A DNA stretch of 64,000 nt from a virus. Its lineage: Duplodnaviria; Heunggongvirae; Uroviricota; Caudoviricetes. Numbering within the stretch: the first letter of the stretch is position 1; each line of letters begins with the position of its first letter. The translations under genes were made by a program, and so were the position numbers. Below, piece by piece: positions 1 to 64,000 of this stretch. The notes under the pieces are model-generated. The model worked only from the letters and a program-made list of their open reading frames with translations, was not told the origin of the DNA and did not search any database. The stretch lies in the IMG/VR virus record IMGVR_UViG_3300021255_003500, positions 9,962 to 73,961 of that record. One strand, 5' to 3'.

Positions 1-2714
1 CATCAAGTTTCCGTGCAGCATATCGTGATTTATCTTTAGAAAATTGGGATCGCGGTTATGAAATCTGGCAAGGATTGGGAAAAGACGAGAATGGCTTGCC
101 AGCACTGGGAGATTTGCAAGCTGCTTTTGCCAATCCAGATCAACAGCTTTACCTGGAAGCATTTTTCGAAAATGTTGAAGGTGGATCTGAAATATTACAA
201 AAGTTAGCAAGCGGAGCTGAGATTTAGGCCGAAGACATGAGAAAGTTTAATGCTAATGCACAGGCACAATATATAAATAATTGGAAAAAGTTTGGCTCTG
301 CTACAGATGGCGTAACAAACAAAATAAAGCAACTAGGCGGTTCAGCGTAGGAAGTTGCAAGCGCTGTTGGTCAAATGAACCAAGAGATGACACAAGCTTC
401 TCACAATCAATTTTACAGAAATGCTTGGCGCGCAGGAAAAAGAGATAGCCGGACACTTGCTGGCGTTAAGCAATTAACAAAGCTTGATCTGTCTGACGCT
501 GACATGAAATCTGGTTTATTTGATTCGCTGATTGAAAGTTCTTTACAAAGCACAGAGAATGCAGATTTGGCTATGTATCAAAACTGGGCAAATGTAGTTG
601 CTGAAAACCTTGCGCAATCTTTAACAAAAGCGTGGGATCAGGAAGCAGGCACGATTGACTTAGGTAACGGACTTAGTATTTCTTTGGATTCTCTTACGAA
701 TGGGTCTTTGGATATTGGTGAAATCGACGGTGCTTTAGCATCGATGTTAGATCCAGCTTATCAAGGTATCCTTGCTGCATTGCAATCATTCCTTGTTTCT
801 GGCGCACTGGTTATTACTGCAGATGGTGAAAATATCAAGGCGGAAATTAAGGTGGATGACATTGGACAAACTGCACGCAAGCCAGGTGGCGGTGGCGGAG
901 GCGGCGGAGGTAAATCCGCAGCCCAGAAGCTGATCGAAGAGCTGAAGCATCAGAAGGAGCTCAGTGATCACCGGCTGAAGATGCTGCAGTTCCAAGAAAC
1001 AAAGTATGAGAATGCTGGACAATGGCTGAACCTCAACGCTATGCTTGGCGAAGAGAATAACCTGCGTCGGACGATAATTACCGAGTCCGAACAAGCTATC
1101 GAACGGTTGAAGCAGCAGATGGCTTCAACTGCCCAAGGCTCTGACGACTGGTACAGCCTGCGCGATTCTATCCTTTCCTACGAAGAATCTATTGAAGAAT
1201 GCAACAACGCTATAGCAGAGAACACTAAGAAGATGCGGGAGAACTGGCAGACTGCCAGGAAGACCCGGATCGATCTGGAAGGTACGGTGGAACAGGAGAT
1301 CCAGGCTCGCATCGAAAGATACCGCAGCATGGTGGAAGGTACTGTTTCCATGCAAGATATCATTCTGGACGCTATCCGGCAGAGATATCAGGATGAATGG
1401 GAGCTGCTTTCCAAGGATATCGAGAAAAAGAAGGAAGCCCTAGAAGAAGAGAAGAACCTGATTGAGGAACGGCTAAACAAGCGTAAGGAAGCTGAAGATG
1501 AAGCGGAGAAGTATGAAGAACTGGCGGAGCTTCGCAGGCAGTATGCACTGATCTCAATGGACAGCACCCGTACAAAGGATGCCGCTACGCTGCGTGAAAA
1601 GATCGAGGAGCTGGAAAAGGATCTTGCCTGGAAGATCGCAGAGAACGAAAGCCAGGCACAGCAGGATGCGATTCAGGATCAGATCGACGCTTATGGCGAA
1701 TACCAGAGCAGTACAGAAGAAGACCTGAACGTTCTGCTGGAGGATGCCAATAACTTTGCTGATGAAGCCAACACCGTGCTGAAGATGAAGCAGGAGGATC
1801 TGTTTGCTTGGCTGAAGGCGAACGTCAAGGACTATGCCAATAGTCTGGACGCTGCGCAGACTTCCCTGCTGCTCAGCTGGGAAGATACCTACAAGCAAAT
1901 GTATGGCATCACCGATACCTGGTGGACAGAGATCAACGCGATCCTCAGCAGCGAGACAAGCTTTATCGAGTACATGAAGCAAAGCGAAGACTATAAGAAT
2001 GCTTCCGAAATGGACAAGCAGTATATGGTTGTCGAATGGGAAGATATGTACCGTGCTTATTTGGAAGCTTTCAAGGAAGGCGCAACTTATTTCCATGATG
2101 ACAATTGGCTGCTTACCTCTGGTACTGGAGCCGGTGGCAGTGGCAGTGGTGGAGGTAATCATAACGCAGATGAAGGAACGTCAGAAGAAAGCGAATTCCT
2201 TAACAAAGACTATAAGGATTTTAAAGATAAAACTTTCTCGGATATGTTTAAGGATATGTTTGTTGTATATGCAGAAAATTCTCGATACAGTAATGACAGC
2301 CTTCAAACTATGGAAGCTCTGCCTACAAAAAACAACAACAACGATACTACAGGTATTATTGATCAGAAGCGATTAAAGAAAAATGCCTCCGGTGGTCTTG
2401 TTGACTACACGGGTCTCACCTGGGTCGACGGAACTTTCAGCAAGCCAGAAGCTTTCCTGAGCGCAGACGACACTGCTCTGATGCGGGATATGCTGGACGC
2501 TGCTAAGTATATCAAGCTGAACCCATTCATCAGTAATATCGACAGTGCCAGCTTCAGCGGTAAGGGTTTCTCAGTCGGTGACGTGAACATTACCATTACG
2601 GAAGCGCAGTTCAAGGATGATGCGGATTATGAGCAAGTAGCGGAGCGGGTTGGCCAGGCGTTCCTGAAGGAGCTGAACAAGCAAGGAATGAACATGGCGA
2701 ACTACTCGTTCTGA
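1..2714 (+). CDS. Tail tape measure protein. 5' end lies outside the window. Frame 0 is open from nt 3 and contains in-frame TAG codons at 225-227 and 348-350.
   Basis: Long coiled-coil, Ala/Gln/Glu-rich protein with a Gly9 linker, positioned immediately upstream of Dit. Ends with TGA. The upstream in-frame translation ...KQLGGSA(TAG)EVASAVGQMNQEM... is continuous protein-like sequence. Confidence 0.8.
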
Positions 2715-2767
2715 TGTCCACAGTCAATGTGAGTTATAATGGAATAGAGCAAAAAAATAGAGGTATC

Positions 2768-2792
2768 AGGCCTGCCTTGGTGGCAGGCCTGA
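2768..2792 (+). other. Perfect 10-bp stem-loop (CAGGCCTGCC-TTGGT-GGCAGGCCTG) between the TMP and Dit genes. It has no T-run. It may be an RNA processing or stability element, or an attenuator.
   Basis: Inverted repeat read directly from the sequence. Confidence 0.35.
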
Positions 2793-2816
2793 CCTCCTTG
2801 GGAAAGAGGTGAAACA

Positions 2817-4436
2817 ATGCGAGGAGGATTTTCTTTTGATGGCGTTGACATTGCCGATCTCGGACTTGAATATGTGCCGGACAACGCCAACACCTATGTC
2901 TGGGGACCGGCTGCATGGCAGGGACATGAGCAGAGTTTCGAAGGACATGACGGCGCATATTTCTATGGCACGACCGTGAAGCCAAAAGACTTTGTGCTAC
3001 GGTGTATCTATGAGGACACCCTGGTAACCAGCGGCAGCTTGTCCAAAGTTTTCGCGTTCTTCAAACGTGGACGTTCTGGCAAGCTGGTCTTCCAGCGCAG
3101 ACCGTGGATCTGGTATCTGGCAAGAATTACCAGTATCGACGCCAGGCAGATGACCAACAAATACAACGGTGTACTGACCATCAACATGCGTGCTTATTAT
3201 CCCTTTGGCAGAACGGACTATACGACCGTTCCTCCGGACTACGAGTATGCGGAAGACATGATAGCAAACTCCGGTATGATACCTGGAACTGTCTGGGATA
3301 CTAGCCGGGACTTCGCTGCGGATGGACCGATCACAGAACAGAAGGAGTTCATTCTGTATAACCCTGGCAGCGAAGATGCGCCGGTAGCAATTGAGATTGC
3401 TGGTGACACAGGTGACGGCGTTCGGATCGCCAATGTGGAAACCGGGCAGAAGGCAACCTTCGTAGCGCTGACAAAGACGCTGACCACCAACGCGAACAAG
3501 TATCTGACCCTGGACAGCATGAATGGCAAGGCACTGCTGACCAACGGACTTGAAAGCCATTATGCTTTTCTCTACCATGACAACGGCGTAATTAACTTGA
3601 AGAGCGCGTTTCCTGTTGTCCGGGATGTGGAGATCACTGCCGAAGCAAACAGCCATACGATCTACAGTGACGGCAAGTTTACGGAAGACATGAAGGGCAA
3701 GTACATCGGGTATCTGAACAGTGATACGGTGACCTATGTCTATACGTACAGTCCGCTTGGATATCTGCAGACCTCGGAAGACGAGAATGGCATTAGCCGG
3801 TACAACTACACGAACGGTGTGTTGACCAGCATTGAAAAGCCAGACCACAGCATGGTCACATTCACATACGATGCCAATGGCAAGCTGACAGAAAAGAATG
3901 ATGCCGGTATTGTTTCGACATATACCTATGATGAATCCGGCAGGCTGCTGGAGATCAACGAGAACGGCGCCGTCCGGCAGTATACCTATAACAGTCTTGG
4001 TCTCCCAGCAACGCTGACGCAGAATGGCAGCATTCTGGAAACATATACTTATGACGCGCATAACCGGCTGACCACCGTTACTTACGGAGATGGCAGGATT
4101 ACAAAGCTGACCTACAACGACAATGATGACATCATGTACTCCGTGACCGGGACAGCGCAGGAGATCTATACCTACCGGAATAATAAGCTGGTGGCCGTGA
4201 CGCACGCAACCATTTCTGAAGACGACGCGATGTTCAATAATGAAACCTCCGGCGTTACTTACGCGGAGATCCTGGATGTCGTCAGTCCGTATGAAATAAC
4301 GGTCAGCAAAGCTGCTGCGGAGAACATTGCGACAACAGCAAACATCATGACCATGAACAAGATCGTGGTAACACCGCTTGGAGAAAGCATGGAGCTGACT
4401 AGGCTGGTGTTCAGATATAAGCCAACATTCTCTTAA
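2817..4436 (+). CDS. Distal tail protein (Dit) with a C-terminal YD/RHS-repeat extension.
   Basis: N-terminus MRGGFSFDGVDIADLGLEYV is typical of siphovirus Dit. The C-terminal half carries repeated YTYDxxGRL / FTYDANGKL YD motifs. Strong RBS. TAA stop. Confidence 0.75.
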   Translation: MRGGFSFDGVDIADLGLEYVPDNANTYVWGPAAWQGHEQSFEGHDGAYFYGTTVKPKDFVLRCIYEDTLVTSGSLSKVFAFFKRGRSGKLVFQRRPWIWYLARITSIDARQMTNKYNGVLTINMRAYYPFGRTDYTTVPPDYEYAEDMIANSGMIPGTVWDTSRDFAADGPITEQKEFILYNPGSEDAPVAIEIAGDTGDGVRIANVETGQKATFVALTKTLTTNANKYLTLDSMNGKALLTNGLESHYAFLYHDNGVINLKSAFPVVRDVEITAEANSHTIYSDGKFTEDMKGKYIGYLNSDTVTYVYTYSPLGYLQTSEDENGISRYNYTNGVLTSIEKPDHSMVTFTYDANGKLTEKNDAGIVSTYTYDESGRLLEINENGAVRQYTYNSLGLPATLTQNGSILETYTYDAHNRLTTVTYGDGRITKLTYNDNDDIMYSVTGTAQEIYTYRNNKLVAVTHATISEDDAMFNNETSGVTYAEILDVVSPYEITVSKAAAENIATTANIMTMNKIVVTPLGESMELTRLVFRYKPTFS

Positions 4437-4448
4437 GGAGGTGAAGGG

Positions 4449-7400
4449 GTGCTTCGATACAAACGAAACCTGGCGTTGGATATCTTTGACTATGCTGGAC
4501 ATAAGATCTGCAATCTGTATGACAACAGCGGAGATATCAATGGACAGGCTACCAACGTGGTGGTAACCACAGAGCGCAACGGATGGAAGGAGCTTTCCTT
4601 CACTATTCCATCCGTTTGCGAAAACGCTGACGGCAGTCAGGAGGACAACTTCCGGGTCGATCTGCTGAAAGCGGACTATCGGATCCGGTTGATAGACGAC
4701 GATGGAACGGACTGGTATATCATTTCTGAACCTAAGATCGTTCACAATAAGGCGATGAAGAGTGTCAGCGTGACAGCCGGACATATCGCCCAGCTGCTGA
4801 AGACGAAGAACCTTGGACTGGAATTCTAGGACGAGGAAGGGAACAACGTTGGAACAGCGGAGGAGCTGCTGACAACCATTCTGGATGGTACAGGCTGGGA
4901 GCCAGGAGAAGTTGCTACCTTTAAGGAAAAGATGAGCGGCGCCGTGAAGTACAGAAGTCTGAAAGCTTCCGCAAAGACAGGCGCGTTCAAGCTGATCTCC
5001 AACATGTGTGATCTGTTTGAGGCTAAGCCGATTTATCACGGTGATACAAAGAAGATCGACATCGTTCCCATGAACCCGTTCTCCGAACCAGAAGACGGTT
5101 CTCTGCCGGATATTGCAGACGAAAAAAAGTCCAAGGTGATTGAGCTTCGTTATGGCAACAATGTCAAGAACGTTACACGAACGCTGAACACAGAGAACCT
5201 GGTGACGAAGTTGTATGCCTACGGTGCTTTCGGTGATAAAACCAGCGGTTACTGCGGCATCGACGAATGGGTGCACAATGAGTACATCCTGCAGCTGAAC
5301 AATGACGTTCCGGCGGGCAAGGAGTGCGTGCTGGAGATCACCAACGAAGCAACAGGGATCACTTGGAAGCGTTACTTCACGCCGTATGAAGACTTAACAG
5401 TCGGTACGCAAGTGATCTGGTCCGTACTGGATCCTGCGTCCATGAGCTATGTCTGGAACGAAGACGCCGAGCACGCCTATCCGGTTTATCAGAAGCGTAC
5501 ACAGGATGAGCCAGCAGCAACAACATTGGTGGAGACGCAGTCTGTTACCAACTATTTCTCTTTCCTGATGGACTTCGACTATTATCGGGAAGTAGATCTG
5601 CTGACAGACGAGATGATCCAGACGATCGCAGAATACCAGCGTAAGATGCCGGAGCTGCAGCGGATCGTATCAGAGAAAGCAACCCTGTTTGCAGAGAAAC
5701 TGACAGAGCTCAGCGAGATCGTTGGCAGCGGCAACTTCTGCAAGCTGGCGATCAGTGACTATGCCAACAATACAGGCTATCTTCGTCTGACCCTGGATCG
5801 ATCAGAAGACCCGAAGGGTGCGATCTACCGAACGGACTACACGGTCCGGGAGAACAAGCAGTTCAAGTGGCGTGAAGCTGAGAAGCTGAAGGAGAACGGA
5901 GACCCGCTGAATGACGCGGCGTCGATCGTCTATATCATTCATGATCGGAATCCTCTGTCTTACGATACTGCTTATATCAAGGAGATCGAATGGGAGGAAG
6001 GCGATGAGAAGCGCGAGAAGCCGGTTGCTTTTACCCTTTGGCTGCCCTTCACGGAAGAATACCTGGAAAACTTCTCAGATAACCATGTATTCCTGTTTGC
6101 CAGTCACACGGTGAACGGACGGCTTGGCGCTTATCAGACAGCGGACGAGGCTGCGAAAGCCGCGCTGGAATCCACGACCAAAGTGGTTACGGAAAGACAT
6201 CCGGTGTACTTCTCCCCTACCACACCAGACATTGCCATCGAGAATATCCAGGGTTATGCCTGGTGGTGGAAGTACAACAACACGGGTGCGCCATCGGAAA
6301 TGTATTTTTGCTATCGCTACAGCGACTCTTCCGAGTATGCCAGCAGAATCACAGAAGGCGACACCCGGTGGTACCGCATGCATTTCGACAGTACTTTTCC
6401 TATTGCCGCAGCCAAGGACTATTTCTACAACTGGAAAGAGGCGGTCCTTTATCGACTGAACACCGACAACGAGTGGGTCAAGTATAATGAGCGTTCTTCC
6501 GCAGAAGACCGTATGGTTGCCAAGCTTGGATCGATCTTCCGAAGCTGTCAGACGAGAGACGCGCTGTATAACGGCGAGTATCAGTACTATACCGTGGAGC
6601 TGGACACAGATCTGCCAGTTGGCAACTATGCCTTTGCTGACAACTATGGGAATTATTACGCCTTCACCACCAAGACGCCGCTGACTGCCAATGACAAGCT
6701 GGTTTACGATACGACAGAGCGCTGGGTGATCGCAACAGCAAAGTCAAACGATGTCGAGGATATGACCAAGGAAGAGATCATCGACATGACGCTGGAAGCA
6801 AAGGACTATCGTTTTGACAATGTCTATATGCATGCAGCCAATGTGGTTGGCAGAACAGTCTGGGAACCGGGCGCACTGGAGATCATCGAAGGCGCTACCG
6901 TAGAGACAGAGGACTCTGAAAAATACCGTTCTGGTTTCTGCCCCGTATATTCGAACATCGAATATCAGATCAGCGGACTGGCCGGAAACATTGATGTTTA
7001 TACGTACACGATCAACCGCACTTTCCAGGATCATCGGGTGATCAACGCTGTGAATGGCACGATGACAACACCGAACAACTGCCGGTTCATGCGGTTTGTT
7101 TATAACCCGACAGCCAACAATTATACGCCCAGCGATATCCAGAAGTATCTGAACGTAGCAGCGCTGAGCAAGGATAATGCTTTCGTGGTGGACGAGAAGG
7201 AATACCTGCTTTTGCCGCAGCCAAGTGAAGGCAGTGGAGAACTGAAAGGCATCATCCCTTTGACAGGGAAATTCCTGGCAACCGCAGACGAAGCGTTCCT
7301 ATCCGCCAAAGTCATCATGGAACAGGCACAGGCGGATGTGAAAGAGCTGGAAAGCAGACTGGTAAACGATCTCGGAGAGATGTATCGGGAAGGCTACTGG

Positions 7401-8615
7401 CAGAAGAGCGACTATGTGGACGGCGACGAAGAGAAGCTGTACAACGACGCGCTGGAGAACCTGGAAGAGATCGCATTCCCGGAAGCCAAATATCAGGTAG
7501 GCTATCTGGATCTGTATGGCACAGAGCAGCCAGACTTTGGCGTTACAGAGCTGACCAGTGATGTTTTGTGGCCGGATATCAGCATTGACTACGCGGTGCA
7601 TCTGATCGACGACGAGATCGGGATCAGCAAATGGGCGTTCATCGATAAGCTGTCCAAGTGTTATGACCAGCCGTGGAAGACCACGCTGACGCTGAATACA
7701 AAGCTCAGTACCATCGGGCAGCACAGCTTTACGGATGTCATGACCCATATCGCAGAGGTAGCCAATCAGGTGAAAGGCAAGATCGAGGTCTACAACCGGG
7801 CAGAAGTGGTCAATTCTACCGGTCAGGTAGCAGCGGAGATCCTGGAAGGAACCATCGACGCCAACCGGCTGATGATCACCGGAGGCTCCTCTACCTGGTA
7901 TACGGACGACCGGGGCAATCTGATGTTCCAGAGCGCGGATGGCAAGTCTGCCATGGCGATCACAGGCAACGGCTTTGCCATAGCTAACAGCAAGGATGAA
8001 TGGGGCGACTGGGTATGGCGCACCTTCGGTACAGGAGACGGCTTCTCGGCAGACATGATCGTAACAGGTTTCATGTAGGCAGAGCGGATCCTTGCCGGAA
8101 CGATCACTGCCAGCAAGCTGGCTTCCGATGTTGGCGCCAGTCTGGACGTAAGCTCCAATGAGTCTCTGAACCTGGTGGTTGGCGATGCAGTATCCAGGAT
8201 CCGGATGACCGATGAAGAGATCGTCAGCACGATCATGGAAAGTTCACGGTATCAGGCAGACAAGGAAGCTCTGATCGGCAGTGCTGTGCAGCAGACAACC
8301 TCTAACCTGGCGGTTCGTTTCAACACGATCGAGGCGCAGCAGGCGGTTGTCGATGGCAAGATGGAAACAATCAACAATGTGGAGTCCTGGTTCAAGTTCA
8401 ATAACGATGGGACTTTTGACATCGGAAAGTCCGACAGTCCGTTCAGCGTCAAGCTTGGCACCGAAAAGCTTCAGTTCATGAAAGACGACAAAGAGATGGC
8501 GTACTTCCAGAACAATACGCTGTATAACACAGCAGCGGAAATTTCCAATAGGCTGAAGCTTGGCAACTTTACCATAACGGTAACAGACGACGGCGATACG
8601 TTGGTTTGGAATTAA
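4449..8615 (+). CDS. Tail-associated/tail-tip protein (Tal-like), 1388 aa. It reads through in-frame TAG codons at 4827-4829 and 8076-8078.
   Basis: Track ORFs 4449..4829, 4932..8078 and 8175..8615 are all in frame 0. The gaps 4830-4931 and 8079-8174 have no other stops, and the sequence across the TAGs is protein-like (...GFM(TAG)AERILAGTITASKLASDVGASLDV...). The N-terminus resembles the prophage tail endopeptidase N-domain. True stop is TAA at 8613. Confidence 0.75.
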
Positions 8616-8627
8616 GGAGGTGACAGC

Positions 8628-10661
8628 ATGGCGCAGACAGGAACAGTTATTTACCGCAGTGATGAGATCATACAAAACCAAAAAATTATTGCGAATGCGG
8701 CCTATACAAAATTTTCGCTGATAAGATATTCCGGCGCATGGCCAACAGTAAGTTACAAAATCAATACTGTCAGCATTCGTTATACGAAGAGGACTGTTGG
8801 TTATTCTGATATTTCTTATTGGAAACTCGACAGTCTGACTAGTTCAAATGGTATTTATCTTGGAACAAGCGGTAGTTATTGGACTGGTGAAGGCAACAAT
8901 ATTATGTCAACTCGTGATACTACTGTTTATACAGGAGATACTTTTTACCTGGGTATTTACGCAGATAATTCAGGTGTATCTTATTCTGAATACAATCCTG
9001 GGACTGGTTCAACAACCGTTATCGTAGCACCTGGTGGGGATGGCGGACAGATTTTAGGTGGTACAAGAATATATCTTGAAATTGTTTGGGAGTTAACAGA
9101 GACACCATCTACATTTACAGTAACACCAAGCGCTGTGGATTTTGGCGGGACGGTAACCGTTGATATCACGCCTGGTCTTGGTGTCACCAATCATACGATA
9201 CGCTTTGTGTTTGGGACGATTGGCTCCAGTGATAATGACTGGGAAGTTGTTACAGGAACAACATTCAGCAAGGAGATACCAATTGAATGGGCAGCACAGA
9301 TCCCAGACACAACGACTGGCAGAATCAAGGTGCAGCTTGGCAGTCTGAATGGCAGCCGCATCATCGGCATAACAGAAAAGTATTTTGATGTTTTTGTTCC
9401 ATCCGGTGTGACACCGAGTGCAGATGATATATCAGTATCTGTTGCTCCAGAACCTGGAACGTTTATCAACCTGCAGAATGAATACATTCAACGTATTACG
9501 AAAGCCAGGTTTACTGTTAGTGCACAAGGCATCTATGGCAGCAATATCACAAGTCTGACCGTCAGTGGCAATAATGTTCTGGATAATGTTCCGGTAACGC
9601 CGGCTTCTTCTGTGAGTAAGGTAGTTGTATCTGATGCTCTCAGCACCTACGGGAATAACACATATACCATTACAGCCACAGACAGCCGTGGACGCAGTAT
9701 CTCCAAAACAGCAACCATCAACGTGAAGGAATACGCTTTCCCTGCAATTGGTGTAACCACCGTGGAACGCTGTGACAGCAATGGCACGCCTGTTCCTGCC
9801 GGTGAAAGCCTGCTGCTGACCACTACTTTTACATGGACCAGCACCGGTATCTCCGGCAATCAGCTGGTTACTAAAGCGTATTGGAGATTACGTGGCGCCA
9901 GCAACTGGCAGCCATCAGAAGGAAGCGCTGACATCAGCATAACAGGAAACCAAAAGAGCAGCATCCTGCTGAATTGGGGCGACACTTCCATGTCGTTCAG
10001 CAAGAACAATGCTTACGACATCCTGTTTGAAGTTTCTGATACGGCCAGCGAACTGGTAAACAAAAAGGCCAGTATTCTGATTGAGGTTTCCACAGGCGAA
10101 GCTTATCTGGTGATGCAGCGCAAGGAAGGGTTAAAAATTCCTAAGCTTGGCGTAGGCACGTATCCTTCCGAACAAACACCGGATGTATCCGCCGTGTACA
10201 TCAATGAAGAATGGGAATTATATACGCACGGCATGGAGATCCGGAAGCTGATCCTGGATACCGTATATCCGATAGGCAGCATCTATATCAGCATGAATAA
10301 TACAAACCCGTCAACGATCATTGGTGGAACCTGGGAACAGATCGAAGGACGGTTTCTGCTGGCAGCCAACAATACTTATTCAGCAGGAGACGAAGGCGGC
10401 AGTGCTTCGCATACGCTGACAGAAGCCGAGCTGCCAACAAGTGGTAATTGGGCATTCCCGATGATTAAGAATATTCAAGGTCAAGCCGGCACTCAGCAAA
10501 CAGATACAAACATCAGCGCCACAGGATCGTTTTATACATTCGGTTCCAGCAGTGGATTCAGTGATCTGAAAATAGCTGGTGGAGGCAATGCGTTCAGCAT
10601 CATGCCGCCGTATCTGGCTGTTTATATGTGGAAAAGAGTGTCAGATCCGGAAACAACGTAA
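8628..10661 (+). CDS. Tail fibre/structural protein, 677 aa.
   Basis: ORF with RBS GGAGGTGA. Ser/Thr/Gly-rich, beta-rich composition. Position is in the tail-tip module. Confidence 0.55.
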   Translation: MAQTGTVIYRSDEIIQNQKIIANAAYTKFSLIRYSGAWPTVSYKINTVSIRYTKRTVGYSDISYWKLDSLTSSNGIYLGTSGSYWTGEGNNIMSTRDTTVYTGDTFYLGIYADNSGVSYSEYNPGTGSTTVIVAPGGDGGQILGGTRIYLEIVWELTETPSTFTVTPSAVDFGGTVTVDITPGLGVTNHTIRFVFGTIGSSDNDWEVVTGTTFSKEIPIEWAAQIPDTTTGRIKVQLGSLNGSRIIGITEKYFDVFVPSGVTPSADDISVSVAPEPGTFINLQNEYIQRITKARFTVSAQGIYGSNITSLTVSGNNVLDNVPVTPASSVSKVVVSDALSTYGNNTYTITATDSRGRSISKTATINVKEYAFPAIGVTTVERCDSNGTPVPAGESLLLTTTFTWTSTGISGNQLVTKAYWRLRGASNWQPSEGSADISITGNQKSSILLNWGDTSMSFSKNNAYDILFEVSDTASELVNKKASILIEVSTGEAYLVMQRKEGLKIPKLGVGTYPSEQTPDVSAVYINEEWELYTHGMEIRKLILDTVYPIGSIYISMNNTNPSTIIGGTWEQIEGRFLLAANNTYSAGDEGGSASHTLTEAELPTSGNWAFPMIKNIQGQAGTQQTDTNISATGSFYTFGSSSGFSDLKIAGGGNAFSIMPPYLAVYMWKRVSDPETT

Positions 10662-10679
10662 CGAAAGAAGGTTGATTTT

Positions 10680-10865
10680 ATGTCATTTCAAATTATCCGT
10701 CAGGGCGGTCATGTAACTGCCCCTGGGCACATCGAAGTTCTGATCCAGGCTGAAGAAGATGTTCAGAACCTGCCGATGGACTGTGCTCCAGGTTCGATCG
10801 CTTATAACGAAAACCTGAGTATCGTCTGGCAGTTCGGCCTGGATAACGAATGGCATCGCTGCTAA
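10680..10865 (+). CDS. Hypothetical small protein.
   Basis: ORF in the late operon. TAA stop. Confidence 0.4.
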   Translation: MSFQIIRQGGHVTAPGHIEVLIQAEEDVQNLPMDCAPGSIAYNENLSIVWQFGLDNEWHRC

Positions 10866-10869
10866 AGGG

Positions 10870-11253
10870 GTGAGAAAATTGAACAAGATTTCTCAGATCC
10901 GGGTTCACGGTGTCGACTATGAGATCGCGGATGCGAACGCCCAGGAATTCATCGGTTCCCTGGACAACTCCGTGGTCCGCTATGTCGAGGTTACCGGGAC
11001 GAACCCGACGATCAACGGCGAGGCCAACACCATTTATCTGTGCGGGGAGGTTTCTACGATCTCTGTGACGCCTCCGGCGACAGGCATGATCGGGGTTCGT
11101 TTCCGCAGCGGTTCCAGTGTGGCGCTGCTGAACATCCCTTCCTCAGTCCGGTGGCCTGCATCGTTTGATCCTTACGCGCTGCAGACCAATACCGTATATG
11201 AACTGAACATTCTGGACGGCATCTACGGGGCGGTGATCGCGTGGACATCTTGA
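10870..11253 (+). CDS. Putative fibre-associated protein carrying the shared N-terminal motif (LNKISQIRVHGVDYEIADA). Start may be TTG at 10879.
   Basis: N-terminal motif is shared with the genes at 16260 and 17405. Lies in the late operon. Confidence 0.45.
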   Translation: MRKLNKISQIRVHGVDYEIADANAQEFIGSLDNSVVRYVEVTGTNPTINGEANTIYLCGEVSTISVTPPATGMIGVRFRSGSSVALLNIPSSVRWPASFDPYALQTNTVYELNILDGIYGAVIAWTS

Positions 11254-11903
11254 ATCCACTGGCGATCCGCAGGAAGTTTATGCTGCAGGCCTCTACGGAA
11301 GATGAAGGCGATGTGCCCGTTGACTATCAGCGGGTGGACTATCTGGAAAACAGCGGCACGCAGTGGATCGCCACAGACTATCGGATGACTGCGGCCGACG
11401 ACGTGCAGATCACCGTGGACTTCGCCTTCACAGCGCCGCAGACCGTCAATGGCGTGCTGTTTGGTTGTATGCCTGGCAAGCTGCGTGAGCAGCAAGTATT
11501 CCTGGAATACTATGGCGGGGACTGGTACGCAGCCAATGGCAAATGGAAGGGCAATAACACTTCTGACATCGGCAGCGTGCTGAACGTGCGGCATCACGCC
11601 GTGATCTCCAGCCACATGCTGACCATTGATGGTATTGGTATTTCCACTATTGCGACAAATCTGTCGATCCGGGATCTGTCAACCATGTATCTGTTCGCCT
11701 GGCATCAGCAAAGCGGGGCGAAGGATATCAACCAGGGTGTTCGGATCTATAACCTGAAGTTTGTGGTGAACGGTATTACGGAAGCGAACTTTGTTCCCGT
11801 TGTTCAGCAGCCAGGCAACCGCGCCGGTATGTTTGATACCATTTCCCAGAAGTTCTACACCAACAGCGGCACCGGTCATTTTATCACCGGCTCCGCTGTT
11901 TAA
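11241..11903 (+). CDS. Receptor-binding/tail-fibre-like protein, paralog of 14601..15896.
   Basis: Shares the N-terminal motif YQRVDYLENSGTQWI and the C-terminal motif GMFDTISQKFYTNSGTGHF with the 14601 gene. Confidence 0.5.
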   Translation: MDILNPLAIRRKFMLQASTEDEGDVPVDYQRVDYLENSGTQWIATDYRMTAADDVQITVDFAFTAPQTVNGVLFGCMPGKLREQQVFLEYYGGDWYAANGKWKGNNTSDIGSVLNVRHHAVISSHMLTIDGIGISTIATNLSIRDLSTMYLFAWHQQSGAKDINQGVRIYNLKFVVNGITEANFVPVVQQPGNRAGMFDTISQKFYTNSGTGHFITGSAV

Positions 11904-11924
11904 TATTGAAAGGAGTTGCTGCAT

Positions 11925-12152
11925 ATGACTTACATTGTGATCGAGATGCAGACCAATGGCAATACCACGGCGATCGTGCCGCCTGCCAGTTTCAGTGACC
12001 GTCAGCAGGCTGAAGCCGCGTTCCATACGGTGCTGGCCTCTGCCGCCGTTTCCCCTGTGGAGAAGCATGCTGCCATCATGGTTGCCGAGGATGGCACCCT
12101 GGTTCGCCGCGAGTGCTATTACCATACCGCTGAAGAAAATCAGGATGCGTAA
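11925..12152 (+). CDS. Hypothetical small protein.
   Basis: ATG at 11925 with AAAGGAG 9 nt upstream. TAA stop. Confidence 0.4.
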   Translation: MTYIVIEMQTNGNTTAIVPPASFSDRQQAEAAFHTVLASAAVSPVEKHAAIMVAEDGTLVRRECYYHTAEENQDA

Positions 12153-12185
12153 TCGCCTTCATCTAAGAAGTAAGGAGGGATTCGC

Positions 12186-13502
12186 TTGGACATCGTAACG
12201 TATATTCTCGCCAAGAAGAAAGGCGGGGGTGGAGGCGGTGGTAGCGGAAGCACAGTCGTTGTGGTCCCGAAGCTTTCGACTGGCACAAAGATTGCCGAAA
12301 TCGAAGTGGATGGATCCAACAACAGTCTGTTTGCGCCATCACCTGGCCTCACCAAAGTCGAGGGCGAACGGCTTGACATCGGCGATATCGGCGGACTGGA
12401 TGTGCCGATTGACGATACTGCCGGCTATGACGCCACAGACAAAGCCTGGAGCGCTGATAAGCTGACACGCGAGCTTGCGAACAAGCAGGACAAGCCTGCC
12501 ACTGCCGGTGTTGCCGGGCAGGTGCTGGGGCTGAATGAACAGCTCCAGCCCGTATGGACAGACGGAGGCAGCGGCGGAGCGGACATTGACGATACCGCAG
12601 GCGCCGGTACAACAGACAAGACGTGGAGCGCGAACAAGCTGACCACAGAGTTCGGCGGCGTGCACAGCGTGCCCACAGGCGGCGCTTCCGGTCAGATTCT
12701 GTCCAAAGCCAGCGGCACGAACTACGACACCCAGTGGGTGGACAGTGTTGCGCTGCTGCAGAACGACGAGGGTTTCTTCTCTCTGATCAGCAACATGCCG
12801 GTTGCTTCCGATAATATTGATGACACTGCCGGGGACGGCGATGTCGACAAGACCTGGAGCGCGGATAAGCTGGCGTCAGAGCTTTCCGGCAAGCAGGAAG
12901 CCGCTGCCAATACAGGAACTTCCGGACAGATCCTGAGTCTGAACTCACAGCTGAAACCGGTATGGATCAACAACACCGGCAGCAGTGCAAGCATCGACGA
13001 CAATGCCGGTGCCGGCATCACCAACAAAGCCTGGAGCGCGAACAAGCTGACCAATAAGTTTGGCGAAGTACACAGCGTTCCTACCGGTGGCACTACCGGG
13101 CAGGTGCTGGCTAAGAACAGCAGCACAAATTATGACGCCACATGGACTGACGCTGTCGAGGTAGTCTCCAACGAAAGCGGCAAGTATACCATTGTTGGCA
13201 ATGCGCCAATCACCGGCAGTCTGATCGACGACAATGCTGGGGATGAAGATACCGGTGTCACATGGAGTGCCGACAAGCTGGTAGACGAGTTTGCTTCCAA
13301 GCAGGATCAGCTGCCGAGCGGTGGCACAACCAATCAGGTGCTGGCCAGAGATGCCAATGGTAATCTCACATGGATTGACAAGGTGAGTGTCACATCTAAT
13401 CTGACTACCGGAGTGCAGATTGCCGCCATCCGTGTTGATGGAACGCTGACACGGATTTATGCACCCGCTGGCGGGTCAATTGAGGTGGTGAGGCTGGCAT
13501 GA
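12186..13502 (+). CDS. Tail-fibre protein with six repeats of about 45 aa (IDDTAGxGxTDKTWSADKL...GQVLxLNxQLxPVW).
   Basis: TTG start with AAGGAGGG RBS. Internal repeats read from the sequence. Gly-run linker after the N-terminus. Confidence 0.6.
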   Translation: MDIVTYILAKKKGGGGGGGSGSTVVVVPKLSTGTKIAEIEVDGSNNSLFAPSPGLTKVEGERLDIGDIGGLDVPIDDTAGYDATDKAWSADKLTRELANKQDKPATAGVAGQVLGLNEQLQPVWTDGGSGGADIDDTAGAGTTDKTWSANKLTTEFGGVHSVPTGGASGQILSKASGTNYDTQWVDSVALLQNDEGFFSLISNMPVASDNIDDTAGDGDVDKTWSADKLASELSGKQEAAANTGTSGQILSLNSQLKPVWINNTGSSASIDDNAGAGITNKAWSANKLTNKFGEVHSVPTGGTTGQVLAKNSSTNYDATWTDAVEVVSNESGKYTIVGNAPITGSLIDDNAGDEDTGVTWSADKLVDEFASKQDQLPSGGTTNQVLARDANGNLTWIDKVSVTSNLTTGVQIAAIRVDGTLTRIYAPAGGSIEVVRLA

Positions 13503-14185
13503 TCTACCTTGGGAATAAGCCGGTTGGGGTGGCGCTTGGATCGGCGATGTATGAGAAGGCGTCGAATTTGGCTTTTAATGGTGTTGATTTTGTTAGCCTT
13601 GGAATACCAGAAGTAACAATCAATAACTCCAACGAAAACGGGTTAGTGTTGAGCAGTGGATTTAATACCGCGATCGTTGAGAAAGTCACGATTAGGGCAA
13701 AATCCATAAAGGGGATAGAATACGGATTTATGAACACCCGAGAGCCTGCCGACCATAAACTCAAAGAAATCGTGTTCGATTTGGAAGTCGATTATGTAGG
13801 ACCTACGTGGCTACGAAGCGCGTTCTACGGGCGTTCCGGGCTTGTTTCTATCTCCGGCGCAGAACTGGACGGCAGCTCGTCAGCTAATTATGCGAGTACG
13901 TTTTCCGGCTGCGCGGCATTGCAGGAGGTAAGATTCCGAAAAAGCACATTCTTTGGGAGCCTTAACATGGCGTCTAGCTCTGCTTTATCCGACGCATCGC
14001 TTGTATCTATTGCCAACGGTCTCAACGAAAACTATGCTATGACGCTTACCCTCCACGCTACACCAAAAGCCCGCTGCTCTACGCTGATGGGAACAAACGA
14101 TAATGGCACATTTGTGGCTGACGAAAGCGGAACCCTGTCGTTGGCGGACTTCATTACAACTGTAAAGGGGTGGACGCTGGCATGA
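13499..14185 (+). CDS. BspA-like leucine-rich-repeat (LRR_5) protein.
   Basis: Motifs FSGCAALQEVRF and LVSISGAELDGSS resemble BspA-type LRRs. Confidence 0.45.
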   Translation: MIYLGNKPVGVALGSAMYEKASNLAFNGVDFVSLGIPEVTINNSNENGLVLSSGFNTAIVEKVTIRAKSIKGIEYGFMNTREPADHKLKEIVFDLEVDYVGPTWLRSAFYGRSGLVSISGAELDGSSSANYASTFSGCAALQEVRFRKSTFFGSLNMASSSALSDASLVSIANGLNENYAMTLTLHATPKARCSTLMGTNDNGTFVADESGTLSLADFITTVKGWTLA

Positions 14186-14604
14186 GCCTACAGAAAATTG
14201 TTTACCTGACCGAATCGCAGGCGCAGACGCTGTTCGCCAATGGCGCAATCACCGTTGACGGCGTGACTGTTACCTACAGCGCGGATGACCTGTATGTCAC
14301 ACCTGCCAGCCCTGCGGCAGAGGTATCCGTTGTTACGCCGCCTAGTGGCAACACGTTCGCTCTTGACCCGTGCCCTGTTACCTACAACTTCGGTGAAAAG
14401 GCCGAGCTGACTGTAACCGTAGCCGCAACGTCGCAGTATCATTTCATGTTCAGTTGCCCTTCCAGCGCTGCTACCGTCCTGACGATCACAGGCATCACCG
14501 GCAAGACTGGCGATACCACGCTGGAAGCAGGCGGCACGTATGAAGTGGACGTGTGGGCCGGGATCGCTTTCATTAAGAAGCTTGAAGTGGAGGCGGTTAC
14601 ATGA
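14170..14604 (+). CDS. Hypothetical tail-module protein.
   Basis: ORF that overlaps its neighbours by a few nucleotides (ATGA-style coupling). Confidence 0.45.
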   Translation: MDAGMSLQKIVYLTESQAQTLFANGAITVDGVTVTYSADDLYVTPASPAAEVSVVTPPSGNTFALDPCPVTYNFGEKAELTVTVAATSQYHFMFSCPSSAATVLTITGITGKTGDTTLEAGGTYEVDVWAGIAFIKKLEVEAVT

Positions 14605-15896
14605 GCATGATGCTGCGACGGGGGATGATGCGAAGAACGGCTGGCGTACTGCCCGCAGCGTATCAAAGGGTTGAATACTTGCAATCCAGCTCAGGTCAAT
14701 ACATCGATAATATCCCTATAACGTTTGACGGGCAAGGCATTGATATGCTCGCGAAGTTTCAAGTATTAGAACGAAAACTGTATGGGCCATATATCTTTTC
14801 TACGCTCAGCACAATGCTATATTTCGTCATACGCAACCACAGTTCGGAAAAAACACGATTCAAAATCAACAATGTTAATTACAATTCAAGCGCGTCCCCG
14901 CCATCTAATGTGCCCCTGGAAGTGTCGATTAGCGACGGCGTTGCAAGGATGTCATATTCCGACGAAACAATGGTCGTTCCATCTCCGGCTGGAAGCAGTA
15001 CACTCACCGTATTCGCTTACTCAGGAGAACCAGCGGGAACAACTTACAACGCGCCAATCAGAATAAGCTACCTGCGGCTCAAAAACCTTGACGGTACAGG
15101 TATTGAACTGATCCCATGCGTCCGCATCTCGGACAGCAAGCCTGGTATGTATGATACCGTAAGCAGTACTTTCTACACCAACTCTGGAACAGGCGAGTTC
15201 GAGGTGGGGCCGGAAGTCACGCCAGAAGGATACATCAAGAGCGGGTTGGTGCTCTGGCTTGACGGAATCGACAAGGGCAGTAATCCGGCGCTTTGGCCTG
15301 ACAAGCTGGGAGAATATAATTTCGATCTGACAGGCTGTACCTTCACGGCAGACGGCGTGGTCTTCGACGGGAATGGGCGCGGCAGCCGGACCGGAAACAT
15401 CCCAGCGACCATCGCTGCGGGAACCGTAGAATTCTGCGTGGAGATGGACGCCACCAACGAGACAAACGTCTGGGGTGGCATCATCATCCCCGGCACAGCG
15501 GACAGCCGCAGCCATATCGGCGCGGATCTGCGCTATGATTACAACGCCACGGAGGAAAGCCCTGCTTTCAGCATCGCCAACGATTTCCGGACCCAGTCCA
15601 GCAAGTACCGTTTCTTCCCAGGCGTACGGATTCTGACCGCCAGCGCCACGGAAGAAGCCTGCTACGCCAACGGCATGGCTGTTGAATCCGCATATAGTTC
15701 CAGTTACGGAAGCTTTGCCCCGAACAGCAGTGCCAACCTGGTGACTATTGGATACCGGAACTACAGCGGCGTGGGCCACGTCTTCAAGGGGACCATTCAC
15801 GCCATCCGCATGTATAATCGCCAGCTGACAGCAGCAGAAATGCTGACCAACCAGCGGCTTGACAACGCCCGGTTCAATCTGGGCCTGAACATCTGA
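14601..15896 (+). CDS. Receptor-binding/tail-fibre protein with a C-terminal LamG/concanavalin-like domain. Paralog of 11241..11903.
   Basis: Shares the YQRVEYL and GMYDTVSSTFYTNSGTGEF motifs with the 11241 gene. The C-terminus (...TIHAIRMYNRQLTAAEML) is LamG-like. Confidence 0.55.
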   Translation: MSMMLRRGMMRRTAGVLPAAYQRVEYLQSSSGQYIDNIPITFDGQGIDMLAKFQVLERKLYGPYIFSTLSTMLYFVIRNHSSEKTRFKINNVNYNSSASPPSNVPLEVSISDGVARMSYSDETMVVPSPAGSSTLTVFAYSGEPAGTTYNAPIRISYLRLKNLDGTGIELIPCVRISDSKPGMYDTVSSTFYTNSGTGEFEVGPEVTPEGYIKSGLVLWLDGIDKGSNPALWPDKLGEYNFDLTGCTFTADGVVFDGNGRGSRTGNIPATIAAGTVEFCVEMDATNETNVWGGIIIPGTADSRSHIGADLRYDYNATEESPAFSIANDFRTQSSKYRFFPGVRILTASATEEACYANGMAVESAYSSSYGSFAPNSSANLVTIGYRNYSGVGHVFKGTIHAIRMYNRQLTAAEMLTNQRLDNARFNLGLNI

Positions 15897-15911
15897 ACGG
15901 AGGTATGATCT

Positions 15912-16238
15912 ATGGCACGTACTATTTATATCGTCAATGCTACACAGGTTGTGACCAGCGAGGCCCATCCGGAAGGTATGTATTCCGTGAAGCCTGACTA
16001 TCCGAAGACTTTCGACAGTCTGAACTATGACGGCAATACACAACGCGCTTTTGAAGTGGCCGAAGCGGAGTATCGCGCCTGCGAGAGTGCGATGCTGCTG
16101 GATACCAACCCCACTCGAGTGATGCAGACCATCACTATGGAGCGTTCGGATGGCACTCCCTATTATCATCGCAGCAAGGGTGCGTTCCCGGTTGTTTCCA
16201 AACCAGAACCGGAGGCAGAGGAGCAGCCTGCTGAGTAA
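15912..16238 (+). CDS. Hypothetical protein.
   Basis: ORF with an RBS. TAA stop. Confidence 0.45.
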   Translation: MARTIYIVNATQVVTSEAHPEGMYSVKPDYPKTFDSLNYDGNTQRAFEVAEAEYRACESAMLLDTNPTRVMQTITMERSDGTPYYHRSKGAFPVVSKPEPEAEEQPAE

Positions 16239-16259
16239 GTTCAAACAGAGGTGAGTTAA

Positions 16260-16448
16260 ATGCCTGAAATCAATAAAATCCAGATCGGTCAGACGGTGTA
16301 CACACTCGCCGATGAAGTGGCCAGGTCTGGAAGCAATACGATCAGCCTGAACAATGTCAGGCGATACGTAAGCGATTTTACCACCGATGTGCTGACCGTT
16401 ACGGTGGGTGTGCTGGATCAAGCCACCCACCGGCTTTACGCAACATAA
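16260..16448 (+). CDS. Small protein with the N-terminal anchor motif (MPEINKIQIGQTVYTLADE).
   Basis: Motif is shared with the gene at 17405 (MPEINQLTSGGQVYRFQDSE). Confidence 0.4.
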   Translation: MPEINKIQIGQTVYTLADEVARSGSNTISLNNVRRYVSDFTTDVLTVTVGVLDQATHRLYAT

Positions 16449-16460
16449 GGAGGTGGAAAC

Positions 16461-17405
16461 ATGTCTTTAACAATCAGTCAACTCGTAATCGGTTCCAAGA
16501 TCCGCGTTCAAGAAGGTGAGGACTGGGTAGATTATTGGGTGATGGAAAACGACGACGCAGGCGCAGTGATCATGCGGGACAAGCTGCTGGCCGACAGCCA
16601 GAAGCGGAATACCGGCAATGCAGCCAAATGGCCAGACAGTCCGCTGGATGTCTGGCTGAACGATAGCTCGGAAGGGTTTATTTCTACCCTGAGTACAGCC
16701 GCACAGAATGCGCTGGCTCTGCGTAATATCGAGACTTATGTCTTTGAAAATTCCGCGATACAGCAGATCCCGCGAAAGGTGTGGATTCCAAGTTACATGA
16801 ACCTGATGGGCACCGGCGACGGAACGATCCCCGCAGAAGGGAAGGACTGGTCCGCGCAGCTGTATCTGATCACAGGCGCCTGGGGCAATGATGCCCGAAA
16901 GGCTATGGTGACGGACACCGCAGGATACTGGTGGACCAGAACGATCAAAACCCAGTGGCTGGGCTATCTGGTGAACACGAGCGGTGCGCTGGTGGACGAC
17001 AACCCGAAGAGCGGCTACAAGATCCGGCCGGTGCTGAACATTGCTCCGACGACCGTTGTCGTTGACGCAGGCGACGGCGCTTATGCGCTGACAGGGGACG
17101 GCAATGTTCCCACGTATCACATCGAAGCGACGGAAATTGTCAGCAAGTGCGTTGAACGTCCAGTAAAGGCGCGGGTTATCTACAATGCCGTCGATCTGAC
17201 CAATGTCAGCGTCTGGGTCAGCAATAACGCCGGGGATGTTGAACCTGTGTGGGTGAATGCCACCTCGGGCAACGAAGTAACGCTGGCGAATGATGCTAAG
17301 ACAACAGATAATTGGATGCTTGGTGTCAAGTATTATGGAGAATGCACCGCACCAAACCATGGCTATTTCACGGAGCCTGAGCTGTTCACGGTGGAGGTGA
17401 TCTGA
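16461..17405 (+). CDS. Hypothetical tail-module protein.
   Basis: ORF with RBS AAGGAGGTG. TGA stop overlaps the next start. Confidence 0.5.
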   Translation: MSLTISQLVIGSKIRVQEGEDWVDYWVMENDDAGAVIMRDKLLADSQKRNTGNAAKWPDSPLDVWLNDSSEGFISTLSTAAQNALALRNIETYVFENSAIQQIPRKVWIPSYMNLMGTGDGTIPAEGKDWSAQLYLITGAWGNDARKAMVTDTAGYWWTRTIKTQWLGYLVNTSGALVDDNPKSGYKIRPVLNIAPTTVVVDAGDGAYALTGDGNVPTYHIEATEIVSKCVERPVKARVIYNAVDLTNVSVWVSNNAGDVEPVWVNATSGNEVTLANDAKTTDNWMLGVKYYGECTAPNHGYFTEPELFTVEVI

Positions 17406-19222
17406 TGCCAGAAATTAATCAGCTGACATCAGGCGGCCAGGTATACAGATTCCAGGACAGCGAGATGCGAAAACCGGAAAAGGTAGCCGAGCTTGGACTG
17501 CTGCGTGATCGGATGCTGTATCCGATTTATGTGGGCGACTATTTCTCGGACGGCTATCATCTGCCGAGCTGTTGTCTGCGGATGGGGAACTATATCTATA
17601 CGTTCGATGCGGCGGAGTCGTCTTACTCTGCCGAGCAGGGAACAGAGGATGGCATCATCCGGAAGTTTGACCTGGCAAACAATGTAGAAGTCACGGATGC
17701 CAGGATGGAGACCCCGCTTGGACATGCCAACTCTGTGGCTTATGACCCCATCGATCAGATCGTGTACGTCTGTCCGCTGCGCTTCTACGCGCAGACACCG
17801 AGCGTAACAGCTTATGCCTTCTATCGGTTCGACAGCAATATGCAGCCTCTGGAGATGGAATACATTCCGGACCAGATGTTCAATCCACACATGGTCAGCT
17901 ACGACCCAGTAACGCAGAACCTGTATGCTTTTGGATATTCAAGCCACGATAACGTCTATGTTCGCAACCGGGCAACAGGTACCTGGGAATTCTACACAAC
18001 CGTAGACGTTCCAAAGGAGAATACTGCGCATAATATTAGCTATGACCAGGACTTCGCGGTGTACAATAACTACTGGTTCCGGTCTTCCGTTAAGGGAAAC
18101 ATCATTTGGGGCAAGCTTGAGCCTGGTACATCGAATTATATTGGCGGCTTCACGTTCGGCGGCATGGACAGCAACGGCAAGTGGGCTCTGGGTGAGCTGG
18201 AGGGCATGGAGTTCGACAGCAACGGCCATCTCTACGCGACATGCTTCACGCAGCTGAGCTCGGATGCGAAGAACGCCTTCGTCACCGAGCTGCCGGTAGG
18301 TATTGTCCGCGCAGAAGGTACTGCGATCCCTGACAGCGACAGAACCTTCGCTTCGTCCATGACGCTTTCCGAAGAGACACAAAAGAAGTTTGCGCTGACG
18401 CTGACACAGGTGCGCAGCGTGCAGCAGCTGGAAGCCAAGATCCTGCGCAACAACATCTCCGAAGTGCAGATACCGCTGGATAACAACGTAATAGACACCG
18501 GCATCATCCGGATCAACGACCGCATCAAGCTGACGCTGTATGGCAAATACACCTGTTCGCAGATCGATATCTACGGCGGCGCGTTGAACATCAGCTGCAT
18601 GACCTCCATGCCCGAAGCGATCCTGACCTTCCTGACTATGGGTACACCGATCAGGTTGTATCGCACCGGCGAGCTGATGATTACCGGCACGTCGACCATG
18701 CGCGTTGCGCATCCAAATAACAGTGGTCTGCGCAGGCTGGTAGACGTTGGGTATGACTACAACAGAACCACGATCCGTATTCGTCCGCAGGATTTCGAAG
18801 CTACCGGTGGCGAGAACAGGATGCTGATCGGCAATAACTGGCTGAACAACGACTGCGTGTATCGTGGGCAGCAGGAGATCGTTATGCCTGGCTATGCTGA
18901 TGGCAGATCCTATCTGACCAACGATTACATCACAAGAGAGACCATGCTTGCTGGGTACAACTATTACATGTTTGCCGGCAGTCTGTCTACTGCTTCACTG
19001 GATGTTACCGTTTCTGCTTCTATCCCTCAGGGGACTAAGGTTTCATTTGTGCGCTGTTCCGCCAAGCCGCCTCGGCATCTGATCGCGCAGTATCTGGTTG
19101 GATCAGATGGAACGCTCACACTGTTTGAAATTGATACCGATGGCAGCTGTTCTCTGACGCCAATTAACCAGGATAGTGGAGCAACAGAACGTTTCGCCTG
19201 TTCTCTTGTTGTGCCTTGCTAA
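17405..19222 (+). CDS. Large tail spike/fibre-like protein carrying the MPEIN N-terminal motif.
   Basis: 605-aa ORF. N-terminal motif shared with the gene at 16260. Last large gene before the lysis cassette. Confidence 0.5.
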   Translation: MPEINQLTSGGQVYRFQDSEMRKPEKVAELGLLRDRMLYPIYVGDYFSDGYHLPSCCLRMGNYIYTFDAAESSYSAEQGTEDGIIRKFDLANNVEVTDARMETPLGHANSVAYDPIDQIVYVCPLRFYAQTPSVTAYAFYRFDSNMQPLEMEYIPDQMFNPHMVSYDPVTQNLYAFGYSSHDNVYVRNRATGTWEFYTTVDVPKENTAHNISYDQDFAVYNNYWFRSSVKGNIIWGKLEPGTSNYIGGFTFGGMDSNGKWALGELEGMEFDSNGHLYATCFTQLSSDAKNAFVTELPVGIVRAEGTAIPDSDRTFASSMTLSEETQKKFALTLTQVRSVQQLEAKILRNNISEVQIPLDNNVIDTGIIRINDRIKLTLYGKYTCSQIDIYGGALNISCMTSMPEAILTFLTMGTPIRLYRTGELMITGTSTMRVAHPNNSGLRRLVDVGYDYNRTTIRIRPQDFEATGGENRMLIGNNWLNNDCVYRGQQEIVMPGYADGRSYLTNDYITRETMLAGYNYYMFAGSLSTASLDVTVSASIPQGTKVSFVRCSAKPPRHLIAQYLVGSDGTLTLFEIDTDGSCSLTPINQDSGATERFACSLVVPC

Positions 19223-19240
19223 TAAGGAGTGTGAATCAGT

Positions 19241-19336
19241 ATGATCACGAAGACAAAACGAATCATTGCTTTTATTCTGGCTGTCGCTTATTCCGCAATG
19301 CTGATCGGAACTGCAGTTCTTGGGATGCTTCGTTGA
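19241..19336 (+). CDS. 31-aa hydrophobic membrane peptide (MITKTKRIIAFILAVAYSAMLIGTAVLGMLR).
   Basis: AAGGAG RBS 8 nt upstream. One predicted TM helix. Sits directly before the endolysin. Confidence 0.35.
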   Translation: MITKTKRIIAFILAVAYSAMLIGTAVLGMLR

Positions 19337-19343
19337 GCCGGTG

Positions 19344-20138
19344 ATGACAATGGCTGTATCAGCAAAAGAATTCTCCATGCAGGGAGATAAGTATCTTGGT
19401 CGGCCTTACAGTGAGATGGATTGCCAAGCTTTCGTGGAACAAATGATGTCGGATGTCGGCATCAAAACGGATCTGAAAGGATCCAACGCCTGGTTCAGAA
19501 AGGTAACGTGGGTTGGAACACCCGAGGAATGCAAAGCCAAGTTTGGATAGATCCCGGTGGGGGCTCTCCTCTTTATCTGGAAAGATGACGGAGGAGAGAT
19601 CCCCCGGGGGTATAAGGACGGACTTGGCAATGCTTCGCATATCGGTGTCTACATTGCTCGCGAAGAAGGTGCGATCCATTCCAGCAGCAGCAAGCACAAG
19701 GTATGCTACAGTAAGTTCTCTGGCAAGAGTATTAAAGGTGGCTGGAACAGAGTTGGCTTATGGGATCGCTTCGATTACGGGCAGCACATCAACCAAATAC
19801 TGAACCAGGACTCAAATCAAAATGAAAGGGATGAGAGTCCTATGTTATATACTGGTATTATCACATCTTCCAACGGAAAGGGAGCCAACCTGCGATCAAA
19901 GAAATCCACTAGCTCCGATCTGATTGTCAGGATGGGAGAAGGCGACAGCGTTGAAGTGCTCGAAGACAACGGCAGCTGGCTGAAGGTTACATATGGAACC
20001 TATACCGGCTACGTGCTGAAGAGCCTGGTTGCTCAGGCGGACTACGAGAAGGAGACCACGCCTGTTACCGTAACTCTGCCGTACAATATTGCCCTTGAAC
20101 TGAGAGACGCCCTCATCAATGCGATGGGGGTGGGTTAA
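19344..20138 (+). CDS. Endolysin with an NlpC/P60 (CHAP-like) cysteine peptidase domain and a C-terminal SH3b domain. In-frame TAG at 19548-19550.
   Basis: Track ORFs 19320..19550 and 19557..20138 share frame 0 and are separated only by TAG. The catalytic Cys (SEMDCQAF) lies upstream of the TAG and the His (NASHIGVY) downstream. The SH3b-like C-terminus reads GANLRS...WLKVTYGTYTGYVL. Confidence 0.7.
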
Positions 20139-20139
20139 A

Positions 20140-20496
20140 GTGGAGAACTTAACGCTTGACAACCTCAAAGTAGCTGTCCTGGTGATCCTTGGGGTCATGG
20201 CGCTGCTGGTGTCGGTGGAGAAAGGTATCGAAGCTTTTCATAAGCTTTTCAGAAAGCGCTCTGAGGATCTGCAGCAGTAGCAGAACCAACGGATCAGCAC
20301 ACTGGAAACCAGAGTGGCTTCCTGTGAAAGCAGGCTGACCCGTGGCGACGAGAAGTTTGCTTCCATTGAGGAAGACAACAAGCAGATGCTTGTAGCGCTA
20401 AACGCAATGCTGATGCATATGATCAGCGGAAACGATCACGCAAAGCTGACCAGCGTCAAGCAGCAGCTCGATCAGTATCTGGCATCCAGAAGGTGA
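20140..20496 (+). CDS. Lysis-cassette membrane protein with an N-terminal TM helix and a coiled-coil tail. In-frame TAG at 20278-20280.
   Basis: Frame 1 is open from GTG 20140 through the TAG to TGA 20494. Contains LKVAVLVILGVMALLVSV then EDLQQ(TAG)QNQRISTLETRV.... Confidence 0.5.
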
Positions 20497-20500
20497 TCTG

Positions 20501-20788
20501 ATGGCAATTATCAAGGCGACACGTCCAGCAAGACTGGCAGCTACTTATGTGCAGTTTTCCAAACGGATCGCCACAGCAATTGCTGTCTTCTGGTGCGTAT
20601 ATCGGATCCTGAACATCGTTATCATCTTCTTCAGGCCAGAGCTTAGCACGGCCTTATATCAGATGCTGTCCGGCGTGGACGATGTGATGATGGTATCCAT
20701 TGGTTTCTACACCGGCAACAGCGTTGTTGAGAAGGGTATCACTGGTTACTTCGGAGCGAAGAGCGCCGCAGCAGACAGTGATGGCTAA
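20501..20788 (+). CDS. Holin-like protein with two TM segments.
   Basis: TM1 IATAIAVFWCVYRILNIVIIFF and TM2 VMMVSIGFYTG. Last late gene before the terminator. Confidence 0.6.
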   Translation: MAIIKATRPARLAATYVQFSKRIATAIAVFWCVYRILNIVIIFFRPELSTALYQMLSGVDDVMMVSIGFYTGNSVVEKGITGYFGAKSAAADSDG

Positions 20789-20842
20789 AAAAAAGAGAGT
20801 ACTCAAGTGTCCACTGTGGACATTCGGGTACTCTTTTTTTAT
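20789..20842. terminator. Bidirectional rho-independent terminator (A-run, nested GAGTAC/GTACTC and TGTCCA/TGGACA stems, T-run).
   Basis: AAAAAAAGAGAGTAC-TCAAG-TGTCCAC-TG-TGGACA-TTCGG-GTACTCTTTTTTTAT read directly from the sequence. Confidence 0.6.
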
Positions 20843-20904
20843 CCGATTGCTTATGTTAATATACCTGACAGATAGACTAAAACAAACAATCGAAGCATAG
20901 GATT

Positions 20905-20962
20905 CGAGCATATTGTGGGTCTGCAAAACCTTCATTCTCCGGTTCAAATCCGGATGGCACCT
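20905..20962 (+). other. Probable attachment-site core: the 3' fragment of a tRNA gene (T-arm TCCGG-TTCAAAT-CCGGA plus acceptor 3' strand TGGCACC) with no matching 5' half.
   Basis: GGTTCAAATCC T-loop and acceptor 3' strand are present. The complementary GGTGCCA is absent upstream. Lies immediately adjacent to the integrase. Confidence 0.45.
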
Positions 20963-21061
20963 CGGAATCCTTTAGAAATCAGGCTTTGGATGGTCGACCG
21001 GGGCCTGATTTTCTTTTGTTTTTCTGAGGAGACCTTTGCGCTTTTTTGAAAAAACCTTTAT

Positions 21062-22039
21062 TCAAGCATTGATAGCTTTATACATATCTTCGAAGGCATC
21101 ACCATAAAGATTGATGTAAGTATTGTAGGTAACTGTCGTGCTGGAATGACCGAGGATCTTGGACAGGATCTTGACATCCATGCCCTTATAGTAGCAGTTG
21201 GTGGCGAAGGTGTGGCGCAGAGCGTGCTCACCGTAGTAAGGAACCATAGCCAGAGAGCAGAGCTTCTTGGTTTGGTAGACCAGCGCTGCGTAGGACAGGC
21301 GTTCTCCCCTGCTTTGGAAGACCCATTCGGTGTCAGAGAGGGTTCTGGCCTTCATCAGCAGCTCAATGGCATGCTTGGTCAATGGTACGATACGCACACT
21401 GGATAAGGATTTTGGAGATTCCTGGATGTAGGCGTTGGTTTTGTGCATCAGGTTGACAACGGTAGCGCCAATCCGGATGCGGCAGCGGCTGACATCTACG
21501 TCCTTCCAGCGAAGAGCCAGTGCTTCTCCTACCCGAAGTCCTGTTTCGATAATGAATCCGATGCAGATAGCTCCGATACCGCCATCAGCATCCAGGACGG
21601 AAGCCAGACGGGCCTGTTCCTCTTTGGTATAAGCCTGGATATCCTTCTTCTGCTTCTTGATGTTGGTAGGCGCAGGGAGATTTACGCCTACGGTAGGATC
21701 ACTTTGGATGATCCGCATGGCAGCTGCCTGCTTGAGCGGCGCTGTCAGCAGACGATACTGCTTCTGGATGGTGGTCAGGCTGTATCCGTCGTCTGCGAGA
21801 CGATTGAGGTACAGCTGCACATCGAAGAATGTAATCTCTCCCACGGGTTTCTGGGAAATCGGGTACTTTTCCAGGGCCTTGAAGGATGTAACCAGCCTCT
21901 GGTAGGAAGAGGGCTTGATGGCTGTGCGTTTGAATGTCGTCAGCCAGACATCGATATACTGCGAGAGAGACATTGATGCTTGCAACATGGTATATTTTCC
22001 TTTCTCTCGCTCGAATCCTATGCTGTTGTCAAGGTTCAC
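21062..22039 (-). CDS. int: Tyrosine site-specific integrase.
   Basis: C-terminal R..HxxR..Y catalytic motifs (HALRHTFATNCYYKGMDVKILSKILGHSSTTVTYNTY). Convergent with the late operon. Confidence 0.9.
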   Translation of the reverse strand: MNLDNSIGFEREKGKYTMLQASMSLSQYIDVWLTTFKRTAIKPSSYQRLVTSFKALEKYPISQKPVGEITFFDVQLYLNRLADDGYSLTTIQKQYRLLTAPLKQAAAMRIIQSDPTVGVNLPAPTNIKKQKKDIQAYTKEEQARLASVLDADGGIGAICIGFIIETGLRVGEALALRWKDVDVSRCRIRIGATVVNLMHKTNAYIQESPKSLSSVRIVPLTKHAIELLMKARTLSDTEWVFQSRGERLSYAALVYQTKKLCSLAMVPYYGEHALRHTFATNCYYKGMDVKILSKILGHSSTTVTYNTYINLYGDAFEDMYKAINA

Positions 22040-22091
22040 AGACTTACCTCCTGTATTTTAACCTTTATTCAAGAAAAAAACAAGGGCTGTC

Positions 22092-22120
22092 TTGATTAAC
22101 AGCCAAGTAAACGATATACT
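22092..22120 (+). promoter_or_regulatory. Candidate sigma70-like promoter (TTGATT-N17-TATACT) for small peptide gene copy 1.
   Basis: Hexamers and spacing read from the sequence. Not experimentally supported. Confidence 0.3.
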
Positions 22121-22318
22121 GCTTGAGTGGACGAAGGCAGCACGGAGGGAGGTGATACGCATGAAGAAAATGAAACTCAACCATGCGATCCAGGTGGCCA
22201 AGACTTAGCTCTCGGTTGCCGCCGATCTTATTACCATTTATTTATTCATCAGAATATTAATTGGTTAATTAGATGACAAGATTCCAATGAAATGTTTTGC
22301 CTTCGTCCACTCAAGCAG
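22119..22318. repeat. Perfect 21-bp inverted repeat pair (22119-22139 and 22298-22318) bracketing the 35-aa TAG-containing peptide gene.
   Basis: ctgcttgagtggacgaaggca versus its exact reverse complement tgccttcgtccactcaagcag. Confidence 0.7.
22161..22268 (+). CDS. Small peptide, 35 codons (MKKMKLNHAIQVAKT-TAG-LSVAADLITIYLFIRILIG), with an internal TAG at 22206-22208. Paralog of 23740..23847.
   Basis: Strong RBS GGAGGGAGGTGA. Protein-level conservation with copy 2 on both sides of the TAG. Opposite strand to the flanking genes. Confidence 0.55.
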
Positions 22319-22323
22319 CAACC

Positions 22324-22359
22324 ATCAAGGGCGATCACAGAAAATTCCATGATCGCCCT
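22324..22359. terminator. 11-bp stem hairpin (CAAGGGCGATC...GATCGCCCTTG) between the small plus-strand gene and the minus-strand gene 22377..22856.
   Basis: Inverted repeat read from the sequence. Flanking T/A runs are weak. Confidence 0.35.
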
Positions 22360-22376
22360 TGATTGAAAAGCTGGTT

Positions 22377-22856
22377 TTATTCAGATAATTCTGCTCCTGG
22401 CAGATCTTCCAGTGTCCAAGCCCAGGTTATTCCATAGTCCCAAAACGAATAGATGTTGTCATCATGGCCATGTTTGCCACGAAGATAATAAATACAATCA
22501 TGGTTGATTCCGAGATCGTTATTCCCGTCTTTCTTTTCGATGTATATCACTTTCTCCTCATCTGTTGATCCACCATGTATTGTACCATAAAACCCTTTCG
22601 TTGCTGGGTTGAGAAACCTGGACGCAATACTGACTTGAATCTTTTGCCGCATGGAAGTCAGCTGATTTAATTGGATTTGCAGCTCTTCCAACTTTTCGCT
22701 TTTTGCTGCAAGCTCATCTCGAAGATCATTCTTCTCTGCGGTTATGACATCAATCAATTGCAATGCGTGTTTTGCCGTAGTAGCAGCGCTTTCATTGCCA
22801 TGCGTAGCTTGCCAATGCAATTCGCGAAGAACATGGTTGTCTTCGATATAAGCCAC
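22377..22856 (-). CDS. Hypothetical protein with coiled-coil content.
   Basis: ORF with TAA stop. Start codon is uncertain (GTG). Confidence 0.45.
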   Translation of the reverse strand: MAYIEDNHVLRELHWQATHGNESAATTAKHALQLIDVITAEKNDLRDELAAKSEKLEELQIQLNQLTSMRQKIQVSIASRFLNPATKGFYGTIHGGSTDEEKVIYIEKKDGNNDLGINHDCIYYLRGKHGHDDNIYSFWDYGITWAWTLEDLPGAELSE

Positions 22857-22879
22857 TCCTTTCTGTCTCTCGACTTTTA

Positions 22880-23041
22880 TCAGTGTTTCTTCATAAAGTA
22901 ATAATACTCATCTTTTTGAGCAGAGTCTTGGTCGATCGCATAGTTTCTCTGGATTCGACGTACAGCTTCTTTGGCAGTTTCAAACACACCGCAGAATTCT
23001 TCGCGTCCTGAACTTAAATGCCTGCTGTAAACGTAATACAT
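22880..23041 (-). CDS. Hypothetical small protein (53 aa).
   Basis: ATG preceded by GGAGGA. Not in the ORF track because it is under 60 aa. Confidence 0.3.
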   Translation of the reverse strand: MYYVYSRHLSSGREEFCGVFETAKEAVRRIQRNYAIDQDSAQKDEYYYFMKKH

Positions 23042-23042
23042 G

Positions 23043-23249
23043 TTAATCCTCCGTCTCGTTTAGACAATTGTTAATATACTGACGCAGATACATGATCGTA
23101 TCCAGGGAATCTTGCAGCAGTGGAGCAAGAGATTGGCATGTGCCATACTGGTCGTCGCTGTAAGGGCAGTGATCACACGCATTGCTTGTTGGATCTTTCT
23201 GCAGCTGAATGCATTTCTTTAGCCCTGAAGTAAGCCAGAGTAATTCCAT
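23043..23249 (-). CDS. Hypothetical Cys-containing small protein.
   Basis: ORF with TAA stop. Confidence 0.4.
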   Translation of the reverse strand: MELLWLTSGLKKCIQLQKDPTSNACDHCPYSDDQYGTCQSLAPLLQDSLDTIMYLRQYINNCLNETED

Positions 23250-23255
23250 GATGCG

Positions 23256-23627
23256 TTACTCCTTTTCTTCTTCGGTTTCTTCAGCAAGCTCTTGGATAGG
23301 TTCTTCGGTTTCCTTGAAGGGGTCGTTCTCCTTCTCACCGGCGGAGCGCATTTCCAGATCCAGTTCTTTCCACGCGGCATGAATGGCGTTTATCACGTCG
23401 TCCGTATTCACATTGAAGCCTTTGTTGCGCATGACTTCGATCGCGTAAGCCAGCTTATCGTCACCATGATAGCGACCATAAACAGCCTCTGCAGCAGAGA
23501 CGGCGATCAGGGCGGCTTCGTACAGGTTGTTGGTCTTCAGCCACGGTATCACATGCTTCAGACCAATGATGCCAAGCACAGAGAAAAGCAGACTGACAAC
23601 CAGGATCACAATTTGAGTATAGTCCAT
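23256..23627 (-). CDS. LL-H-type holin-like membrane protein.
   Basis: ATG at 23627 with RBS GGAGGTG. N-terminal TM helix (IVILVVSLLFSVLGIIG) and a charged C-terminus. Confidence 0.45.
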   Translation of the reverse strand: MDYTQIVILVVSLLFSVLGIIGLKHVIPWLKTNNLYEAALIAVSAAEAVYGRYHGDDKLAYAIEVMRNKGFNVNTDDVINAIHAAWKELDLEMRSAGEKENDPFKETEEPIQELAEETEEEKE

Positions 23628-23650
23628 AGCGGACACCTCCAGTAATAGTT

Positions 23651-23670
23651 TATCACACAGATGTGTGTGA
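23651..23670. promoter_or_regulatory. 20-bp perfect palindrome ATCACACAGATGTGTGTGAT. Operator-like site overlapping a candidate TTGCAA-N17-TATGCT promoter for peptide gene copy 2.
   Basis: Palindrome and hexamers read from the sequence. Confidence 0.35.
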
Positions 23671-23704
23671 TTGCAAAGGAATACGTTCTGTGATATGCTG
23701 CAAA

Positions 23705-23889
23705 AGCGGACGCAGGCGTTACGAAAGGAAGTGATACGCATGAAGAAAACAAAATTCAGTCATGCGATCAGGGTGGCGAAGACTTAGCTCTCTGTCACCG
23801 CCGATCTGATAACCATCTACATGTTCCTTCGTATGTTGTTTGGTTAACTTATCAGACTAAATTCCCTTGAGTTCTTGTCTGCGTCCGCT
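23705..23889. repeat. 11-bp inverted repeat pair (23705-23715 and 23879-23889) bracketing peptide gene copy 2.
   Basis: agcggacgcag versus ctgcgtccgct. Confidence 0.5.
23740..23847 (+). CDS. Small peptide, 35 codons (MKKTKFSHAIRVAKT-TAG-LSVTADLITIYMFLRMLFG), with an internal TAG at 23785-23787.
   Basis: RBS AAAGGAAGTGA. Paralog of 22161..22268. Followed by a strong terminator. Confidence 0.55.
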
Positions 23890-23906
23890 CAAGCATTTGT
23901 TTTAAG

Positions 23907-23948
23907 ATGGAGGCCGGGCCCTTTGGTGGGCCCGTCCTCTTTTTTCAT
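23907..23948 (+). terminator. Rho-independent terminator (GGAGGCCGGGCCC-TTTGGT-GGGCCCGTCCTC followed by TTTTTT).
   Basis: GC-rich stem followed by a T-run. Confidence 0.55.
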
Positions 23949-23952
23949 CGTG

Positions 23953-24333
23953 TTACATCAGGTTGGATCTCTGAGGAGGAATAGCAGCAGAATCTTCTGC
24001 CACAACGTTACGATCATCCGGGAAATCCTTGATGCAGGTTGCGACAGCCAGCTGGTTGGTATGGGTGATCGTCGCGCATGCCCACCCATCATTCAGCATG
24101 GCTGCCAGCTCCGTGTCAAACACTTTGAAATCGGCAGGTGTCTTTGTCTGCCGGCAGATCGTATGTACTTTGAACATAAAATCTCCTTTGCGCTGGCTTA
24201 ATTGTAGGTTTGCCTGAACGCGCCTTCGGCGTCCAGGAAATTCTGGCGCAGAATATAAGCCGTGCCAGCGTCTGACACAGCTTTTACCGTGGTGAAGCAG
24301 CGCCAATGCGAACCGGTGACAGGCGCTGACCAA
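23953..24333 (-). CDS. Hypothetical protein. Start is uncertain and may be the internal Met near 24178.
   Basis: ORF with TAA stop. Confidence 0.35.
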   Translation of the reverse strand: MVSACHRFALALLHHGKSCVRRWHGLYSAPEFPGRRRRVQANLQLSQRKGDFMFKVHTICRQTKTPADFKVFDTELAAMLNDGWACATITHTNQLAVATCIKDFPDDRNVVAEDSAAIPPQRSNLM

Positions 24334-24488
24334 TAGGGATCAAACTCGGCATGAAACCACACCTTTTCAACGGTAAAGTAGCCGATCGTCGGTGAGAAAT
24401 ACCGGTTGCCCAGGAAGGAATGCTTCCAGACCCTGCATTTGTAATGCATGATCTGTGGATTCGTTTCGTTCAATCTTCTGGGGATCAT
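24198..24488 (-). CDS. Hypothetical protein.
   Basis: ORF with TAA stop. Confidence 0.4.
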   Translation of the reverse strand: MIPRRLNETNPQIMHYKCRVWKHSFLGNRYFSPTIGYFTVEKVWFHAEFDPYWSAPVTGSHWRCFTTVKAVSDAGTAYILRQNFLDAEGAFRQTYN

Positions 24489-24715
24489 AGTTTCTCCTTG
24501 TAGACAGGCTCCACATCATCATAGAAGACGATATCCCAGCCGTTCTGTCCGGATAGGGCATCGTTGATGCAGCGCTCGATGAATTGCTTGTTCACGGTCT
24601 TCAGCAGCGTGTTTCCGTTTCGCAATTCGATGAGCATCTTTCCTGTTCTGGGATTGAGCACTGCCTTTTCCTTGTCTGTTTTCCGTGTCAGCATCATGTA
24701 GCGCAATGGTATCAC
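24485..24715 (-). CDS. Hypothetical protein.
   Basis: ORF with TGA stop overlapping the next start. Confidence 0.4.
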   Translation of the reverse strand: MIPLRYMMLTRKTDKEKAVLNPRTGKMLIELRNGNTLLKTVNKQFIERCINDALSGQNGWDIVFYDDVEPVYKEKL

Positions 24716-24827
24716 CTGTTTCCTGTTTATTTAACTGGTTTTCAACATGAAAAACCTGGGTTAGGGATGAAAGATGAATAAGTCTTCGTCCTGAAAACGG
24801 TAACGAAAAATGCATCGTGTTTTCTGT

Positions 24828-25163
24828 TTATTTATCAGTGGCCAGATAACCCGAATGATTGATCAAGTTTGCCCAGTATTTCGCCTGCGCCTCGGTGAAG
24901 TCCATCAGGTCATCGTCGCTCAGGTTCACCATCAGGAAAGTGCCAACCAGTACGTCATAGGGGGAACCATCTGCACACAGCATGACCTTGTTAGCCGGAA
25001 GACCCATCAGCTTGCCTTCCTCGTTACAAACAATGCCTACCGTATCCTTGAAGGGATAGATCATCTGAATATAACCGCCTACTTCTTTCTGCAGTGCGTC
25101 CAGAGAATTCTCAATATCAATTACTTCAGCCATCTGACCGGGCTGTACACGAACAACTCTCAT
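24828..25163 (-). CDS. Hypothetical protein.
   Basis: ORF with TAA stop. Confidence 0.45.
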   Translation of the reverse strand: MRVVRVQPGQMAEVIDIENSLDALQKEVGGYIQMIYPFKDTVGIVCNEEGKLMGLPANKVMLCADGSPYDVLVGTFLMVNLSDDDLMDFTEAQAKYWANLINHSGYLATDK

Positions 25164-25255
25164 ACGTTTCTCCTTTATTTATCGTTGCTGATTTTTGAAA
25201 CTGCTTGTTCTGCTATCGTATCTACGTCATAAGCATCAGTCCTTTCTGAAAATAG

Positions 25256-25328
25256 AGCCGGATATCGGATTTGAACCGATGACCTGCGCATTACAAGTGC
25301 GCCGCTCTGCCAGCTGAGCTAATCCGGC
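25256..25328 (-). tRNA. tRNA-Thr (anticodon UGU).
   Basis: Hand-folded cloverleaf GCCGGAT / D-arm TAGCTCAGCTGGCAGAGC / anticodon loop CTTGTAA / T-arm GGTTCAAATCC. Confidence 0.8.
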
Positions 25329-25333
25329 AATTG

Positions 25334-26085
25334 TCACGACACTGCTTGTACATCGATACTATCAATGTAAAGCAAGAGTTCTTTTTTACGATAAGGCAGT
25401 CCGTATTTTTTTAACCATTTGGTGACAGCATGTCCAGTAACATCATACCGTCTTGCGATTTCAGATAAGTTGCATGACGTATCTTCTAACAGTTTAATCA
25501 ACGCATCCTTTGAAGGCATAAGCACACGTTTGGGTATTTGTGCCATCATGTCATTCGCGTATTGCCAACGGTATCCACCAGCAGTTTTGGTAATACCTCT
25601 AACGCAACTGTTGATGCAACTTACATGAACGTTGGATTGCTTAGACGCTTCTGCCAGAGAATTATATGTGGCCATCAATTCTCCAGACAAACTATATTGC
25701 TGCACTGCTCTTCCTTTTCTGGGCTTACGTAAATTATTTTCATAAGCGTGTATTAAATTGTCCTAATACGTTGCCCACTCTAAATTATCAACACAATTAT
25801 TCGTCTTGTTTCCATCTTTATGATTGATCTCGTCTTTCTGATCTTCTTGATTTAAGAAAGCTTCTGCTACACACCTGTGAACGTAGACTTTCTTAAATGA
25901 ACCGTCTTTTCTTGCAGAAAAGCATAAGTATCCGCTGTTATCTACTTGCGGATGCATTATACTCTCACGAACGGTCATCGTTTGTTTGCCGCATTTGACA
26001 ACACGCTTTACGCTGCGTATGTTTCCTTGGTTGCTTACATCATAGTAACCTTCATATCCAACTACAGGTCTCCATTCTTCGATAG
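25334..26085 (-). CDS. HNH homing endonuclease with NUMOD4 and HNH domains and a C-terminal HTH DNA-binding domain. In-frame TAG at 25763-25765.
   Basis: Track ORFs 25763..26263 and 25334..25705 share a frame. The former ends in TAG. Readthrough gives ...NLEWATY(TAG)DNLIHAYEN..., which matches the conserved HNH_3 NLEW.T..EN..HA motif. The N-terminal 50 aa of the track ORF overlap tRNA genes, so the start is probably TTG near 26085. Confidence 0.6.
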
Positions 26086-26110
26086 TAACCAACTCCTTTG
26101 CAAAGATAAG

Positions 26111-26194
26111 CGCGGTGTGAAGGATTTGAACCTTCGGAGCCAACGGCTCAACGGTTTTCAAGACCGCCGCAATCAACCGCTCTGCCAACACCGC
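26111..26194 (-). tRNA. tRNA-Ser (anticodon UGA). Class II tRNA with a long variable arm and G73.
   Basis: GCGGTGT / TTGGCAGAGCGGTTGATTGC / GCGGT-CTTGAAA-ACCGT / variable arm GAGCCGTTGGCTC / GGTTCAAATCC. Confidence 0.8.
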
Positions 26195-26200
26195 AAAGGG

Positions 26201-26285
26201 CGTGGAGTAGAGGATTTGAACCTCTGGAGGCTTCCACCTCGACGGTTTTAGAGACCGCTGCAATAAACCGCTCTGCCAACTCCAC
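26201..26285 (-). tRNA. Amber suppressor tRNA (anticodon CUA). It is a tandem paralog of tRNA-Ser(UGA), with a long variable arm and discriminator G73.
   Basis: GTGGAGT / TTGGCAGAGCGGTTTATTGC / GCGGT-CTCTAAA-ACCGT / variable arm GAGGTGGAAGCCTC / AGAGGTTCAAATCCTCT / ACTCCAC-G. The loop CT-CTA-AA gives anticodon CUA. Confidence 0.8.
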
Positions 26286-26539
26286 GTAAAAAACAGCCCG
26301 AATGCTTTCGCTTCACCACAAAACTACTCGCATATTTACGTAGGGGTTCGGGCTTGTCGACCCCTGCCGGTTTGTCAGTTCCGGCAACTGGTACCTTTGT
26401 CGCATGGTGGTGCATCATGCGGTAGGCGTACAGTTCCTGCGGGGAACATCCCCGCTTCAGATGGACCCGGACCTTTCGGTCAGCCCAGACATATGCCCCG
26501 AGCGCTACTTTCCTGATCAACGGATAGTTTTACAGGGCA

Positions 26540-26626
26540 TCAGTCGTCCTTTCCAATTCGAAAGACGCAGCACAGACAGAAGCCTGCGCATACGCCCAGC
26601 AGAAAAGTAAAAAGAATAGCCATCAT
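26540..26626 (-). CDS. 28-aa hydrophobic Cys-rich peptide (MMAILFTFLLGVCAGFCLCCVFRIGKDD), translationally coupled to the NifS stop (ATGATG overlapping TGA).
   Basis: Start codons overlap the NifS stop, with RBS GGAGAAA. Confidence 0.3.
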   Translation of the reverse strand: MMAILFTFLLGVCAGFCLCCVFRIGKDD

Positions 26627-27750
26627 CGTTTCTCCTGTAAGGTTTCCCGAATTTCGTTGGCTGCCTCCACCAGAATGTCGGCAGCTTTCATAATGTCTGA
26701 CAAAGAAGTGTCTTCTGTCAGTGTCAGACGGATGGAAGACAGAGCTTCCTCATCTGTCAGACCGATCGCTTTCAGTACGCGGCTGGGCTGCAGATCGCCA
26801 GAAGTACAGGCAGAGCCGGTAGAGATATACAGCTGCTTCATTTCCGCCCGGATGATCAGTACTTCAGCCGGGACATCCGGAATGCAAATGTTGCAGTTGT
26901 TCGGCAGCCGTTTGTTGCTCGCAATGGTTCCGTTTACAAAGGCTCCGGGTATTCTCTGCAGCAACTGTTTGATCAGAATGTCTCTGTTCTGCTCCATCCG
27001 ATGGATCAGCTCCGGATATGCTGTCACTTCTTTCGCTGCGTCCGCCATTTCCACAAAGCCTTCGACATTCTCTGTTCCGGCACGCAGTCCAAGCTCCTGA
27101 GAGCCGCCATGAATCAGCGGATCCAGCTTTGTTCCTTCGCGAACATATAAGGCGCCGGTCCCCTTGGGTCCATGGAACTTATGCCCAGAGATGGACAGCA
27201 GATCGACGCCCAGATCATTGACATCGATGGGGATCTGGGTGAATGCCTGCACCGCGTCGGTGTGCAGCAGGATATTCCGATCGCCGATTACCTGTTTAAT
27301 CTGTTTGATGGGCTGAATGCTGCCGATCTCGTTGTTCGCCAGCATGATGCTGATCAGGATCGTCTGATCCGTGATCGCAGACGCTACCTGTTCCGGGAGC
27401 ACAAAACCCTCATCCGTAACGGGCAGGTAAGTCACACGAAAGCCATGCTTTTCCAGCCACTTGCAGCTGTTGTAGACAGCAGAGTGCTCGATCTGCGTGG
27501 TGATGATGTGGTTGCCGCGATCCTGGTTGGCAAAAGCAGCGCCTTTAATCGCCAGGTTGTCGCTCTCGGAGCCTCCGGAGGTCAGAATGATCTCCTTCGG
27601 CTGAGCATGCAGCAGGTTCGCAATGGTTTCCCTGGCATCGTTCAGTGCGTACGCTGCCCTCCGTCCGAGTAAATAAGGAGCTGACGGGTTTCCGACCAGC
27701 TCGCTTTGGGCATACCGTCTTGTGGTAGCCGCGTTGTCCAGATAGATCAT
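26623..27750 (-). CDS. NifS/IscS-like cysteine desulfurase (class V aminotransferase).
   Basis: Motifs SGGSESDNLAIKGAA and ISGHKFHGPKGTGALYV. Likely start is MIYLDNAATT with ATGA overlap to the upstream gene. Confidence 0.8.
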   Translation of the reverse strand: MIYLDNAATTRRYAQSELVGNPSAPYLLGRRAAYALNDARETIANLLHAQPKEIILTSGGSESDNLAIKGAAFANQDRGNHIITTQIEHSAVYNSCKWLEKHGFRVTYLPVTDEGFVLPEQVASAITDQTILISIMLANNEIGSIQPIKQIKQVIGDRNILLHTDAVQAFTQIPIDVNDLGVDLLSISGHKFHGPKGTGALYVREGTKLDPLIHGGSQELGLRAGTENVEGFVEMADAAKEVTAYPELIHRMEQNRDILIKQLLQRIPGAFVNGTIASNKRLPNNCNICIPDVPAEVLIIRAEMKQLYISTGSACTSGDLQPSRVLKAIGLTDEEALSSIRLTLTEDTSLSDIMKAADILVEAANEIRETLQEKR

Positions 27751-27986
27751 CACTTGCCTCCCTGACATTCCCGGATATGAAGCCACTCATCCAGGTACTG
27801 GTTGAACTCTTCGATCGTCTTGTTGTACTTTGCAGCAAGGCATTTTTCACAGGTTGGGCGTTCCTTCAGCGCATTGCAGCAGCGCTCATCCCACTTGTTC
27901 AGTCGCTTTTTGCAGATGTGGCAGTGCCATTCGGTCCACTGCTGCATCTTCGTCTCTCGCATGTTTGCCATCAGATCACCGCTCAC
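27750..27986 (-). CDS. Small Cys-rich (Zn-finger-like) protein.
   Basis: CHIC...CC...CEKC pattern. Confidence 0.45.
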   Translation of the reverse strand: MSGDLMANMRETKMQQWTEWHCHICKKRLNKWDERCCNALKERPTCEKCLAAKYNKTIEEFNQYLDEWLHIRECQGGK

Positions 27987-28726
27987 TTAGGTTCCGTGCA
28001 GAACAAGATGCCGTCACGGTTTTCAAAGATATCGTTGGCGATATTCTGGCACAGCGTCGTCTGATTGCCATAGGGATCGCCCAGATTGTCGTTGTAGAAC
28101 TGCACGGTGCGGTCCTTGAAGATCACGAAGTCACGGGGCATCTGACCGCCTTCGGCATAAACGCAGGAGAACACAGGGTTGTTTTCGAAAGCCGCAGCGT
28201 AGGTCTCCAGCAGCGTCTCGTCGTCTTCGTCAATGGGGTTCACAACGATCTTCAGCAGCGTATTGCCGTAAACTTTCTGGGAAGGAAGGATCTTCTGCAG
28301 CGCAGCAGCCTTCTTCCGGTTGCGCACATGCAGACGGACTTCATTGGAGGCCTCGTTGTACTCCACGCTGATCTCAGGATCTTCGCTGAACAGGGCATTG
28401 ATCATGCGATACATGGTAACCCAGGGTGCGCTGAGCTTGATTTGCTGTGTCATGGAAACACTCTCCTCGTATTGAATTTCAGCTTTCTGCTGGCTCATCC
28501 GGTCCAGCTGTTTCAGATCAGCCACAGGCCAATTCATTGCAGGACCGGCAAGACTTTTATCGTTGGTTTTTGAACGGCAGATCGGACAGGAACAATGGAT
28601 TTTATTCTTGCTGTACTGATGCAAATTGTTGTACCACGGATGCTTATCGCAGTAAACATCACTGATCCGCTTCTTGCGGACTGCTTTCTGCCAGTCTCTG
28701 TGACGGCGTTCAGCGGCTGTTCTCAT
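27983..28726 (-). CDS. Hypothetical protein.
   Basis: ORF with TGA stop. Confidence 0.45.
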   Translation of the reverse strand: MRTAAERRHRDWQKAVRKKRISDVYCDKHPWYNNLHQYSKNKIHCSCPICRSKTNDKSLAGPAMNWPVADLKQLDRMSQQKAEIQYEESVSMTQQIKLSAPWVTMYRMINALFSEDPEISVEYNEASNEVRLHVRNRKKAAALQKILPSQKVYGNTLLKIVVNPIDEDDETLLETYAAAFENNPVFSCVYAEGGQMPRDFVIFKDRTVQFYNDNLGDPYGNQTTLCQNIANDIFENRDGILFCTEPK

Positions 28727-28755
28727 AAGATCTCCTCCGTCTATTTATGGGGATA

Positions 28756-28842
28756 TGGTGCTGGCGGCGGGATTTGAACCCGCAAACTCGATTGAGTGAC
28801 AGATTTTAAGTCTGTTGCGTATGCCGATTCCGCCACGCCAGC
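28756..28842 (-). tRNA. tRNA-Leu (anticodon UAA). CCA is encoded.
   Basis: GCTGGCG...anticodon loop CTTAAAA...long variable arm...GGTTCAAATCC...CGCCAGC-A-CCA. Confidence 0.75.
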
Positions 28843-28845
28843 ATG

Positions 28846-28920
28846 TTGTCCAGCTGGGACTTGAACCCAGAACCACCGCTTTATAAGAACGGCACTCTAA
28901 CCGATTGAGTTACTGGACAG
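28846..28920 (-). tRNA. tRNA-Ile (anticodon UAU), an AUA decoder.
   Basis: TGTCCAG / ACTC...GAGT / CCGTT-CTTATAA-AGCGG / CTGGGTTCAAGTCCCAG / CTGGACA-A. Confidence 0.65.
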
Positions 28921-28993
28921 TCGAGGTATTCGGACTCGAACCGAAAGCCTGATGCTCCCAAAGCACCCGCTCTGCCAATTGCGCTATACCTCG
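28921..28993 (-). tRNA. tRNA-Pro (anticodon UGG).
   Basis: CGAGGTA / GCGC...GAGCG / GGTGC-TTTGGGA-GCATC / GGTTCGAGTCC / TACCTCG-A. Confidence 0.75.
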
Positions 28994-29032
28994 TTGTGTC
29001 ACGTATCTTATATAAGATACGTGACAAGATAA

Positions 29033-29356
29033 TTAGTAGCCGTAGTCATCCGGCTGCTGCTGCAGCCATTCGTCCAAGCAGATCTGCCCTGCGCAGAGCT
29101 GCGGCCAGATCTTCCCGATGTCCAGTTGCTGCAATTCCAGCATCCGCTCTCCGACGAAGCGGAGATCCCAGCCTTCATCATTGTAAGTCCAGTAAGCAAT
29201 CGTATAACAATACTGCCTGCCGTTTCTGTCCTGCTTCCAATGCACCAACTCTACATAAGGTTTGTTATCGAGACTTGTTGTGGAACGCACTTCAAATTCG
29301 CCATGCTTCCAATGGAATTCAAATGGTGTTTCAATCTGTTTATTCATCTGCATCAT
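29033..29356 (-). CDS. Hypothetical protein.
   Basis: ORF with TAA stop. Confidence 0.4.
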   Translation of the reverse strand: MMQMNKQIETPFEFHWKHGEFEVRSTTSLDNKPYVELVHWKQDRNGRQYCYTIAYWTYNDEGWDLRFVGERMLELQQLDIGKIWPQLCAGQICLDEWLQQQPDDYGY

Positions 29357-29520
29357 CCTCTTTTATCTGATGAATCAGGGCGTAAGCCAAGTTGGTAACG
29401 CCACTGATATACTCAACATAAGATTTCATCTGACTCACGTCGTCTGTATCCATAGGTACATCGGCGTTTATAATCAGATCAAATGCATTGGTTTTAATCC
29501 AGTCGGATATTTTCTTCATA
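29341..29520 (-). CDS. Hypothetical small acidic protein (about 58 aa).
   Basis: ORF under 60 aa found by eye (MKKISDWIKTNAFDLI...). Confidence 0.25.
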
Positions 29521-29523
29521 GCT

Positions 29524-29793
29524 TCATTCTCCTTCGTATGAAAGTGGTTTATCCAGCTTAGTCCAGTTGATGTTCGTCATATGCATGACCGTATGCGGAG
29601 CATAACGTTTCATTGCTTTATGCAGCAGCTTCAGGAACCGGCTGCTGACATAGCGGATGTGCTGGAAATCGAAATCCACGGCGCCGTAGGCTTCGCATTT
29701 CATCGAAATGATTCGCGCGTCACGCCAGCGTCTGGCACCCTCCGGCAGCAGCTCTGCCATGCTCAGATACAGCGTTACGTTAGGAAACTTCAT
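29524..29793 (-). CDS. Hypothetical protein.
   Basis: ORF with TGA stop. Confidence 0.4.
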   Translation of the reverse strand: MKFPNVTLYLSMAELLPEGARRWRDARIISMKCEAYGAVDFDFQHIRYVSSRFLKLLHKAMKRYAPHTVMHMTNINWTKLDKPLSYEGE

Positions 29794-30347
29794 GCGTCAT
29801 TCCCCTTCCATTCGTGTGAAGCAAACAGAGCAGCGTCCTCCCAGAGGATGATCTTGTCGTTGTACATCGTACGGCGGAGGTCGATGATACGCTGATTGGA
29901 TGAACCTTTGAACCGGAGGCTGACATCGTGCAGAGACTCGACATACTCTCCGTCCACCAGCACGTCCGAAGCCAGCAGAATGCTGTTGGAGTAGCTGGTT
30001 TTCAAGGGTTCCTGCATCAGTTCTTCGTAGGTGTAGCCAGTCCAGACCCAGACAGTCTTGGAGGGAAGCTTCATGATAAACTTGCACAGGAAACGTGCGA
30101 CGGCTTCTTGGTTCAGCGGATCCAGTGGCTCGCCGCCCAGCACCGACAGCCCATGGATATGGCTTGGACGGCAGGCTTCGATGATCCGGTCCTGCACTTC
30201 CTCGGTAAACGGTTCGCCTGCGTTGAAGTCCCAAGCTTCTGCGTTGAAACAGTTCCTGCAGTGATGCCGGCACCCGGAAACAAAAAGACTGACTCTTGTT
30301 CCGGGACCATTGGCGATGTCGTTGTATTTGATGTTTGCGTAGTTCAT
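29790..30347 (-). CDS. nrdG: Anaerobic ribonucleotide reductase activating protein (radical SAM).
   Basis: CxxxCxxC motif in GCRHHCRNC. Near nrdD. Confidence 0.8.
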   Translation of the reverse strand: MNYANIKYNDIANGPGTRVSLFVSGCRHHCRNCFNAEAWDFNAGEPFTEEVQDRIIEACRPSHIHGLSVLGGEPLDPLNQEAVARFLCKFIMKLPSKTVWVWTGYTYEELMQEPLKTSYSNSILLASDVLVDGEYVESLHDVSLRFKGSSNQRIIDLRRTMYNDKIILWEDAALFASHEWKGNDA

Positions 30348-31123
30348 ACGTCAGCCTCCACAGGTTCCAGTTCCAGGATGTCATGGAACATGAATCGCAT
30401 GATGCCGTCTGTTTTATCGGTGTGCCAGTGGCCACAGTACCAGGTTTTCGGAAGACGGTTGTCGTTCATCAGTTCCTGATACAGGTGATCCATCCAGTTC
30501 TCCATGGTTTTGTCTACCGTGTCCTGATCGACCATGGCCAGGAACATTTCGCTGGGTTCAAAACGCAAAGGACAGGTATGTGACAGGATAATGCTTTCCG
30601 GATTGCACTTTAAAAGCAGCTGCAGGCCGGCGATGTTCCGTTCGCCTTCGCTCAGCTGCTCGTTCGGGAACCAGCGCCAGTTTTTATTTCCCAGGCTCTG
30701 CTGTTCCAGCCGATAGTATTTATCCGCGCTGTAAGCACCGCCGATAACAAAGCAACTTCTGCCTGCGAACTTATACCAGCCGTATTCTGTAGTATACAGA
30801 ATGTTGTTGAACTCCGGATCTTCGATGAAGGTGCCGACAACGGCGCCATCTCCTGCGTTGATGCCAATATGCTTCCACCCATCATTAGGCCGCATGTCGT
30901 GATTGCCACGGACCATGATGAAGTTGATTGGATATTTGCTGAGTTTCTTTTTCGCGTGATAGTCGCTCCATCCGTCATCATAATGAATGCCATGATCTCC
31001 CAGCACGATCATGTAATCGTTCAGCGTTGTCTGAAACTGTTCGCAAAAGGCTTTGATTTTCTGATAGTCATCAGGAGACTGGAAGTTGCAGTGCTTATCT
31101 CCCGTCAGAAACACTCTGGTCAT
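30344..31123 (-). CDS. Calcineurin-like metallophosphoesterase.
   Basis: Motifs LGDHG, GNHD and HTCP are phosphoesterase signatures. Confidence 0.65.
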   Translation of the reverse strand: MTRVFLTGDKHCNFQSPDDYQKIKAFCEQFQTTLNDYMIVLGDHGIHYDDGWSDYHAKKKLSKYPINFIMVRGNHDMRPNDGWKHIGINAGDGAVVGTFIEDPEFNNILYTTEYGWYKFAGRSCFVIGGAYSADKYYRLEQQSLGNKNWRWFPNEQLSEGERNIAGLQLLLKCNPESIILSHTCPLRFEPSEMFLAMVDQDTVDKTMENWMDHLYQELMNDNRLPKTWYCGHWHTDKTDGIMRFMFHDILELEPVEADV

Positions 31124-31249
31124 TGGTATCCCTCCGTAAAAAGAAGCTGTCGGAGAAGGACTCGAACCTTCAATAGCGGAGTCAAAGTCCGCTGTGTTGC
31201 CGTTACACCATCCGACAATGAGGACCGGCTTATCGCCGATCCCGTTTAT

Positions 31250-31519
31250 TTAACTGGTTTTCCGAAGCGCCAGGAGCCTCTGTCTCTGGGCCTCCCGTTG
31301 TTCATCTGTGAGCGTTCGGCGCGTTGGCGGAGAAATTTTGAGATAACTCTTCGGACATTGGACATAAAGACAGCCGTCGTTTTCCTCCGGACGCGCAAGG
31401 ATCTTAACTTCGTCCGGATGCGCCTCAGCGATCTTCAGCAGACGGTTGATCATTCTCCGCTCGTCCGTGGAAACTTCCATATAAGACATGGCGTCTGTGT
31501 AGTCGCAGCAGGTTTCCAT
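31250..31519 (-). CDS. Hypothetical protein.
   Basis: ORF with TAA stop. Confidence 0.4.
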   Translation of the reverse strand: METCCDYTDAMSYMEVSTDERRMINRLLKIAEAHPDEVKILARPEENDGCLYVQCPKSYLKISPPTRRTLTDEQREAQRQRLLALRKTS

Positions 31520-31523
31520 ATGA

Positions 31524-32450
31524 TCACTCCATGTTCAGCTGGATCTCCGGGATGCCGATGCCGTCACCCGTATAGAAGCTTGGCAGCTTGCCATCCCAGC
31601 GGTTGACCAGCATATACTGCAGAATATCCATGGTCAGACTTTCTTCGATGGCTTTGTTGGCCTCGGCTTCTGCCTTCGCCTTCGCCGCGATGGCGTAGGC
31701 TTCGGCGTCTGCCTTGGTTCTGGCAACAGCAGCTTCCGCTTCTGCGGCGATCTTCGTCCGCTCGGCAGCATTCTGGGCTTCCATGGTCATCTGGTTCTGC
31801 AGGGTGGTAGCTCGGAGCAGTTCCTGTGCAGCTACCTGTTTTGCCTCAACGGCGTCTGTATAGCTATCGGTGAAATCGATGTCTTCAATGGCGACGCTGG
31901 TCACCGTGATACCGTAAGAAGTCAGCGCCGCTTCCAGATCCAGCTTGACGCTGGTGGAAAGCGCGTCCCTGTCGGCGATCAACTCTTCCGCAGAGCGCTT
32001 GCTGACAGAACTCTTCAAAGACTCCATGATCTGCGGCATCACCAGCGTATCCGTGTACCGTGTGCCAACATTGCTGTACAGATCCGGCGCAGCTGCCTTG
32101 GCAAGCATGATGTTGACGGAGCCGCTCAGCCGGACCTCCTGGATATCCTTGGAGAAGGCAGCCGTTGAGAACTGTATGCGCTGTTCCCGGTTGTCCATCT
32201 TCACCACGGAAACCCAGGGCGGCGTCAGATGCAGACCTGCATCCATGCTTTCGTTCTGGACGCGCCCAAACATCACAGGAATGCCGACAAAGCCGGTTGG
32301 AATCGTGACGATGAGAGAAGCGATCAGCAGGATGACAGTCAGCGGAATCAGAATGGTCCGGAGGATCCTGCGGTCTCTCTGCCGCTCGATCAGCAGCGGC
32401 AGAGAGAAGAGGAAGATCATCGAAAGCATGGCGATAAGAAACAAAATCAT
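31524..32450 (-). CDS. SPFH/band-7 (HflK/C-like) membrane protein.
   Basis: N-terminal TM helix plus an SPFH domain-like sequence and an Ala/Glu-rich coiled-coil tail. Confidence 0.6.
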   Translation of the reverse strand: MILFLIAMLSMIFLFSLPLLIERQRDRRILRTILIPLTVILLIASLIVTIPTGFVGIPVMFGRVQNESMDAGLHLTPPWVSVVKMDNREQRIQFSTAAFSKDIQEVRLSGSVNIMLAKAAAPDLYSNVGTRYTDTLVMPQIMESLKSSVSKRSAEELIADRDALSTSVKLDLEAALTSYGITVTSVAIEDIDFTDSYTDAVEAKQVAAQELLRATTLQNQMTMEAQNAAERTKIAAEAEAAVARTKADAEAYAIAAKAKAEAEANKAIEESLTMDILQYMLVNRWDGKLPSFYTGDGIGIPEIQLNME

Positions 32451-32461
32451 AGCATTCTCCT

Positions 32462-33175
32462 TTAAATATGACAGTCAACAAAGTTCACATACGGGTTTTC
32501 GCTGGACTGGATCCAGTTGATCCATTCCTGCAGGTACTTCTGTCTGCTCTCCGGCGAGTCGTCTGAGAAAGCAAACCAGCCGACCGTTCCGGGAGAATGC
32601 CAGACCCCGTCAGGCGTAATAAAAGCGTACGGATAGTCCCATACGCAGTCGATCAGATAGTCTCCCAGCACTGGATGATAGTCAATGAAACGCTTGGCAT
32701 CCTCGTATTCTGCGATCTGTTCCAGGCTTTTATCGTCTCCCGGTTCAAAGGAATCGACCAGCGCTTTCTTTTCCTTCCATTCCTTCTCTTTTGTCCGAAG
32801 GTTGACAGCCTGCCGGTATTCGAAATCGTTCTTTTTGGCATGGCCTTCCTCGTCATAATGATGGCCATTCCGAAATTCAAACTGGAAGTCTCCGCCGTTC
32901 AGGGTATAGTAGTCCCATTTGGCGTTTGGATTGTGCATATATCCAAGCTCGCCGGAATCGGGATCGTTGATGTATCCTTCATGGGTCATATATTCTTCGA
33001 AGGTTGGATAGGGCTTGTGCTCATCGTAAAACTTCCGGTTCCAGTCCAGGCTTTCTTCTTCGATCGGTTCAAACTCAAAGTAGTTTTCGTCCGTCTCGCT
33101 GTAAGGCGCCAGCAGTTCTTCAAATGCACTGCTTCTCGGATCGTTGGAAAACACGGCTACACGAAAATGACTCAT
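32462..33175 (-). CDS. Hypothetical protein.
   Basis: ORF with TAA stop. Confidence 0.45.
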   Translation of the reverse strand: MSHFRVAVFSNDPRSSAFEELLAPYSETDENYFEFEPIEEESLDWNRKFYDEHKPYPTFEEYMTHEGYINDPDSGELGYMHNPNAKWDYYTLNGGDFQFEFRNGHHYDEEGHAKKNDFEYRQAVNLRTKEKEWKEKKALVDSFEPGDDKSLEQIAEYEDAKRFIDYHPVLGDYLIDCVWDYPYAFITPDGVWHSPGTVGWFAFSDDSPESRQKYLQEWINWIQSSENPYVNFVDCHI

Positions 33176-33441
33176 GATTTTGCCTCCAGATTTCTGATCT
33201 CTCGATTGATATAGAAAACAGCTTTCTTCAGGTCTTCCACGGCGTCCTTCTTATGCCCGGCACGGGTGATATACTTCACCGCGTTGCCCAGGTTGAAACC
33301 AAAGCCCTTGTCCTCGATATAGTCCAGGCACTCGATCTTCCCATAGGTGTAATGGGAAGGATGGTTCACCGGATCGTCCTGCTGTTCACTCTGGATTTCA
33401 GCGATCCTTTTCAGAATTTCCTGATCATTCATCGTATCCAT
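33172..33441 (-). CDS. DUF3310-like small protein (HPSHYTYGKIECLDY motif).
   Basis: Motif resemblance only. Confidence 0.35.
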   Translation of the reverse strand: MDTMNDQEILKRIAEIQSEQQDDPVNHPSHYTYGKIECLDYIEDKGFGFNLGNAVKYITRAGHKKDAVEDLKKAVFYINREIRNLEAKS

Positions 33442-33443
33442 AC

Positions 33444-33944
33444 TTACACCCCCGTAGAACCGAAGCCGCCAGTGCGTTCGCCGCCAGCGGACAGATCGGC
33501 GATGGCCAGACCGGTACGTACAAAGACGCCCTGCATGAATCGGTCTCCCGCTTCCAGATGAATGGGCTTCATGGTGGTCAGACGCGCGGCGATATGCCCC
33601 TCGTTATCCGCTTTCGCATAGTCAGGATCGATGACGCCTACCGTGTTCGCCAGACCCAACCCATGGCTGAAGCCTTTGCCGGAACGCGGGAACAGGAACA
33701 GTGCCCATTCGGGGTCCATATACACCTTGATCCCGGTATAGATCCAGCGGCTGATTTCCCCGGGCGTTACGTCCACGCTGCGGGGCAGATAGAAGTCATA
33801 GCCTGCCGCGATATTGGTCATGCGGCGTGGCAGGATGATCCGGTCATACTCTTCGCGCAGCGCTTCTTCTGTCATGTTGGCATCAGCGTTAGCGCGGAGA
33901 TATTCTTCAACGCTTACCTTCTGAAAGTTGCCTACGATGTTCAT
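33444..33944 (-). CDS. dut: dUTP diphosphatase (dUTPase/dCTP deaminase family).
   Basis: GVIDPDY motif. ATG 33944 with RBS AAGGAGGAG. Confidence 0.7.
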   Translation of the reverse strand: MNIVGNFQKVSVEEYLRANADANMTEEALREEYDRIILPRRMTNIAAGYDFYLPRSVDVTPGEISRWIYTGIKVYMDPEWALFLFPRSGKGFSHGLGLANTVGVIDPDYAKADNEGHIAARLTTMKPIHLEAGDRFMQGVFVRTGLAIADLSAGGERTGGFGSTGV

Positions 33945-33955
33945 AAGCTCCTCCT

Positions 33956-34156
33956 TTAAATGCGTATCCACATGCCGCACAAGCAATCACCGGTTTCCCG
34001 GTGATACTTGCACGGACACTTGGTGTCGGGGGTTTTCTCCTGCTGCGTCAGGCAGTAGCCGTTGTTGGACTTCAGACGCTTCTTGAGGTTCTTTATGAAG
34101 TCCGGATCAGGGTTCTTGATCACCTGGTATTCCAGCTGCTCACAGCAGTTCTCCAT
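33956..34156 (-). CDS. Small Cys-rich protein.
   Basis: Pattern CC...CPCKYH...CLC. Confidence 0.4.
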   Translation of the reverse strand: MENCCEQLEYQVIKNPDPDFIKNLKKRLKSNNGYCLTQQEKTPDTKCPCKYHRETGDCLCGMWIRI

Positions 34157-34703
34157 ACGTCTCCTTCAGCTCCTTACGAACTTCTTCCATGAACTTCTTG
34201 TCGCGCATGATCCGAGCAGCTTCACGCTGTACCCGCTTCTGATGCGCTTCGGCTTCGAGCGCCCGCTGCGCTCTCGCCGCCTCTTCTTCCCGGAGGATCT
34301 TCAGATCCTTCTGCAGCTGGGCATCGTTGTCGTCCATGATCTTCTTGGCGGCAGAAGTAGAGCCGAAGAGCTTCTTGGCAACCGCCATGACAAAGCCTTC
34401 ATAGCGTTCAAACTTTTCGCCTTCTCCGCAATGAACCACCGTGGAGGTGTCATCATTCCAGAGGATAGTGGTAAAGCCCTTCTCCTCGTTGAAGATCACG
34501 CTCTTAATTCCAGGCAGCAGGTAGGCGGGAAAACGCTTCGTCACATTCTCGCCCAGAAGACTGGACAGGGATGTGAAAGGCTCTTTGGGCTTGACAGCAT
34601 TAGATATAAGATCCTTGTCGGTATGCCAGACCATGTTCTTGATCCAGCTGTCGTCAGTGGATGTCGTAGTCAACCAGTAACTCAAACCAGGGGCTTCAGG
34701 CAT
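34140..34703 (-). CDS. Hypothetical protein.
   Basis: ORF with TGA stop. Confidence 0.45.
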   Translation of the reverse strand: MPEAPGLSYWLTTTSTDDSWIKNMVWHTDKDLISNAVKPKEPFTSLSSLLGENVTKRFPAYLLPGIKSVIFNEEKGFTTILWNDDTSTVVHCGEGEKFERYEGFVMAVAKKLFGSTSAAKKIMDDNDAQLQKDLKILREEEAARAQRALEAEAHQKRVQREAARIMRDKKFMEEVRKELKETYGELL

Positions 34704-34715
34704 AATGGTTCCTCC

Positions 34716-35336
34716 TTACAGAATTTCGCTAAGCGTGTGCACGATCTTGTGCGTAACCTTGTTCTCCAGGCAGTAGTCAGCGTCGATGGTCCAGTCGTTG
34801 TTGCGCTTCTTGTTCATCATGGTCTTCGGGATCTCCGTGCGGTCCATGATGAACTCCTTCATCCGCTTCAGCTCCTTACGGTAGCTTTCGGTGGCGTCCA
34901 TGACCTTGACCGCATCGCCGGCCATCTGCGCGCTGCCCTCGTGAATGATCACTTTGGCCCGGGGAAGCATCCAGCGTTCGTGTCCTGCCAGGAAGATCAG
35001 CGCCGCAGCCGATGCCGCAACACCCATGTTGATGGTGATCACAGGCGTTTCGGAAAGCTGGATGGTATCAACGATGGACCACATGTAATCCAGGTCTCCG
35101 CCATAGGACATGATGTAGACCTTGATCGGCTTCCGTTCGTTCACGGGCTTGCCTTTGTCTTCCATGTTCCAGCGAAGGATCATGCGCTCTAGGACCATGC
35201 TGTCCTGACCGATATCACTTTCCAGATAGATCTTACGATCCTTTTCCAGGATGTAGTAGGAAAGCTCATCCGGAGAGGGCAGCGGAGAGGCAGGGATTTC
35301 GATGGCTTCACAGAGTTCGGTCAGCATTTCGCTCAT
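34716..35336 (-). CDS. clpP: ClpP-family serine protease.
   Basis: Motif GVAASAAALIF...HEGSAQ matches the ClpP active-site region. Confidence 0.65.
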   Translation of the reverse strand: MSEMLTELCEAIEIPASPLPSPDELSYYILEKDRKIYLESDIGQDSMVLERMILRWNMEDKGKPVNERKPIKVYIMSYGGDLDYMWSIVDTIQLSETPVITINMGVAASAAALIFLAGHERWMLPRAKVIIHEGSAQMAGDAVKVMDATESYRKELKRMKEFIMDRTEIPKTMMNKKRNNDWTIDADYCLENKVTHKIVHTLSEIL

Positions 35337-35348
35337 ACAGTTCTCCTT

Positions 35349-36194
35349 TTAGTTTTTATTCAGCAGGTCTGCCAGCTTGGCGGTCTCGCTGCGGACAGAT
35401 TCCTGCAGGTGAACATAGGAAAAGAGGCGATTTCCCTTCAAGCGGTTAATCGCCGCCTCCAGACCGTTATCTTGTCTGAAGGCTTTGGCATCGATCTGAC
35501 GGGTATCTCCTTCCAGGATCAGGATGGAACCGTCTGCCACGCGTCCAAGCAATAGCTGGACGTGTTCCCGGGTCAGATGCTCTGCCTCTGTGCAGATGAT
35601 GATGGAGTTCTTGATATCGCGGCCTCGCAGGAAGCCCAGATGTTCGACCTCCACCATGCCTCGCTGTACGTACATGTCCAGGTACTCCCTGCCGCCGATA
35701 TGATCCGCCAACGGCATGGCCCACACGCTCATCTTGTCGTAGAAGGTACCCTTCAGATAGCCGATGGGGTTGGAGTCCTTCACTTCAATGTTGTTCCGGA
35801 CCCACATAATCTTATCGAAGCGCCCGTTCTGCAGCAGATTGAAGGCGCAGGCACAGGTGAGGAAGGTTTTCCCGGAGCCGAAGGAGCCTGACATGCATTT
35901 GACGGTGGTGGTTTCATCCATCAACAGGTCGATGGCGAACGACTGCGCGGCGTTCTTTGGCTTGACCTTGCCGACGATGGCACTCTCGATAGGTTTGCGC
36001 CAGATCGGCCGGTGTTTTCCGTCCTGCCACTTGTATTTGTCCACCGTGTTGCCGGAGGAATCCACAATAGCCAGGTACTGGTTTTCCAGAAGGTCAAAAT
36101 GATTGGTCCCCAAGTCTGCATAAAAGGCAGGCAAGACCGGATCGTCGTCCTTAACGACCCGGAAACCTGTGTATGCAGAGGTTAAATCAATCAA
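35349..36194 (-). CDS. phoH: PhoH-like ATPase.
   Basis: Walker A GSFGSGKT plus PhoH family resemblance. Confidence 0.75.
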   Translation of the reverse strand: MIDLTSAYTGFRVVKDDDPVLPAFYADLGTNHFDLLENQYLAIVDSSGNTVDKYKWQDGKHRPIWRKPIESAIVGKVKPKNAAQSFAIDLLMDETTTVKCMSGSFGSGKTFLTCACAFNLLQNGRFDKIMWVRNNIEVKDSNPIGYLKGTFYDKMSVWAMPLADHIGGREYLDMYVQRGMVEVEHLGFLRGRDIKNSIIICTEAEHLTREHVQLLLGRVADGSILILEGDTRQIDAKAFRQDNGLEAAINRLKGNRLFSYVHLQESVRSETAKLADLLNKN

Positions 36195-36254
36195 TACGCA
36201 TCCCTCTTTTCGGTTCTCTATTCCATTATAAATCGTGCGGATTGTGGACAGAAA

Positions 36255-36704
36255 TTAGGCAAAAAGCTGCGGATTCCGCCTGGCATACTCGGCGATCAGC
36301 AGCGCCTCCGCCATGCCATCGGAGGGCTTTTTGCAGCGGGGTGTCGGAAGCAGATTCACATCCGGAAACAGCCGTTTGCATACGTCGATGGACTGCTGTT
36401 TGTCCGAATGCAGATCAAACTCCTTCTTCCAGCGCTGCGGCGGTACCAGGATATATGAAATATGGTAAGCGCTCAGCACGCCTTCGATGAAGCCGGCAGA
36501 CTTTCCGAAGTTAAACATGGAAACAACGCCTTGTCCTGGCATCGCGCCAACCTTTTCCACACAGGCGCAGACCTCCTGCCCCTGTATCTAAAGCAGTCTC
36601 TCCACAAACGCACCATTGTCCCACGGAAACACCGCAGGCGGAGCACCACAGAAGAGCGCGGCGAAGCCGCCCTTCGCACCGGGATCAACACCAAGATAGA
36701 TCAT
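36255..36704 (-). CDS. RuvC-like Holliday junction resolvase (phage type). In-frame TAG at 36588-36590.
   Basis: Upstream extension of track ORF 36255..36560 through the TAG gives N-terminus MIYLGVDPGAKGGFAAL, which is the canonical RuvC start with catalytic Asp. The C-terminus has DGMAEALLIA. Confidence 0.65.
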
Positions 36705-36711
36705 CGGCACC

Positions 36712-39300
36712 TCACAGATGCAGAACCCGGTCGCGAATCTCTTCCGTCCGGCCGGCGTTCCAGAAATTGGTTCCTATGTAGCCGCAGGTACGCCGCGCCA
36801 CGTTCAGCTTATGCTGGTCTGCATTGCCGCAGTTCGGGCATTCCCATATCAGCTTGCCGCTGTCATCCGGCACGGTCCTGATCTCCCCATCGTAGCCGCA
36901 GACCTGGCAGTAGTCTGACTTCGTGTTGATCTCCGCATACATGATGTTGTCATAGATGTAGCGGATTACATCCAGCACAGCCTCCAGATTGTCCTGCATG
37001 TTCGGCACTTCCACATAGGAGACGGCTCCGCCCGGGGAAAGCTTCTGGAACTTAGCTTCGATGCGCAGCTTGCTGTAAGCGTCGATGGGCTCACGAACAT
37101 TGATATGGTAAGAATTGGTAATATAATTGTGGTCGGTGACTTCCGGGATGATCCCGAAGCGCTGCTGCAGACACTTGGCAAACTTGTAGGTCACAGACTC
37201 AATGGGTGTACCGTAGACGCTGTAGTCGATATGCTCCGCAGCCTTCCACTTGGCGCAGGCATCGTTCAGCTTCTGCATCACCGACAGACCAAAGGGCATG
37301 CCTTCCTCTTCATCCGTATGGGACTTGCCTGTCATGTACTTGACGCACTCATACAGGCCGGCATAACCCAGGGAGATGGTGCTGTAACCGTTGTACAGCA
37401 ATTCGTCAATGGTATCGCCCTTCTTCAGCCTGGCCAGAGCACCGTACTGCCAGAGGATCGGCGCCACATCGGAGACGGTTCCCTTCAGGTGGTCATGCCG
37501 CAGACGCAGCGCACGATGGCACAGCTCCAGACGATCCTCCAGGATCTCCCAGAACTTCTCCATATCCCCGCCGCTGGACAGAGCCACGTCCACCAGGTTC
37601 AGAGTGACGACACCCTGGTTGAAGCGCCCATAATACCGGTGCTTGCCGGGGACATAGTTCTTGGCGTTGGAGATATTGCCGATGCCGCGATCTGTGAAGG
37701 TATCCGGCGTCAGGAAGGAACGGCAGCCCATGCAGGGATAGGTATCGCCCTGCTTGTATTCCCGCATCTTCTTCCGGGAGATATAGTCCGGTACCATCCG
37801 CCTGGCGCTGCACTTCGCGGCCAGCTTGGTCAGATACCAGAACTCGGTATTGGGCGCCGTGTTGTTCTCATCCAAGGCATAGATTAGCTTCGGGAAAGCC
37901 GGTGTGATCCAGACACCCTGTTCATTCTTCACGCCTTCGAAGCGTTGACGCAGCACCTCTTCGATGATTTTTGCCAGATCCTGACGGGTCTGACCGGGCT
38001 CCACCTCGTTGATGTCCATATAGACCGTGATAAAAGGCGCCTGACCATTGGTGGTCATCAGGGTTACCACCTGATACTGGATGGTCTGCACACCACGGCG
38101 GATATCCTCTTCCACCAGCTTCTCGATGAAGGCGCGGTAGGCAGCTTCGCCCAGATGCTCCACCAGATGCGCATGCTCTGCCAGCAGCTTGACCCGGGTC
38201 TCCTGCACAAAGGGAGCCAGGTGCGCCAGAGTAATGGTCTGTCCGCCATACTGGCAGGAGGCAACCTGAGCGATGATCTGCGTGGCGATGTTACAGGCTG
38301 TGGAGAAGCTGTGTGGCTTCTCGATCAGGGTGCCGCTGATGACGGTGCCGTTCTGCAGCATGTCCTCCAGGTTCACCAGATCACAGTTGCCGGTGACCAT
38401 GTCATCCGCCAGGGTGAAGGAGTGTGTCACGGGTTCCACCACGCACCAGGCCTTGCGTGTCTTCTTATGATCGGGCTCGATCTTCACCACGCGCCAGGGC
38501 GCGCACCAGCCCAGGACATTGCCCACCCGCAGATCCGTGGTTTCGCTGCCGTCCTCCAGCAGCCAGCGGTGATCTGGGGTACAGATGACAACCTTCTCCG
38601 TATCGATCAGGCGGAAGGTCACCTTCTGCATCCGCTGCATGCCGAAGCAGCGAACCACCGCAACCTTGCGTTCCCCATTCTTGTCGAAGACATCTACCAG
38701 ATCCAGGTCTTTGAACTCGTCAAAGCGCTTGTCTCCCTCGGCAGTCTTGAACAGGGTGTCGCCGGAGAAACAGTTGTGGGACGGCTGGATGAAGTAATCC
38801 GCGTCATGGAAATGGATCACGCCTTCGTCATGCGCCTTCAGCACATCGTCCGGCAGCAGCTTGCGGCGGGTCAGATCCTTGGAAACCTCGCCGGCAATAT
38901 AGTCACGCTGCGTGGGAATGATCTCCGGGTTCTTATTGGAGTTCTCCTGCTTCACGTTCTCGTTCTGATAGCTGACCAGGGCCATCACCGCATCATCGAT
39001 GGTATTGCTCTGGCGCTTCAGCGCGTGCTGGTAGCGGTACTTGATGTAACGCCGGGCCAGATCCGCCTTGCCAAGCTCGATCAGCGCGTCCTCCACCATG
39101 TCCTGGATCTCTTCCACGGGGATCGCACGATTCATTTGCTCGCATTTACCCACGATCAGGTTGACGACGAATTCCAGAGAGTTCGGCTGCAGTTTGCCTG
39201 AAACCTCCGGCACCTCATCGTTGGCACGCTTGATCGCATTGCGGATCCGTGAAGCGTCGAACACCACCTCACGGCCATCCCGTTTGATGACTCGTTGCAT
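36712..39300 (-). CDS. nrdD: Anaerobic ribonucleoside-triphosphate reductase (class III) containing a mini-intein.
   Basis: ATP-cone N-terminus VIKRDGREVVFDASRIRNAI. C-terminal Zn ribbon plus glycyl-radical motif RRTCGYIGT. Internal Hint-like insert. Confidence 0.85.
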   Translation of the reverse strand: MQRVIKRDGREVVFDASRIRNAIKRANDEVPEVSGKLQPNSLEFVVNLIVGKCEQMNRAIPVEEIQDMVEDALIELGKADLARRYIKYRYQHALKRQSNTIDDAVMALVSYQNENVKQENSNKNPEIIPTQRDYIAGEVSKDLTRRKLLPDDVLKAHDEGVIHFHDADYFIQPSHNCFSGDTLFKTAEGDKRFDEFKDLDLVDVFDKNGERKVAVVRCFGMQRMQKVTFRLIDTEKVVICTPDHRWLLEDGSETTDLRVGNVLGWCAPWRVVKIEPDHKKTRKAWCVVEPVTHSFTLADDMVTGNCDLVNLEDMLQNGTVISGTLIEKPHSFSTACNIATQIIAQVASCQYGGQTITLAHLAPFVQETRVKLLAEHAHLVEHLGEAAYRAFIEKLVEEDIRRGVQTIQYQVVTLMTTNGQAPFITVYMDINEVEPGQTRQDLAKIIEEVLRQRFEGVKNEQGVWITPAFPKLIYALDENNTAPNTEFWYLTKLAAKCSARRMVPDYISRKKMREYKQGDTYPCMGCRSFLTPDTFTDRGIGNISNAKNYVPGKHRYYGRFNQGVVTLNLVDVALSSGGDMEKFWEILEDRLELCHRALRLRHDHLKGTVSDVAPILWQYGALARLKKGDTIDELLYNGYSTISLGYAGLYECVKYMTGKSHTDEEEGMPFGLSVMQKLNDACAKWKAAEHIDYSVYGTPIESVTYKFAKCLQQRFGIIPEVTDHNYITNSYHINVREPIDAYSKLRIEAKFQKLSPGGAVSYVEVPNMQDNLEAVLDVIRYIYDNIMYAEINTKSDYCQVCGYDGEIRTVPDDSGKLIWECPNCGNADQHKLNVARRTCGYIGTNFWNAGRTEEIRDRVLHL
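38386..38772 (-). mobile_element. Putative mini-intein (about 129 aa) in NrdD. It begins CFSGDTLF and ends ...MVTGN, followed by +1 Cys.
   Basis: Hint block A (CFSGDTLF) and block B-like TPDHRWL. The flanking extein reads ...FIQPSHN | CDLVNLEDM. The terminal residue is Asn but the penultimate is Gly rather than His. Confidence 0.45.
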
Positions 39301-39323
39301 TTGGGATCATCCTTTCTTAGAAG

Positions 39324-39483
39324 ATATATATCGGAAAAACCCCCTCGGAACAACGGCCCAGATACGTCAGGTCCAGGTTCTCCATATCCGTCACGGTTAC
39401 AGAGAGCTTACCCCGCGCATCAATCTCGTCATCGGCGATGACAACACCGTGTTCCCAGCTGGTTTCCCATGCATAAATATACA
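39324..39483 (-). CDS. Hypothetical small protein (about 53 aa).
   Basis: ATG with GGAGGT upstream. Under 60 aa. Confidence 0.25.
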
Positions 39484-39523
39484 TAATATGCATTTACCTC
39501 CGTATAATATACAGTCTTTCTTT

Positions 39524-40198
39524 TCATTCCGGCGTGCGCTCTTGCGGCGCCGCCGTGGCTTCTGCCTCCTCGGGACAGATAAAGCGCTGGTATAAATCGT
39601 CGAAGATAACGGGAATCCGTTCATGCGCCCTTTCCAGCAGATCCTTCATCAGCAGACGCATGGGAGGATAAGCGGCGATATCGCAGCGCAGAGCAAAGAT
39701 ATGCCGCCACTCCCGGAGGTTGGCCTTCATGATGATTTTGCAGGCGGTGGAATTCGGCAGGACTTCCCGCGCCTGTTCAGGCTTGGCGCCGTTCTCGATC
39801 ATCTGCTTGTAGGCATTCTCCGCCATGCGCATGGCACTGTGCCAGATGGCGCTGCGTTCGTCCCGGTCATTCCCGTCGTACCAGTCCGGGGCGATGAAGG
39901 TGATGTCGCCGGTCTTGGCTTCCTGGATATAGCGCTGGGATTCCACGCAGAAGGAAGCCAGACGGTGGCGCGTCAGCTCTGCCAGGACCGCCCGGGAGGT
40001 TTCAATCTCCACGGTCATGTCCGCAAACTCCAGCGGGGCGCCATGACCGCGCTTCAGCAGACCGTTCACAAAAGACTCCGCAGAACCCTGAGTGATGCGG
40101 TCCTGGCTGGCGTAGCAGTTGCGGCCTGCGTATTCAATATCCTGCAGCGGCCAGCGGTTGGCGCTGCGGATCATAACTGATTGTTCCTTGATGATCAT
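39524..40198 (-). CDS. thyX: Flavin-dependent thymidylate synthase.
   Basis: RHRxxS motif (TRHRLASF). Confidence 0.8.
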   Translation of the reverse strand: MIIKEQSVMIRSANRWPLQDIEYAGRNCYASQDRITQGSAESFVNGLLKRGHGAPLEFADMTVEIETSRAVLAELTRHRLASFCVESQRYIQEAKTGDITFIAPDWYDGNDRDERSAIWHSAMRMAENAYKQMIENGAKPEQAREVLPNSTACKIIMKANLREWRHIFALRCDIAAYPPMRLLMKDLLERAHERIPVIFDDLYQRFICPEEAEATAAPQERTPE

Positions 40199-40554
40199 TA
40201 CGTCGCCTCATTTCTCGAAATCGGCGCAACAGAAAAGACAGGCTCTTCGCCCGTCATCAGCTGCGGCACCGTCGTACCGGTATGAATGTGCATTTTGCGG
40301 TCGTGGTTCAGACGCTGCAGCTCCTGTGTGATTTCCTTCACGGAGAGCCTGGTCGCTATCACCTGACCGTTATCCAGGATCACCAACTACCTGGTCAGAT
40401 CTTTTCCGGAGCCGATGATCAGACGCTTTTCTCTTTTCTCCTGCTGGTAAAGCTCTTTTGCCTGACGCATAGACATGCCAAAAACAGTCATGATCCGATC
40501 TGCGTTCACCGCCAGCTCATTCTAAAGGTATATAAAACGAATCGGATATTCCAT
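40198..40554 (-). CDS. Hypothetical protein (about 118 aa) with two in-frame TAG codons (40387-40389 and 40522-40524).
   Basis: Upstream extension of track ORF 40198..40386 gives continuous protein-like sequence ...IIGSGKDLTR(TAG)LVILDNGQVIA.... The track ORF would otherwise start at TTG directly after the TAG. Confidence 0.5.
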
Positions 40555-40572
40555 CCGCAATCACTTCTTTCG

Positions 40573-40887
40573 TTAAAAGTCAAAGTCCAGATCCGAATAA
40601 ACAGATACGACGCCTTCCACCGATTCACCAACGGAGCCTTCATCCCAGGCATGATGATGCACACCGTACATCATACCCGGCATGGTGGTTCCCAGATGGT
40701 TGTTGTCGGCATCGTAATGTTCCAGTTCAGAAAAGATGCCGGGGGTGGAGCGTCCTGTATAGGCGCCATGCTCATCGGAATGAACATAGCCGCCCAGCAG
40801 GCCTGGCCAGCTTTCGCCAACCAGGTCGCCGTGCTCGTCATAGTGCTTGATGTTGCCAAACAATCCAGGCACAGAGGTAATCTTCAT
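40573..40887 (-). CDS. Small protein with four repeats of a roughly 20-aa unit (PG.FG...HYDEHGxxxGxSxPG).
   Basis: Internal repeats visible in the translation. Confidence 0.45.
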   Translation of the reverse strand: MKITSVPGLFGNIKHYDEHGDLVGESWPGLLGGYVHSDEHGAYTGRSTPGIFSELEHYDADNNHLGTTMPGMMYGVHHHAWDEGSVGESVEGVVSVYSDLDFDF

Positions 40888-42395
40888 GCAGCATTCTCCT
40901 TTTCTGTTAACTCGTGCAATGTAAACTCGTCCAGATAACAGTCTTCCTTGTCAGAGATCAGAGTTCTGTGTCCTCCATGGAAGGCATAGCGCTTGGCCTT
41001 ATGCCACTTCTTCAGAAGGATGAACTGACCCTGTTTGAGCCCGCTGTCCGCGTAAGCTCGCTTGGTCATCTTCATTGTGCCGCTGACACCACGGCGCACG
41101 TTGTACAGCTTCAGCCGCACGCCATAGAGATCGTCCAGCTCCTCCACAAAGTACAGGTTGGAATCCGCATAAGGATCAAAGCTGGAGCAGCGCATGACAT
41201 ACATATTCTCTGCGGACAGGATCTCTTCGATTGGCAGCGGAAAGTCGTCCATCTTCGCTTCCATATCCGTCAGCGCAGAAAGGCGCTTGGTCTTCGTCTT
41301 CTCGGACAGAGTCTTGGTCAGCTTGGATGCGCCGTTGTAGTATTCATCGAACAGCTTCATCAGCTTTCCGCTTTCTCCATAGTCGGAGAAGTACCCGAGC
41401 TTGATCAGCACAGCGATCTGCCGGGTATTGACAGACGTATTGTTCTGCAGATAGTAAAGCACCTGAATAAAGCTGTCAAAGTATTCCCTGCCAGCCTGAT
41501 ACAGCGCTTCCGCAGCTGTCGCAGAGATGAACTTGATGGAATGCAGGCTCTGGGAGATGGTCTTGGCAGACTTGTTGACCAGCCAGTCGCGGTTGTCCTC
41601 GCCGAAATGTCCCGGTGTGACCCGGATTCCCAGATACCTTTTCATTTCCCGGATGATCAGGGCGATCTTTTCCTTGTTGCCCTTCTCTGTGTACAGCTTG
41701 AGCATGGTCACGTAGAATTCGTAGGGATAATAGGCTTTCAGCCAGGCCGCGTACAGAGAATCACAGGCCATGCTGAAAGCATGAGCGGCACAGAACATAT
41801 AGCTGGCTGCGTCGTTGATGATCGTCCAGATCTTATCGACGATGTCCGCAGCTTCCTGATCAGTCGCTCCTTCCTCTTCCTTCAAGCGCTTCGTAAAGCC
41901 TTCCTCGAAACGCTGGCGGAAGGAAGCGACCTTGTCCGCCTTCTTCTTCTTAATGGCCTTCACACAAACATACGCATCGGCAGGAGGGATATTAGCAGCT
42001 TGCAAAACGTGTAAAATCTGTTCATCGTAGAGTAAAAACGAATCTGGTATCTCTTTTGTCTGCAACAGTTTATCCAGAGAAGGAATACCATAGTCAAATC
42101 TGTTTCTGGAAATAAAGGTTTCCAGCATGGACTTGAAGCCAGGTCGTACAGCAGCTACGAAAGCAGCCAGTTCCACCACGTTCTTCGGTTTATACCGCAT
42201 GACCCGTTCGGTGGTCTTCTCCTTTTCACACTGATTCAGACCCAGGGTGAAGCCGTATTCGTACAGCTGCCAGACCTTCGGGTCATCCTTCACCTTCTCC
42301 AGCAATTCGTCCACCGGCATCACCGGCTGACCGATCGCTTCAAATGCTGCGGCAATGGTCTTGACGACATCGACGCGCAAGTAATCCAATGATAC
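40884..42395 (-). CDS. dnaE: DNA polymerase III alpha (DnaE-type), exon 2 (C-terminal part).
   Basis: Motif MFCAAHAFSMACDSLYAAWLKAYYPYEFY corresponds to the DnaE FNKSHSAAYA...WLKAHYP region. The exon boundary at 42395/42396 is inferred from the omega-G and reading frame. Confidence 0.7.
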   Translation of the reverse strand, partial: VSLDYLRVDVVKTIAAAFEAIGQPVMPVDELLEKVKDDPKVWQLYEYGFTLGLNQCEKEKTTERVMRYKPKNVVELAAFVAAVRPGFKSMLETFISRNRFDYGIPSLDKLLQTKEIPDSFLLYDEQILHVLQAANIPPADAYVCVKAIKKKKADKVASFRQRFEEGFTKRLKEEEGATDQEAADIVDKIWTIINDAASYMFCAAHAFSMACDSLYAAWLKAYYPYEFYVTMLKLYTEKGNKEKIALIIREMKRYLGIRVTPGHFGEDNRDWLVNKSAKTISQSLHSIKFISATAAEALYQAGREYFDSFIQVLYYLQNNTSVNTRQIAVLIKLGYFSDYGESGKLMKLFDEYYNGASKLTKTLSEKTKTKRLSALTDMEAKMDDFPLPIEEILSAENMYVMRCSSFDPYADSNLYFVEELDDLYGVRLKLYNVRRGVSGTMKMTKRAYADSGLKQGQFILLKKWHKAKRYAFHGGHRTLISDKEDCYLDEFTLHELTEKENAA

Positions 42396-43420
42396 CCTCG
42401 GTTTCCCGATATTTATGAGGGGTTTAGACTATCTCTTCATCCACTAGGGATGTGTGGCACTTCGACAACAAGAGTTTCACTTGCTGTCTACTTCCTTCCG
42501 GAATAGTCGTTACACCTTACTCCTACTGGAGTCTTGGCACGGTATTAACATGCAGCATAGCAACAATTTCATTTGTTCTTTGTGCAATATCTTCATCAAA
42601 TCTGATTTCAAACAGAGGGATGTGATGCTCAGCACAAAACGTTCGTTTCAAAGGATCTGTTATCTCTCTTTCATATGTTCCAAATTCTGGATAATACGGA
42701 TCGACACGGTAATGTTGAATGCCTTGCATTTCAATCGCCGCAATTATGTGATTGTCAGTATCCAATATTTGGAAATCAAACAATGGGTATGTCCCATTAG
42801 GAGTTTGTAGTTCTTCATGTCTCTTATTTTGTTTGAAACGAATGTTGTTTTGCTAGAGTATCTCTCCGATAATCTGTTCTCCTCTGCTTTTCACACAACC
42901 GCAGCTTTGTGTTTTACCGGAACGCAGTTGCCAACCTTCTACGACAGCCTGATTACCACAATCACAAACACAATCCCACAAGATTTTATGCTGTCCTGCG
43001 CTGGTTATATTTGTTCCATGATATCCTGTAACTGTCAGTTTTCCAAAACGCAAACCAGCCATATCCCGGATAGGTTTATGAAAGTTTTCTTTTTGCTGGC
43101 AACCACAAGAAACTGTAGTCTATTGACGAAGACTCTGCCCAGAAACAACAGTCGTATTACCACAAACACATTGGCACATCCACATTGTTCTGGGTTTCCC
43201 GCTTGGTAAAATGTGATCTGGAGCACGGTATAAAACCGTAAGCCTCCCAAATTGTTTACCGGTTAAGTCTTGAAACTTAGGCATCATACCACCTCCTAAC
43301 ATCAATATGATATTGTTATGCTGTTTAGTCTTTACCGTTAGCGCACATAAGTGCACACCCTACATGTGTAGGTTCACCACATTATCCTATCCATATTGCT
43401 ATGGCAGGGGCCAATTATTT
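42396..43420 (-). mobile_element. Group I intron (IA2, T4 td-like) interrupting dnaE, with an ORF inserted in the P6-loop position.
   Basis: R-like AACGACUAU and S-like AAGAGAUAGUCU elements form P7. A P8 helix and the 5' GGCC/P2/P3-like AACGUGGUAAACC region are present. Homologous to the second copy at 52137..52404, with compensatory helix changes. Confidence 0.65.
42517..43293 (-). CDS. Intron-encoded putative homing endonuclease. It has tandem Zn-ribbon modules (FGRLTV...W.C.C.CGN...SCGC, twice) and a C-terminal Vsr/DUF559-like PD-(D/E)xK region. It contains three in-frame TAGs (43120, 42853, 42523).
   Basis: Track ORFs 43120..43356, 42853..43062 and 42523..42783 all end in TAG and share one frame. 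Readthrough joins them. ATG at 43293 with RBS AGGAGGTG. Confidence 0.5.
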
Positions 43421-45124
43421 AGCCTTCAAATAACCCTGCGCGTCTGCTGTCTGGCCATCGATATAAGCAGCATATACCGCGTCCTTATTCCCGCTCTTTG
43501 CTTTTACCCGCACTACGCCGATCTCCCTACGGAGATCCTTGTCCAGCAGCAGGTGCGCACAGGGATGCGGAGACAAGGAAGTGATAATACCACGGTAAGG
43601 TTTGCTGTCCTCCACCAGGCTCAGGTATTTCTCTTCAACGTAGTCCTCCAGACGCACATCCATCTCCGGATCGTAGTCGGGATCATCCACGTTGTTCTCC
43701 TTCGCATGCTTCAGGTCGGTTTCATAAGCCTGAATCTGCTTGGAGATCTCGTTAGATGTATCAAAATCCAGATCTCTGGCACGCGCCAGGAGCTTGAAAG
43801 CGGACAGGACTTTACAAGTACCGAAGGCGATCATGGGCAGACAACCCCATTCGCCCAGGATCTCCTTACCAGCCTTCTCAAACGCCGGAACGTTGGACAT
43901 ATTCAGATCCAGATCTGGAAGCGCTCCGGAAGCCAGCCGTTCCTTGGAGATAAAACGCTCTGGATACAGCTTCACCGGACATTTGAGTCGGTTGATGGAG
44001 GTGAAACCCAGGGCATAGTTCGTGGCGAAGGATACGCCAGAACCTCTGCCTGTGGTGGTCAGCACACCGCCATATTTGATCCCCTTGTCCACAATATCCT
44101 TCATGCTCAGGAAGTAGTCTGCGGTTCCTGTGTCGGCAACAGCATTCATTTCTTCGTAGAGCTCGGCCCGGTCTGCCTGTGTCGGCAGCCCGGCCTTCGC
44201 GCTGTAGCCCTTCTGCACTTCTTTCTTGTACAGTGCATTCCGCTGTTCCATGGTCAGTTCCGGATGACTGGTGGGGATCTTCTTCTCCGTGGTGAAGTGG
44301 ACCCCCTCAAATTCCCGGAGCTGCAGGGTATTCTCCATGGCTTCCCGGATCTGCGAAGGGCTCAGGATATGCTGGTTCATCAGCAGCTGATACGCTTCGT
44401 CAGCTGTGGGCAGATAGAGATCGAAGTCATCCTCATAGTCATTCTTGATGCCGGAGGAGAGCAGCAGCTCCTCGCGCAGGGCTGCGTCCTCATGCCGGAT
44501 ATAATGACTGTCGGTACCGTAGATCAGCGGGATATGCGTCTTCCGGTACATGGAGAGGATATGCGCGTTGTGCTCCAGCTGGATCTTCTGGGGATGATGC
44601 TGCACTTCCATATACAGGCTGTCCCCGAAGATGCTGTGCAGCTGCATCAAGTATTCCTCTGCGTTCTCATCTCGCAGTGGACCTGCCACGCAGGCGGTGG
44701 TGCACAGAAAGCGCTTGGGATCCAGCCTGGACAGCAGCTCGAAGTCTACCCGTGGCTTATAGTAATAGCCGGAGAGGTTCGCTTCGGACAGGATGGCATT
44801 CAGCTGACGGAAGCCTTCCATGTCCCTGGCAACCAGCACCAGATGGAAGTTGCGTTTATCTTTCAGCTCCGGGTTCCGATCCGGGACGAAGTAGCATTCG
44901 GCTGCGGCCAGTGCTTTCATCTGGAAGCCGTCTGTCGAGTACTTCTTCGCCATCTCTTCCTGCTGCCAGACGTTGGACCGGTTGCCATGCTCACTGAGAC
45001 ACAGCACCCGCTGTCCCCGGTCCCGGTAGACCTTCGCATAGTCTTCGATGGACATGGTGGAGTCCGGCTGCGTCAGACAATTGGAGTACATGGAATGACA
45101 GTGATAGTTTTCGTACTCGATCAA
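43421..45124 (-). CDS. dnaE: DNA polymerase III alpha (DnaE-type), exon 1 (PHP and palm domains).
   Basis: PHP motif YENYHCHSMYS and palm motif GRGSGVSFATNYALGFTSIN. The track ORF continues to TAA at 43415 inside the intron. The 5' splice site is inferred after GCU (43421). Confidence 0.7.
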
Positions 45125-45136
45125 ACGATCACTTCC

Positions 45137-45490
45137 TTAATTCGGTGGTTTAATCCGTTGCGGTTTCGGGTATTCAATAGACGCAGGACAGTATTCCATT
45201 TCGCCGTTCTGGAAATACGCTTTCCACAGATCATAATTGTCTTCGCCTTCGCCACTCAGTTCAAAGATCATCTCCGGAAACTGCTTGCTGACAGCCTCCA
45301 TATCTTCTTCATAATGATACCACTTCTGGGATTCGCAGCAGTAGAAATCGTAGCGATCACGAACGAAAGCATAATCCTCACAAAATACATAATTCAGCAG
45401 ACCAAGATTTCGGAGACTACTTTTCACCTGGTCAATATTTCCTTCGTTCGCGTTGTACACGGTCAGATTATACGAAGTATAATAACCCAT
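45137..45490 (-). CDS. Hypothetical protein.
   Basis: ORF with TAA stop. Confidence 0.45.
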   Translation of the reverse strand: MGYYTSYNLTVYNANEGNIDQVKSSLRNLGLLNYVFCEDYAFVRDRYDFYCCESQKWYHYEEDMEAVSKQFPEMIFELSGEGEDNYDLWKAYFQNGEMEYCPASIEYPKPQRIKPPN

Positions 45491-45500
45491 AGCATCCTCC

Positions 45501-45791
45501 TCAGCTTTGATAGTAGATGATGAATTCTTCTCTGGCGTTTTCGTTCATAGGTCCTGGACCATACTTCAGCACGTACTCCCGTTTGTCATCCAGATACACC
45601 AGCTGATAAGGATCGTGCGCAGGATCCCAGGTGTTCAAATAGGTGATATGCTCCGCGCTATACCGGATCAGACCCTGAAAGAATTTGACAGCGTCTTCCT
45701 TCTTCCGGAATTTGCGCTCGGAGATCACGCATTGACCGGTCTTGTTTTCATACACATGCCAGCAGTAGTCGCTCGGTTTGACCATATGCAT
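45501..45791 (-). CDS. Hypothetical protein.
   Basis: ATG with AGGAGA RBS. TGA stop. Confidence 0.45.
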   Translation of the reverse strand: MHMVKPSDYCWHVYENKTGQCVISERKFRKKEDAVKFFQGLIRYSAEHITYLNTWDPAHDPYQLVYLDDKREYVLKYGPGPMNENAREEFIIYYQS

Positions 45792-45797
45792 TCTCCT

Positions 45798-46112
45798 TTA
45801 TAAAAAATCCCAAGCACTTCTTTCGCTTCTTTTAGTTCCTGGATGGTCGGTGTATATGATCTTGTCGCCGTCCGTATCGCCGGTGTCCTTGCAGATCACC
45901 GTCGCCTTTGAACTGATGGTCGGCGCCAGGGCTTTCACGGCGTCCTCTCCTCTGGCGTCCCGGATCCTGTCATAAGCCCGGGAGATCGCATCGGAGGGAT
46001 CAGATACAGGTACATCCACCACATAGGTTCTCTCTTCACGAATCACTACCGTATAGCTCATTGCCTTGCTCCTTCTTTCTCTTGGGCACCAGAATGCCAT
46101 TGGCACATTCAC
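45798..46112 (-). CDS. Hypothetical protein.
   Basis: ORF with TAA stop. Confidence 0.4.
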   Translation of the reverse strand: MNVPMAFWCPRERRSKAMSYTVVIREERTYVVDVPVSDPSDAISRAYDRIRDARGEDAVKALAPTISSKATVICKDTGDTDGDKIIYTDHPGTKRSERSAWDFL

Positions 46113-46860
46113 CGCGCATGGAGCACAGTTCCTGACAGAAGAAGTCCGAGTTCTCCTTGGACTGCAGCCAGTCCAGCATCTCGAAGCGTTCGATCTTCTC
46201 GATCTGCGCCAGCGCCCAGGTCATGGTCTCTTCGTATTCCCGCTCGTCAAAATTCCGTTCCGCCAGAACGCCGCCTTCCTTAAAGAGGTTGAACATCAGA
46301 CGGTCCGGGAACTTGCCGTACTTTTCCATGATGTATTTCGAATACACATACTGCTGCCGGTACATTTCGTTCTCTGACTTCTTGAAGGAGGACAGAGACT
46401 TGGACTTGTGGTCCAGCACGATCAGCTCATTGGTGAACTGATCCCGCAGGACCATATCGATCACGCCCACCAGCGGCCGGCCTTCGATCTCCGTACGGAA
46501 ACGCAGCTCGGATTCCAGCACGTCATAACCGGGAAAACCGTCAAAGCTTTCCAGATAGATCAGGCCCTGCTGATATGTCTTTTCACTGTAGCCTTTGGCT
46601 GCCAGCATGCGGGGGAATTGATCCACCACTTCCAGCGGATATCTGCGCTGGTATTCCTTGGGCAGCTGCTCCTTGTCCAGCTTGCCCTTGGCCCAGAGGT
46701 CGATCAGATCATGGATCAGTGTACCCTGCTCTGCAAAGGCGTTGTTCTTCTGCGGCAGCTTCTCGATGCGCTGCAGATAGAAAGCATAGGGACATTCATC
46801 CACGTTCTGCAGCTGGGAATAACTGTAGGTATGGGATTCAGGAAGCATACTCATAGGCAC
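46036..46860 (-). CDS. PD-(D/E)xK (RecB/Cas4-like) nuclease with a C-terminal Cys cluster.
   Basis: D...ELIVLDHKSKS nuclease motif. C-terminal CQELCSMRGEC Cys cluster. Confidence 0.6.
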   Translation of the reverse strand: MPMSMLPESHTYSYSQLQNVDECPYAFYLQRIEKLPQKNNAFAEQGTLIHDLIDLWAKGKLDKEQLPKEYQRRYPLEVVDQFPRMLAAKGYSEKTYQQGLIYLESFDGFPGYDVLESELRFRTEIEGRPLVGVIDMVLRDQFTNELIVLDHKSKSLSSFKKSENEMYRQQYVYSKYIMEKYGKFPDRLMFNLFKEGGVLAERNFDEREYEETMTWALAQIEKIERFEMLDWLQSKENSDFFCQELCSMRGECANGILVPKRKKEQGNELYGSDS

Positions 46861-46866
46861 ACCTCC

Positions 46867-48207
46867 TTAAATCGCCATGGGATAAATGGACTCCACACCA
46901 TCTGCGCCGACGATCATAGCGACCTGACAGGGCGGACCGAAGAGCCGCTTCTTCATAGTAAATTCATCACCGGAACCGCAGACGGACCCGTTGCGGATAA
47001 AGCCCGTGTTCTTCATGGTCACGGAGGGCACATGCAGATGCCCGGCCACCACATAGTCCACGTCCACGCCGGTGTTTCGCTCCACCTGCAGAGCAGTCTT
47101 GTCCAGATCCTTATCGAAGTCTCCGTGCACGGCGATGTAATTCTTCCCGAAGATACCAAAGTCAGCAATGGTTTCGTCAATGGTGTTCTTATAGAACCAC
47201 ACATTGGACTGACTCTCCAGCTTCGTCTTGCAGTACCAGGGGATCAGGGCGTCCAGCTTCTCCGCGCGCAGAGCGTCTTCGGCGCAGAGATCCAGACGGG
47301 AATGATTGCCGCTGACGGAGTTCACATGGACCTCGCTGAAGTGCTGAGCCAGCACATACAGGAAGTCCGCCACCAGCTCGGAAACACCGATGACCTGGGC
47401 CACTACGTTCTCCCGGTTCTCTGCCCGTACCGTCTGGTGGATATTGCCGGAGATCAGATCCCCCAGCAGGGAGACATAACAGGTATGGATACTGTTCGCC
47501 TGACCCAGCTTCACGATCTCCTCCGCATAGTTCATGATCCGCTTCTCCGCGATCTCGGGACTGAAACTGCCTCCACGATTGCTGAACACGGACCCGTAAT
47601 GGATGTCCCCAAGCAGGGCATAGATCGCACGCTGGTTCTCATTGTCCCACTGGATATCCAGGGGCTTTGGCGGATTGCCGGGATAGCGGGAGATCTCCTC
47701 CTTGAACAGGTCCAGGATGGCGTCGGCTCTCGCAGATTGACGCATAAGCCGATTGTAGGAAGTGCGCTCATCCCTCAGGCGCAGACGCTGCTTCTCCGCT
47801 TCCTGGAAGAAGTTCAGCATCCTGCCCTCTGCCGGTTCGCTTTCCTCCGTGGGTTCCTCCAGCAGCTGCTGAACGGGGGCAGGCTTGGCGGGTTCCAGTT
47901 TTTGCCTGGCCTCCGCCAGATCGATGACGTTGTCGTTCATCATCTTGTCCTGGATCCTGCGGAAACGCTTGCGCCAGCAGGAACCGTTCTTGGGAGCATC
48001 CGGACAGAAGGCTTCATTCATGGCTTCCGCCAGCTCATCCCAGGTGCAGCTGATCACACCGGTTTCTTTTAAGTTGCCAAGCCTCCAGAGATATTGTTCC
48101 ATGGTTTCTCCGTAGGCTTTTTGATATATCGATTCCATAGGTCTCCTTTCCGGCAGGAGATCAGAAAGGTTGATCCTCCTGGCCATAAGAGATTTGAAAG
48201 TCTTCAT
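46867..48207 (-). CDS. Metallophosphoesterase (SbcD/Mre11-like).
   Basis: Motifs VHGDFD and VVAGHLHV. Confidence 0.55.
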   Translation of the reverse strand: MKTFKSLMARRINLSDLLPERRPMESIYQKAYGETMEQYLWRLGNLKETGVISCTWDELAEAMNEAFCPDAPKNGSCWRKRFRRIQDKMMNDNVIDLAEARQKLEPAKPAPVQQLLEEPTEESEPAEGRMLNFFQEAEKQRLRLRDERTSYNRLMRQSARADAILDLFKEEISRYPGNPPKPLDIQWDNENQRAIYALLGDIHYGSVFSNRGGSFSPEIAEKRIMNYAEEIVKLGQANSIHTCYVSLLGDLISGNIHQTVRAENRENVVAQVIGVSELVADFLYVLAQHFSEVHVNSVSGNHSRLDLCAEDALRAEKLDALIPWYCKTKLESQSNVWFYKNTIDETIADFGIFGKNYIAVHGDFDKDLDKTALQVERNTGVDVDYVVAGHLHVPSVTMKNTGFIRNGSVCGSGDEFTMKKRLFGPPCQVAMIVGADGVESIYPMAI

Positions 48208-50065
48208 CGTTCAGCACGCTGATCTGCGGCACCTGCACGCCGGTGTGATCCCACCTGTAGGGCTTGCCGAAGAACGGCTGATCGCCAGGCATCAGTTCGC
48301 CGATGCGGCGAGTGGCGGGATCAAAGCAGCACTTGATGAACGGGGTTTCTCCGAACTCACGGTTCTTGGTCACCCGGATGTTCGGCTTTTCGATGGACAT
48401 AACAATGTCCGCCAGGTTGGTGATAGCGGCAGAGCCTGCCACATCGTCGGAGCTGAAGGCCTGACCCGCAGGCGTCTTCCGGGGATGCGCCACCAGGATC
48501 ACATGCACCTTGTACCGCACAGCAAACTGCTTCAGCGCGGCAGTGATCTTCGCCTGCATCTTCAGCTCTTCCTCGATGCCCGAAGTAAGCATCATGAGGT
48601 TGTCAACCAGAAACAGTTTGCAGCCATAGCGACGGGCGCACAGAGCAAACCGCTTCAGTACAGAGTCAATCAGAGACTCGCCCTCTTTGACACAGCTATT
48701 GTCGTACAGATAGAACTTGTCGTCCATCCAGGTACGGATCCGCTGCTGGACATCATAGGGCACCTGGGAATACTTCTTTCCGATGCGGTCGTCCTTGTAA
48801 TACGACATGAGCTCCCGGTCGCAGGCCTGGCACATGATCCAGTTCAGGAAATTGCTGGAGGACAGCTCACCGGAGTAAGCGGCAACGCTCTTCTCATCGT
48901 CAATTGCATTCAGCAGAAAGATCCCGCTGATGGTGGACTTGCCTTCGCCGCGCTTGCCGGAGATGACGGTCAGACCGCCTTCGGCAAAGCCGGCAATCGC
49001 CTTGTCCAGCGTCGGAATACGGGTAGCGATTCTCGGAATGCTCTGAGGATTCACCAGACGCACATCGCTCAGGTTCAGCACGCCTTCCACGGGCGCAGGC
49101 TCGCACTGATTGAAGATGTCCTTCAGCACTTCGGGACCGCAGTAATACAGGATCTCGTTGGCATCCTTCAGCTGCGTGGGGCCTTCCTCCTTGTTGATGA
49201 TCGGATATTTCGGAGGCAGCATGCAGCGGTCTTCGCCCAGGCGCTTGACGACGGTGTTGATCATATCCCGGCCGGGAGCATCGTTATCCCCAAAGAGGAT
49301 GAACATACTGAACTTATCCAGCCAGTCCCAGCAAAGCTTGATCCACTCCAGGTTGTTGCAGCCCATGGGAACAGAGACCACATTGGTGATCCCCGCTTCG
49401 TACAGGGACATGGCATCCACCTGACCCTCGGTGATAACCAGAGGCTGGTTGAAGGAGACCTTGTCCATGCCGAACAGGATGGGCTTGCCGTCTTTGCTGG
49501 ACCATTCCTTGCCCTGATTCTTGCTTTCGTCGTCTTTCTTGTTGTACTCCTTCGGCTTGCGGTACTTGATCAGCACCAGCTCTCCGTCCTCATAGAACGG
49601 AAAGGCGATGTTTCCGTAACGGTCGGAGGAAATGTTGAAGGCGTCCAGGGTTTCTTCCGACAGACCACGACCGCAGAGATAGGTGGTGCACTCCTCCGTG
49701 CGGGGGCACAGATCCTTTTCGGGATCCAGCTTGGCGTATTCTTTGATGGGTTCGGGGATCTCGTGGCTGGAATACTTGGGCATGATCACGTCCGCGTGCG
49801 TGACGTTGGCGTTCAGCCGGTACTGCAACTGCTGGAAGTTGCCGGAGGCATTGCACTTGCCCCGATGGCAGTTGTACATGCCGGTGATCCGGTTCAGAAA
49901 GAAGGTATACCGGTCGTCATTGTCCCCGCCACGGCAGAAGGGGCAGTACTCTGGGTTGATTTCGTTGTTGACAATGCGATACTGACCCAGATACGCATTG
50001 GCGAAAGACTTGATTTCGTAAGGCGTCGGCGAGCTCATCACGCCAGCGCTGGCATTCCATTCCAT
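48161..50065 (-). CDS. Bifunctional DNA primase/helicase (Zn-ribbon, TOPRIM and DnaB-like domains).
   Basis: N-terminal CPFC...CHRGKC Zn ribbon. Walker A ISGKRGEGKST. Confidence 0.75.
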   Translation of the reverse strand: MEWNASAGVMSSPTPYEIKSFANAYLGQYRIVNNEINPEYCPFCRGGDNDDRYTFFLNRITGMYNCHRGKCNASGNFQQLQYRLNANVTHADVIMPKYSSHEIPEPIKEYAKLDPEKDLCPRTEECTTYLCGRGLSEETLDAFNISSDRYGNIAFPFYEDGELVLIKYRKPKEYNKKDDESKNQGKEWSSKDGKPILFGMDKVSFNQPLVITEGQVDAMSLYEAGITNVVSVPMGCNNLEWIKLCWDWLDKFSMFILFGDNDAPGRDMINTVVKRLGEDRCMLPPKYPIINKEEGPTQLKDANEILYYCGPEVLKDIFNQCEPAPVEGVLNLSDVRLVNPQSIPRIATRIPTLDKAIAGFAEGGLTVISGKRGEGKSTISGIFLLNAIDDEKSVAAYSGELSSSNFLNWIMCQACDRELMSYYKDDRIGKKYSQVPYDVQQRIRTWMDDKFYLYDNSCVKEGESLIDSVLKRFALCARRYGCKLFLVDNLMMLTSGIEEELKMQAKITAALKQFAVRYKVHVILVAHPRKTPAGQAFSSDDVAGSAAITNLADIVMSIEKPNIRVTKNREFGETPFIKCCFDPATRRIGELMPGDQPFFGKPYRWDHTGVQVPQISVLNDEDFQISYGQEDQPF

Positions 50066-50141
50066 ACTGTTTCACTCCGTTTCTCTCTTATCTGAAGAAT
50101 GTCTGCCGTGGGTTTGGCTCCCACGGCAGACGAATGAAGGA

Positions 50142-50573
50142 TCAAATAGTATCGTCCGTAACCTGGACGGCCTCGCCGGTGGCGGGGATCACCGCAGGAG
50201 TAACATCTACCTTCAGCCCCTGAGTGGCAGAAGGAACAGGAGGCCAGTCCCGCATCTTATCAATCAGCTCATAGGAGCTTACTTTAATCCGCAGACGCTG
50301 CTTGGAGGAACCGTCCTCCCGCACAGACTCCACGGCCTTAAACGCACCCATAATCAGCACCCGCGTGGTCTTCTGCGAATGCTTGAAGAAGAACTCGCTG
50401 CCCATGCCATAGAGGCGGCAGTCATAGAAATTGGTATCGGTGGTGCCGTCCGGCTTCTTGCCGTTGTCCACAGCCACCGTGAAGCGGCACTGAATGTTGC
50501 CGTTGCTGTCATGCACCATTTCGGGATCACGCACGAGGTTACCGGTAATCATAATAAAGCTGCTCATTCGCAT
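50142..50573 (-). CDS. ssb: Single-stranded DNA-binding protein.
   Basis: OB-fold N-terminus MRMSSFIMITGNLVRDPEMV.... Confidence 0.65.
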   Translation of the reverse strand: MRMSSFIMITGNLVRDPEMVHDSNGNIQCRFTVAVDNGKKPDGTTDTNFYDCRLYGMGSEFFFKHSQKTTRVLIMGAFKAVESVREDGSSKQRLRIKVSSYELIDKMRDWPPVPSATQGLKVDVTPAVIPATGEAVQVTDDTI

Positions 50574-50593
50574 AACTTCCTTTCATCTTGGCC

Positions 50594-51361
50594 TTACGCC
50601 AGTGTTTCCATAGCCTTGAGGCTGTTGTAAAGCGCGGTCAGTTTCTCCCGATCCGCACAGGTCTTATAGTTGTAGTCCCCGAGGACGGACTTGATATGCT
50701 GATCTCCGAAGCTCTTCTTCTGCTCCGGGGTTGCCGAAGCGATCAGACGCCGGACCTGCACATCCACATTGCGCTGCAGCGCAGCAAGCTCCTGGGCAGC
50801 ACGAACGGCTTCCCGTTCCTTCTCCATCCGGGCAGCGCGGTCTTCCTCGGACTCCTCCGGAAGATCCTCACCGGCATAGATGTACAGACCCAGACCGTGA
50901 CGGGCTGCCGCCTTGGTGAGACTCCGCTGGATTGCCTTATTGACATCCATGGAAGTCACATTGTCATAGGGAATGGAACGGTTCTTGAAATCCATCACGG
51001 GCAGCATCTCGATATATTCCAGATCGCCCATGGTGACACCGGTCTTTACCCAACAGGTTCGTCCATCGGTGAAATAGTTGCAGGGACCATACTCTGTCTG
51101 CCGTTCATAAACGGTATAGGTCACATCGGGACAAGCTTTCTTCAGCTCTGCCCATGCCCAGGCCCAGGACAGGTAAGTCAGACCATTCTTCTGCTCCGTA
51201 TGGTCATTCACGTTGGTTTGGTTGAGCTTGTCAAAGTAGTTTTCAACGTCCTTCACGGACGCCTTCGCCTGGAAGAGCTGGTTTGCCATCTCTGCAACGG
51301 AGTTCAGTTTCTCCTCCAGACCGTTCAGGCGTTCCATGACTTCGTTGTTGGTTACAGCCAT
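50594..51361 (-). CDS. Putative single-strand annealing (Sak/RAD52-like) protein.
   Basis: LTYLSWAWAWAELKK motif plus a coiled-coil N-terminus. Assignment is weak. Confidence 0.35.
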   Translation of the reverse strand: MAVTNNEVMERLNGLEEKLNSVAEMANQLFQAKASVKDVENYFDKLNQTNVNDHTEQKNGLTYLSWAWAWAELKKACPDVTYTVYERQTEYGPCNYFTDGRTCWVKTGVTMGDLEYIEMLPVMDFKNRSIPYDNVTSMDVNKAIQRSLTKAAARHGLGLYIYAGEDLPEESEEDRAARMEKEREAVRAAQELAALQRNVDVQVRRLIASATPEQKKSFGDQHIKSVLGDYNYKTCADREKLTALYNSLKAMETLA

Positions 51362-51377
51362 TCAATCTCTCCTTTAT

Positions 51378-51408
51378 GCATCAAAAAACAGGAGGGATGG
51401 CCTCCTGT
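51378..51408 (-). terminator. Rho-independent terminator on the minus strand (CAGGAGG-GATGG-CCTCCTG followed by a T-run).
   Basis: Hairpin plus TTTTTTG on the minus strand, after the stop of gene 51408. Confidence 0.5.
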
Positions 51409-52136
51409 TATCCGGCCTTCTTCCGAAGGCGCTGCTTGTATTCCCGCCAGGTCTTCTGCCGGTAAAGCTTCTGGCATTCCGGACACCGGAGCTGACGATT
51501 GTTCTTTCGATCCAGGATCTTGCCGCAGTCCACGCAGTTGAACAGCAACTGACCGCCGCTCTTGAAGTTCTTGCAGGCATGATCCGCACACCAGATGGGT
51601 GTCGCCGCACCGCAGTCCGGACAGATCCGGCAGGCGATCAGGTTCTGTTCCAGCGTCCGCAGGGCAATGTTCCCGAAAACCCGCCAGAACATCTGTTTAT
51701 GGGCGTTCTTGGCAATGCCTTCCTCATTAAACAGATGGGTGACAATGGAAGGATAGACCGCTTCTAAGGAACCATACCGATGAATCAGCTGCTCCGAGAT
51801 CTGATCCCGGATAAAGTCATAGCCGATGGAGGTATTGCGTTCCGCCGCGTCCATCTCCTCCGAGACGATGATCTGGTTCGCCCGGTTGGTGTTGTCCATG
51901 CCCTCGAACAGCAGCACCGCATCTCCATTGAACGCGAAAGGCTTCGGCGGCAGCATCATACTGATGTTGAATGGCGCTACCCCTGCCAGGTTCATGTTGA
52001 TATTCGGAATGTCGTCGAACTTGGCGCAGATCCGGTTCATGGTGGAGTTGTTCGGCTGCTTTACCTTGCGCAGCACCTGTCCACCGGGTGCCAAATGTCG
52101 CCCATTTCTTGAGTATTTGAAGAAAAACCTTTCTAC
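51408..52136 (-). CDS. Exon 2 of an intron-split gene of unknown function with C-terminal multi-Cys Zn ribbons.
   Basis: Long ORF in frame with the codon immediately after the intron omega-G (GUA at 52134-52136). The track start at TTG 52094 is probably an artefact. Confidence 0.5.
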   Translation of the reverse strand, partial: VERFFFKYSRNGRHLAPGGQVLRKVKQPNNSTMNRICAKFDDIPNINMNLAGVAPFNISMMLPPKPFAFNGDAVLLFEGMDNTNRANQIIVSEEMDAAERNTSIGYDFIRDQISEQLIHRYGSLEAVYPSIVTHLFNEEGIAKNAHKQMFWRVFGNIALRTLEQNLIACRICPDCGAATPIWCADHACKNFKSGGQLLFNCVDCGKILDRKNNRQLRCPECQKLYRQKTWREYKQRLRKKAG

Positions 52137-52404
52137 CCTCGGTTTCCCGATATTTATAAGGGGAGTAGACTATATCTTCATCTGTATAACAGATGCGTGG
52201 CACTTCGAAGTACCGAATTTCACAGTACTTCTACTCCATAAAGGATAGTCGTTACACCTTACTCATTGCTGAGTCTTGGCACGGTATTGACTTGCGCTAT
52301 GAGAGCGTTTAGTGTTTTACCGTTAGCACAGCATTGCTGTACACCCCATATGTATGGGTTCACCACGTTATCTTATATCCTCACGGATATAAGGCCCTAT
52401 TCTT
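52137..52404 (-). mobile_element. Compact group I intron (td-like, about 268 nt, no internal ORF).
   Basis: About 170 nt of the 3' core and about 90 nt of the 5' part are shared with the dnaE intron. UAACGACUAUCCUUUAUGGAGUAG and GAAGAUAUAGUCU closely match the T4 td P7/P3/P8 region. P1 covaries (exon GCCU/intron GGGC here, versus GGCU/GGCC in dnaE). Confidence 0.6.
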
Positions 52405-52548
52405 AAGGCATTTGTCCATTCTTTCCACCAACCAGCTTCGAAATGAACTTATTGATCGCAGGATATTGTTCGTAAGAGTTGATCACGCCAGACTTTGCAC
52501 CATCAATCCCTTGCTACTGTATGTTTCCATACAGAGTAGACTGTATCA
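52405..52548 (-). CDS. Exon 1 (48 codons, one in-frame TAG at 52513-52515) of the intron-split gene. It is preceded by a 3-codon mini-ORF (MSL) whose UGA stop overlaps this exon's AUG (AUGA).
   Basis: ORF MIQSTLYGNIQ(TAG)QGIDGAKSGVINSYEQYPAINKFISKLVGGKNGQMP ends exactly at the inferred 5' splice site. Upstream RBS AAGGAGAGA. Confidence 0.4.
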
Positions 52549-52591
52549 TAGACTCATGGAGTCTCTCCTTGTCAGTCGTTCGGGCGCACTA

Positions 52592-53278
52592 TCAGTTGGC
52601 GCCACGGGATTGCCTTGCTCGTGTATTGTGGTGATTAGCTGCACAATACTCATCCCATCCTTCTACTTCAACGAAGCGCCAGGAACGATTGCTTCTTATT
52701 GCGTTGATGTTTGCACGAGAGATGTTGTATTTTTCAGCTAAATCATCCCATGATATATTAGCCATAAGATCCTTTTTGATTTCTGCTACTTGGGTTGCTG
52801 TAAGTTTTGTTGTTTTCATTGGTTCTTCGTTGAGAATTTTATGAATTCTGGTCGCAATCATTTTATCGCTCATCCCTTCCGGGCGTTTTTTGCCAAGACG
52901 AGTACGCGACATTTTGGCTTTCGTTTCTTCGGAAGCTTTCTTTCCAGTATTTAATCGACGATTCAGTTCACCGAGTTCTTTGCGTCTGTATTCCGGCAGC
53001 GGGACGCCGTGTGCTCCAGCTCCTCCGTCGGCGATGTTACAACAATGCCCAACTTCGCGAGCTTTAGCAATGTATTCAATTTCTAAATCGTCTAATAAGC
53101 TTTCGTCTTCAACTGATTTTAATACTGAAAATTGAAAAGCTTCTTCTCCATACTTATTATACGAAGATTGCAACCATTTGTTATCATGCTGGTTAGTTCT
53201 TAACTTCCAACGATGAAAACAATAGCGTTTTTCAAAAGACTCTCTTGTCTGACCAACATAAACCAAACCAGAAATCAA
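52592..53278 (-). CDS. GIY-YIG homing endonuclease with a C-terminal NUMOD/HTH DNA-binding domain.
   Basis: ISGLVYVGQTRESFEKRYCFH matches the GIY-YIG motif. C-terminus has TKLTATQVAEIKKDL...SRANINAIRSNRSW. Confidence 0.7.
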   Translation of the reverse strand: MISGLVYVGQTRESFEKRYCFHRWKLRTNQHDNKWLQSSYNKYGEEAFQFSVLKSVEDESLLDDLEIEYIAKAREVGHCCNIADGGAGAHGVPLPEYRRKELGELNRRLNTGKKASEETKAKMSRTRLGKKRPEGMSDKMIATRIHKILNEEPMKTTKLTATQVAEIKKDLMANISWDDLAEKYNISRANINAIRSNRSWRFVEVEGWDEYCAANHHNTRARQSRGAN

Positions 53279-53418
53279 GTTTCGGATCTCATAAATGCCT
53301 ATCTAATTACGATAGATATCTTCGTTGACGAAATGCATCATATGATCACCACCTTTCATTTGTAATACACGAGTTTAGGGTTTCCCCGTTATTCGGAGTT
53401 CAATAACATGTCGCCATG

Positions 53419-55440
53419 TTAAGGGGCAATTATGTTTACCTGATTATTATAGTAGCAAAGTAATCCACTGGCACGGATCTCATCTTCGCCGATGGTATTA
53501 CGGTTCCAGAGCTTGCACAGATTGTTGGAGATCTGCCCGATACCGGAACAGTCATGGGCACGCTGCACCGCCTTGTACATCATGAGGCTGTCGATTTTCT
53601 CCGGCTTCGCTGCGTTCGCGTCGTAGAACAGCGGGATGATATTAAACTTCTCGACGTTGCGCTTCGCTGCCTGCACGATGACATTCTCGACAACCACATG
53701 CAGCTGGTCCCCATCGCAATCGAATTGCAAAATTCTGCTGATGAGATCATGCACGCTAGTATAGACGCCATTGGACCGCAGCCAGGAGTATACATCGGAC
53801 CGGTGCGTAATGCGCCGGACCGCGTGTTCCATGGACAGATGAGGAGACCGGAGGCAGTCGGCCTCGTCGAAGGCCTGGTAAACCCGGCAGGCGATCTCTC
53901 CGTTCTGCAATAAGCCAGGCGGATGCTCCATGTGCAGGAACCAGAACTGACAGGCTGCATACATATCCGGGATGACGAACATACGCTTATTCCGACAGAC
54001 AATGCGGCCAGATTGGGCGTCGTAGGTCCAGCGGCGCTTGATATCCCGCAGAGTCTGACGGCAGTATCCATCCCGCAGCAACGGCGGATACAGGCTCAAA
54101 GCCCTGCGAAAGGGCTGATCGCTGTAGACATCCGCTCGCAGCACCCGCAGCATGGTCTCCGGATCCTTGGCGATATCATGAATCTTGTTCCAGGTCTTCT
54201 GTGTGAAGCGGTCGATCTCCTCATCCGTGAAGTCCACCAGAGTTTCCAGGAACTGGTAATTCATGTAAGCGTCCGGGATATAGGTTTCCTCATAGTTGGT
54301 ACGGGCGAAGGTCCAGCCGCATTCCCGGAAGCAGCGCTTGTAGTGCTCCCAGTTGTCATAATATTTCCAGAGTTTCAGCTGGGACTTGGTGAAGATCACC
54401 CGGATATCCTCTGCGATCAGATCATGATAATCTCCCCAGACATCCTTGATCAGCGGACGCTCGATGCCATGCTCCCGGCAGAAACGCAGGAAGTCAAAGG
54501 GCGTCAGCAGACCTTTCAGGTAGAGACCACGGACCATGAAGTTAAAATCGCAGACAGAGGGCAGCATCATTCCGACACCGTCACAATGGTTGATCATGAC
54601 GGTGCGCTCGCCGATCTCCTCCGTATAGTCCGGGTTGATGAACTTCATCATGCCGGTGACAGGGGCTTCAAAGTCCGGGATCACGATGCAGCGGTCGATA
54701 TCCAGCTCCGGCCAGGGATCCGTAGCGCCGGTGCACAGAGCGGTATAAGCCAGCAGCTTCGCCGCGTTGATGCCGCCGTGAGCGTTGATCACATCCCAGG
54801 ACATACCGCCTTCGAAATGGGTATGGATCTTCTCCCAGGCGTCCACGGAGATGAACTGCACCTTGTCCGTCCGCAGCTGGCCGGCAGACGCCGTGAGGAA
54901 ACGGTAACGCTTCATCTGGATGGTGCCATCCGGGTGCTCGATGGGGATGACGAAGCCGTCCACGCACATCTGGCGCAGGATATCCGTGGACTTCCAGCGG
55001 ATGATCACCTTATCGAAGGTGACCTCATCCTTGCCGATGCCCAGAGTGCGGCTGAAATCAGAGAAGAACTCTGCGATCCTTCTGGACTGGCGGAGGGTAT
55101 TCCACGCAATGCCTTTGGGCATTACAGGCTTTTCGTCTTCCCAATTGAGGAAACGGGTATCTACCACGTTCGCCACCCGCAGGACCCTGGCCTTGCCATC
55201 GTGCTTCTGGATCTCCGTTTCCAGTTCCAGCTGCTTGGACTTCTTCCGGGTGAACAGCTGCTCCCGAAGCTCCGATTCCATGTCTTTTTTGCCGGCAGCC
55301 TTCGCTTCTTCCTCCGCGTTCTTCAGATCTTCAATGGCTGCCATGATCTCCGTATAGAGATCATATTCCTTCTTGGTGAAGAAATCCGTGGTAGAGAAGG
55401 TACAAAGACGGTACTGCTGGCTCAAGTAGGATTTTAACAT
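53419..55440 (-). CDS. YonO-like non-canonical single-subunit RNA polymerase (two-barrel, DxDGD type).
   Basis: ILQFDCDGDQLHVVVENV resembles the beta-prime NADFDGDQ catalytic motif. 673 aa. Confidence 0.55.
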   Translation of the reverse strand: MLKSYLSQQYRLCTFSTTDFFTKKEYDLYTEIMAAIEDLKNAEEEAKAAGKKDMESELREQLFTRKKSKQLELETEIQKHDGKARVLRVANVVDTRFLNWEDEKPVMPKGIAWNTLRQSRRIAEFFSDFSRTLGIGKDEVTFDKVIIRWKSTDILRQMCVDGFVIPIEHPDGTIQMKRYRFLTASAGQLRTDKVQFISVDAWEKIHTHFEGGMSWDVINAHGGINAAKLLAYTALCTGATDPWPELDIDRCIVIPDFEAPVTGMMKFINPDYTEEIGERTVMINHCDGVGMMLPSVCDFNFMVRGLYLKGLLTPFDFLRFCREHGIERPLIKDVWGDYHDLIAEDIRVIFTKSQLKLWKYYDNWEHYKRCFRECGWTFARTNYEETYIPDAYMNYQFLETLVDFTDEEIDRFTQKTWNKIHDIAKDPETMLRVLRADVYSDQPFRRALSLYPPLLRDGYCRQTLRDIKRRWTYDAQSGRIVCRNKRMFVIPDMYAACQFWFLHMEHPPGLLQNGEIACRVYQAFDEADCLRSPHLSMEHAVRRITHRSDVYSWLRSNGVYTSVHDLISRILQFDCDGDQLHVVVENVIVQAAKRNVEKFNIIPLFYDANAAKPEKIDSLMMYKAVQRAHDCSGIGQISNNLCKLWNRNTIGEDEIRASGLLCYYNNQVNIIAP

Positions 55441-55576
55441 CTACATCTCTCCCCTCTTGGTGATCGCAAGAGACGAGGCGGAGAACGATTTGTCAAATCA
55501 TCCTGCTCCTTTCGTATCTTACGTAAAACGCAAGATACAGTTTTTGTCCTTGAATTTCAAGTGAACAGACAGAACA

Positions 55577-55979
55577 TTATTTTTGACCCTGCTGCCTGGC
55601 CCAGAACGGAATGTTCATCTCCGGGCGATAGCCGTTGTACCGCACGGTTTCAAAGTCCGCAAGGTTGTTCATGATTCCGTTCAGACGGTCTTTCAGGTCA
55701 CTGATCTTGACCCAGCCTGGCTTTTTGTCCATGATAGCGTCGATATCGTAGTACCAGAGACCTACATCCGGAGGGCAGGTATAGTCATACTCGCCGCAGA
55801 AATCCTGAAGCTTCTTCAGCCCCTTCTCGGAAGTGATCTCCAGGATGTCCGCGTTGCAGATCAGGGCTTCGCAGTCTATGGTAATTTCATCCCAGCCATT
55901 GTACAGTTTGACCCATCCGCGCACGTCTTCCGGGATCGACGGGGTCATATCGAAGGGCGTCCATTCGGCTACTGCCATT
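55577..55979 (-). CDS. Hypothetical protein.
   Basis: ATG 55979 with RBS GGAGTGAAAA. Confidence 0.45.
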
Positions 55980-56062
55980 GTTTTCACTCCTCTGTTTGAT
56001 GAATGATTGTTTGATGCGGTCGGTATAGGAGAAGCTCTTGTCCAGTTCATTTGTCAGCCTCC

Positions 56063-57142
56063 TCAGGTAGCCGGGAAGGGATCTCCGTCGCTGTATGGGA
56101 TCAGCGGATAATCCTGATCAGTGTCGTAGTCATTGGCGTACATATTCGTAATCATATCGAGGGGATTCTCCTCATCTACCCGGAAGAACTCCGCTTCTCC
56201 GGGCTCAAACTCGATCGCCTTACCCTGATAGTCGTAAACGAAGACATCGTTGTAGAAGGGATAAGCAACATCCTCTTTCTGGTCATAGAGATACAGCGCT
56301 CCGTAACGATCGAGCATGTAAATCTCTTCTCTGGTGCCCGTATCCAGCAGATCCTGGTTTTCCAGATCTTCGATCAGCGCCTTTTCCGGCAGACGCATCA
56401 GCCGAATATTGGTATAGTGATATTTATCCAGGGAAGGCTTCTTCTTGACAGGAATACCCCAGTCATCGGGATCCAGCTCGTCGCCATAGTCGCCCCAGTA
56501 CTCGCTGATATAGCCGTTGCCGCTGGTATAGTGATAGGACCGCGTGTACCAGTTGTAGCTGTAGCTGCTGTTGGAATAGAGCAGGCCATGATCCTCGATG
56601 AAGTCGCCCACGGTGTAGACTTCACCGTCCGGGGTCATGAAGGCCAGCTTGCTGCCGGTCATGGACTTGATCAGAGCCATGCAGTCATCATTCAGATACC
56701 AATAAGGCTTGATCTTCGCCAGCAGATACAGCTGGGAGGCGATCCATTCCATGGTATCGGAGATGTCCTTGCTGCGGGTGGTGATATCGATGATGCCATT
56801 GTGAGCAATGCCGAGACTGGTCGCGCAGTTCAGTTTCTGCATGACGCAGATCTTGTCCGTCAGCGGGAAAGGATGGGTATTGGCGGGAACGTTGCCGCCA
56901 GCGGTACCGATCCGGAAATGGAAGACGATGGAGGTATTCGTCAGATCACCGCCGCGCTTCTCCTGCAGATCCTTGACAGCAGCCTGGAAATCGCTGAGCT
57001 TCATGAAGCCCTTGCTGATGTGGACGACGTTGCCGTCTGCCCACATGAAGCCTGCGCCGTCCCGGTTGTTGGTCCACATATTCTCAAAGTTCTCTTCGGT
57101 GGGCATGGGAATGCCGGCTTTCTTCACACAGATCACGCACAT
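56063..57142 (-). CDS. Class-II glutamine amidotransferase-like Ntn hydrolase (N-terminal nucleophile Cys, MCVIC...).
   Basis: ATG 57142 with RBS AAGGAGAG. Cys immediately after the initiator Met. Confidence 0.55.
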   Translation of the reverse strand: MCVICVKKAGIPMPTEENFENMWTNNRDGAGFMWADGNVVHISKGFMKLSDFQAAVKDLQEKRGGDLTNTSIVFHFRIGTAGGNVPANTHPFPLTDKICVMQKLNCATSLGIAHNGIIDITTRSKDISDTMEWIASQLYLLAKIKPYWYLNDDCMALIKSMTGSKLAFMTPDGEVYTVGDFIEDHGLLYSNSSYSYNWYTRSYHYTSGNGYISEYWGDYGDELDPDDWGIPVKKKPSLDKYHYTNIRLMRLPEKALIEDLENQDLLDTGTREEIYMLDRYGALYLYDQKEDVAYPFYNDVFVYDYQGKAIEFEPGEAEFFRVDEENPLDMITNMYANDYDTDQDYPLIPYSDGDPFPAT

Positions 57143-57158
57143 AGTATTCTCTCCTTTA

Positions 57159-58591
57159 TTACGGCAGGGTGAAGATGGCTTCTTCTTCTGCTTCTTCATC
57201 CATATCTTCGTCTTCGTACACTTCTTCGGTGGTCTCGTCTTCCTCGCCGGTAGAATCCGTGGTGGTCAGCTCTTCCGCAGGCACTTCCAGGAGATGACGC
57301 TCCGACAGATACTGCTGCAGCTCCGGATATTTCACGTAGTCGCAGATATCGGAGAACTCACACATCTGGATGGTCTTCAGATCATGGTTATTGCTGAATT
57401 TGATCAGGTTATCCAGGAATTCCAGGGTCGCCTTGATGGTGTTCACCTTCAGCGTGCCCTTAAACAGCCGAAATTCCACGGTTTTGTCGTTCTGCAGATT
57501 GACCGCGCGATACCGGTCATAAGAGCCGTTGTACTTGTCGAACTTCTCCCGGATCTGGTCGTCGCTGTCGTTGGAGGTAGCTTCCATGCAGGGCTTCTTG
57601 GCCCAGCGGTTCAGGTTGTACATGTTGCGCCGGCTGAAGCGCACCATCTTGTCCCAGAAACGGTCCACCAGAATGATCACCTTGGCCAGGGTGCGTTCCT
57701 GATCGTTCCGATTGCGGCCGAAGGCCTGGCGATCCACATGCACGTGCAGACCGCAGGAGCTGGAGGCATCATGGCTGCGGTAACCATAGCGCAGCGCCGT
57801 GCTGGAGACCTTGTTCCAGGGGAACTCCGTCAGATGATAGCGCAGGGTGCAGGGCATGGTGATGAACTCGATGCCCTCCTCATTCAGGGAGCCGTCGTGG
57901 TTCATGTACGCCAAAGTCTCGTTCTCGGTGAGCTCGTACAGAGCCTCCGACCCGTCATCCGGGTTGCCGTCGTCCATCTCCAGCTCCACGCCGTAATAGG
58001 GCGTCTGCTGCGTAGCATCCCAGCCGCTGTAGGCAGGATCCTGTGCCACATCCTCGGAGATATGATGGAAGACAGTGCTCGGACGGCTGTGATAACCGCG
58101 AATCAGCTCCGGACGGTTGACTTCCTCGTAGCAGCTTTCGCAGTAATACTCGCCGTCATATTCGTAGCTGTCCTCATTGCGGATAATGTTGCCGCACTGA
58201 TAGCAGGTGCAGTAGTTCTCCTCATAGCAGTCTTCGCAGACGCAGGTGCCCGCATCATCTTCGCGGATAGCGGAACCCAGGAAGCGCTCGCCGCAGCATT
58301 CGCATTCCGTGGTCTGCTGATCGGCGCACTCCGGGCAGAGATAGACAGGCTCGTGGCGCCAATCGAAAGCGGTCACCATCTCGTCATCGTCGTTGTTGAA
58401 TACGTTTTCGCAGTAGTCGCAGCGATAATAGTCATCGCCATCGACGCAGTCGTTGCAAACAACGTGTTCCGTAGGCTGCCCACAGTGATAGACCACCTGG
58501 GCATCCTGACGGCGGGGAATCACCTGGTTGCAGTATTCACAGGTAAGGCTTTCAGTCTCGGTCGTTTCGGCATTCGTCAGAATTTCACTCA
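57159..58591 (-). CDS. Amidoligase (Amidoligase_2, GS-like) with an N-terminal Cys-rich multi-CxxC region.
   Basis: Motifs YYGVELEMDDG, SSSCGLHVHVD and TVEFRLFKG. ATG 58591 with RBS AAGGAGAGAAAAAC. Confidence 0.55.
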
Positions 58592-58615
58592 TGTTTTTCT
58601 CTCCTTGCGTTTCGC

Positions 58616-58747
58616 TTAGCACAGATCAGGAATCAGGTCTCCGGATCCGAAATCTTCATCGAGATCATCTTCTTCATCGATGTAGTACTCCGGTTCCGTT
58701 TCCTCGTGGAGGAAGGTGTCCCAATCGATATCCAAAATGTCGTTCAT
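58616..58747 (-). CDS. 43-aa highly acidic peptide ending in Cys (MNDILDIDWDTFLHEETEPEYYIDEEDDLDEDFGSGDLIPDLC).
   Basis: ATG with AAGGAG RBS. Directly upstream of the amidoligase. Confidence 0.4.
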   Translation of the reverse strand: MNDILDIDWDTFLHEETEPEYYIDEEDDLDEDFGSGDLIPDLC

Positions 58748-58869
58748 AACTGCTCCTTTTTTGTTTGCAGAAGAAAAGACTGCCGCACTGGTTTGGGTGC
58801 GGCAGTCAGGTTGTTTATTCAGTTGTAGAAAGAAGACCGATCAGATCAGGTCTCCCAGGGGAGCTCTTC

Positions 58870-59274
58870 TTAGGTCTCCCAAGGGAGCTCTTCGGTTTCG
58901 TAGGTGGGGATGGCAGTGGCGCGGCTGCCACGACCGGACTTGGGCGCAGGAGCAGCAGTGTTCCCGCCTTCAGCATTGCCGTTGCCGGAAAGGAACTCCA
59001 CGTTGCTGGCGCTCACCTGCAGGGATGCCGCAGGCTTGCCGGCCTTGTCCACGTAAGCGCGCACGCCTACACGGCCGGTGACCGCCACCTTGCGACCCTT
59101 GGCCAGGTACTTGGCGCAGGTATCGCCCAGGACGTTCCACGCGGCGACGTTGAAGTACGTGACGTTGTCCTTGCCTTCGTTGACGGCGACAGAGAAGTTG
59201 GTCACGTTGGCGTTGTTCACATTGCGGACTTCGGGATCGCGGGTCAGATTGCCGATGATAGTAATGTTGTTCAT
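58870..59274 (-). CDS. Second SSB-like OB-fold protein.
   Basis: MNNITIIGNLTRDPEVR... pattern. Confidence 0.55.
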   Translation of the reverse strand: MNNITIIGNLTRDPEVRNVNNANVTNFSVAVNEGKDNVTYFNVAAWNVLGDTCAKYLAKGRKVAVTGRVGVRAYVDKAGKPAASLQVSASNVEFLSGNGNAEGGNTAAPAPKSGRGSRATAIPTYETEELPWET

Positions 59275-59407
59275 GTTTCAAGTCTCCTTCTTGACTTATA
59301 TTCATAACGGGTTTTGCCCGTTATGTACGAAAGAAAAGTACCGAAAAGTGACGCCTCCGCAGAGACGCCACAGGCGACGCCGAGCGCAGAGAGGCGCGGC
59401 TTGGTTA

Positions 59408-59752
59408 TTATTCTCGGAAGAATAATGGATGCTCACAATGCCACCTTGCCGGAGGATCATAAAAACGCGAGTCGATCGCCCAAAACTCTACGCCTTGATA
59501 TCCGTACCAAAACGACGAATTCACGGGACGCCAGGAAGCTAAGAGATAAGATTGGTTTCCATAAATATTTTGTACGTCGTAGATCGGTTTGGATTCTTTA
59601 ATCCCGGTTGCGCATTGCATAAACGGCTGCTTTTCGCAGATTTCTCTGACGAACCAGAACGGTGGTCTCAGTATCCACTTGTATGCTATGACACGTGTAT
59701 TGTATTTTTCGACTTTGTATAAGACGTAGGTTATGTGTTTCATAGATCGCAT
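59408..59752 (-). CDS. Member 1 of a tandem five-gene paralog family (C-terminal ...EFWA...PLFFRE).
   Basis: Shared motifs with the neighbours. Confidence 0.5.
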   Translation of the reverse strand: MRSMKHITYVLYKVEKYNTRVIAYKWILRPPFWFVREICEKQPFMQCATGIKESKPIYDVQNIYGNQSYLLASWRPVNSSFWYGYQGVEFWAIDSRFYDPPARWHCEHPLFFRE

Positions 59753-59755
59753 CAG

Positions 59756-60088
59756 TTACTCCCGGAAAAGCAGCGGATAATCGCAGTAAAACTGCAGCTT
59801 CATGTCCCAGAAGTTTCCGCTGAAAGCCCAAAGCTCTATGCCTTGCACGTTGATCAACGGACAGTCCTTTATGAACCACGATGTCAGAAGACAGTAGTCT
59901 GAAGGGACCGCAGACGGCGTTTTGTAAATCGGCTGAGACTGCACCAATGGAAGGTTATTGGTATAACAGCCTGCTACATACGCTGCATTGATAATTGACC
60001 GAAGCTTCGGTCTGTAAGACCATCTGCTCATCAGTTCACGCTTGCCGGATGTATTTACGAGATACAGACCATACTTCAAATTCTTCAT
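59756..60088 (-). CDS. Member 2 of the tandem paralog family (...IELWAF...PLLFRE).
   Basis: Paralog of 59408..59752. Confidence 0.5.
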   Translation of the reverse strand: MKNLKYGLYLVNTSGKRELMSRWSYRPKLRSIINAAYVAGCYTNNLPLVQSQPIYKTPSAVPSDYCLLTSWFIKDCPLINVQGIELWAFSGNFWDMKLQFYCDYPLLFRE

Positions 60089-60097
60089 AGTTCACCT

Positions 60098-60472
60098 TCA
60101 AATAATTGGGAATTTGGGAAAGCATGTGTAGATCTGACTGGTCATACGGTTCCAGCTCCGATACTCATTGGATGTCCAGAATTCAAAACCGATAATGGTT
60201 CTCTGACCACAGTAACCAGCATAATGTACAGGTGTCGGAGGAACCGTCCAGTCCATCAGCAGCCAGGCGGAAGTGAGCTGGTTCGCGCAATTCTGTTCCT
60301 GCGGTGTCAGATAATGTCTGGACAATCCCAAACAATTTCCTAGATATGAATTTCCCAGATATGAAGCCATGACATGCTCCATGTGATCGACCGTCCATCG
60401 ATGGGTGCTGTAGTTCAGACAGATCCGCTTGTTTGTATCATCCACCGCCATCAAAAAGTACATTTTTGTCAT
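60098..60472 (-). CDS. Member 3 of the tandem paralog family (...GFEFWT...).
   Basis: Shared SAW/SW...EFW motifs. Confidence 0.45.
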   Translation of the reverse strand: MTKMYFLMAVDDTNKRICLNYSTHRWTVDHMEHVMASYLGNSYLGNCLGLSRHYLTPQEQNCANQLTSAWLLMDWTVPPTPVHYAGYCGQRTIIGFEFWTSNEYRSWNRMTSQIYTCFPKFPII

Positions 60473-60894
60473 TTGGTTCGTCCTCTTGTGATCAAAGGTT
60501 TCTTGAACGTCAATGTTTCCAGCTCATCCCAGGCTAGATCAGTGACATACAGCTCTGCGCCAACCATGGGTTGATATGACGGAGACTGATGATAGGCAAA
60601 CATCTCCATCGTTGGTCCTGGCACAAAAGGAAGGACTTTTATCAGATAAGTGCCGTTCTGGACACGCTGCCGATGCAGTGGTACATCAAGCCATTTCCCG
60701 TACGGATTATGCTTGTATGCTTCCGCATACTGAGACAAACTGTGGTAACTCCTCCACAACTCGATGTCGAAACCAGCACGGCGTGTGAGCAATTCAAACA
60801 AGCTGTCGTCCGTGATCCCTCTCCAGGCGTGAGTGAAACAGCAGCGCTTGCCTTCTTTGGTGACTGCACAGATCACGTATCGGGGATTTACCAT
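60469..60894 (-). CDS. Member 4 of the tandem paralog family (...FDIELW...). Start taken at Met 60894.
   Basis: The track ORF extends to 61116 and overlaps member 5. The internal ATG forms an ATGGTAA overlap with the stop of member 5. Confidence 0.4.
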   Translation of the reverse strand: MVNPRYVICAVTKEGKRCCFTHAWRGITDDSLFELLTRRAGFDIELWRSYHSLSQYAEAYKHNPYGKWLDVPLHRQRVQNGTYLIKVLPFVPGPTMEMFAYHQSPSYQPMVGAELYVTDLAWDELETLTFKKPLITRGRTK

Positions 60895-61232
60895 GGGTCC
60901 TCGCCTCCTATCACAGGCTTCTGCAGACCAAGCTGCCATTTGGGATAGGCCATAAACCAGAGCTCCATGCCCAGCTCCACATTCCCGGAATCGTCGCCAA
61001 TCCTTTTCGGAATCAGGTAAGAAAAGCTTTCCAGGCAGTAGCCTTGCGTGTGCTTCTGCTGACGCAGCGGTACCGTATGGCGAACGCCTGGCAACGCTTT
61101 TGTCAGCGCCTCCCAATAAGCTTTCGCGCTTGCAGGATCGCTTTCGATATGGTAATAGTCCCGAAGATATGTGTCTGTTTTCTGCTGATAATACACAAAA
61201 TAAACCATGTATTTATTCATCGTTCTCCACAT
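60888..61232 (-). CDS. Member 5 of the tandem paralog family (...LGMELWF...).
   Basis: Shared motif. Confidence 0.45.
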   Translation of the reverse strand: MWRTMNKYMVYFVYYQQKTDTYLRDYYHIESDPASAKAYWEALTKALPGVRHTVPLRQQKHTQGYCLESFSYLIPKRIGDDSGNVELGMELWFMAYPKWQLGLQKPVIGGEDPW

Positions 61233-61389
61233 CCTTTTCGGAACGTTCCTGAATCACATCAGTCAGTACGTTTTCGATATCCACAGCCAGACGAATGGGG
61301 ATCTTCACCAACAGATCCTGCATCGCAAAAGATTTGTCAATAGCATAACCAAGCTGCGCTTTCAGCAGCTGAATATCAGCAGTCGCCAT
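61213..61389 (-). CDS. Hypothetical small protein (start taken at MATADIQLL).
   Basis: Shortened from track ORF 61213..61536 to avoid overlap with 61376..61696. Confidence 0.3.
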   Translation of the reverse strand: MATADIQLLKAQLGYAIDKSFAMQDLLVKIPIRLAVDIENVLTDVIQERSEKDVENDE

Positions 61390-61696
61390 TGTCACCCACT
61401 CTTTCTGCCATGCGGCGGACAGCTTCTTCGAATGTAATATACTCATTGCTGTAACGATCATAAATCGACCCGTCTTTGTTCTGGAAGAATATCTGCTTCC
61501 CACCATAGGCACTGCTGATGATCTCCAGAACATCAAAAGGAGTCAGCTCTGTCGAATGTGTGATATCCCAGGAGGAATAACCGCCATCGCTGGCGCAATA
61601 GTCTAGAGTTGTGCCATCAGTACAGACAATCTTCACGCCAAAGCCGTCTATGTCTGTGCTCAGGATGGTTTTCCCGATCAGATCGTATTCATTCAT
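61376..61696 (-). CDS. Hypothetical protein.
   Basis: ORF with TGA stop. Confidence 0.45.
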   Translation of the reverse strand: MNEYDLIGKTILSTDIDGFGVKIVCTDGTTLDYCASDGGYSSWDITHSTELTPFDVLEIISSAYGGKQIFFQNKDGSIYDRYSNEYITFEEAVRRMAERVGDNGDC

Positions 61697-61715
61697 GAAT
61701 TTTCTCCCTTTTTCG

Positions 61716-61973
61716 TCAGTCTCCCGTGTTGCACGTAATGATTGGCGATGCGTAATAAGGCTGTGACGGATAAATAGGCGTTGTCACCACGATAGCTCTA
61801 TACCCGTCTTCATATCCTTGCTTATACGCATCGTCGATCAGCACCTGCAACTGTTCCGGCGTGAGCGTTGTTTTGCCGTTCTCGTCAACCGTAATAACGA
61901 TTGGCTTCATTTTGTTTCCTCCTTTGGCAGAGCAGGTAAATGCATCCAGTATGTCACATCGTCTTGTATCCAA
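61716..61973 (-). CDS. Hypothetical protein.
   Basis: ORF. Confidence 0.4.
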   Translation of the reverse strand: MDTRRCDILDAFTCSAKGGNKMKPIVITVDENGKTTLTPEQLQVLIDDAYKQGYEDGYRAIVVTTPIYPSQPYYASPIITCNTGD

Positions 61974-62320
61974 TCATCTTCTGAATCCCAGTCATAGAAT
62001 CCAGAGCGGTCGGGTTCACCGTCTTTGAACGTATAACTGAATTGCCGTTTTAAACTCAGAGTGAACATTGCGATCTTTATTTTAAAGATGCCACTGGTAA
62101 ACACGAGATATTTGCCTTCTTTTTCCGGCAGTCTGTCCTTTACGCTGATCCAGCCGTTGGCGGTCGGAAAAATCACGGGTTCCTGTGACTGCAAACGTTC
62201 GAGTTTGTCGTATACTTTATTAAGCACCTTGATAACATCGGGTGCGCCGTCAAACTCATCATATAATTCGGCGTAAATATCCAACACTTCCGCCTTGGAT
62301 ATCATGTCTATGTCAGCCAT
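61907..62320 (-). CDS. Hypothetical protein.
   Basis: ORF. Confidence 0.45.
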   Translation of the reverse strand: MADIDMISKAEVLDIYAELYDEFDGAPDVIKVLNKVYDKLERLQSQEPVIFPTANGWISVKDRLPEKEGKYLVFTSGIFKIKIAMFTLSLKRQFSYTFKDGEPDRSGFYDWDSEDDWIQDDVTYWMHLPALPKEETK

Positions 62321-62340
62321 TCCACTTCACCTTCTTTAGT

Positions 62341-63117
62341 TCAGTAGTCTACCGCTTCCTGACGGTTGATGAAAAAGTGTATACCGCTCGAACATTCATT
62401 AAAACGATCTTCATCAAACGGTAGATTTGGTGTTACCATTTCGCCTACTTTGTATACAAAATCTATGGCGAACTTCGAATATGCGGGGACTGTTTCCGCC
62501 AAAGGTTCTCCATTAAGCGTCTGTATTTCCAATACCATTGCTTTGGATGCCCTGCATTTACGTGTTGTAGCACTGCTCCGTTTCGCGTCTTCTGGAATGA
62601 GCAGTTTTACGATTACATCAAGACCGTTTTCATTTTTTGCCTTTTTCCATCCGATAAACGGACCTGTGTCCGGGCATACCATCGGTATGAACGGGACATT
62701 TTTAGCTCCTTGTAGGAAAGCATTTTGTAGATCAGCCCGTTTCAGATCAGCATTTTGCATGTCGGTCCATCGCAAATCGGTCCATTGCAAAATAGCCCTT
62801 TGCAGATTAGTCTCTCGCAGGTCAGCTTCTCGCAAGTCAGCTCCTCGAAGGTTAGCCTCTTCTAAGTCAGCTTCACGCAGGTCAGCTTCTCGCAGATCAG
62901 CATCTTGTAGGTCTGCCCCTTCCAGGTTAGCTCCTTGCATCTTAGCTCCTCGTAGGTCAGCCCCTCGCAGATCAACCCTTTTCAGATAAGCCTCTTGCAA
63001 GTCAGCCTCTTTCAGGTTAGCCCCTCGTAGGTCAGCCCTGCTGCCGCCTTTCATATGCGATACCCACAGCGTGTGAGCGCTCAGTACTTTCGCCAAGTTC
63101 GTTCCGTTAAACTTCAT
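62341..63117 (-). CDS. Pentapeptide-repeat protein with a C-terminal globular domain.
   Basis: About 25 tandem A(D/N)LxxA pentapeptides (ADLRGANLKEADLQEAYLKRVDLRGADLRGAKMQGANLEGADLQDADL...). Confidence 0.65.
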   Translation of the reverse strand: MKFNGTNLAKVLSAHTLWVSHMKGGSRADLRGANLKEADLQEAYLKRVDLRGADLRGAKMQGANLEGADLQDADLREADLREADLEEANLRGADLREADLRETNLQRAILQWTDLRWTDMQNADLKRADLQNAFLQGAKNVPFIPMVCPDTGPFIGWKKAKNENGLDVIVKLLIPEDAKRSSATTRKCRASKAMVLEIQTLNGEPLAETVPAYSKFAIDFVYKVGEMVTPNLPFDEDRFNECSSGIHFFINRQEAVDY

Positions 63118-63131
63118 TGTCTTCTCTCCTT

Positions 63132-63350
63132 TTAACTATCTGATGTTTGTTTATAGCTCACTGTCCTTCCGCAATGATGGCAGAACTTCGGGTTGCTGGC
63201 CAGCTGTTCACCGCAGCCTCCGCAGTAGCAGCGTCCAAGCTCGTCATATGTTGGCTTTGTTGGCGTTAAACGAGAGACGATTTCAGCCAGCTCGTCTCTG
63301 ATTTCCTGCTCAACAGCTTCGCGGATGTTAAAAACCGGTATTTTACTCAT
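63132..63350 (-). CDS. Small Zn-ribbon protein.
   Basis: CYCGGC...CHHCG. Confidence 0.45.
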   Translation of the reverse strand: MSKIPVFNIREAVEQEIRDELAEIVSRLTPTKPTYDELGRCYCGGCGEQLASNPKFCHHCGRTVSYKQTSDS

Positions 63351-63356
63351 CTCATT

Positions 63357-63542
63357 TCACCGTCTTTTCGCATTCTTGTGGAAGCCATGCCAATTATGAT
63401 ATCTACTCATTTTCTTTTTGAATCGTGCTTTTTTATACATTTTTCTTATTGGAACAACACAGCCATTATCGTTTACAATATATAGAACTATTCTGTTCAT
63501 TCCCACTTCACCACCCTTCCACAATATGGACAGAACACCCAT
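63357..63542 (-). CDS. Hypothetical small basic protein.
   Basis: ORF. Confidence 0.3.
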   Translation of the reverse strand: MGVLSILWKGGEVGMNRIVLYIVNDNGCVVPIRKMYKKARFKKKMSRYHNWHGFHKNAKRR

Positions 63543-63769
63543 TTAGAGATGAGATGCTTATGACAATGACCACATACTGTCCATTCGGTTTGTTCCATCT
63601 GTCTTATTGGTTCAACAGGTTCCTGCTCTTTCAATAGCTTGATAGCCTCTTCCACGTATGTTCCAATGCCGATAATCAGTTTGTCTCGCGTGTATTGGTG
63701 ATGTACCCAGCGAGAATAAGCCTCGTCGGAGATTTCTTGCAATCCGTTGCAGATTTGGTCTCTGGTCAC
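63497..63769 (-). CDS. Small Zn-ribbon protein.
   Basis: CGHC...CPYCG. Confidence 0.45.
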   Translation of the reverse strand: MTRDQICNGLQEISDEAYSRWVHHQYTRDKLIIGIGTYVEEAIKLLKEQEPVEPIRQMEQTEWTVCGHCHKHLISKWVFCPYCGRVVKWE

Positions 63770-63993
63770 TCTTGCTTCACCGCCTCATTCCACTTTCTGA
63801 TCGCGTCTGTGCTGTTCTTCCCGATAACCTTGAACCCGCAACGCTTGCAGACCAGAGCTTCGCAATCAATACCGTACCAGTGTTCACGGCGGACGCCTCC
63901 GCACTTGCACGGCAGCATGGCACGGGATTCACGTTTCTTCGGCTCCTGCGTTTTCAGTAAGGCGATAGCATCTTCGATGATATCCACTCTCAC
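63766..63993 (-). CDS. Small Zn-ribbon protein.
   Basis: CKCGG...CKRCG. Confidence 0.45.
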   Translation of the reverse strand: MRVDIIEDAIALLKTQEPKKRESRAMLPCKCGGVRREHWYGIDCEALVCKRCGFKVIGKNSTDAIRKWNEAVKQE

Positions 63994-64000
63994 AAATCGC

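Follow-up and report, generated by a model that had tools for sequence, protein, structure and literature searches.

Replication-block genes carrying in-frame TAG

The window (the whole stretch of DNA analysed, 64 kb of a phage genome of about 107 kb) contained on its minus strand a RuvC-like gene, a RemA-like gene and two homing endonuclease genes that were each interrupted by in-frame TAG codons:

36255..36710, minus strand: RuvC/MOC1-like Holliday junction resolvase gene, 151 codons, one in-frame TAG (36588-36590, codon 41, variable loop)
36712..40198, minus strand: nrdD, a 58-codon ORF and thyX, between the RuvC-like and RemA-like genes, TAG-free
40198..40554, minus strand: RemA-like gene, 118 codons, upstream of thyX, in-frame TAGs at 40522-40524 and 40387-40389
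42393..42604, minus strand: sequence resembling a group I intron core, at the 3' end of the insert in dnaE (RF00028, 18.9 bits, below the gathering score of 50)
42517..43287, minus strand: homing endonuclease gene in the insert splitting dnaE, TAGs at 43120 and 42853, GC 40%
52146..52415, minus strand: putative group I intron core in a YonO/RdRP-like gene (53419-55437 plus 51408-52133; RF00028, 42.5 bits, E=3e-8, below the gathering score of 50)
52592..53341, minus strand: GIY-YIG homing endonuclease gene, TAG at 53303-53305, two codons before the GIY motif, GC 40%

By sequence membership, the product of 36255-36710 is a RuvC/MOC1-like resolvase. PHROG 1770 ('Holliday junction resolvase') covered residues 2-146 in one stretch over the TAG (E=6e-32), and 3,713 homologues were found, of which those of full length (144-151 aa, 60-69% identity) aligned from MIYxGxDPG through the TAG site. 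The family profile matched the RuvC-type resolvase MOC1 in the PDB at positions 3-144 (E=3.7e-12). Residues D9, E52 and D131 were invariant in 30 sequences, D9 lying upstream of the TAG and E52 and D131 downstream. The protein resembles the RuvC/MOC1 family over the whole length of the profile and keeps the GxDPG, VEK and DGxAEA motifs, but at about 150 aa it is short, falls in a phage-type branch and is encoded by a gene broken by a sense TAG. Its identity came from PHROGs, homologue alignment and the PDB profile search, while Pfam gave no match. The RuvC-like resolvase with a TAG at 36588, described in the initial annotation, was thereby confirmed, including the homology of its MIYLGVDPG N-terminus to RuvC.

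The 118-aa gene upstream of thyX, already credited with two TAGs, was identified as RemA-like (PF04025, 34.2 bits against a gathering cutoff of 26, profile positions 5-72 of 73). Both TAGs were spanned by an ungapped alignment to RemA (PDB 7bm2), a single weak PDB match (E=0.054), and by 26 homologues of 83-207 aa; the homologues came from an exhaustive representative search, the word-indexed homologue search having returned none for this protein.

The dnaE exons were found in order (PHP/NTPase part at 43415-45124, finger part at 40884-42389) with the endonuclease gene between them, and the second insert split a PHROG 8308 gene (YonO/RdRP-like). The two putative intron cores were 75-92% identical in blocks. 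For the endonuclease gene in dnaE, PHROG 374/559 ('HNH') matches and 29 aligned homologues spanned the TAGs, Pfam giving a weak DUF2726 match only; a further TAG at 42523, two codons before the TAA, is ambiguous between sense and stop. One homing endonuclease TAG column corresponded to a conserved Gly (19 of 27 homologues). The proposal that intron-encoded endonucleases carry in-frame TAG thus held for two apparently intron-borne genes with homology over their TAGs.

TAG usage across the window

Outside the replication block, in-frame TAGs were located in tape-measure, tail and lysis genes, and the integrase had none:

1..2714, plus strand: C-terminal part of a giant tape-measure ORF (at least 4,113 codons, starting upstream of the window), TAGs at 225 and 348 in the window
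4449..8615, plus strand: tail protein, 1,388 codons, TAGs at 4827 and 8076, with Ser in orthologues at both
19320..20138, plus strand: endolysin (NlpC/P60 + SH3), TAG at 19548
20119..20496, plus strand: membrane protein gene adjoining the endolysin, TAG at 20278
21062..22039, minus strand: tyrosine integrase, no TAG

Gene calls and stop counts refer to the window, and the TAG survey covered the genome except for some 33 kb with the head and packaging genes. The 73 called genes ended in TAA (39) or TGA (34) and never in TAG, whereas interruptions were exclusively TAG and never TAA or TGA; TAG has been abandoned as a terminator. Uninterrupted homology across TAG was found for the RuvC-like, RemA-like, tail and endolysin proteins and for both homing endonucleases. 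Before and after each TAG the coding potential stayed in the same frame, with a weak signal around the TAGs of the homing endonucleases and of the 5' part of the tape-measure gene. A self-trained codon model was used instead of a greedy longest-ORF comparison of codes, which was uninformative given the length of shadow ORFs at 51% GC.

The genome shows a strong late skew of TAG, because the tape-measure gene alone has at least 22. Its ORF ran without in-frame TAA or TGA over 12.3 kb with 22 TAGs (5.3 per 1000 codons); the region upstream of the window had also been read as '13 genes all ending in TAG', a reading rejected since all of it is one frame free of TAA and TGA. Density reached 7.9 per 1000 codons in the homing endonucleases, compared with 0.68 in the remaining late genes and 0.28 in core early genes. 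Without the tape-measure gene, late and early densities did not differ (p=1.0), and 11 TAGs occurred in about 18,000 codons. An earlier statistic by which late and early blocks used TAG equally was overturned when the tape-measure ORF was found to reach at least 9.6 kb further upstream with 20 more TAGs. TAG-rich genes were those with about 40% GC. The absence of TAG from the integrase was not significant (about 0.2 TAG expected). Mapping TAG gene by gene therefore bore out the initial annotation in that replication genes carry TAG, and went against it in the strong late skew, at least 22 TAGs lying in the tape-measure gene.

The suppressor tRNA and the residue inserted at TAG

Two adjoining tRNA genes were located in the window:

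26111..26194, minus strand: tRNA-Ser(UGA), apparent parent copy of the suppressor
26201..26285, minus strand: suppressor tRNA, anticodon CUA, long variable arm, G73, predicted Ser charging

The tRNA(CUA) scored 54.3 bits against the Rfam tRNA model and was 79% identical to the neighbouring tRNA-Ser(UGA) and 45% to tRNA-Leu, with the D-arm, anticodon stem and T-loop identical between the two neighbours. It is a class II tRNA (85-89 nt, variable-arm helix of 5 bp, G after the acceptor stem, Ser-type D-arm) and shows the sequence features of tRNA-Ser identity, although its acceptor-stem pair 2:71 is U:A, unlike the G:C typical of E. coli tRNA-Ser, which counts against Ser charging. Neither this tRNA nor the amino acid identity of TAG had figured in the initial annotation. 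With in-frame TAGs of one kind, no TAG terminators and its own suppressor tRNA, the phage falls among the stop-codon-recoded phages.

The same tandem tRNA pair was present in a relative, IMGVR_UViG_3300021400_000154 (110.6 kb), whose 34 genes all ended in TAA or TGA (0 of 34 in TAG) and which carried TAGs in RuvC, RemA-like, PhoH and one further gene. These TAGs aligned to T, W and a gap in the proteins of the window, and PhoH had none here. RuvC and RemA-like carried TAG in both phages at different codons (chance about 0.03 with about 15 shared orthologues), which hints at gene-specific retention rather than pure drift. Close relatives were found with tail-protein and RuvC queries and missed with thyX and primase-helicase queries, the search needing exact 8-mers; the primase-helicase was at most 32% identical to any GenBank phage. 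Suppressor-like tRNAs were retrieved by a 15-nt anticodon-arm pattern and a degenerate 35-mer, and an exact-pattern search with C at the D-loop position gave no matches. A Ser-type tRNA(CUA) was found in an Anaerovibrio slackiae genome, and a Leu-like CUA tRNA in IMG/VR phage L001, whose ThyX is 59% identical to that of the window.

Related phages pointed to Ser at the tail TAG sites. At codon 127, 11 distinct related contigs displayed Ser (9), Thr (1) and TAG (1), and at codon 1210 eight relatives displayed Ser (6), Lys (1) and Arg (1), so that Ser accounted for 15 of 18 sense residues pooled and Gln for none; the Ser codons varied between TCN and AGY. The RemA-like columns were S15/G8/A3 and S12/T10/A3/C1 in homologues, with Ser at the first site in the relative's orthologue. 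Residues at the endolysin column were variable, as were those at the RuvC column, which was uninformative on the amino acid. Summed over six TAG columns, keeping those of the RuvC variable loop and of the conserved endonuclease Gly, the log-odds were +6.2 bits for Ser and -8.1 bits for Gln (3 of 158 residues). Since the suppressor is a near-copy of tRNA-Ser(UGA), Ser prevails at the tail sites and the RemA-like columns are Ser-dominated, TAG probably encodes Ser rather than Gln (code 15) across the genome, a level of confidence that applies to the whole explanation, suppressor origin and spread included.

According to this explanation, the phage's own tRNA-Ser(UGA) would have been duplicated and the anticodon of the copy changed to CUA. 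The copy should still be charged with Ser by the host SerRS, because seryl-tRNA synthetase ignores the anticodon. TAG would then persist as an infrequent Ser codon at sites where mutation put it and constraint was weak, most commonly in the AT-rich, fast-evolving tape-measure gene and the intron homing endonucleases and occasionally in core genes (RuvC-like, RemA-like). Full-length TAG-bearing proteins of the replication module would be made only when the suppressor is present; genes with one or two TAGs might incur at most a modest translation lag, and the tape-measure gene would need near-complete suppression (0.9^22 being about 0.1). The suppressor is probably expressed together with the replication genes, early or in the middle of infection, because its gene lies on the replication-block strand in the same leftward array in both phages; a promoter and terminator scan remained at background (shuffle) level.

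The departure from Gln is the less expected result; Gln is the usual TAG assignment in the literature (crAss-like phages, Lak, phAss-1). A standard code-15 phage is nevertheless highly improbable here: the tail sites and the six-column sum argue against Gln, TAG did not align with Gln as genetic code 15 demands, and the suppressor body is of class II Ser type, not Gln type. That the interrupted genes are pseudogenes or assembly errors, as their splitting by standard-code gene callers (P0001, P0241, P0242) might suggest, is more improbable still. The region was 100% identical among contigs from ENA, JGI and Logan (the latter two possibly from the same sample), TAG was the sole interrupting codon with catalytic residues kept on both sides, coding potential ran on past each TAG, and decay is impossible for the tape-measure frame. 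The host itself reading TAG as sense, with no need for a phage-specific mechanism, could appeal to the tRNA(CUA) of Anaerovibrio slackiae, and to nothing direct. That tRNA lies among terminase genes and hence in a prophage-like region, both phages encode their own suppressor, and we know of no bacterium that reassigns TAG to Ser; we regard this possibility as very slight. Among the implications drawn in the initial annotation, early availability of the suppressor was thus favoured by a phage tRNA in the window on the replication-block strand, and a TAG-reading host found no support.

The third implication, deliberate delay, deserves more weight and yet seems unlikely. Selection would keep TAGs in the RuvC-like, RemA-like and lysis genes so that their proteins appear after the suppressor accumulates, extending to a packaging-stage resolvase the post-transcriptional switch of the Borges et al. 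preprint (10.1101/2021.08.26.457843). The recurrence of TAG in RuvC and RemA-like of both phages fits such a timer, as do the TAGs of the endolysin and its neighbour beside a TAG-free integrase, and the tape-measure gene with its 22 or more. That phage resolvases, T4 endonuclease VII among them, function at late stages of infection also counts in its favour. Against it, TAG positions were not conserved, late and early densities did not differ outside the tape-measure gene, and the highest densities tracked low GC, not function; the integrase result was within expectation, and PhoH carried TAGs in the relative only. A rare Ser codon placed by mutation and weak constraint remains the preferred reading.

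Relation to known recoding systems

The claim that recoding is not confined to late genes stood, with in-frame TAGs in the replication module and likewise in RuvC, RemA-like and PhoH of the relative. Its premise of novelty is weak, as TAG in early genes was already present in published surveys; a 2026 jumbo-phage survey found recoding without preference for protein type. Given the heavy recoding of the tape-measure gene, TAG in the replication module is also no challenge on its own to the late-gene regulatory model. While TAG in early genes has been reported for other phages, the Ser meaning appears not to have been: a UAG = Ser assignment was not found in the phage recoding literature. To our knowledge, it is also absent from the standard translation tables.

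It is an evenly balanced proposition that a lineage of tailed phages of about 105-111 kb from gut/rumen-type metagenomes, probably infecting Anaerovibrio or other Selenomonadaceae, uses a UAG = Ser code through a duplicated tRNA-Ser with a changed anticodon. If so, stop-codon capture by phages would not be tied to Gln or Trp, and any anticodon-ignoring synthetase could be used; a Ser code of this origin would show how cheap such capture can be. TAG-aware pipelines using Gln (table 15) would place a wrong residue at every TAG of the lineage, and under standard-code calling RuvC falls into pieces of 40 and 101 aa and the tape-measure gene breaks up into more than 13 'genes'. TAG stops are already purged and sense TAG is very thinly spread and driven by composition, a state that fits the published evolutionary model and would mark recoding at an early or minimal stage.

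TAG-recoded code 15 phages (crAss-like, Lak, Garnet, Topaz and others; 10.1101/2021.08.26.457843, PMC9523058) similarly have in-frame TAG in essential genes, avoid TAG as a stop and encode a tRNA(CUA), with structural and lysis genes recoded, replication genes variably so and the integrase TAG-free. They differ in reading TAG as Gln and in having 26-71% of genes recoded, against the few TAGs found here outside the tape-measure gene, whereas the present suppressor derives from a phage tRNA-Ser by a duplication that looks recent. phAss-1 (proposed Phassvirus, PMC10607447) shares a large siphovirus-like genome, a giant tape-measure protein (3,149-3,209 aa there, at least 4,113 here), TAG in structural and some DNA/nucleotide-metabolism genes, and tRNA-Sup(CTA) genes with no dedicated aaRS; its authors assigned Gln (tRNAscan and TerL alignment) and 28% of its ORFs are recoded. 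No nucleotide similarity of the window to phAss-1 was detected.

The Ser-inserting amber suppressors T4 psu1+ and bacterial supD are derived from tRNA-Ser. As proposed for the present tRNA, a tRNA-Ser given a CUA anticodon continues to accept Ser while decoding UAG (a supD-type strain is mentioned in PMC5571418). Those are laboratory or spontaneous nonsense suppressors, whereas the present one is a second gene copy that has become fixed, and the genome has adapted to it: TAG stops are absent and sense TAGs number in the dozens.

Genome organization and the meaning of TAG

The window (GC content of 51%) encompassed part of a tailed-phage genome, whose minus-strand array encoded PhoH, ClpP, dUTPase, NrdD/NrdG, ThyX, a split DnaE, a primase-helicase, SSB, a Sak-like annealing protein and exonucleases, with seven tRNA genes dispersed through it.

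Main features of the window
1-20.8 kb, plus strand: tail and lysis genes
21062-22039, minus strand: tyrosine integrase
26111-26194, minus strand: tRNA-Ser(UGA)
26201-26285, minus strand: tRNA with anticodon CUA, directly adjoining tRNA-Ser(UGA)
~26.6 to 64 kb, minus strand: tightly packed array of replication, recombination and nucleotide-metabolism genes
36255-36710, minus strand: RuvC-like gene, one in-frame TAG (at 36588)
40198-40554, minus strand: RemA-like gene (118 aa, Pfam PF04025), two in-frame TAGs
42517-43287, minus strand: endonuclease gene in the insert splitting dnaE (PHROG 'HNH'; Pfam DUF2726, weak only)
52592-53341, minus strand: GIY-YIG endonuclease gene, with a TAG two codons ahead of the GIY motif

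Parts of a 107,054-bp ENA contig (ERZ12302814 NODE_188) were 100% identical to the window sequence, as were JGI and Logan contigs. Megablast against GenBank phages gave no match, none of them being close, and the primase-helicase was at most 32% identical to any GenBank record. Proteins of an IMG/VR relative, IMGVR_UViG_3300021400_000154 (110.6 kb), were 45-75% identical to those of this phage. Early genes also encoded class-V aminotransferase/cysteine desulfurase-like, ClpP-like protease and pentapeptide-repeat proteins (26623-27786, 34716-35336 and 62341-63117, respectively). NrdD (36712-39300, minus strand) matched its Pfam profile in two stretches separated by an extra insert of ~125-140 aa (residues ~177-300, CFSGDT...VTGNC), which resembled a mini-intein and matched no intein family.

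None of the 73 called genes terminated in TAG (39 in TAA, 34 in TGA). The tRNA(CUA) was 79% identical to the adjoining tRNA-Ser(UGA), sharing its D-arm, anticodon stem and T-loop, and had just 45% identity with the tRNA-Leu of the phage; both members of the pair, which the 110.6-kb relative also carried in tandem, displayed a long variable arm and a G at position 73. Seryl-tRNA synthetase ignores the anticodon, and a suppressor with a Ser-type body should therefore insert serine.

Homologous columns pointed to the same residue. The tail-gene TAG at 4827 was aligned in 11 distinct related IMG/VR contigs with Ser in nine (codons TCC, TCA, TCG and AGC), Thr in one and TAG in one, within the conserved context LEF-S-DxEGNN, and the tail-gene TAG at 8076 with Ser in six of eight relatives (Lys and Arg in one each; context G[YF]L-S-AERILA). 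The two TAG columns of the RemA-like gene held 15 Ser, 8 Gly and 3 Ala, and 12 Ser, 10 Thr, 3 Ala and 1 Cys; its orthologue in the closest relative had Ser at the first site. Log-odds summed over six TAG columns reached +6.2 bits for Ser, +0.1 for Thr and -8.1 for Gln, while the columns of RuvC, the endolysin and one endonuclease site were variable or Gly-rich and neither supported nor contradicted this assignment. UAG must thus be translated by the phage-encoded tRNA, almost certainly as serine, and the phage probably displays a sparse, genome-wide UAG-to-Ser reassignment.

Tail-protein peptides across TAG sites, with Ser as the predicted residue
LEF-[S]-DEEGNNVGTAEELL
GFM-[S]-AERILAGTITASK

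The strand of the suppressor tRNA also bore a DUF3800-XI sRNA motif (Rfam) at 26441-26487, ~150 nt upstream of this tRNA (60.6 bits, gathering score 37.8).

Ser-type CUA tRNAs were also found in a few other viral contigs, and in the isolate genome of Anaerovibrio slackiae WCA-693-APC-5D-A (NZ_VUNR01000005.1, locus 3248-7863), between the small and large terminase genes. One in-frame TAG each in the large terminase and in an HNH/antirepressor-like gene makes this locus look like a recoded prophage, and Anaerovibrio a candidate host genus, the sole pointer to the host. Other CUA tRNAs differed in their bodies: the one of IMGVR_UViG_3300029705_000100 (L001, 9538-9624) was Leu-like with A73 and adjoined thyX, whose product was 59% identical to ThyX of this phage, and many in IMG/VR were of 88-95 nt with an extra insert. 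Judging from these sequences, phage amber suppressors appear to be derived from several tRNA families.

Replication and endonuclease genes interrupted by TAG

PHROG 1770 ('Holliday junction resolvase') covered residues 2-146 of the RuvC-like protein in a single stretch across the TAG (E=6e-32), confirming the initial annotation of a resolvase with an in-frame TAG. Among 3,713 homologues, full-length ones (144-151 aa, 60-69% identity) could be aligned across the TAG, starting at the MIYxGxDPG motif of the N-terminus, so that the extended N-terminus belonged to the family, whose profile also matched the RuvC-type resolvase MOC1 (positions 3-144, E=3.7e-12). A functional enzyme needs read-through, because the TAG separates the invariant residue D9, on its upstream side, from E52 and D131, on its downstream side.

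The 118-aa gene upstream of thyX, which had been noted for its two TAGs, proved to be RemA-like: Pfam PF04025 scored 34.2 bits (cutoff 26), the alignment to RemA (PDB 7bm2) was free of gaps, although weak taken alone (E=0.054), and the alignment of 26 homologues (83-207 aa) covered both TAGs.

The endonuclease genes carried in-frame TAG as initially annotated. The gene in the dnaE insert had two clear internal TAGs and one two codons ahead of its TAA. Both it and the GIY-YIG gene adjoined group I intron core-like sequence (Rfam RF00028, 18.9 bits in the dnaE insert and 42.5 bits in the other, both below the gathering score of 50), the two cores being 75-92% identical in blocks.

These homologous inserts, bearing different endonuclease genes, split two genes (40884-45124 and 51408-55437), and the 3' intron sequence common to both translated to one peptide, PLINIGKPRV. 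In dnaE, exon 1 ended in ...AQGYLKAK and exon 2 restarted at ...LDYLRVDVV. The second split gene (53419-55437 plus 51408-52133, minus strand) encoded a 675-aa protein with a DCDGDQ motif, matching PHROG 8308 (E=2e-146, function unknown) and weakly the Pfam RdRP family PF05183 (E=0.002); the protein may be a single-subunit RNA polymerase resembling YonO.

Sequencing error or gene decay was excluded as the source of the interruptions. These were always TAG and no other stop; in-frame coding potential persisted on both sides of each TAG, weakly in the homing endonucleases and the 5' part of the tape-measure gene; and contigs of different sources (ENA, JGI, Logan) agreed, JGI and Logan possibly representing one sample.

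Distribution of TAG and timing of suppression

Counted in the window alone, TAG accounted for similar shares of Ser-type codons in the late (1.1%) and early (1.2%) blocks, an equality overturned by the DNA upstream. The first ORF of the window (75-2714) was the C-terminal end of a tape-measure frame extending through the upstream DNA (L225, 1-12340), of at least 4,113 codons since its start was not reached. This frame harbored 22 TAGs and no TAA or TGA; stops were abundant in the other two frames, and standard-code callers split it into more than 13 'genes'. The triple repeat EFQTKPTS-TAG occurred within it.

TAG density per 1000 codons was 5.3 in the tape-measure gene and 7.9 in the two homing endonucleases, against 0.68 in other late genes and 0.28 in early genes without the endonucleases, where only three TAGs were found (one in RuvC, two in the RemA-like gene). 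The tape-measure gene differed from the rest (p=2e-9), but once it was set aside, late and early genes showed no difference (p=1.0). The upstream part of the tape-measure gene had a GC content of ~38-42%, compared with 51% for the window, and TAG-rich genes in general were at ~40% GC against 50-59% elsewhere, which suggests that function had less influence on the TAG pattern than composition and weak constraint.

The relative displayed a similar use of TAG. Across 20 kb of its replication block, which held 34 ORFs, every gene ended in TAA or TGA, and in-frame TAG occurred in four: RuvC, the RemA-like gene, PhoH (two) and a 146-aa gene. It was the only one among 79 IMG/VR loci with an internal TAG in the RuvC homologue.

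TAG genes of the relative (coordinates in L145, a stretch of its genome)
Jointly at 709-1164, 5445-6299 and 10001-10528: the RuvC, RemA-like and PhoH genes

The TAGs of RuvC and the RemA-like gene may have been selected as a timer, as their occurrence in both genes of both phages had a chance of ~0.03 given ~15 shared orthologues. However, their positions were not conserved (codons 23 and 17 in the relative, both differing from those of this phage), PhoH was recoded in the relative only, and the TAG pattern tracked GC content. Because the suppressor tRNA is co-oriented inside the replication array in both phages, it would probably be expressed together with the replication genes, so that a gene holding just one or two TAGs would be delayed little. 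A promoter scan returned nothing. In the tape-measure gene, at least ~90% suppression per codon would be needed for ~10% of full-length product, which would imply that the code is in effect altered by the late stage of infection. The initial interpretation, that TAG in the replication module implied an early suppressor, delayed genes or a host reading TAG as sense, was supported in part: TAG was indeed present in this module, but a host code of this kind found no support.

Comparison with described recoded phages

TAG-recoded phages are well documented, including their tRNA(CUA), integrases devoid of TAG, and recoding of genes for structure and lysis (10.1101/2021.08.26.457843; PMC9523058). 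In phAss-1, TAG occurs in the NrdG activase and dUTPase genes, and the tape-measure protein exceeds 3,100 aa (PMC10607447), while a 2026 survey of jumbo phages displayed recoding without preference for protein type. That recoding is not confined to late genes, as initially proposed, therefore holds here for RuvC, the RemA-like gene and the endonucleases but is not new, since published surveys had already described it. A serine meaning of TAG was not found in the accessible recoded-phage papers that were checked. It is this meaning that sets the phage apart, TAG being assumed or found to encode glutamine in those papers and almost certainly encoding serine here. In mechanism, the closest counterparts are amber suppressors of the laboratory, such as T4 psu1+ and supD, in which a tRNA-Ser derivative inserts serine.

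Follow-up and report, generated by a model that had tools for sequence, protein, structure and literature searches.

A group I intron in a phage dnaE gene carries a Vsr-like nuclease gene with in-frame amber codons

The group I introns annotated in terL of Staphylococcus phage PH15, in yonO of SPβ-like phages (phi3T, BUCT083) and in the tape-measure gene of Geobacillus virus E3 belong to one family. Their common layout is P1-P2(GNRA loop)-P3-two small hairpins-P4-P5-P6-P7-P7.1-P7.2-P3'-P8-P7'-P9(GAAA loop). The PH15 and yonO introns carry ORFs for GIY-YIG nucleases, which PH15 and BUCT083 have between the P4 strands, i.e. in P5; the E3 intron has no ORF. GenBank presents the PH15 terL intron as a joined CDS with the GIY-YIG gene inside. 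As far as the records show, none of these phages is amber-recoded. The T4 td intron interrupts the thymidylate synthase gene and has an IA-type core with P7.1 and P7.2, and its ORF, for the GIY-YIG nuclease I-TevI, sits in the P6 loop. A survey found phage 'IA2' introns to be heterogeneous and poorly covered by current models (PMC11878797). Fractured dnaE genes with Vsr-like endonucleases also exist (PMC2677866). Finally, Borges et al. described, in 'Agate' phages that read TGA as Trp, an intron endonuclease gene that is enriched in the recoded stop and lies in an early gene without it, and proposed that the in-frame stops hold the nuclease back until late infection (bioRxiv 10.1101/2021.08.26.457843).

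The window (the whole stretch of phage DNA that was analysed, 64,000 nucleotides) contains a member of the PH15/yonO/E3 family, these three being its closest annotated relatives. The host gene differs, however: it is dnaE instead of terL, yonO or a tape-measure gene, and the intron ORF encodes a Vsr-like and not a GIY-YIG nuclease. A literature search did not find a described group I intron in a phage dnaE gene, which does not prove that there is none. We consider it very likely that phage dnaE is interrupted here by a mobile group I intron whose Vsr-like nuclease gene depends on a suppressor.

The dnaE gene, like the intron and all its parts, lies on the minus strand of the window. Exon 1 (43421-45124) encodes the PHP domain and most of the DNA_pol3_alpha domain (Pfam positions 10-233 of 260) and ends in …AAG GCU, with U43421 as its final base, fixed from intron-less relatives. 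Exon 2 (40884-42386) starts with GAU UAC (D Y) and encodes the end of the pol3_alpha domain, the finger and HhH. This division of dnaE into PHP/pol3-alpha and finger/HhH parts, proposed in an earlier reading made from the letters only (the sequence-only reading), was recovered by Pfam. The exons are separated by an insert of about 1 kb with a 256-codon ORF that holds in-frame TAGs. The insertion point falls between the …YLKA and DYLRV… codons, in the conserved KxDFLGL-type motif with which the pol3-alpha domain ends. Joined across it, the predicted full-length DnaE has about 1070 amino acids and aligns as one piece, at about 36% identity, to uninterrupted phage DnaE genes (tblastn; Bacillus, Geobacillus and Psychrobacillus phages). 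When the dnaE region was compared with phage genomes by megablast, no close relative was detected, the sole match being a 47-nt stretch of the intron core. Upstream of dnaE, a 117-codon ORF (window 45125-45490, minus strand) ends in a TAG that is in frame with dnaE and four codons before its TTG start; readthrough of this TAG would give an N-terminally extended DnaE fusion, but the arrangement may be a coincidence.

The boundaries of the intron were determined from intron-less relatives, from the DNA of one of them and from the continuity of a Pfam domain. Among 37 related dnaE loci taken from IMG/VR, 36 are uninterrupted at the insertion site of the window, and in all 36 comparisons zero extra nucleotides remain only when 43420-42387 is excised, which yields YLKA|DYLRV. 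The intron thus extends from 43420 to 42387 (1034 nt). The DNA of locus L007 reads AAGGCT|GATTAC, identical to the intron flanks in the window, where splicing would join …CAGGGUUAUUUGAAGGCU to GAUUACUUGCGCGUC… (43421/42386). Across this junction the Pfam DNA_pol3_alpha match covers positions 10-259 of 260 with 84.2 bits. The sequence-only reading had ended the intron at 42396, 9 nt too early, and its junction, which would continue into GUAUCAUUGGAU…, gave …KA|VSLDYL…; with that product the Pfam match stops at 233, as it does with exon 1 alone, and the three residues VSL are surplus relative to intact homologs. Its expectation that an alignment of the spliced protein would restore dnaE as one gene was borne out, but with …KA|DYLRV… at the junction. 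Two ORF-less introns in dnaE of locus L013, with junctions set by the conserved protein, both end in a …CCGACGGUNUAAAAG tail, which confirms the position of the 3' splice site in this intron family. In the window, a U precedes the 5' boundary and the last intron base is G42387 (…CAUUG).

The two ends of the intron contain the parts of a complete ribozyme. The 5' half (43318-43424) begins with P1, in which exon GGCU (43424-43421) pairs with the guide GGCC (43412-43409) over 4 bp only, with a U·G pair at the 5' splice site. Immediately 5' of the guide, the strand UAAUU (43417-43413) can form a 5-bp P10 with GAUUA of exon 2. P2, with a GCAA loop (43408-43386), is followed by the 5' strand of P3 (43381-43375), two small hairpins (43372-43359 and 43354-43343), the 5' strand of P4 (43338-43333) and the 5' strands of P5/P5a (43330-43318). 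The 3' half (42387-42558) contains P5a'/P5' (42558-42547), P4' (42544-42539), P6/P6a (42538-42516), P7 (42508-42503), the covarying P7.1 (42502-42493) and P7.2 (42488-42464), P3' (42459-42453), P8 (42452-42438), P7' (42432-42427) and P9/P9a with a GAAA loop (42421-42395), and its tail ends in the terminal G at 42387. Several of these elements had been seen in the sequence-only reading and are indeed present: GUAACGACUAU and AAGAGAUAGUCU, which pair as P7, P8 (CAUCC/GGAUG), the guide GGCC with exon GGCU, and the P2 hairpin. One string that it quoted, AACGUGGUAAACC, is absent from the sequence, which has AAUGUGGUGAACC. P5 contains what we take to be a variant 11-nt GAAA-tetraloop receptor, and with GAAA in L9 this suggests that the usual L9–P5 contact forms. 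The two small hairpins (window 43343-43372, minus strand) covary, have a conserved GUGU between them and lie between the P3 5' strand and P4; the pair is common to the intron family, whereas a short J3/4 is all that td and other classical group I introns have at this point.

We tested the structure with covariance models of the 5' half (R1) and the 3' half (R2), built from 28-29 ORF-less introns with the window and its homolog in locus L018 left out. R1 matches the window at 43424-43325, beginning at the splice site, with 66.5 bits (E=3.8e-13), and R2 at 42546-42423 with 109.1 bits (E=6e-22). The earlier proposal of a group I intron in dnaE is thus confirmed far beyond chance (4e-13 and 6e-22) by models independent of the window. 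It had suggested an Rfam search: at the gathering score (50 bits) Rfam found no intron in the whole window, and under permissive settings RF00028 matched only the 3' 200 nt of the intron (18.9 bits, E=0.047). Rfam misses this intron because the ORF splits it. The shortfall also reflects a low sensitivity to the lineage, since RF00028 scores ORF-less relatives below 50 bits (40 bits for the L013 introns, 42.5 bits for a sister intron in the window) and does not detect the introns that split terL in a Twort-like phage.

Covariation was counted with an explicit structure on 20 sequences, including the window and L018 introns with their ORFs deleted. Pairing was found in 84.5% of cells, compared to 36–43% when partners were slid by 1–3 columns; the covariation score was 0.39, compared to at most 0.12 in the slid controls, and 0 of 500 shuffles matched the observed values. 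Across these sequences P3, P4, P6, P7 and P9a are 100% paired, P3, P4 and P9a with compensatory changes. Double changes affect 5 of the 7 positions of P3, and 53 pairs overall. Covariation thus backs the conserved core helices, P3-P8 and P4-P6, together with the P3/P7 pseudoknot. An alternative P3 through the GUGUG between the two small hairpins was discarded because, unlike the P3 adopted here, which pairs at 100%, it fails to pair in the E3 and L013 introns. At the same dnaE site, L018 bears an intron and an ORF homologous to those of the window (66% nucleotide identity), and its P5a (UAAUGUUUC/GAAACAUUA) is unrelated in sequence to that of the window (CAGCAU/AUGCUG) yet still complementary. 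All together, these results identify the dnaE interruption as a group I intron of IA type, with P7.1 and P7.2.

The same locus could in principle be read as a dnaE gene truly split by a free-standing homing endonuclease gene, with no splicing and two DnaE polypeptides, as in some T4-like split genes or the 'fractured genes' of Dassa et al.; fractured dnaE genes with Vsr-like endonucleases are on record (PMC2677866). Exon 1 indeed reaches a stop two codons on, and a TTG start is available near exon 2. However, the ORF has on either side of it the parts of a full group I core that covaries, a U stands before the 5' boundary and the last base of the insert is a G, formation of P1 and P10 is possible, intein motifs are absent, and the break falls inside a conserved domain motif that excision restores exactly. 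Because the ribozyme is complete and covarying and the junction exact, we rule out a split gene, to which we give a negligible probability, and retain a group I intron.

Blastn with the 3' core matched 288 genomes of Staphylococcus, Enterococcus, Bacillus and Listeria phages, within terL, DNA polymerase and nrd genes, and a pattern search recovered 101 family members from IMG/VR. R1 and R2 score 57–103 bits on the PH15 terL, BUCT083 yonO and Geobacillus E3 tape-measure introns. The dnaE intron is therefore a member of a known, widespread phage intron family. It had been called td-like, which holds for part of the 3' half. The T4 td intron itself, identified through a 100% match, shares the IA-type P7–P7.1–P7.2–P8 core and the strings UAACGACUAU…GAGUAG…GAUAUAGUCU, and R2 matches it weakly (43.9 bits, E=5e-8, compared to 84–104 for family members). 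The resemblance does not extend to the 5' half: R1 has no match in td, where no such pair of hairpins separates P3 from P4, and the ORF of the window is not in P6. The two ORF-less family introns of L013 (L013:3535-3824 and L013:4056-4345; 290 nt each) occupy different positions in dnaE, LMFD|EQIL and ASYMF|CAAHA; dnaE of this phage group thus has at least three intron insertion sites.

Other group I introns are apparent in the window. A second intron of the same family, about 277 nt long and without an ORF, lies at approximately 52129-52405 (minus strand) and scores 65.5 bits with R1, 109.4 bits with R2 and 42.5 bits with Rfam. Its host gene, 55497→51408, matches phrog_8308, has a weak RdRP Pfam match and a DxDGD motif, and probably encodes a YonO-like RNA polymerase. 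A probable third group I intron lies in the same gene, at about 52517-53440 (minus strand), based on a weak R1 match (53440-53376) without the two small hairpins and an Rfam match of 21.9 bits at 52776-52517; its ORF (53374→52592) encodes a GIY-YIG/NUMOD homing endonuclease and has an in-frame TAG immediately ahead of the GIY motif.

The ORF of the dnaE intron (42517-43287; 256 codons plus TAA) is preceded by a Shine-Dalgarno sequence, AGGAGG (43297-43292), 5 nt upstream of its ATG; a promoter and terminator scan of the intron, including the region upstream of the ORF, found nothing above chance. The sequence-only reading had put the ORF in the P6 loop, where td carries its own. The R1 and R2 matches and the strand coordinates place it between the P5a strands instead, i.e. 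in the P5 loop, as in PH15 and BUCT083, with its 3' end overlapping P5', P4' and P6. The tandem Cys-rich repeats and the three TAG codons reported in that reading are present. The two CxCxCG…SCGC repeats constitute a putative zinc-ribbon-like DNA-binding region. They fall in the N-terminal 135 residues, which had no Pfam match to NUMOD, whereas enzymes of the I-Bth0305I type carry NUMOD/HTH motifs there (PMC3239194, PMC2677866). The Vsr-like C-terminus was also confirmed: a structure predicted from the TAG-free C-terminal domain only has the Vsr-type fold, with I-Bth0305I as its best PDB match and Vsr as the next. A sequence-profile search of the PDB detected no similarity to I-Bth0305I. Residues D171, E186, G189, H192, D211 and K214 are invariant in the family alignment, and are compatible in kind with the E-D-x-H-D motif (including D196, H213 and D222) of I-Bth0305I, an enzyme from a recA intron of Bacillus phage 0305phi8-36.

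The ORF has 782 homologs in databases, nearly all unannotated. All aligned homologs end in …NTVP(S/R), the translation of AAUACCGUGCCAAG (P4'/P6), and several read further into …EGVTTI…, which corresponds to GAAGGUGUAACGACUAU. Since the C-termini of the homologs are translated ribozyme core, the nuclease family is tied to the intron family. At window 42517-42560 (minus strand) and in P0006, P0010, P0011 and P0014, the C-terminus reads …NTVPS/R and at times …EGVTTI…KCHA…DEDIV, that is, a translation of P4', P6, P7, P3' and J8/7, with protein and RNA constraints acting on the same bases.

Elsewhere in the window TAG is a sense codon. A tRNA with a CUA anticodon (26198-26286, minus strand), found by ARAGORN, is a class II amber suppressor of Ser type: its variable arm is long, it carries G73, and it is 78% identical to the adjacent tRNA-Ser(UGA), compared to 65% to tRNA-Leu. 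The tRNA cluster adjoins a DUF3800-XI RNA motif (window 26441-26487, minus strand), which Rfam detects above its gathering score (60.6 bits). In-frame TAGs occur within tape-measure, tail and lysin genes, as well as in the two intron nuclease genes; the TAG-bearing regions on the plus strand are 3-2714, 4437-8615 and 19305-20138. At a tail TAG site (GFM-X-AERILAGTITASK) 7 of 9 homologs have Ser, and at a lysin site (AKFG-X-IPVGALLF) Ser is present in 56 of 120 homologs, Arg in 11, Gln in 6 and Leu in 0. No TAG occurs in dnaE or the other replication-side genes of the window. The features of code 15 are thus found in part, with a suppressor tRNA and TAG in late genes but not TAG as glutamine, and the phage most probably reads TAG as Ser. 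The literature that we searched on phage recoding describes only TAG as Gln and TGA as Trp. In related loci the use of TAG is different: dnaE of L013, L004, L005, L016 and L017 contains many in-frame TAGs (22 in L013, at L013:1471-5215), and at 19 of the 22 L013 sites the window has L, several of these columns being more than 85% Leu. This suggests that the relatives, unlike the window, read TAG as Leu.

Within the nuclease ORF, TAG is found at codons 56 (43120-43122), 145 (42853-42855) and 255 (42523-42525). The first two occupy variable, polar positions, where homologs have G/N/E/K/R and N/K/S/Q/T, respectively, and the third is two codons ahead of the TAA, in the P6a loop. The TAGs could nevertheless be true stops, leaving a 55-residue fragment of a dead or dying pseudogene in a real but immobile intron. 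Homing endonuclease genes are known to decay after fixation, and no in-frame stop is present in the close L018 homolog or in any database homolog; moreover, the first TAG falls on a Gly of the wider-family consensus, and a Ser at this position may not give an active enzyme. Decay would not be expected, however, to leave the ORF free of frameshifts with every invariant residue beyond the TAGs kept. Compared with L018, pN is 0.22–0.28 and pS about 0.79 in all three ORF segments (0.22-0.26 and 0.79-0.80, respectively, in those after the first and second TAGs), and the ORF is under purifying selection along its length. In addition, the window encodes a CUA tRNA, its tail and lysin genes use TAG as sense, and its second intron nuclease (GIY-YIG) also has an in-frame TAG. 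A pseudogenised nuclease is therefore unlikely. Given the Ser-type CUA tRNA, the late-gene TAGs at Ser sites and the purifying selection, the TAG codons of the ORF are probably translated. Because the ORF has amber codons and dnaE none, a full-length nuclease would need an active suppressor, and suppressor-gated late expression is plausible. The gating idea itself has been published for the TGA-recoded 'Agate' phages; the codon and the amino acid (TAG, most likely Ser) are new here, in another phage lineage and another host gene.

From these observations we propose that the pre-mRNA folds as a ribozyme, in which an external guanosine would attack after U43421 in the P1 U·G pair; the terminal G42387 would then dock for exon ligation, guided by P10, to give an uninterrupted DnaE. 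The nuclease gene in the P5 loop would be translated from its own ribosome-binding site, and its product would combine Cys-rich zinc-ribbon-like repeats for DNA binding with a Vsr/I-Bth0305I-like catalytic domain. Such an enzyme may cut intron-less dnaE near AAGGCT|GATTAC, upon which the intron would be copied in. Full-length nuclease would be made only when the Ser-type CUA tRNA of the phage is active, which probably delays or limits its production.

For annotation, the consequence is that the phage dnaE is one gene and not two, and that the right junction is needed to predict the protein. Rfam at its gathering score and gene calling with code 11 miss both intron and nuclease. With this locus, dnaE joins the essential phage genes colonised by a widespread intron family, at three insertion sites among relatives. 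The nuclease ORF also provides a case with TAG for the published proposal that the recoding of stop codons postpones homing-endonuclease production. Two by-products are more unusual: TAG apparently means Ser here and Leu in relatives, and the C-terminus of the nuclease is encoded by the ribozyme core. Tentatively, and with somewhat more doubt than belief, we extend the first of these to a broader possibility, in which the phage reads TAG as Ser and thereby gates both the Vsr-like nuclease in dnaE and the GIY-YIG nuclease in the YonO-like RNA polymerase gene, while the two genes that house these introns are themselves without TAG. Its relatives would instead read TAG as Leu and place it without restriction in dnaE. 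Amber would then differ in meaning between related phages and a transferred intron nuclease would be mistranslated, so that differences in genetic code would hinder or regulate intron homing.

Follow-up and report, generated by a model that had tools for sequence, protein, structure and literature searches.

The stretch of about 260 nt upstream of ORF 51408..52094 raises the question whether it is a group I intron related to the one in the dnaE-like gene nearby and, if so, which gene it interrupts and where its borders lie. The phage that carries it is known only from metagenomes, and the DNA analysed here, called the window, comprises 64,000 nt. We propose that 52405..52128 on the minus strand is very probably a genuine ORF-less intron of group I, type IA, and the second of two introns in the gene of a 941-aa two-barrel RNA polymerase, with catalysis and splicing in vivo predicted by comparison of sequences. 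Introns of this sort are commonplace in phages, but the insertion site is new. The features are collected in Table 1.

Table 1. Features of the intron-split polymerase gene and of the related intron in the dnaE-like gene (window numbering).
Feature	Position	Strand	Description	Basis
Exon 1	53438..55440	-	2003 nt; codons 1-667 and GU of codon 668	ORF list, splice reconstruction, homologs
Intron 1	52509..53437	-	929 nt; GIY-YIG endonuclease ORF in P5a loop	helix complementarity, homolog junction, L140
GIY-YIG homing-endonuclease ORF in intron 1	52592..53341	-	250 codons from ATG at 53341	phrog_314, E 1.6e-29
Intron 1 P3	53398-53395 with 52568-52565	-		complementarity check
Intron 1 P4	53389-53385 with 52608-52604	-		complementarity check
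Intron 1 P5a	53373-53364 with 52627-52618	-	10 bp	complementarity check
Intron 1 P7	52577-52573 with 52543-52539	-		complementarity check
Intron 1 P8	52564-52559 with 52555-52550	-		complementarity check
Intron 1 P9	52534-52528 with 52523-52517	-		complementarity check
Intron 1 tail		-	UAGCAAGG; omega-G at 52509	
Exon 2	52406..52508	-	103 nt, internal exon; G of codon 668 and codons 669-702, IDGAKSGVINSYEQYPAINKFISKLVGGKNGQMP	
Intron 2	52128..52405	-	278 nt, ORF-less	RF00028, covariation, fold, junction test
Intron 2 P1	52409-52404 with 52399-52394	-	GCCU|UA with UAGGGC; U52406 pairs with G52396	
Intron 2 P2	52392-52385 with 52380-52373	-		
Intron 2 P3	52367-52362 with 52201-52196	-		
Intron 2 extra hairpins between P3 and P4	52358-52345 and 52340-52328	-		
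Intron 2 P4	52323-52318 with 52286-52281	-	P5/P5a also present	
Intron 2 P6	52280-52278 with 52258-52256	-	plus P6a	
Intron 2 P7	52250-52246 with 52172-52168	-		
Intron 2 P7.1	52245-52243 with 52237-52235	-		
Intron 2 P7.2	52231-52223 with 52215-52207	-		
Intron 2 P8	52195-52190 with 52184-52179	-	CAUCUG/CAGAUG	
Intron 2 P9/P9a	52162-52136	-		
Intron 2 tail		-	UAGAAAGG; omega-G at 52128, directly before UUUUUC	
Exon 3	51408..52127	-	codons 703-941 and TAA stop	splice reconstruction, homolog junction
Family copy in dnaE-like gene	42387..43420	-	1034 nt, ORF in P5 region	P1, P10, protein reading

An Infernal scan with the Rfam model RF00028 matched 52146..52415 on the minus strand over the full model (1-253) with 42.5 bits, corresponding to E 2.2e-9 in an 801-nt scan and 4.4e-8 in a 16-kb scan. 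Since the gathering score is 50 bits, intron 2 is no automatic call by Rfam's own rule; the scan at gathering level missed it and a permissive scan was needed. The low score can be traced to P7.1/P7.2 and to the extra sequence that separates P3 from P4, all of which the model treats as insertions. The HMM of its family gives intron 2 a score of 225 bits, and it shares all family-invariant columns. As the original prediction held, it contains no endonuclease-sized sense-strand ORF, the only one wholly within it being a GTG-started frame of 35 codons. The minimum free energy of folding is -89.3 kcal/mol (z -5.2), none of 200 shuffled sequences folds equally well, and the minimum energy structure recovers every nested helix of the model.

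The structure covaries. In a structure-blind MAFFT alignment of 23 compact relatives from viral contigs, the 77 pairs of the model are formed in 85.5% of cells, as against 35-41% with slid partners, and the covariation score is 0.532 compared to about 0.10 for the control. Sixty pairs change on both sides and 0/500 shuffles reach any observed measure, but the sequences are mutually related, so that the shuffle control overstates significance and the slid control and the distinct pair types are more reliable. P3 is paired in 95.7% of cells with compensatory changes in all four pairs, and P7 in 100% with one compensatory change; P4, P6a, P7.1, P7.2, P8 and P9a all covary. Covariation thereby backs the conserved P3-P8 and P4-P6 core, including the P3/P7 pseudoknot. 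Pairing reaches 98.6% in P7.1, 97.8% in the outer part of P7.2 and 72% in its inner part, with many compensatory changes. The position of P7.1/P7.2 between P7 and the 3' strand of P3, a feature of group IA (PMC3984707), places intron 2 in this subgroup. The helix first labelled P8, with GACAGCAAG/CUUGUUGUC in one copy and GAAGUACUG/CGGUACUUC in the other, does show the covariation ascribed to it but is P7.2, as it lies between P7 and the 3' strand of P3. Rfam's own P3 assignment (AUGCUGUGC with GCCACGCAU) was rejected because it fails in L003, whereas CGUGGU/GCCACG covaries family-wide. The extra hairpins between P3 and P4 are not a new architecture either, P3.1 being already named as an optional element (PMC3873408).

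The likeness to both ends of the dnaE intron was borne out and extends over about 280 nt. Direct repeats connect 52134-52182 with 42393-42441 (92%), 52245-52295 with 42503-42553 (86%) and 52192-52223 with 42449-42480 (75%), the 5' parts match in nhmmer (E 1e-5), and the two introns agree at 77% of positions in the 5' core and at 83% in the 3' half. The borders of the dnaE copy are provisional; they were set by P1 (GGCU|AA with UUGGCC), by P10 (UAAUU with GAUUA) and by the protein sequence GYLKA|DYLRV. The compensatory changes claimed for P1 and P2 are present. P2 reads CCAUA-GCAA-UAUGG in the dnaE copy and UUAUAUCC-GUGA-GGAUAUAA in intron 2, and the guide fits its own exon in each case, with GCCU/GGGC in intron 2, GGCU/GGCC in the dnaE copy and GUGAU/GUCAC in L003, L024 and L062. 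A recent duplication of the dnaE intron was considered and rejected: members outside the window are 87-88% identical to intron 2 in the 3' half, compared to 83% for the dnaE copy. The two copies in the window are thus not mutual closest relatives, since outside relatives are at least as similar.

The family is widespread, with at least 118 viral contigs matching its core motif. In the phage GenBank collection the sole match was to Clostridium phage CS266P3, over 45 nt of the tail. Members of the family also interrupt related polymerase genes at four further positions, which makes five in all, one of them inside the catalytic DxDGD motif. A second occupied copy of the intron-2 site (702/703) was not found among about 90 polymerase loci, and many loci, L002 and 67 of the ~90, have an empty site. 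Homing at this site is therefore unsupported, as the search found no other genome with an intron at exactly that position; intron 2 is also devoid of an intron-encoded homing endonuclease, unlike intron 1. Two sets of candidates for this site were discarded: the intron of L024 sits at the VI|D site, and P0110, P0118, P0063 and P0073 are N-terminal truncations at contig edges, uninformative on site 2.

The exon borders are defined by homologs. In an alignment of the spliced 941-aa product to 57 uninterrupted homologs, only the 3' border 52128|52127 of intron 2 leaves both junctions free of gaps; the intron-1 junction, NNQV|IDGAK, is likewise without gaps. The closest homolog, P0001, shows 74% identity over 100% of the length, and at its locus L002 the gene order is conserved, with SSAP, SSB and primase-helicase after a polymerase gene that runs through both intron sites without a break. 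These sites adjoin invariant residues (N665 N666 | I669 D670 A672 K673 and P702 | F705 N710 R712), which is the usual homing-intron pattern. The 5' splice site of intron 2 was correctly predicted to follow the U of GCCU, with a shift in numbering (52406, given as 52405). The 3' site was first placed so that the exon joined GUA at 52136; the site that fits the homologs lies 9 nt downstream, and the GUA join inserts VER, which is absent from 57/57 homologs.

A real intron with its 3' splice site after G52137 or after G52146 was considered as well. Both positions are in frame, the Rfam alignment stops at 52146, and the sequence up to GGGUA is common to the dnaE copy. Such sites would, however, insert three (VER) or, at the Rfam end, six (KPRVER) residues found in no homolog, and 52146..52136 are the covarying 3' strands of P9a and P9, with G52136 as the final base of the latter. 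In addition, five of five family introns (introns 1 and 2, the dnaE copy, L001 and L003), with junctions placed by reading the host proteins, have 8 nt after P9, closing with G; the length is a trend only, because the L076 group has 10 nt. Use of either alternative site thus seems extremely unlikely. The P10 pairing of intron 2 is weak (U-A, U/U mismatch, U-A, U-A, U-G), so that the preferred site after G52128 rests mainly on protein homology and family analogy. The peptide PLINIGKPRV, seen in frame in both copies, loses its coding meaning here, as this part is the P9/P9a RNA hairpin and would be spliced out. The accompanying remark that the TTG start at 52094 is an artefact of the ORF caller was right; this codon is internal to exon 3.

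What lies upstream of intron 2 was originally read as a two-exon gene: a 48-codon first exon from an AUG, translationally coupled to a mini-ORF of three codons that follows a strong Shine-Dalgarno sequence, and joined at the GUA to give a 291-aa protein. The elements of this reading exist. An AUG (at 52549, not 52548), the overlapping AUGA and the AAGGAGAG stretch are found at 52570..52541, the GUA join is in frame, and a tRNA with anticodon CUA in the window might read the in-frame TAG. Yet the 41 nt upstream of exon 2 (52549 to 52509), which include this TAG (52516..52514), are recognised by Rfam as the terminal part of a group I intron, with P7', P9 and tail, and are the 3' end of intron 1. 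The supposed Shine-Dalgarno sequence AAGGAGAG (52570..52563) contains the GGAG of P3', which pairs with the upstream CUCC, and the mini-ORF AUGAGUCUAUGA (52557..52546) is made up of the loop and 3' strand of P8 together with J8/7, in an intron-1 core whose helices are fully complementary. Homologs continue unbroken upstream (...YYNNQV|IDGAK...) after 668 residues of the same protein, and none contains the VER of the GUA join. We therefore give the two-exon gene practically no chance: the real exon is the internal one in Table 1, and in place of a 291-aa product the predicted protein is the 941-aa polymerase.

Intron 1, with P1 formed by GGU|AA and UUGCC, gives weak Rfam matches at its 3' end alone (18-21.9 bits). 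A homologous intron with 67% identity over 946 nt occupies the corresponding position in L140, which gives intron 1 a counterpart at its own site in another genome. Its ORF, assigned by phrog_314, gives weak matches to Pfam GIY-YIG and NUMOD3, and the 3' end of the ORF overlaps P5a', P5', P4' and part of P6. One in-frame TAG (53305..53303) stands right before the GIY motif, while the L140 homolog is without an in-frame stop. The CUA tRNA encoded in the window resembles the neighbouring tRNA-Ser. A brief count showed no clear sign of genome-wide TAG recoding beyond the intron ORFs.

Joining the three exons yields 2826 nt or 941 codons with a single terminal stop and no internal stop. Exon 1 ends in ...AAU CAG GU and holds the catalytic D574-x-D576-G577-D578 motif; its 673-aa read-through ORF is an exact match to the database protein P0002. 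The two introns are only 103 nt apart, and the exon between them could serve both, its first five nucleotides (GAUUG) being able to form P10 with intron 1 and its last four (GCCU) forming P1 with intron 2. Skipping of exon 2 was discarded, as the sequence reads out of frame when exon 1 is joined to exon 3. Exon 3 starts with UUU UUC UUC (FFFKYSRNGR...), and its last part encodes a Cys-rich region that resembles a Zn ribbon. It is the C-terminal quarter of the polymerase and not an RNAP accessory protein, as had been suggested.

The gene could also be broken, with intron 2 a decayed remnant that does not splice and the polymerase a pseudogene or a set of separate fragments (673 aa and about 228 aa). 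The Rfam score under the gathering level and the missing endonuclease ORF agree with this, and some other phages are known to have a polymerase divided among several genes. Decay is difficult to reconcile with a core in which all helices are intact and all family-invariant columns are retained. Exon 2, which has no start codon, keeps its frame, its identity to the uninterrupted L002 (75/103 nt) and the invariant residues I669 D670 A672 K673 P684 G696 P702; exon 3 retains the invariant F705 N710 R712 at the junction and the invariant C871...C920. The same interrupted arrangement also occurs in independent metagenome contigs. A non-splicing remnant is thus very unlikely, and an intact three-exon gene remains the preferred reading.

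The host protein is predicted to be a single-chain two-barrel RNA polymerase of the QDE-1/RDR type. Its catalytic loop DxDGD (D574 C D576 G577 D578) is invariant in 36 homologs. Searches of PDB sequences with the single protein and with a 36-sequence profile gave nothing significant for the polymerase core, and a fold search was needed. With the AlphaFold2 model (pLDDT 87.5, pTM 0.80), Foldseek retrieved RDR2 (7w82, E 5e-17) and QDE-1 (E ~1e-13) with probability 1.0 and TM ~0.43 over 800-950 columns; bacterial beta' came next, weakly. The Pfam family PF05183 (RdRP) scores 20.9 bits with the host protein against a cut-off of 23.8, and it matches 24 of the 36 homologs at E up to 0.01 (best 3.2e-13).

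In the splicing mechanism that these features suggest, the primary transcript of intron 2 would fold into the P1-P9 core, where the internal guide GGGC pairs with the last exon-2 bases GCCU (UA/UA extends the helix) and U52406 sits in a U-G wobble. Exogenous guanosine would attack after U52406, and the freed 3'-OH of exon 2 would then attack after omega-G52128, joining ...AUG CCU to UUU UUC... Intron 1 would be removed likewise, so that CAG GU is joined to G AUU GAU. The predicted spliced junctions are ...AAUCAGGU|GAUUGAUGG... at the intron-1 site and ...AAAUGCCU|UUUUUCUUC... at the intron-2 site. Unspliced RNA could not yield the polymerase because a stop follows within a few codons of each 5' splice site and exons 2 and 3 lack a start codon of their own. 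Mobility of intron 2, if any, would have to rely on reverse splicing or on an enzyme provided in trans.

For annotation this means that three seemingly unrelated ORFs (673, 228 and 228 aa) are one 941-aa polymerase and an intron endonuclease, and that databases carry the 673-aa fragment (P0002) as a protein. An abundant intron family stays under the Rfam gathering threshold, and searches based on endonucleases cannot see its ORF-less members; as a result, too few split genes are called in metagenomic phages. A polymerase family with introns at five positions is also a useful set for the study of intron site choice. The known workings of group I introns are unchanged by intron 2. A wider reading would make the QDE-1/YonO-type polymerase gene of these gut phages a favoured insertion target for a single widespread intron family (missed by the Rfam threshold, with two extra P3-P4 hairpins), with polymerase production in the present phage dependent on two close splicing events and the intron endonucleases gated by a serine-type amber suppressor tRNA. 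We consider this combination rather unlikely; if true, it would add a timed control layer over transcription and intron mobility, and TAG-to-Ser recoding would be unreported in the cited phage surveys.

Group IA introns of phages include those of T4 td, nrdB and sunY, of the SPO1 DNA polymerase gene and the three of Twort orf142. Intron 2 shares with them the P1-P9 core, P7.1/P7.2, a 5' splice site marked by a U-G pair, and the terminal G. As in these phages, highly conserved codons of an essential gene are hit, several introns occur in one gene, and ORF-bearing and ORF-less forms stand side by side. It differs in its host gene, a predicted QDE-1/RDR-type single-chain polymerase, in the two extra covarying P3-P4 hairpins, and in a score under the Rfam gathering threshold. 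The polymerase resembles YonO of the Bacillus prophage SPbeta (by description) and QDE-1/RDR (PMC5467207, PMC2919709) in having one chain of about 100 kDa and a DxDGD loop. Its modelled fold aligns with those of QDE-1 and RDR2 across 800-950 columns, whereas sequence identity to the solved relatives is only 12-14%. In the full-text literature no relevant paper was found that joins a group I intron and YonO.

In gut crAss-like phages several group I introns interrupt core genes, and suppressor tRNAs and in-frame stops occur alongside (Yutin et al. 2021, PMC7886860). The present case is alike in being a metagenomic gut phage with an intron-split core gene, a candidate suppressor tRNA and an in-frame stop. 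Those introns were recognised via endonuclease domains, however, and the ORF-less intron 2 would escape such recognition; this phage, moreover, may not be crAss-like, and its polymerase of ~940 aa is flanked by SSAP, SSB and primase-helicase genes. In Agate phages the endonuclease ORF of an early-gene group I intron has in-frame stops readable only by a phage suppressor tRNA, and the recoded stops were suggested to postpone production of the endonuclease (Borges et al. 2021, bioRxiv 10.1101/2021.08.26.457843). This likeness applies to intron 1 and the dnaE intron and not to the ORF-less intron 2. In the Agate phages TGA is read as Trp, whereas here the codon is TAG and the candidate suppressor resembles the neighbouring tRNA-Ser, but the combination of an in-frame TAG in the intron-1 GIY-YIG ORF with a tRNA of anticodon CUA in the window is comparable.

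The gene that carries intron 2 consists of three exons. The upstream ORF (53419..55440, minus strand; 673 aa) contains DCDGDQL and reaches a stop soon after ...YYNNQV, while the ORF at 51408..52094 (minus strand) is the downstream neighbour of the intron. Between the 673-aa ORF and intron 2 lies a middle ORF with a homing-endonuclease match (phrog_314, E 1.6e-29) and weak Pfam matches to GIY-YIG and NUMOD3. Joining the three exons gives 2826 nt, or 941 codons with one stop, which is terminal. More than 100 homologs without interruption, 920-960 aa long, were found among about 5.8 billion proteins; the nearest, database protein P0001, is 74% identical across its whole length, and the database entry P0002 is the exact 673-aa fragment. 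When the spliced protein is aligned by MAFFT to 57 full-length homologs, no gap appears at either junction (...YYNNQV/IDGAK... and ...GGKNGQMP/FFFKYSRNGR...; a slash marks the junction). The contig encoding P0001 (L002) is syntenic and runs uninterrupted across both intron sites, with 75/103 nt identity in its exon-2 equivalent. On this sequence comparison the exon borders are defined by the homologs, and the three-exon model is the corrected gene model. The original prediction, with two exons, had the donor right apart from numbering one base off, but its acceptor at GUA 52136 is displaced by 9 nt and adds VER relative to the same 57 homologs. The end of the Rfam alignment, 52146, was also considered as acceptor and rejected; it adds KPRVER in that alignment.

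Positions of the gene parts, intron elements and other features (window numbering)
Feature	Position	Strand	Length	Detail
Exon 1	55440..53438	minus		
Intron 1	53437..52509	minus	929 nt	
Intron 1 P1				GGU/AA with UUGCC
Intron 1 P3	53398-53395 with 52568-52565			CUCC with GGAG
Intron 1 P4				ACGGG with CCCGU
Intron 1 P5a			10 bp	endonuclease ORF in loop
Intron 1 P7				GACUG with CAGUC
Intron 1 P8				AGACUC-CAU-GAGUCU
Intron 1 P9				CUGUAUG-GAAA-CAUACAG
Intron 1 tail			8 nt	UAGCAAGG
Intron 1 P10 (possible)				GAUUG with UAAUU
Exon 2	52508..52406	minus	103 nt	
Intron 2	52405..52128	minus	278 nt	
Exon 3	52127..51408	minus		
Polymerase terminal Cys region	51408..51700	minus		residues about 860-925
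dnaE intron (probable end 42387)	42387..43420	minus		
CUA tRNA	26198..26286	minus		
tRNA-Ser(UGA)	26110..26194	minus		
DUF3800-XI motif	26441..26487	minus		
59-nt repeats	12408..13282	plus		

A default Rfam scan reported only tRNAs and one small RNA and not intron 2, because its full-length match to RF00028 (group I intron; 52146..52415, minus strand; E 2.2e-9), found in a permissive scan, scores 42.5 bits and falls short of the gathering score of 50. The low score is due to two hairpins between helices P3 and P4; P3.1 is a recognised optional element (PMC3873408). The family core motif occurs at at least 118 loci in a scan of viral contigs, and an nhmmer search started from intron 2 found 129 matches. 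A hand-derived structure model (P1, P2, P3, the two P3-P4 hairpins, P4, P5, P5a, P6, P6a, the P7 pseudoknot, P7.1, P7.2, P8, P9 and P9a) was mapped onto a MAFFT alignment of 23 compact ORF-less members. Standard pairs occupied 85.5% of cells, against 35-41% when the partners were shifted by 1-3 columns (slid control); the covariation score was 0.532 versus about 0.10 in the slid control, and 60/77 pairs changed on both sides (shuffle mean 47.3), values matched by 0/500 shuffles. In P3, 95.7% of cells are paired and each position shows four pair types; P4 alternates between GC, UA and AU. P1 aligns poorly (52% paired), which is expected since it depends on the own exon of each intron. ViennaRNA alone gave back all nested helices (MFE -89.3 kcal/mol, z -5.2). 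The helix earlier called P8 is real, but its position between P7 and P3' makes it P7.2; the presence of P7.1 and P7.2 places intron 2 in subgroup IA as described in PMC3984707. Judged by these alignments, intron 2 is a family member with a covarying structure: a real but unremarkable new representative of a known kind, whose insertion site is new.

The proposed similarity to the intron of the dnaE-like gene was borne out by direct repeats (52134-52295 with 42393-42553, 75-92% identity). The 5' cores of intron 2 and the dnaE copy are 77% identical and their 3' halves 83%, and for the 3' half the outside members L076 and L012 reach 87-88%; as far as sequence identity indicates, the two are members of one family without recent duplication. 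The shared stretch once read as a coding tail, PLINIGKPRV, is the P9/P9a hairpin with its GAAA loop. P10 and the protein reading GYLKA/DYLRV indicate that the dnaE acceptor, too, probably follows P9 by 8 nt and is not at GUA. This end, 9 nt 3' of the conserved GGGUA at ...UCAUUG/GAUUAC, gives a 5-bp P10 (GAUUA with UAAUU), and if so, a dnaE acceptor set by analogy with the GUA would be wrong as well. In the isolated, sequenced Clostridium phage CS266P3 (locus L001; OP172777.1, record 24226..24836), a family intron whose ORF is of I-HmuI-like HNH type, unannotated in the record, lies between two CDSs labelled 'hypothetical protein' that together read as one dnaE-like gene (KLP/DIDVDF).

Intron 1, a GIY-YIG-bearing group I intron, lies 103 nt upstream of intron 2. 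The permissive scan gave a second, partial RF00028 match, GAUACAGUCUACUCUGUAUGGAAACAUACAG, which ends at 52517 and corresponds to the 3' end of the model; it falls inside what had been taken for exon 1. The core of intron 1 is complete and all its helices, including P2, P5 and P6, are fully complementary, which identifies the supposed strong SD AAGGAGAG (52570..52563) as the P3' strand. What was read as a mini-ORF, AUGAGUCUAUGA (52557..52546), corresponds to the P8 loop, P8 3' strand and J8/7, and the presumed start AUG (52549) to J8/7 directly ahead of P7'. The in-frame TAG (52516..52514) is present, but in the intron 1 tail rather than an exon. Coupling through the mini-ORF is refuted. The endonuclease ORF extends into core strands P5a', P4' and P6. 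The resemblance of intron 1 to the intron-2 family is only distant (nhmmer E 0.13 and 0.92); the intron 1 homolog in locus L140, at the identical insertion site (67% identity over 946 nt), has the P9 of that other family.

Next to tRNA-Ser(UGA) is a tRNA that ARAGORN labels tRNA-Pyl. Its anticodon is CUA, and it is closely like its neighbour, with an identical D arm and a long variable arm; its sequence suggests a serine-type amber suppressor. In-frame TAGs occur in the GIY-YIG ORF of intron 1 (53305..53303, directly ahead of the GIY motif) and, read by eye, twice in the dnaE-intron ORF (within 42527..43286), while TAG use in the rest of the window appeared limited. The recodings in a phage survey are TAG-to-Gln and TGA-to-Trp only (Borges et al. 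2021, bioRxiv 10.1101/2021.08.26.457843). The tRNA cluster also holds an Rfam DUF3800-XI RNA motif (60.6 bits, gathering score 37.8). Elsewhere, a 59-nt unit present five times at spacings alternating between 177 and 231 nt (63-75% identity) looks like a repeated protein domain of a large gene.

The Pfam RdRP family PF05183 is matched by 24/36 homologs (best E 3.2e-13), with the window polymerase slightly under the cut-off. An AlphaFold2 model of the 941-aa protein (pLDDT 87.5, pTM 0.80) has matches of 800-950 columns to RDR2 (E 5e-17) and QDE-1 (E about 1e-13), and D574, D576, G577 and D578 are invariant. By homology and predicted fold, the host protein is a two-barrel RNA polymerase formed by a single chain; YonO is a member of this class (PMC5467207). 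Exon 3, earlier suggested to belong to a possible RNAP accessory or C-terminal module, is its C-terminal quarter with a Cys-rich end. The terminal region has invariant Cys pairs (C871, C874, C900, C903, C917, C920) and low AlphaFold2 confidence; its weak likeness to Zn ribbons of RPA12/TFIIS-type RNAP subunits (E 0.2-0.4) is not significant.

Polymerase relatives are encoded at at least 568 viral loci, and the gene is uninterrupted in 67 of about 90 loci examined. In residue numbering of the window polymerase, introns lie at 188/189 (one locus, L145), 534/535 (three: L151, L186, L055), 574-576 inside DxDGD (eight: L144, L147-L150, L024, L062, L009) and 668-670 (eight: L003, L039, L140, L149, L024, L062, L082, L016); position 702/703 is occupied in the window only, among the about 90 loci. 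Within this gene family, an intron hotspot, insertions recur inside the catalytic DxDGD (L009, for example, has DADFD/GD) as well as at NNxV(I)/D. At least three introns share the single polymerase gene of L009, and L049 has three family introns in 6 kb.

By the known chemistry of group I introns, intron 2 would be removed by guanosine-initiated self-splicing and the 941-aa protein would be produced. Intron 2 contains no endonuclease; it may be fixed, or it could be mobilised in trans, for which the collaborative homing reviewed in PMC3984707 provides a comparison.
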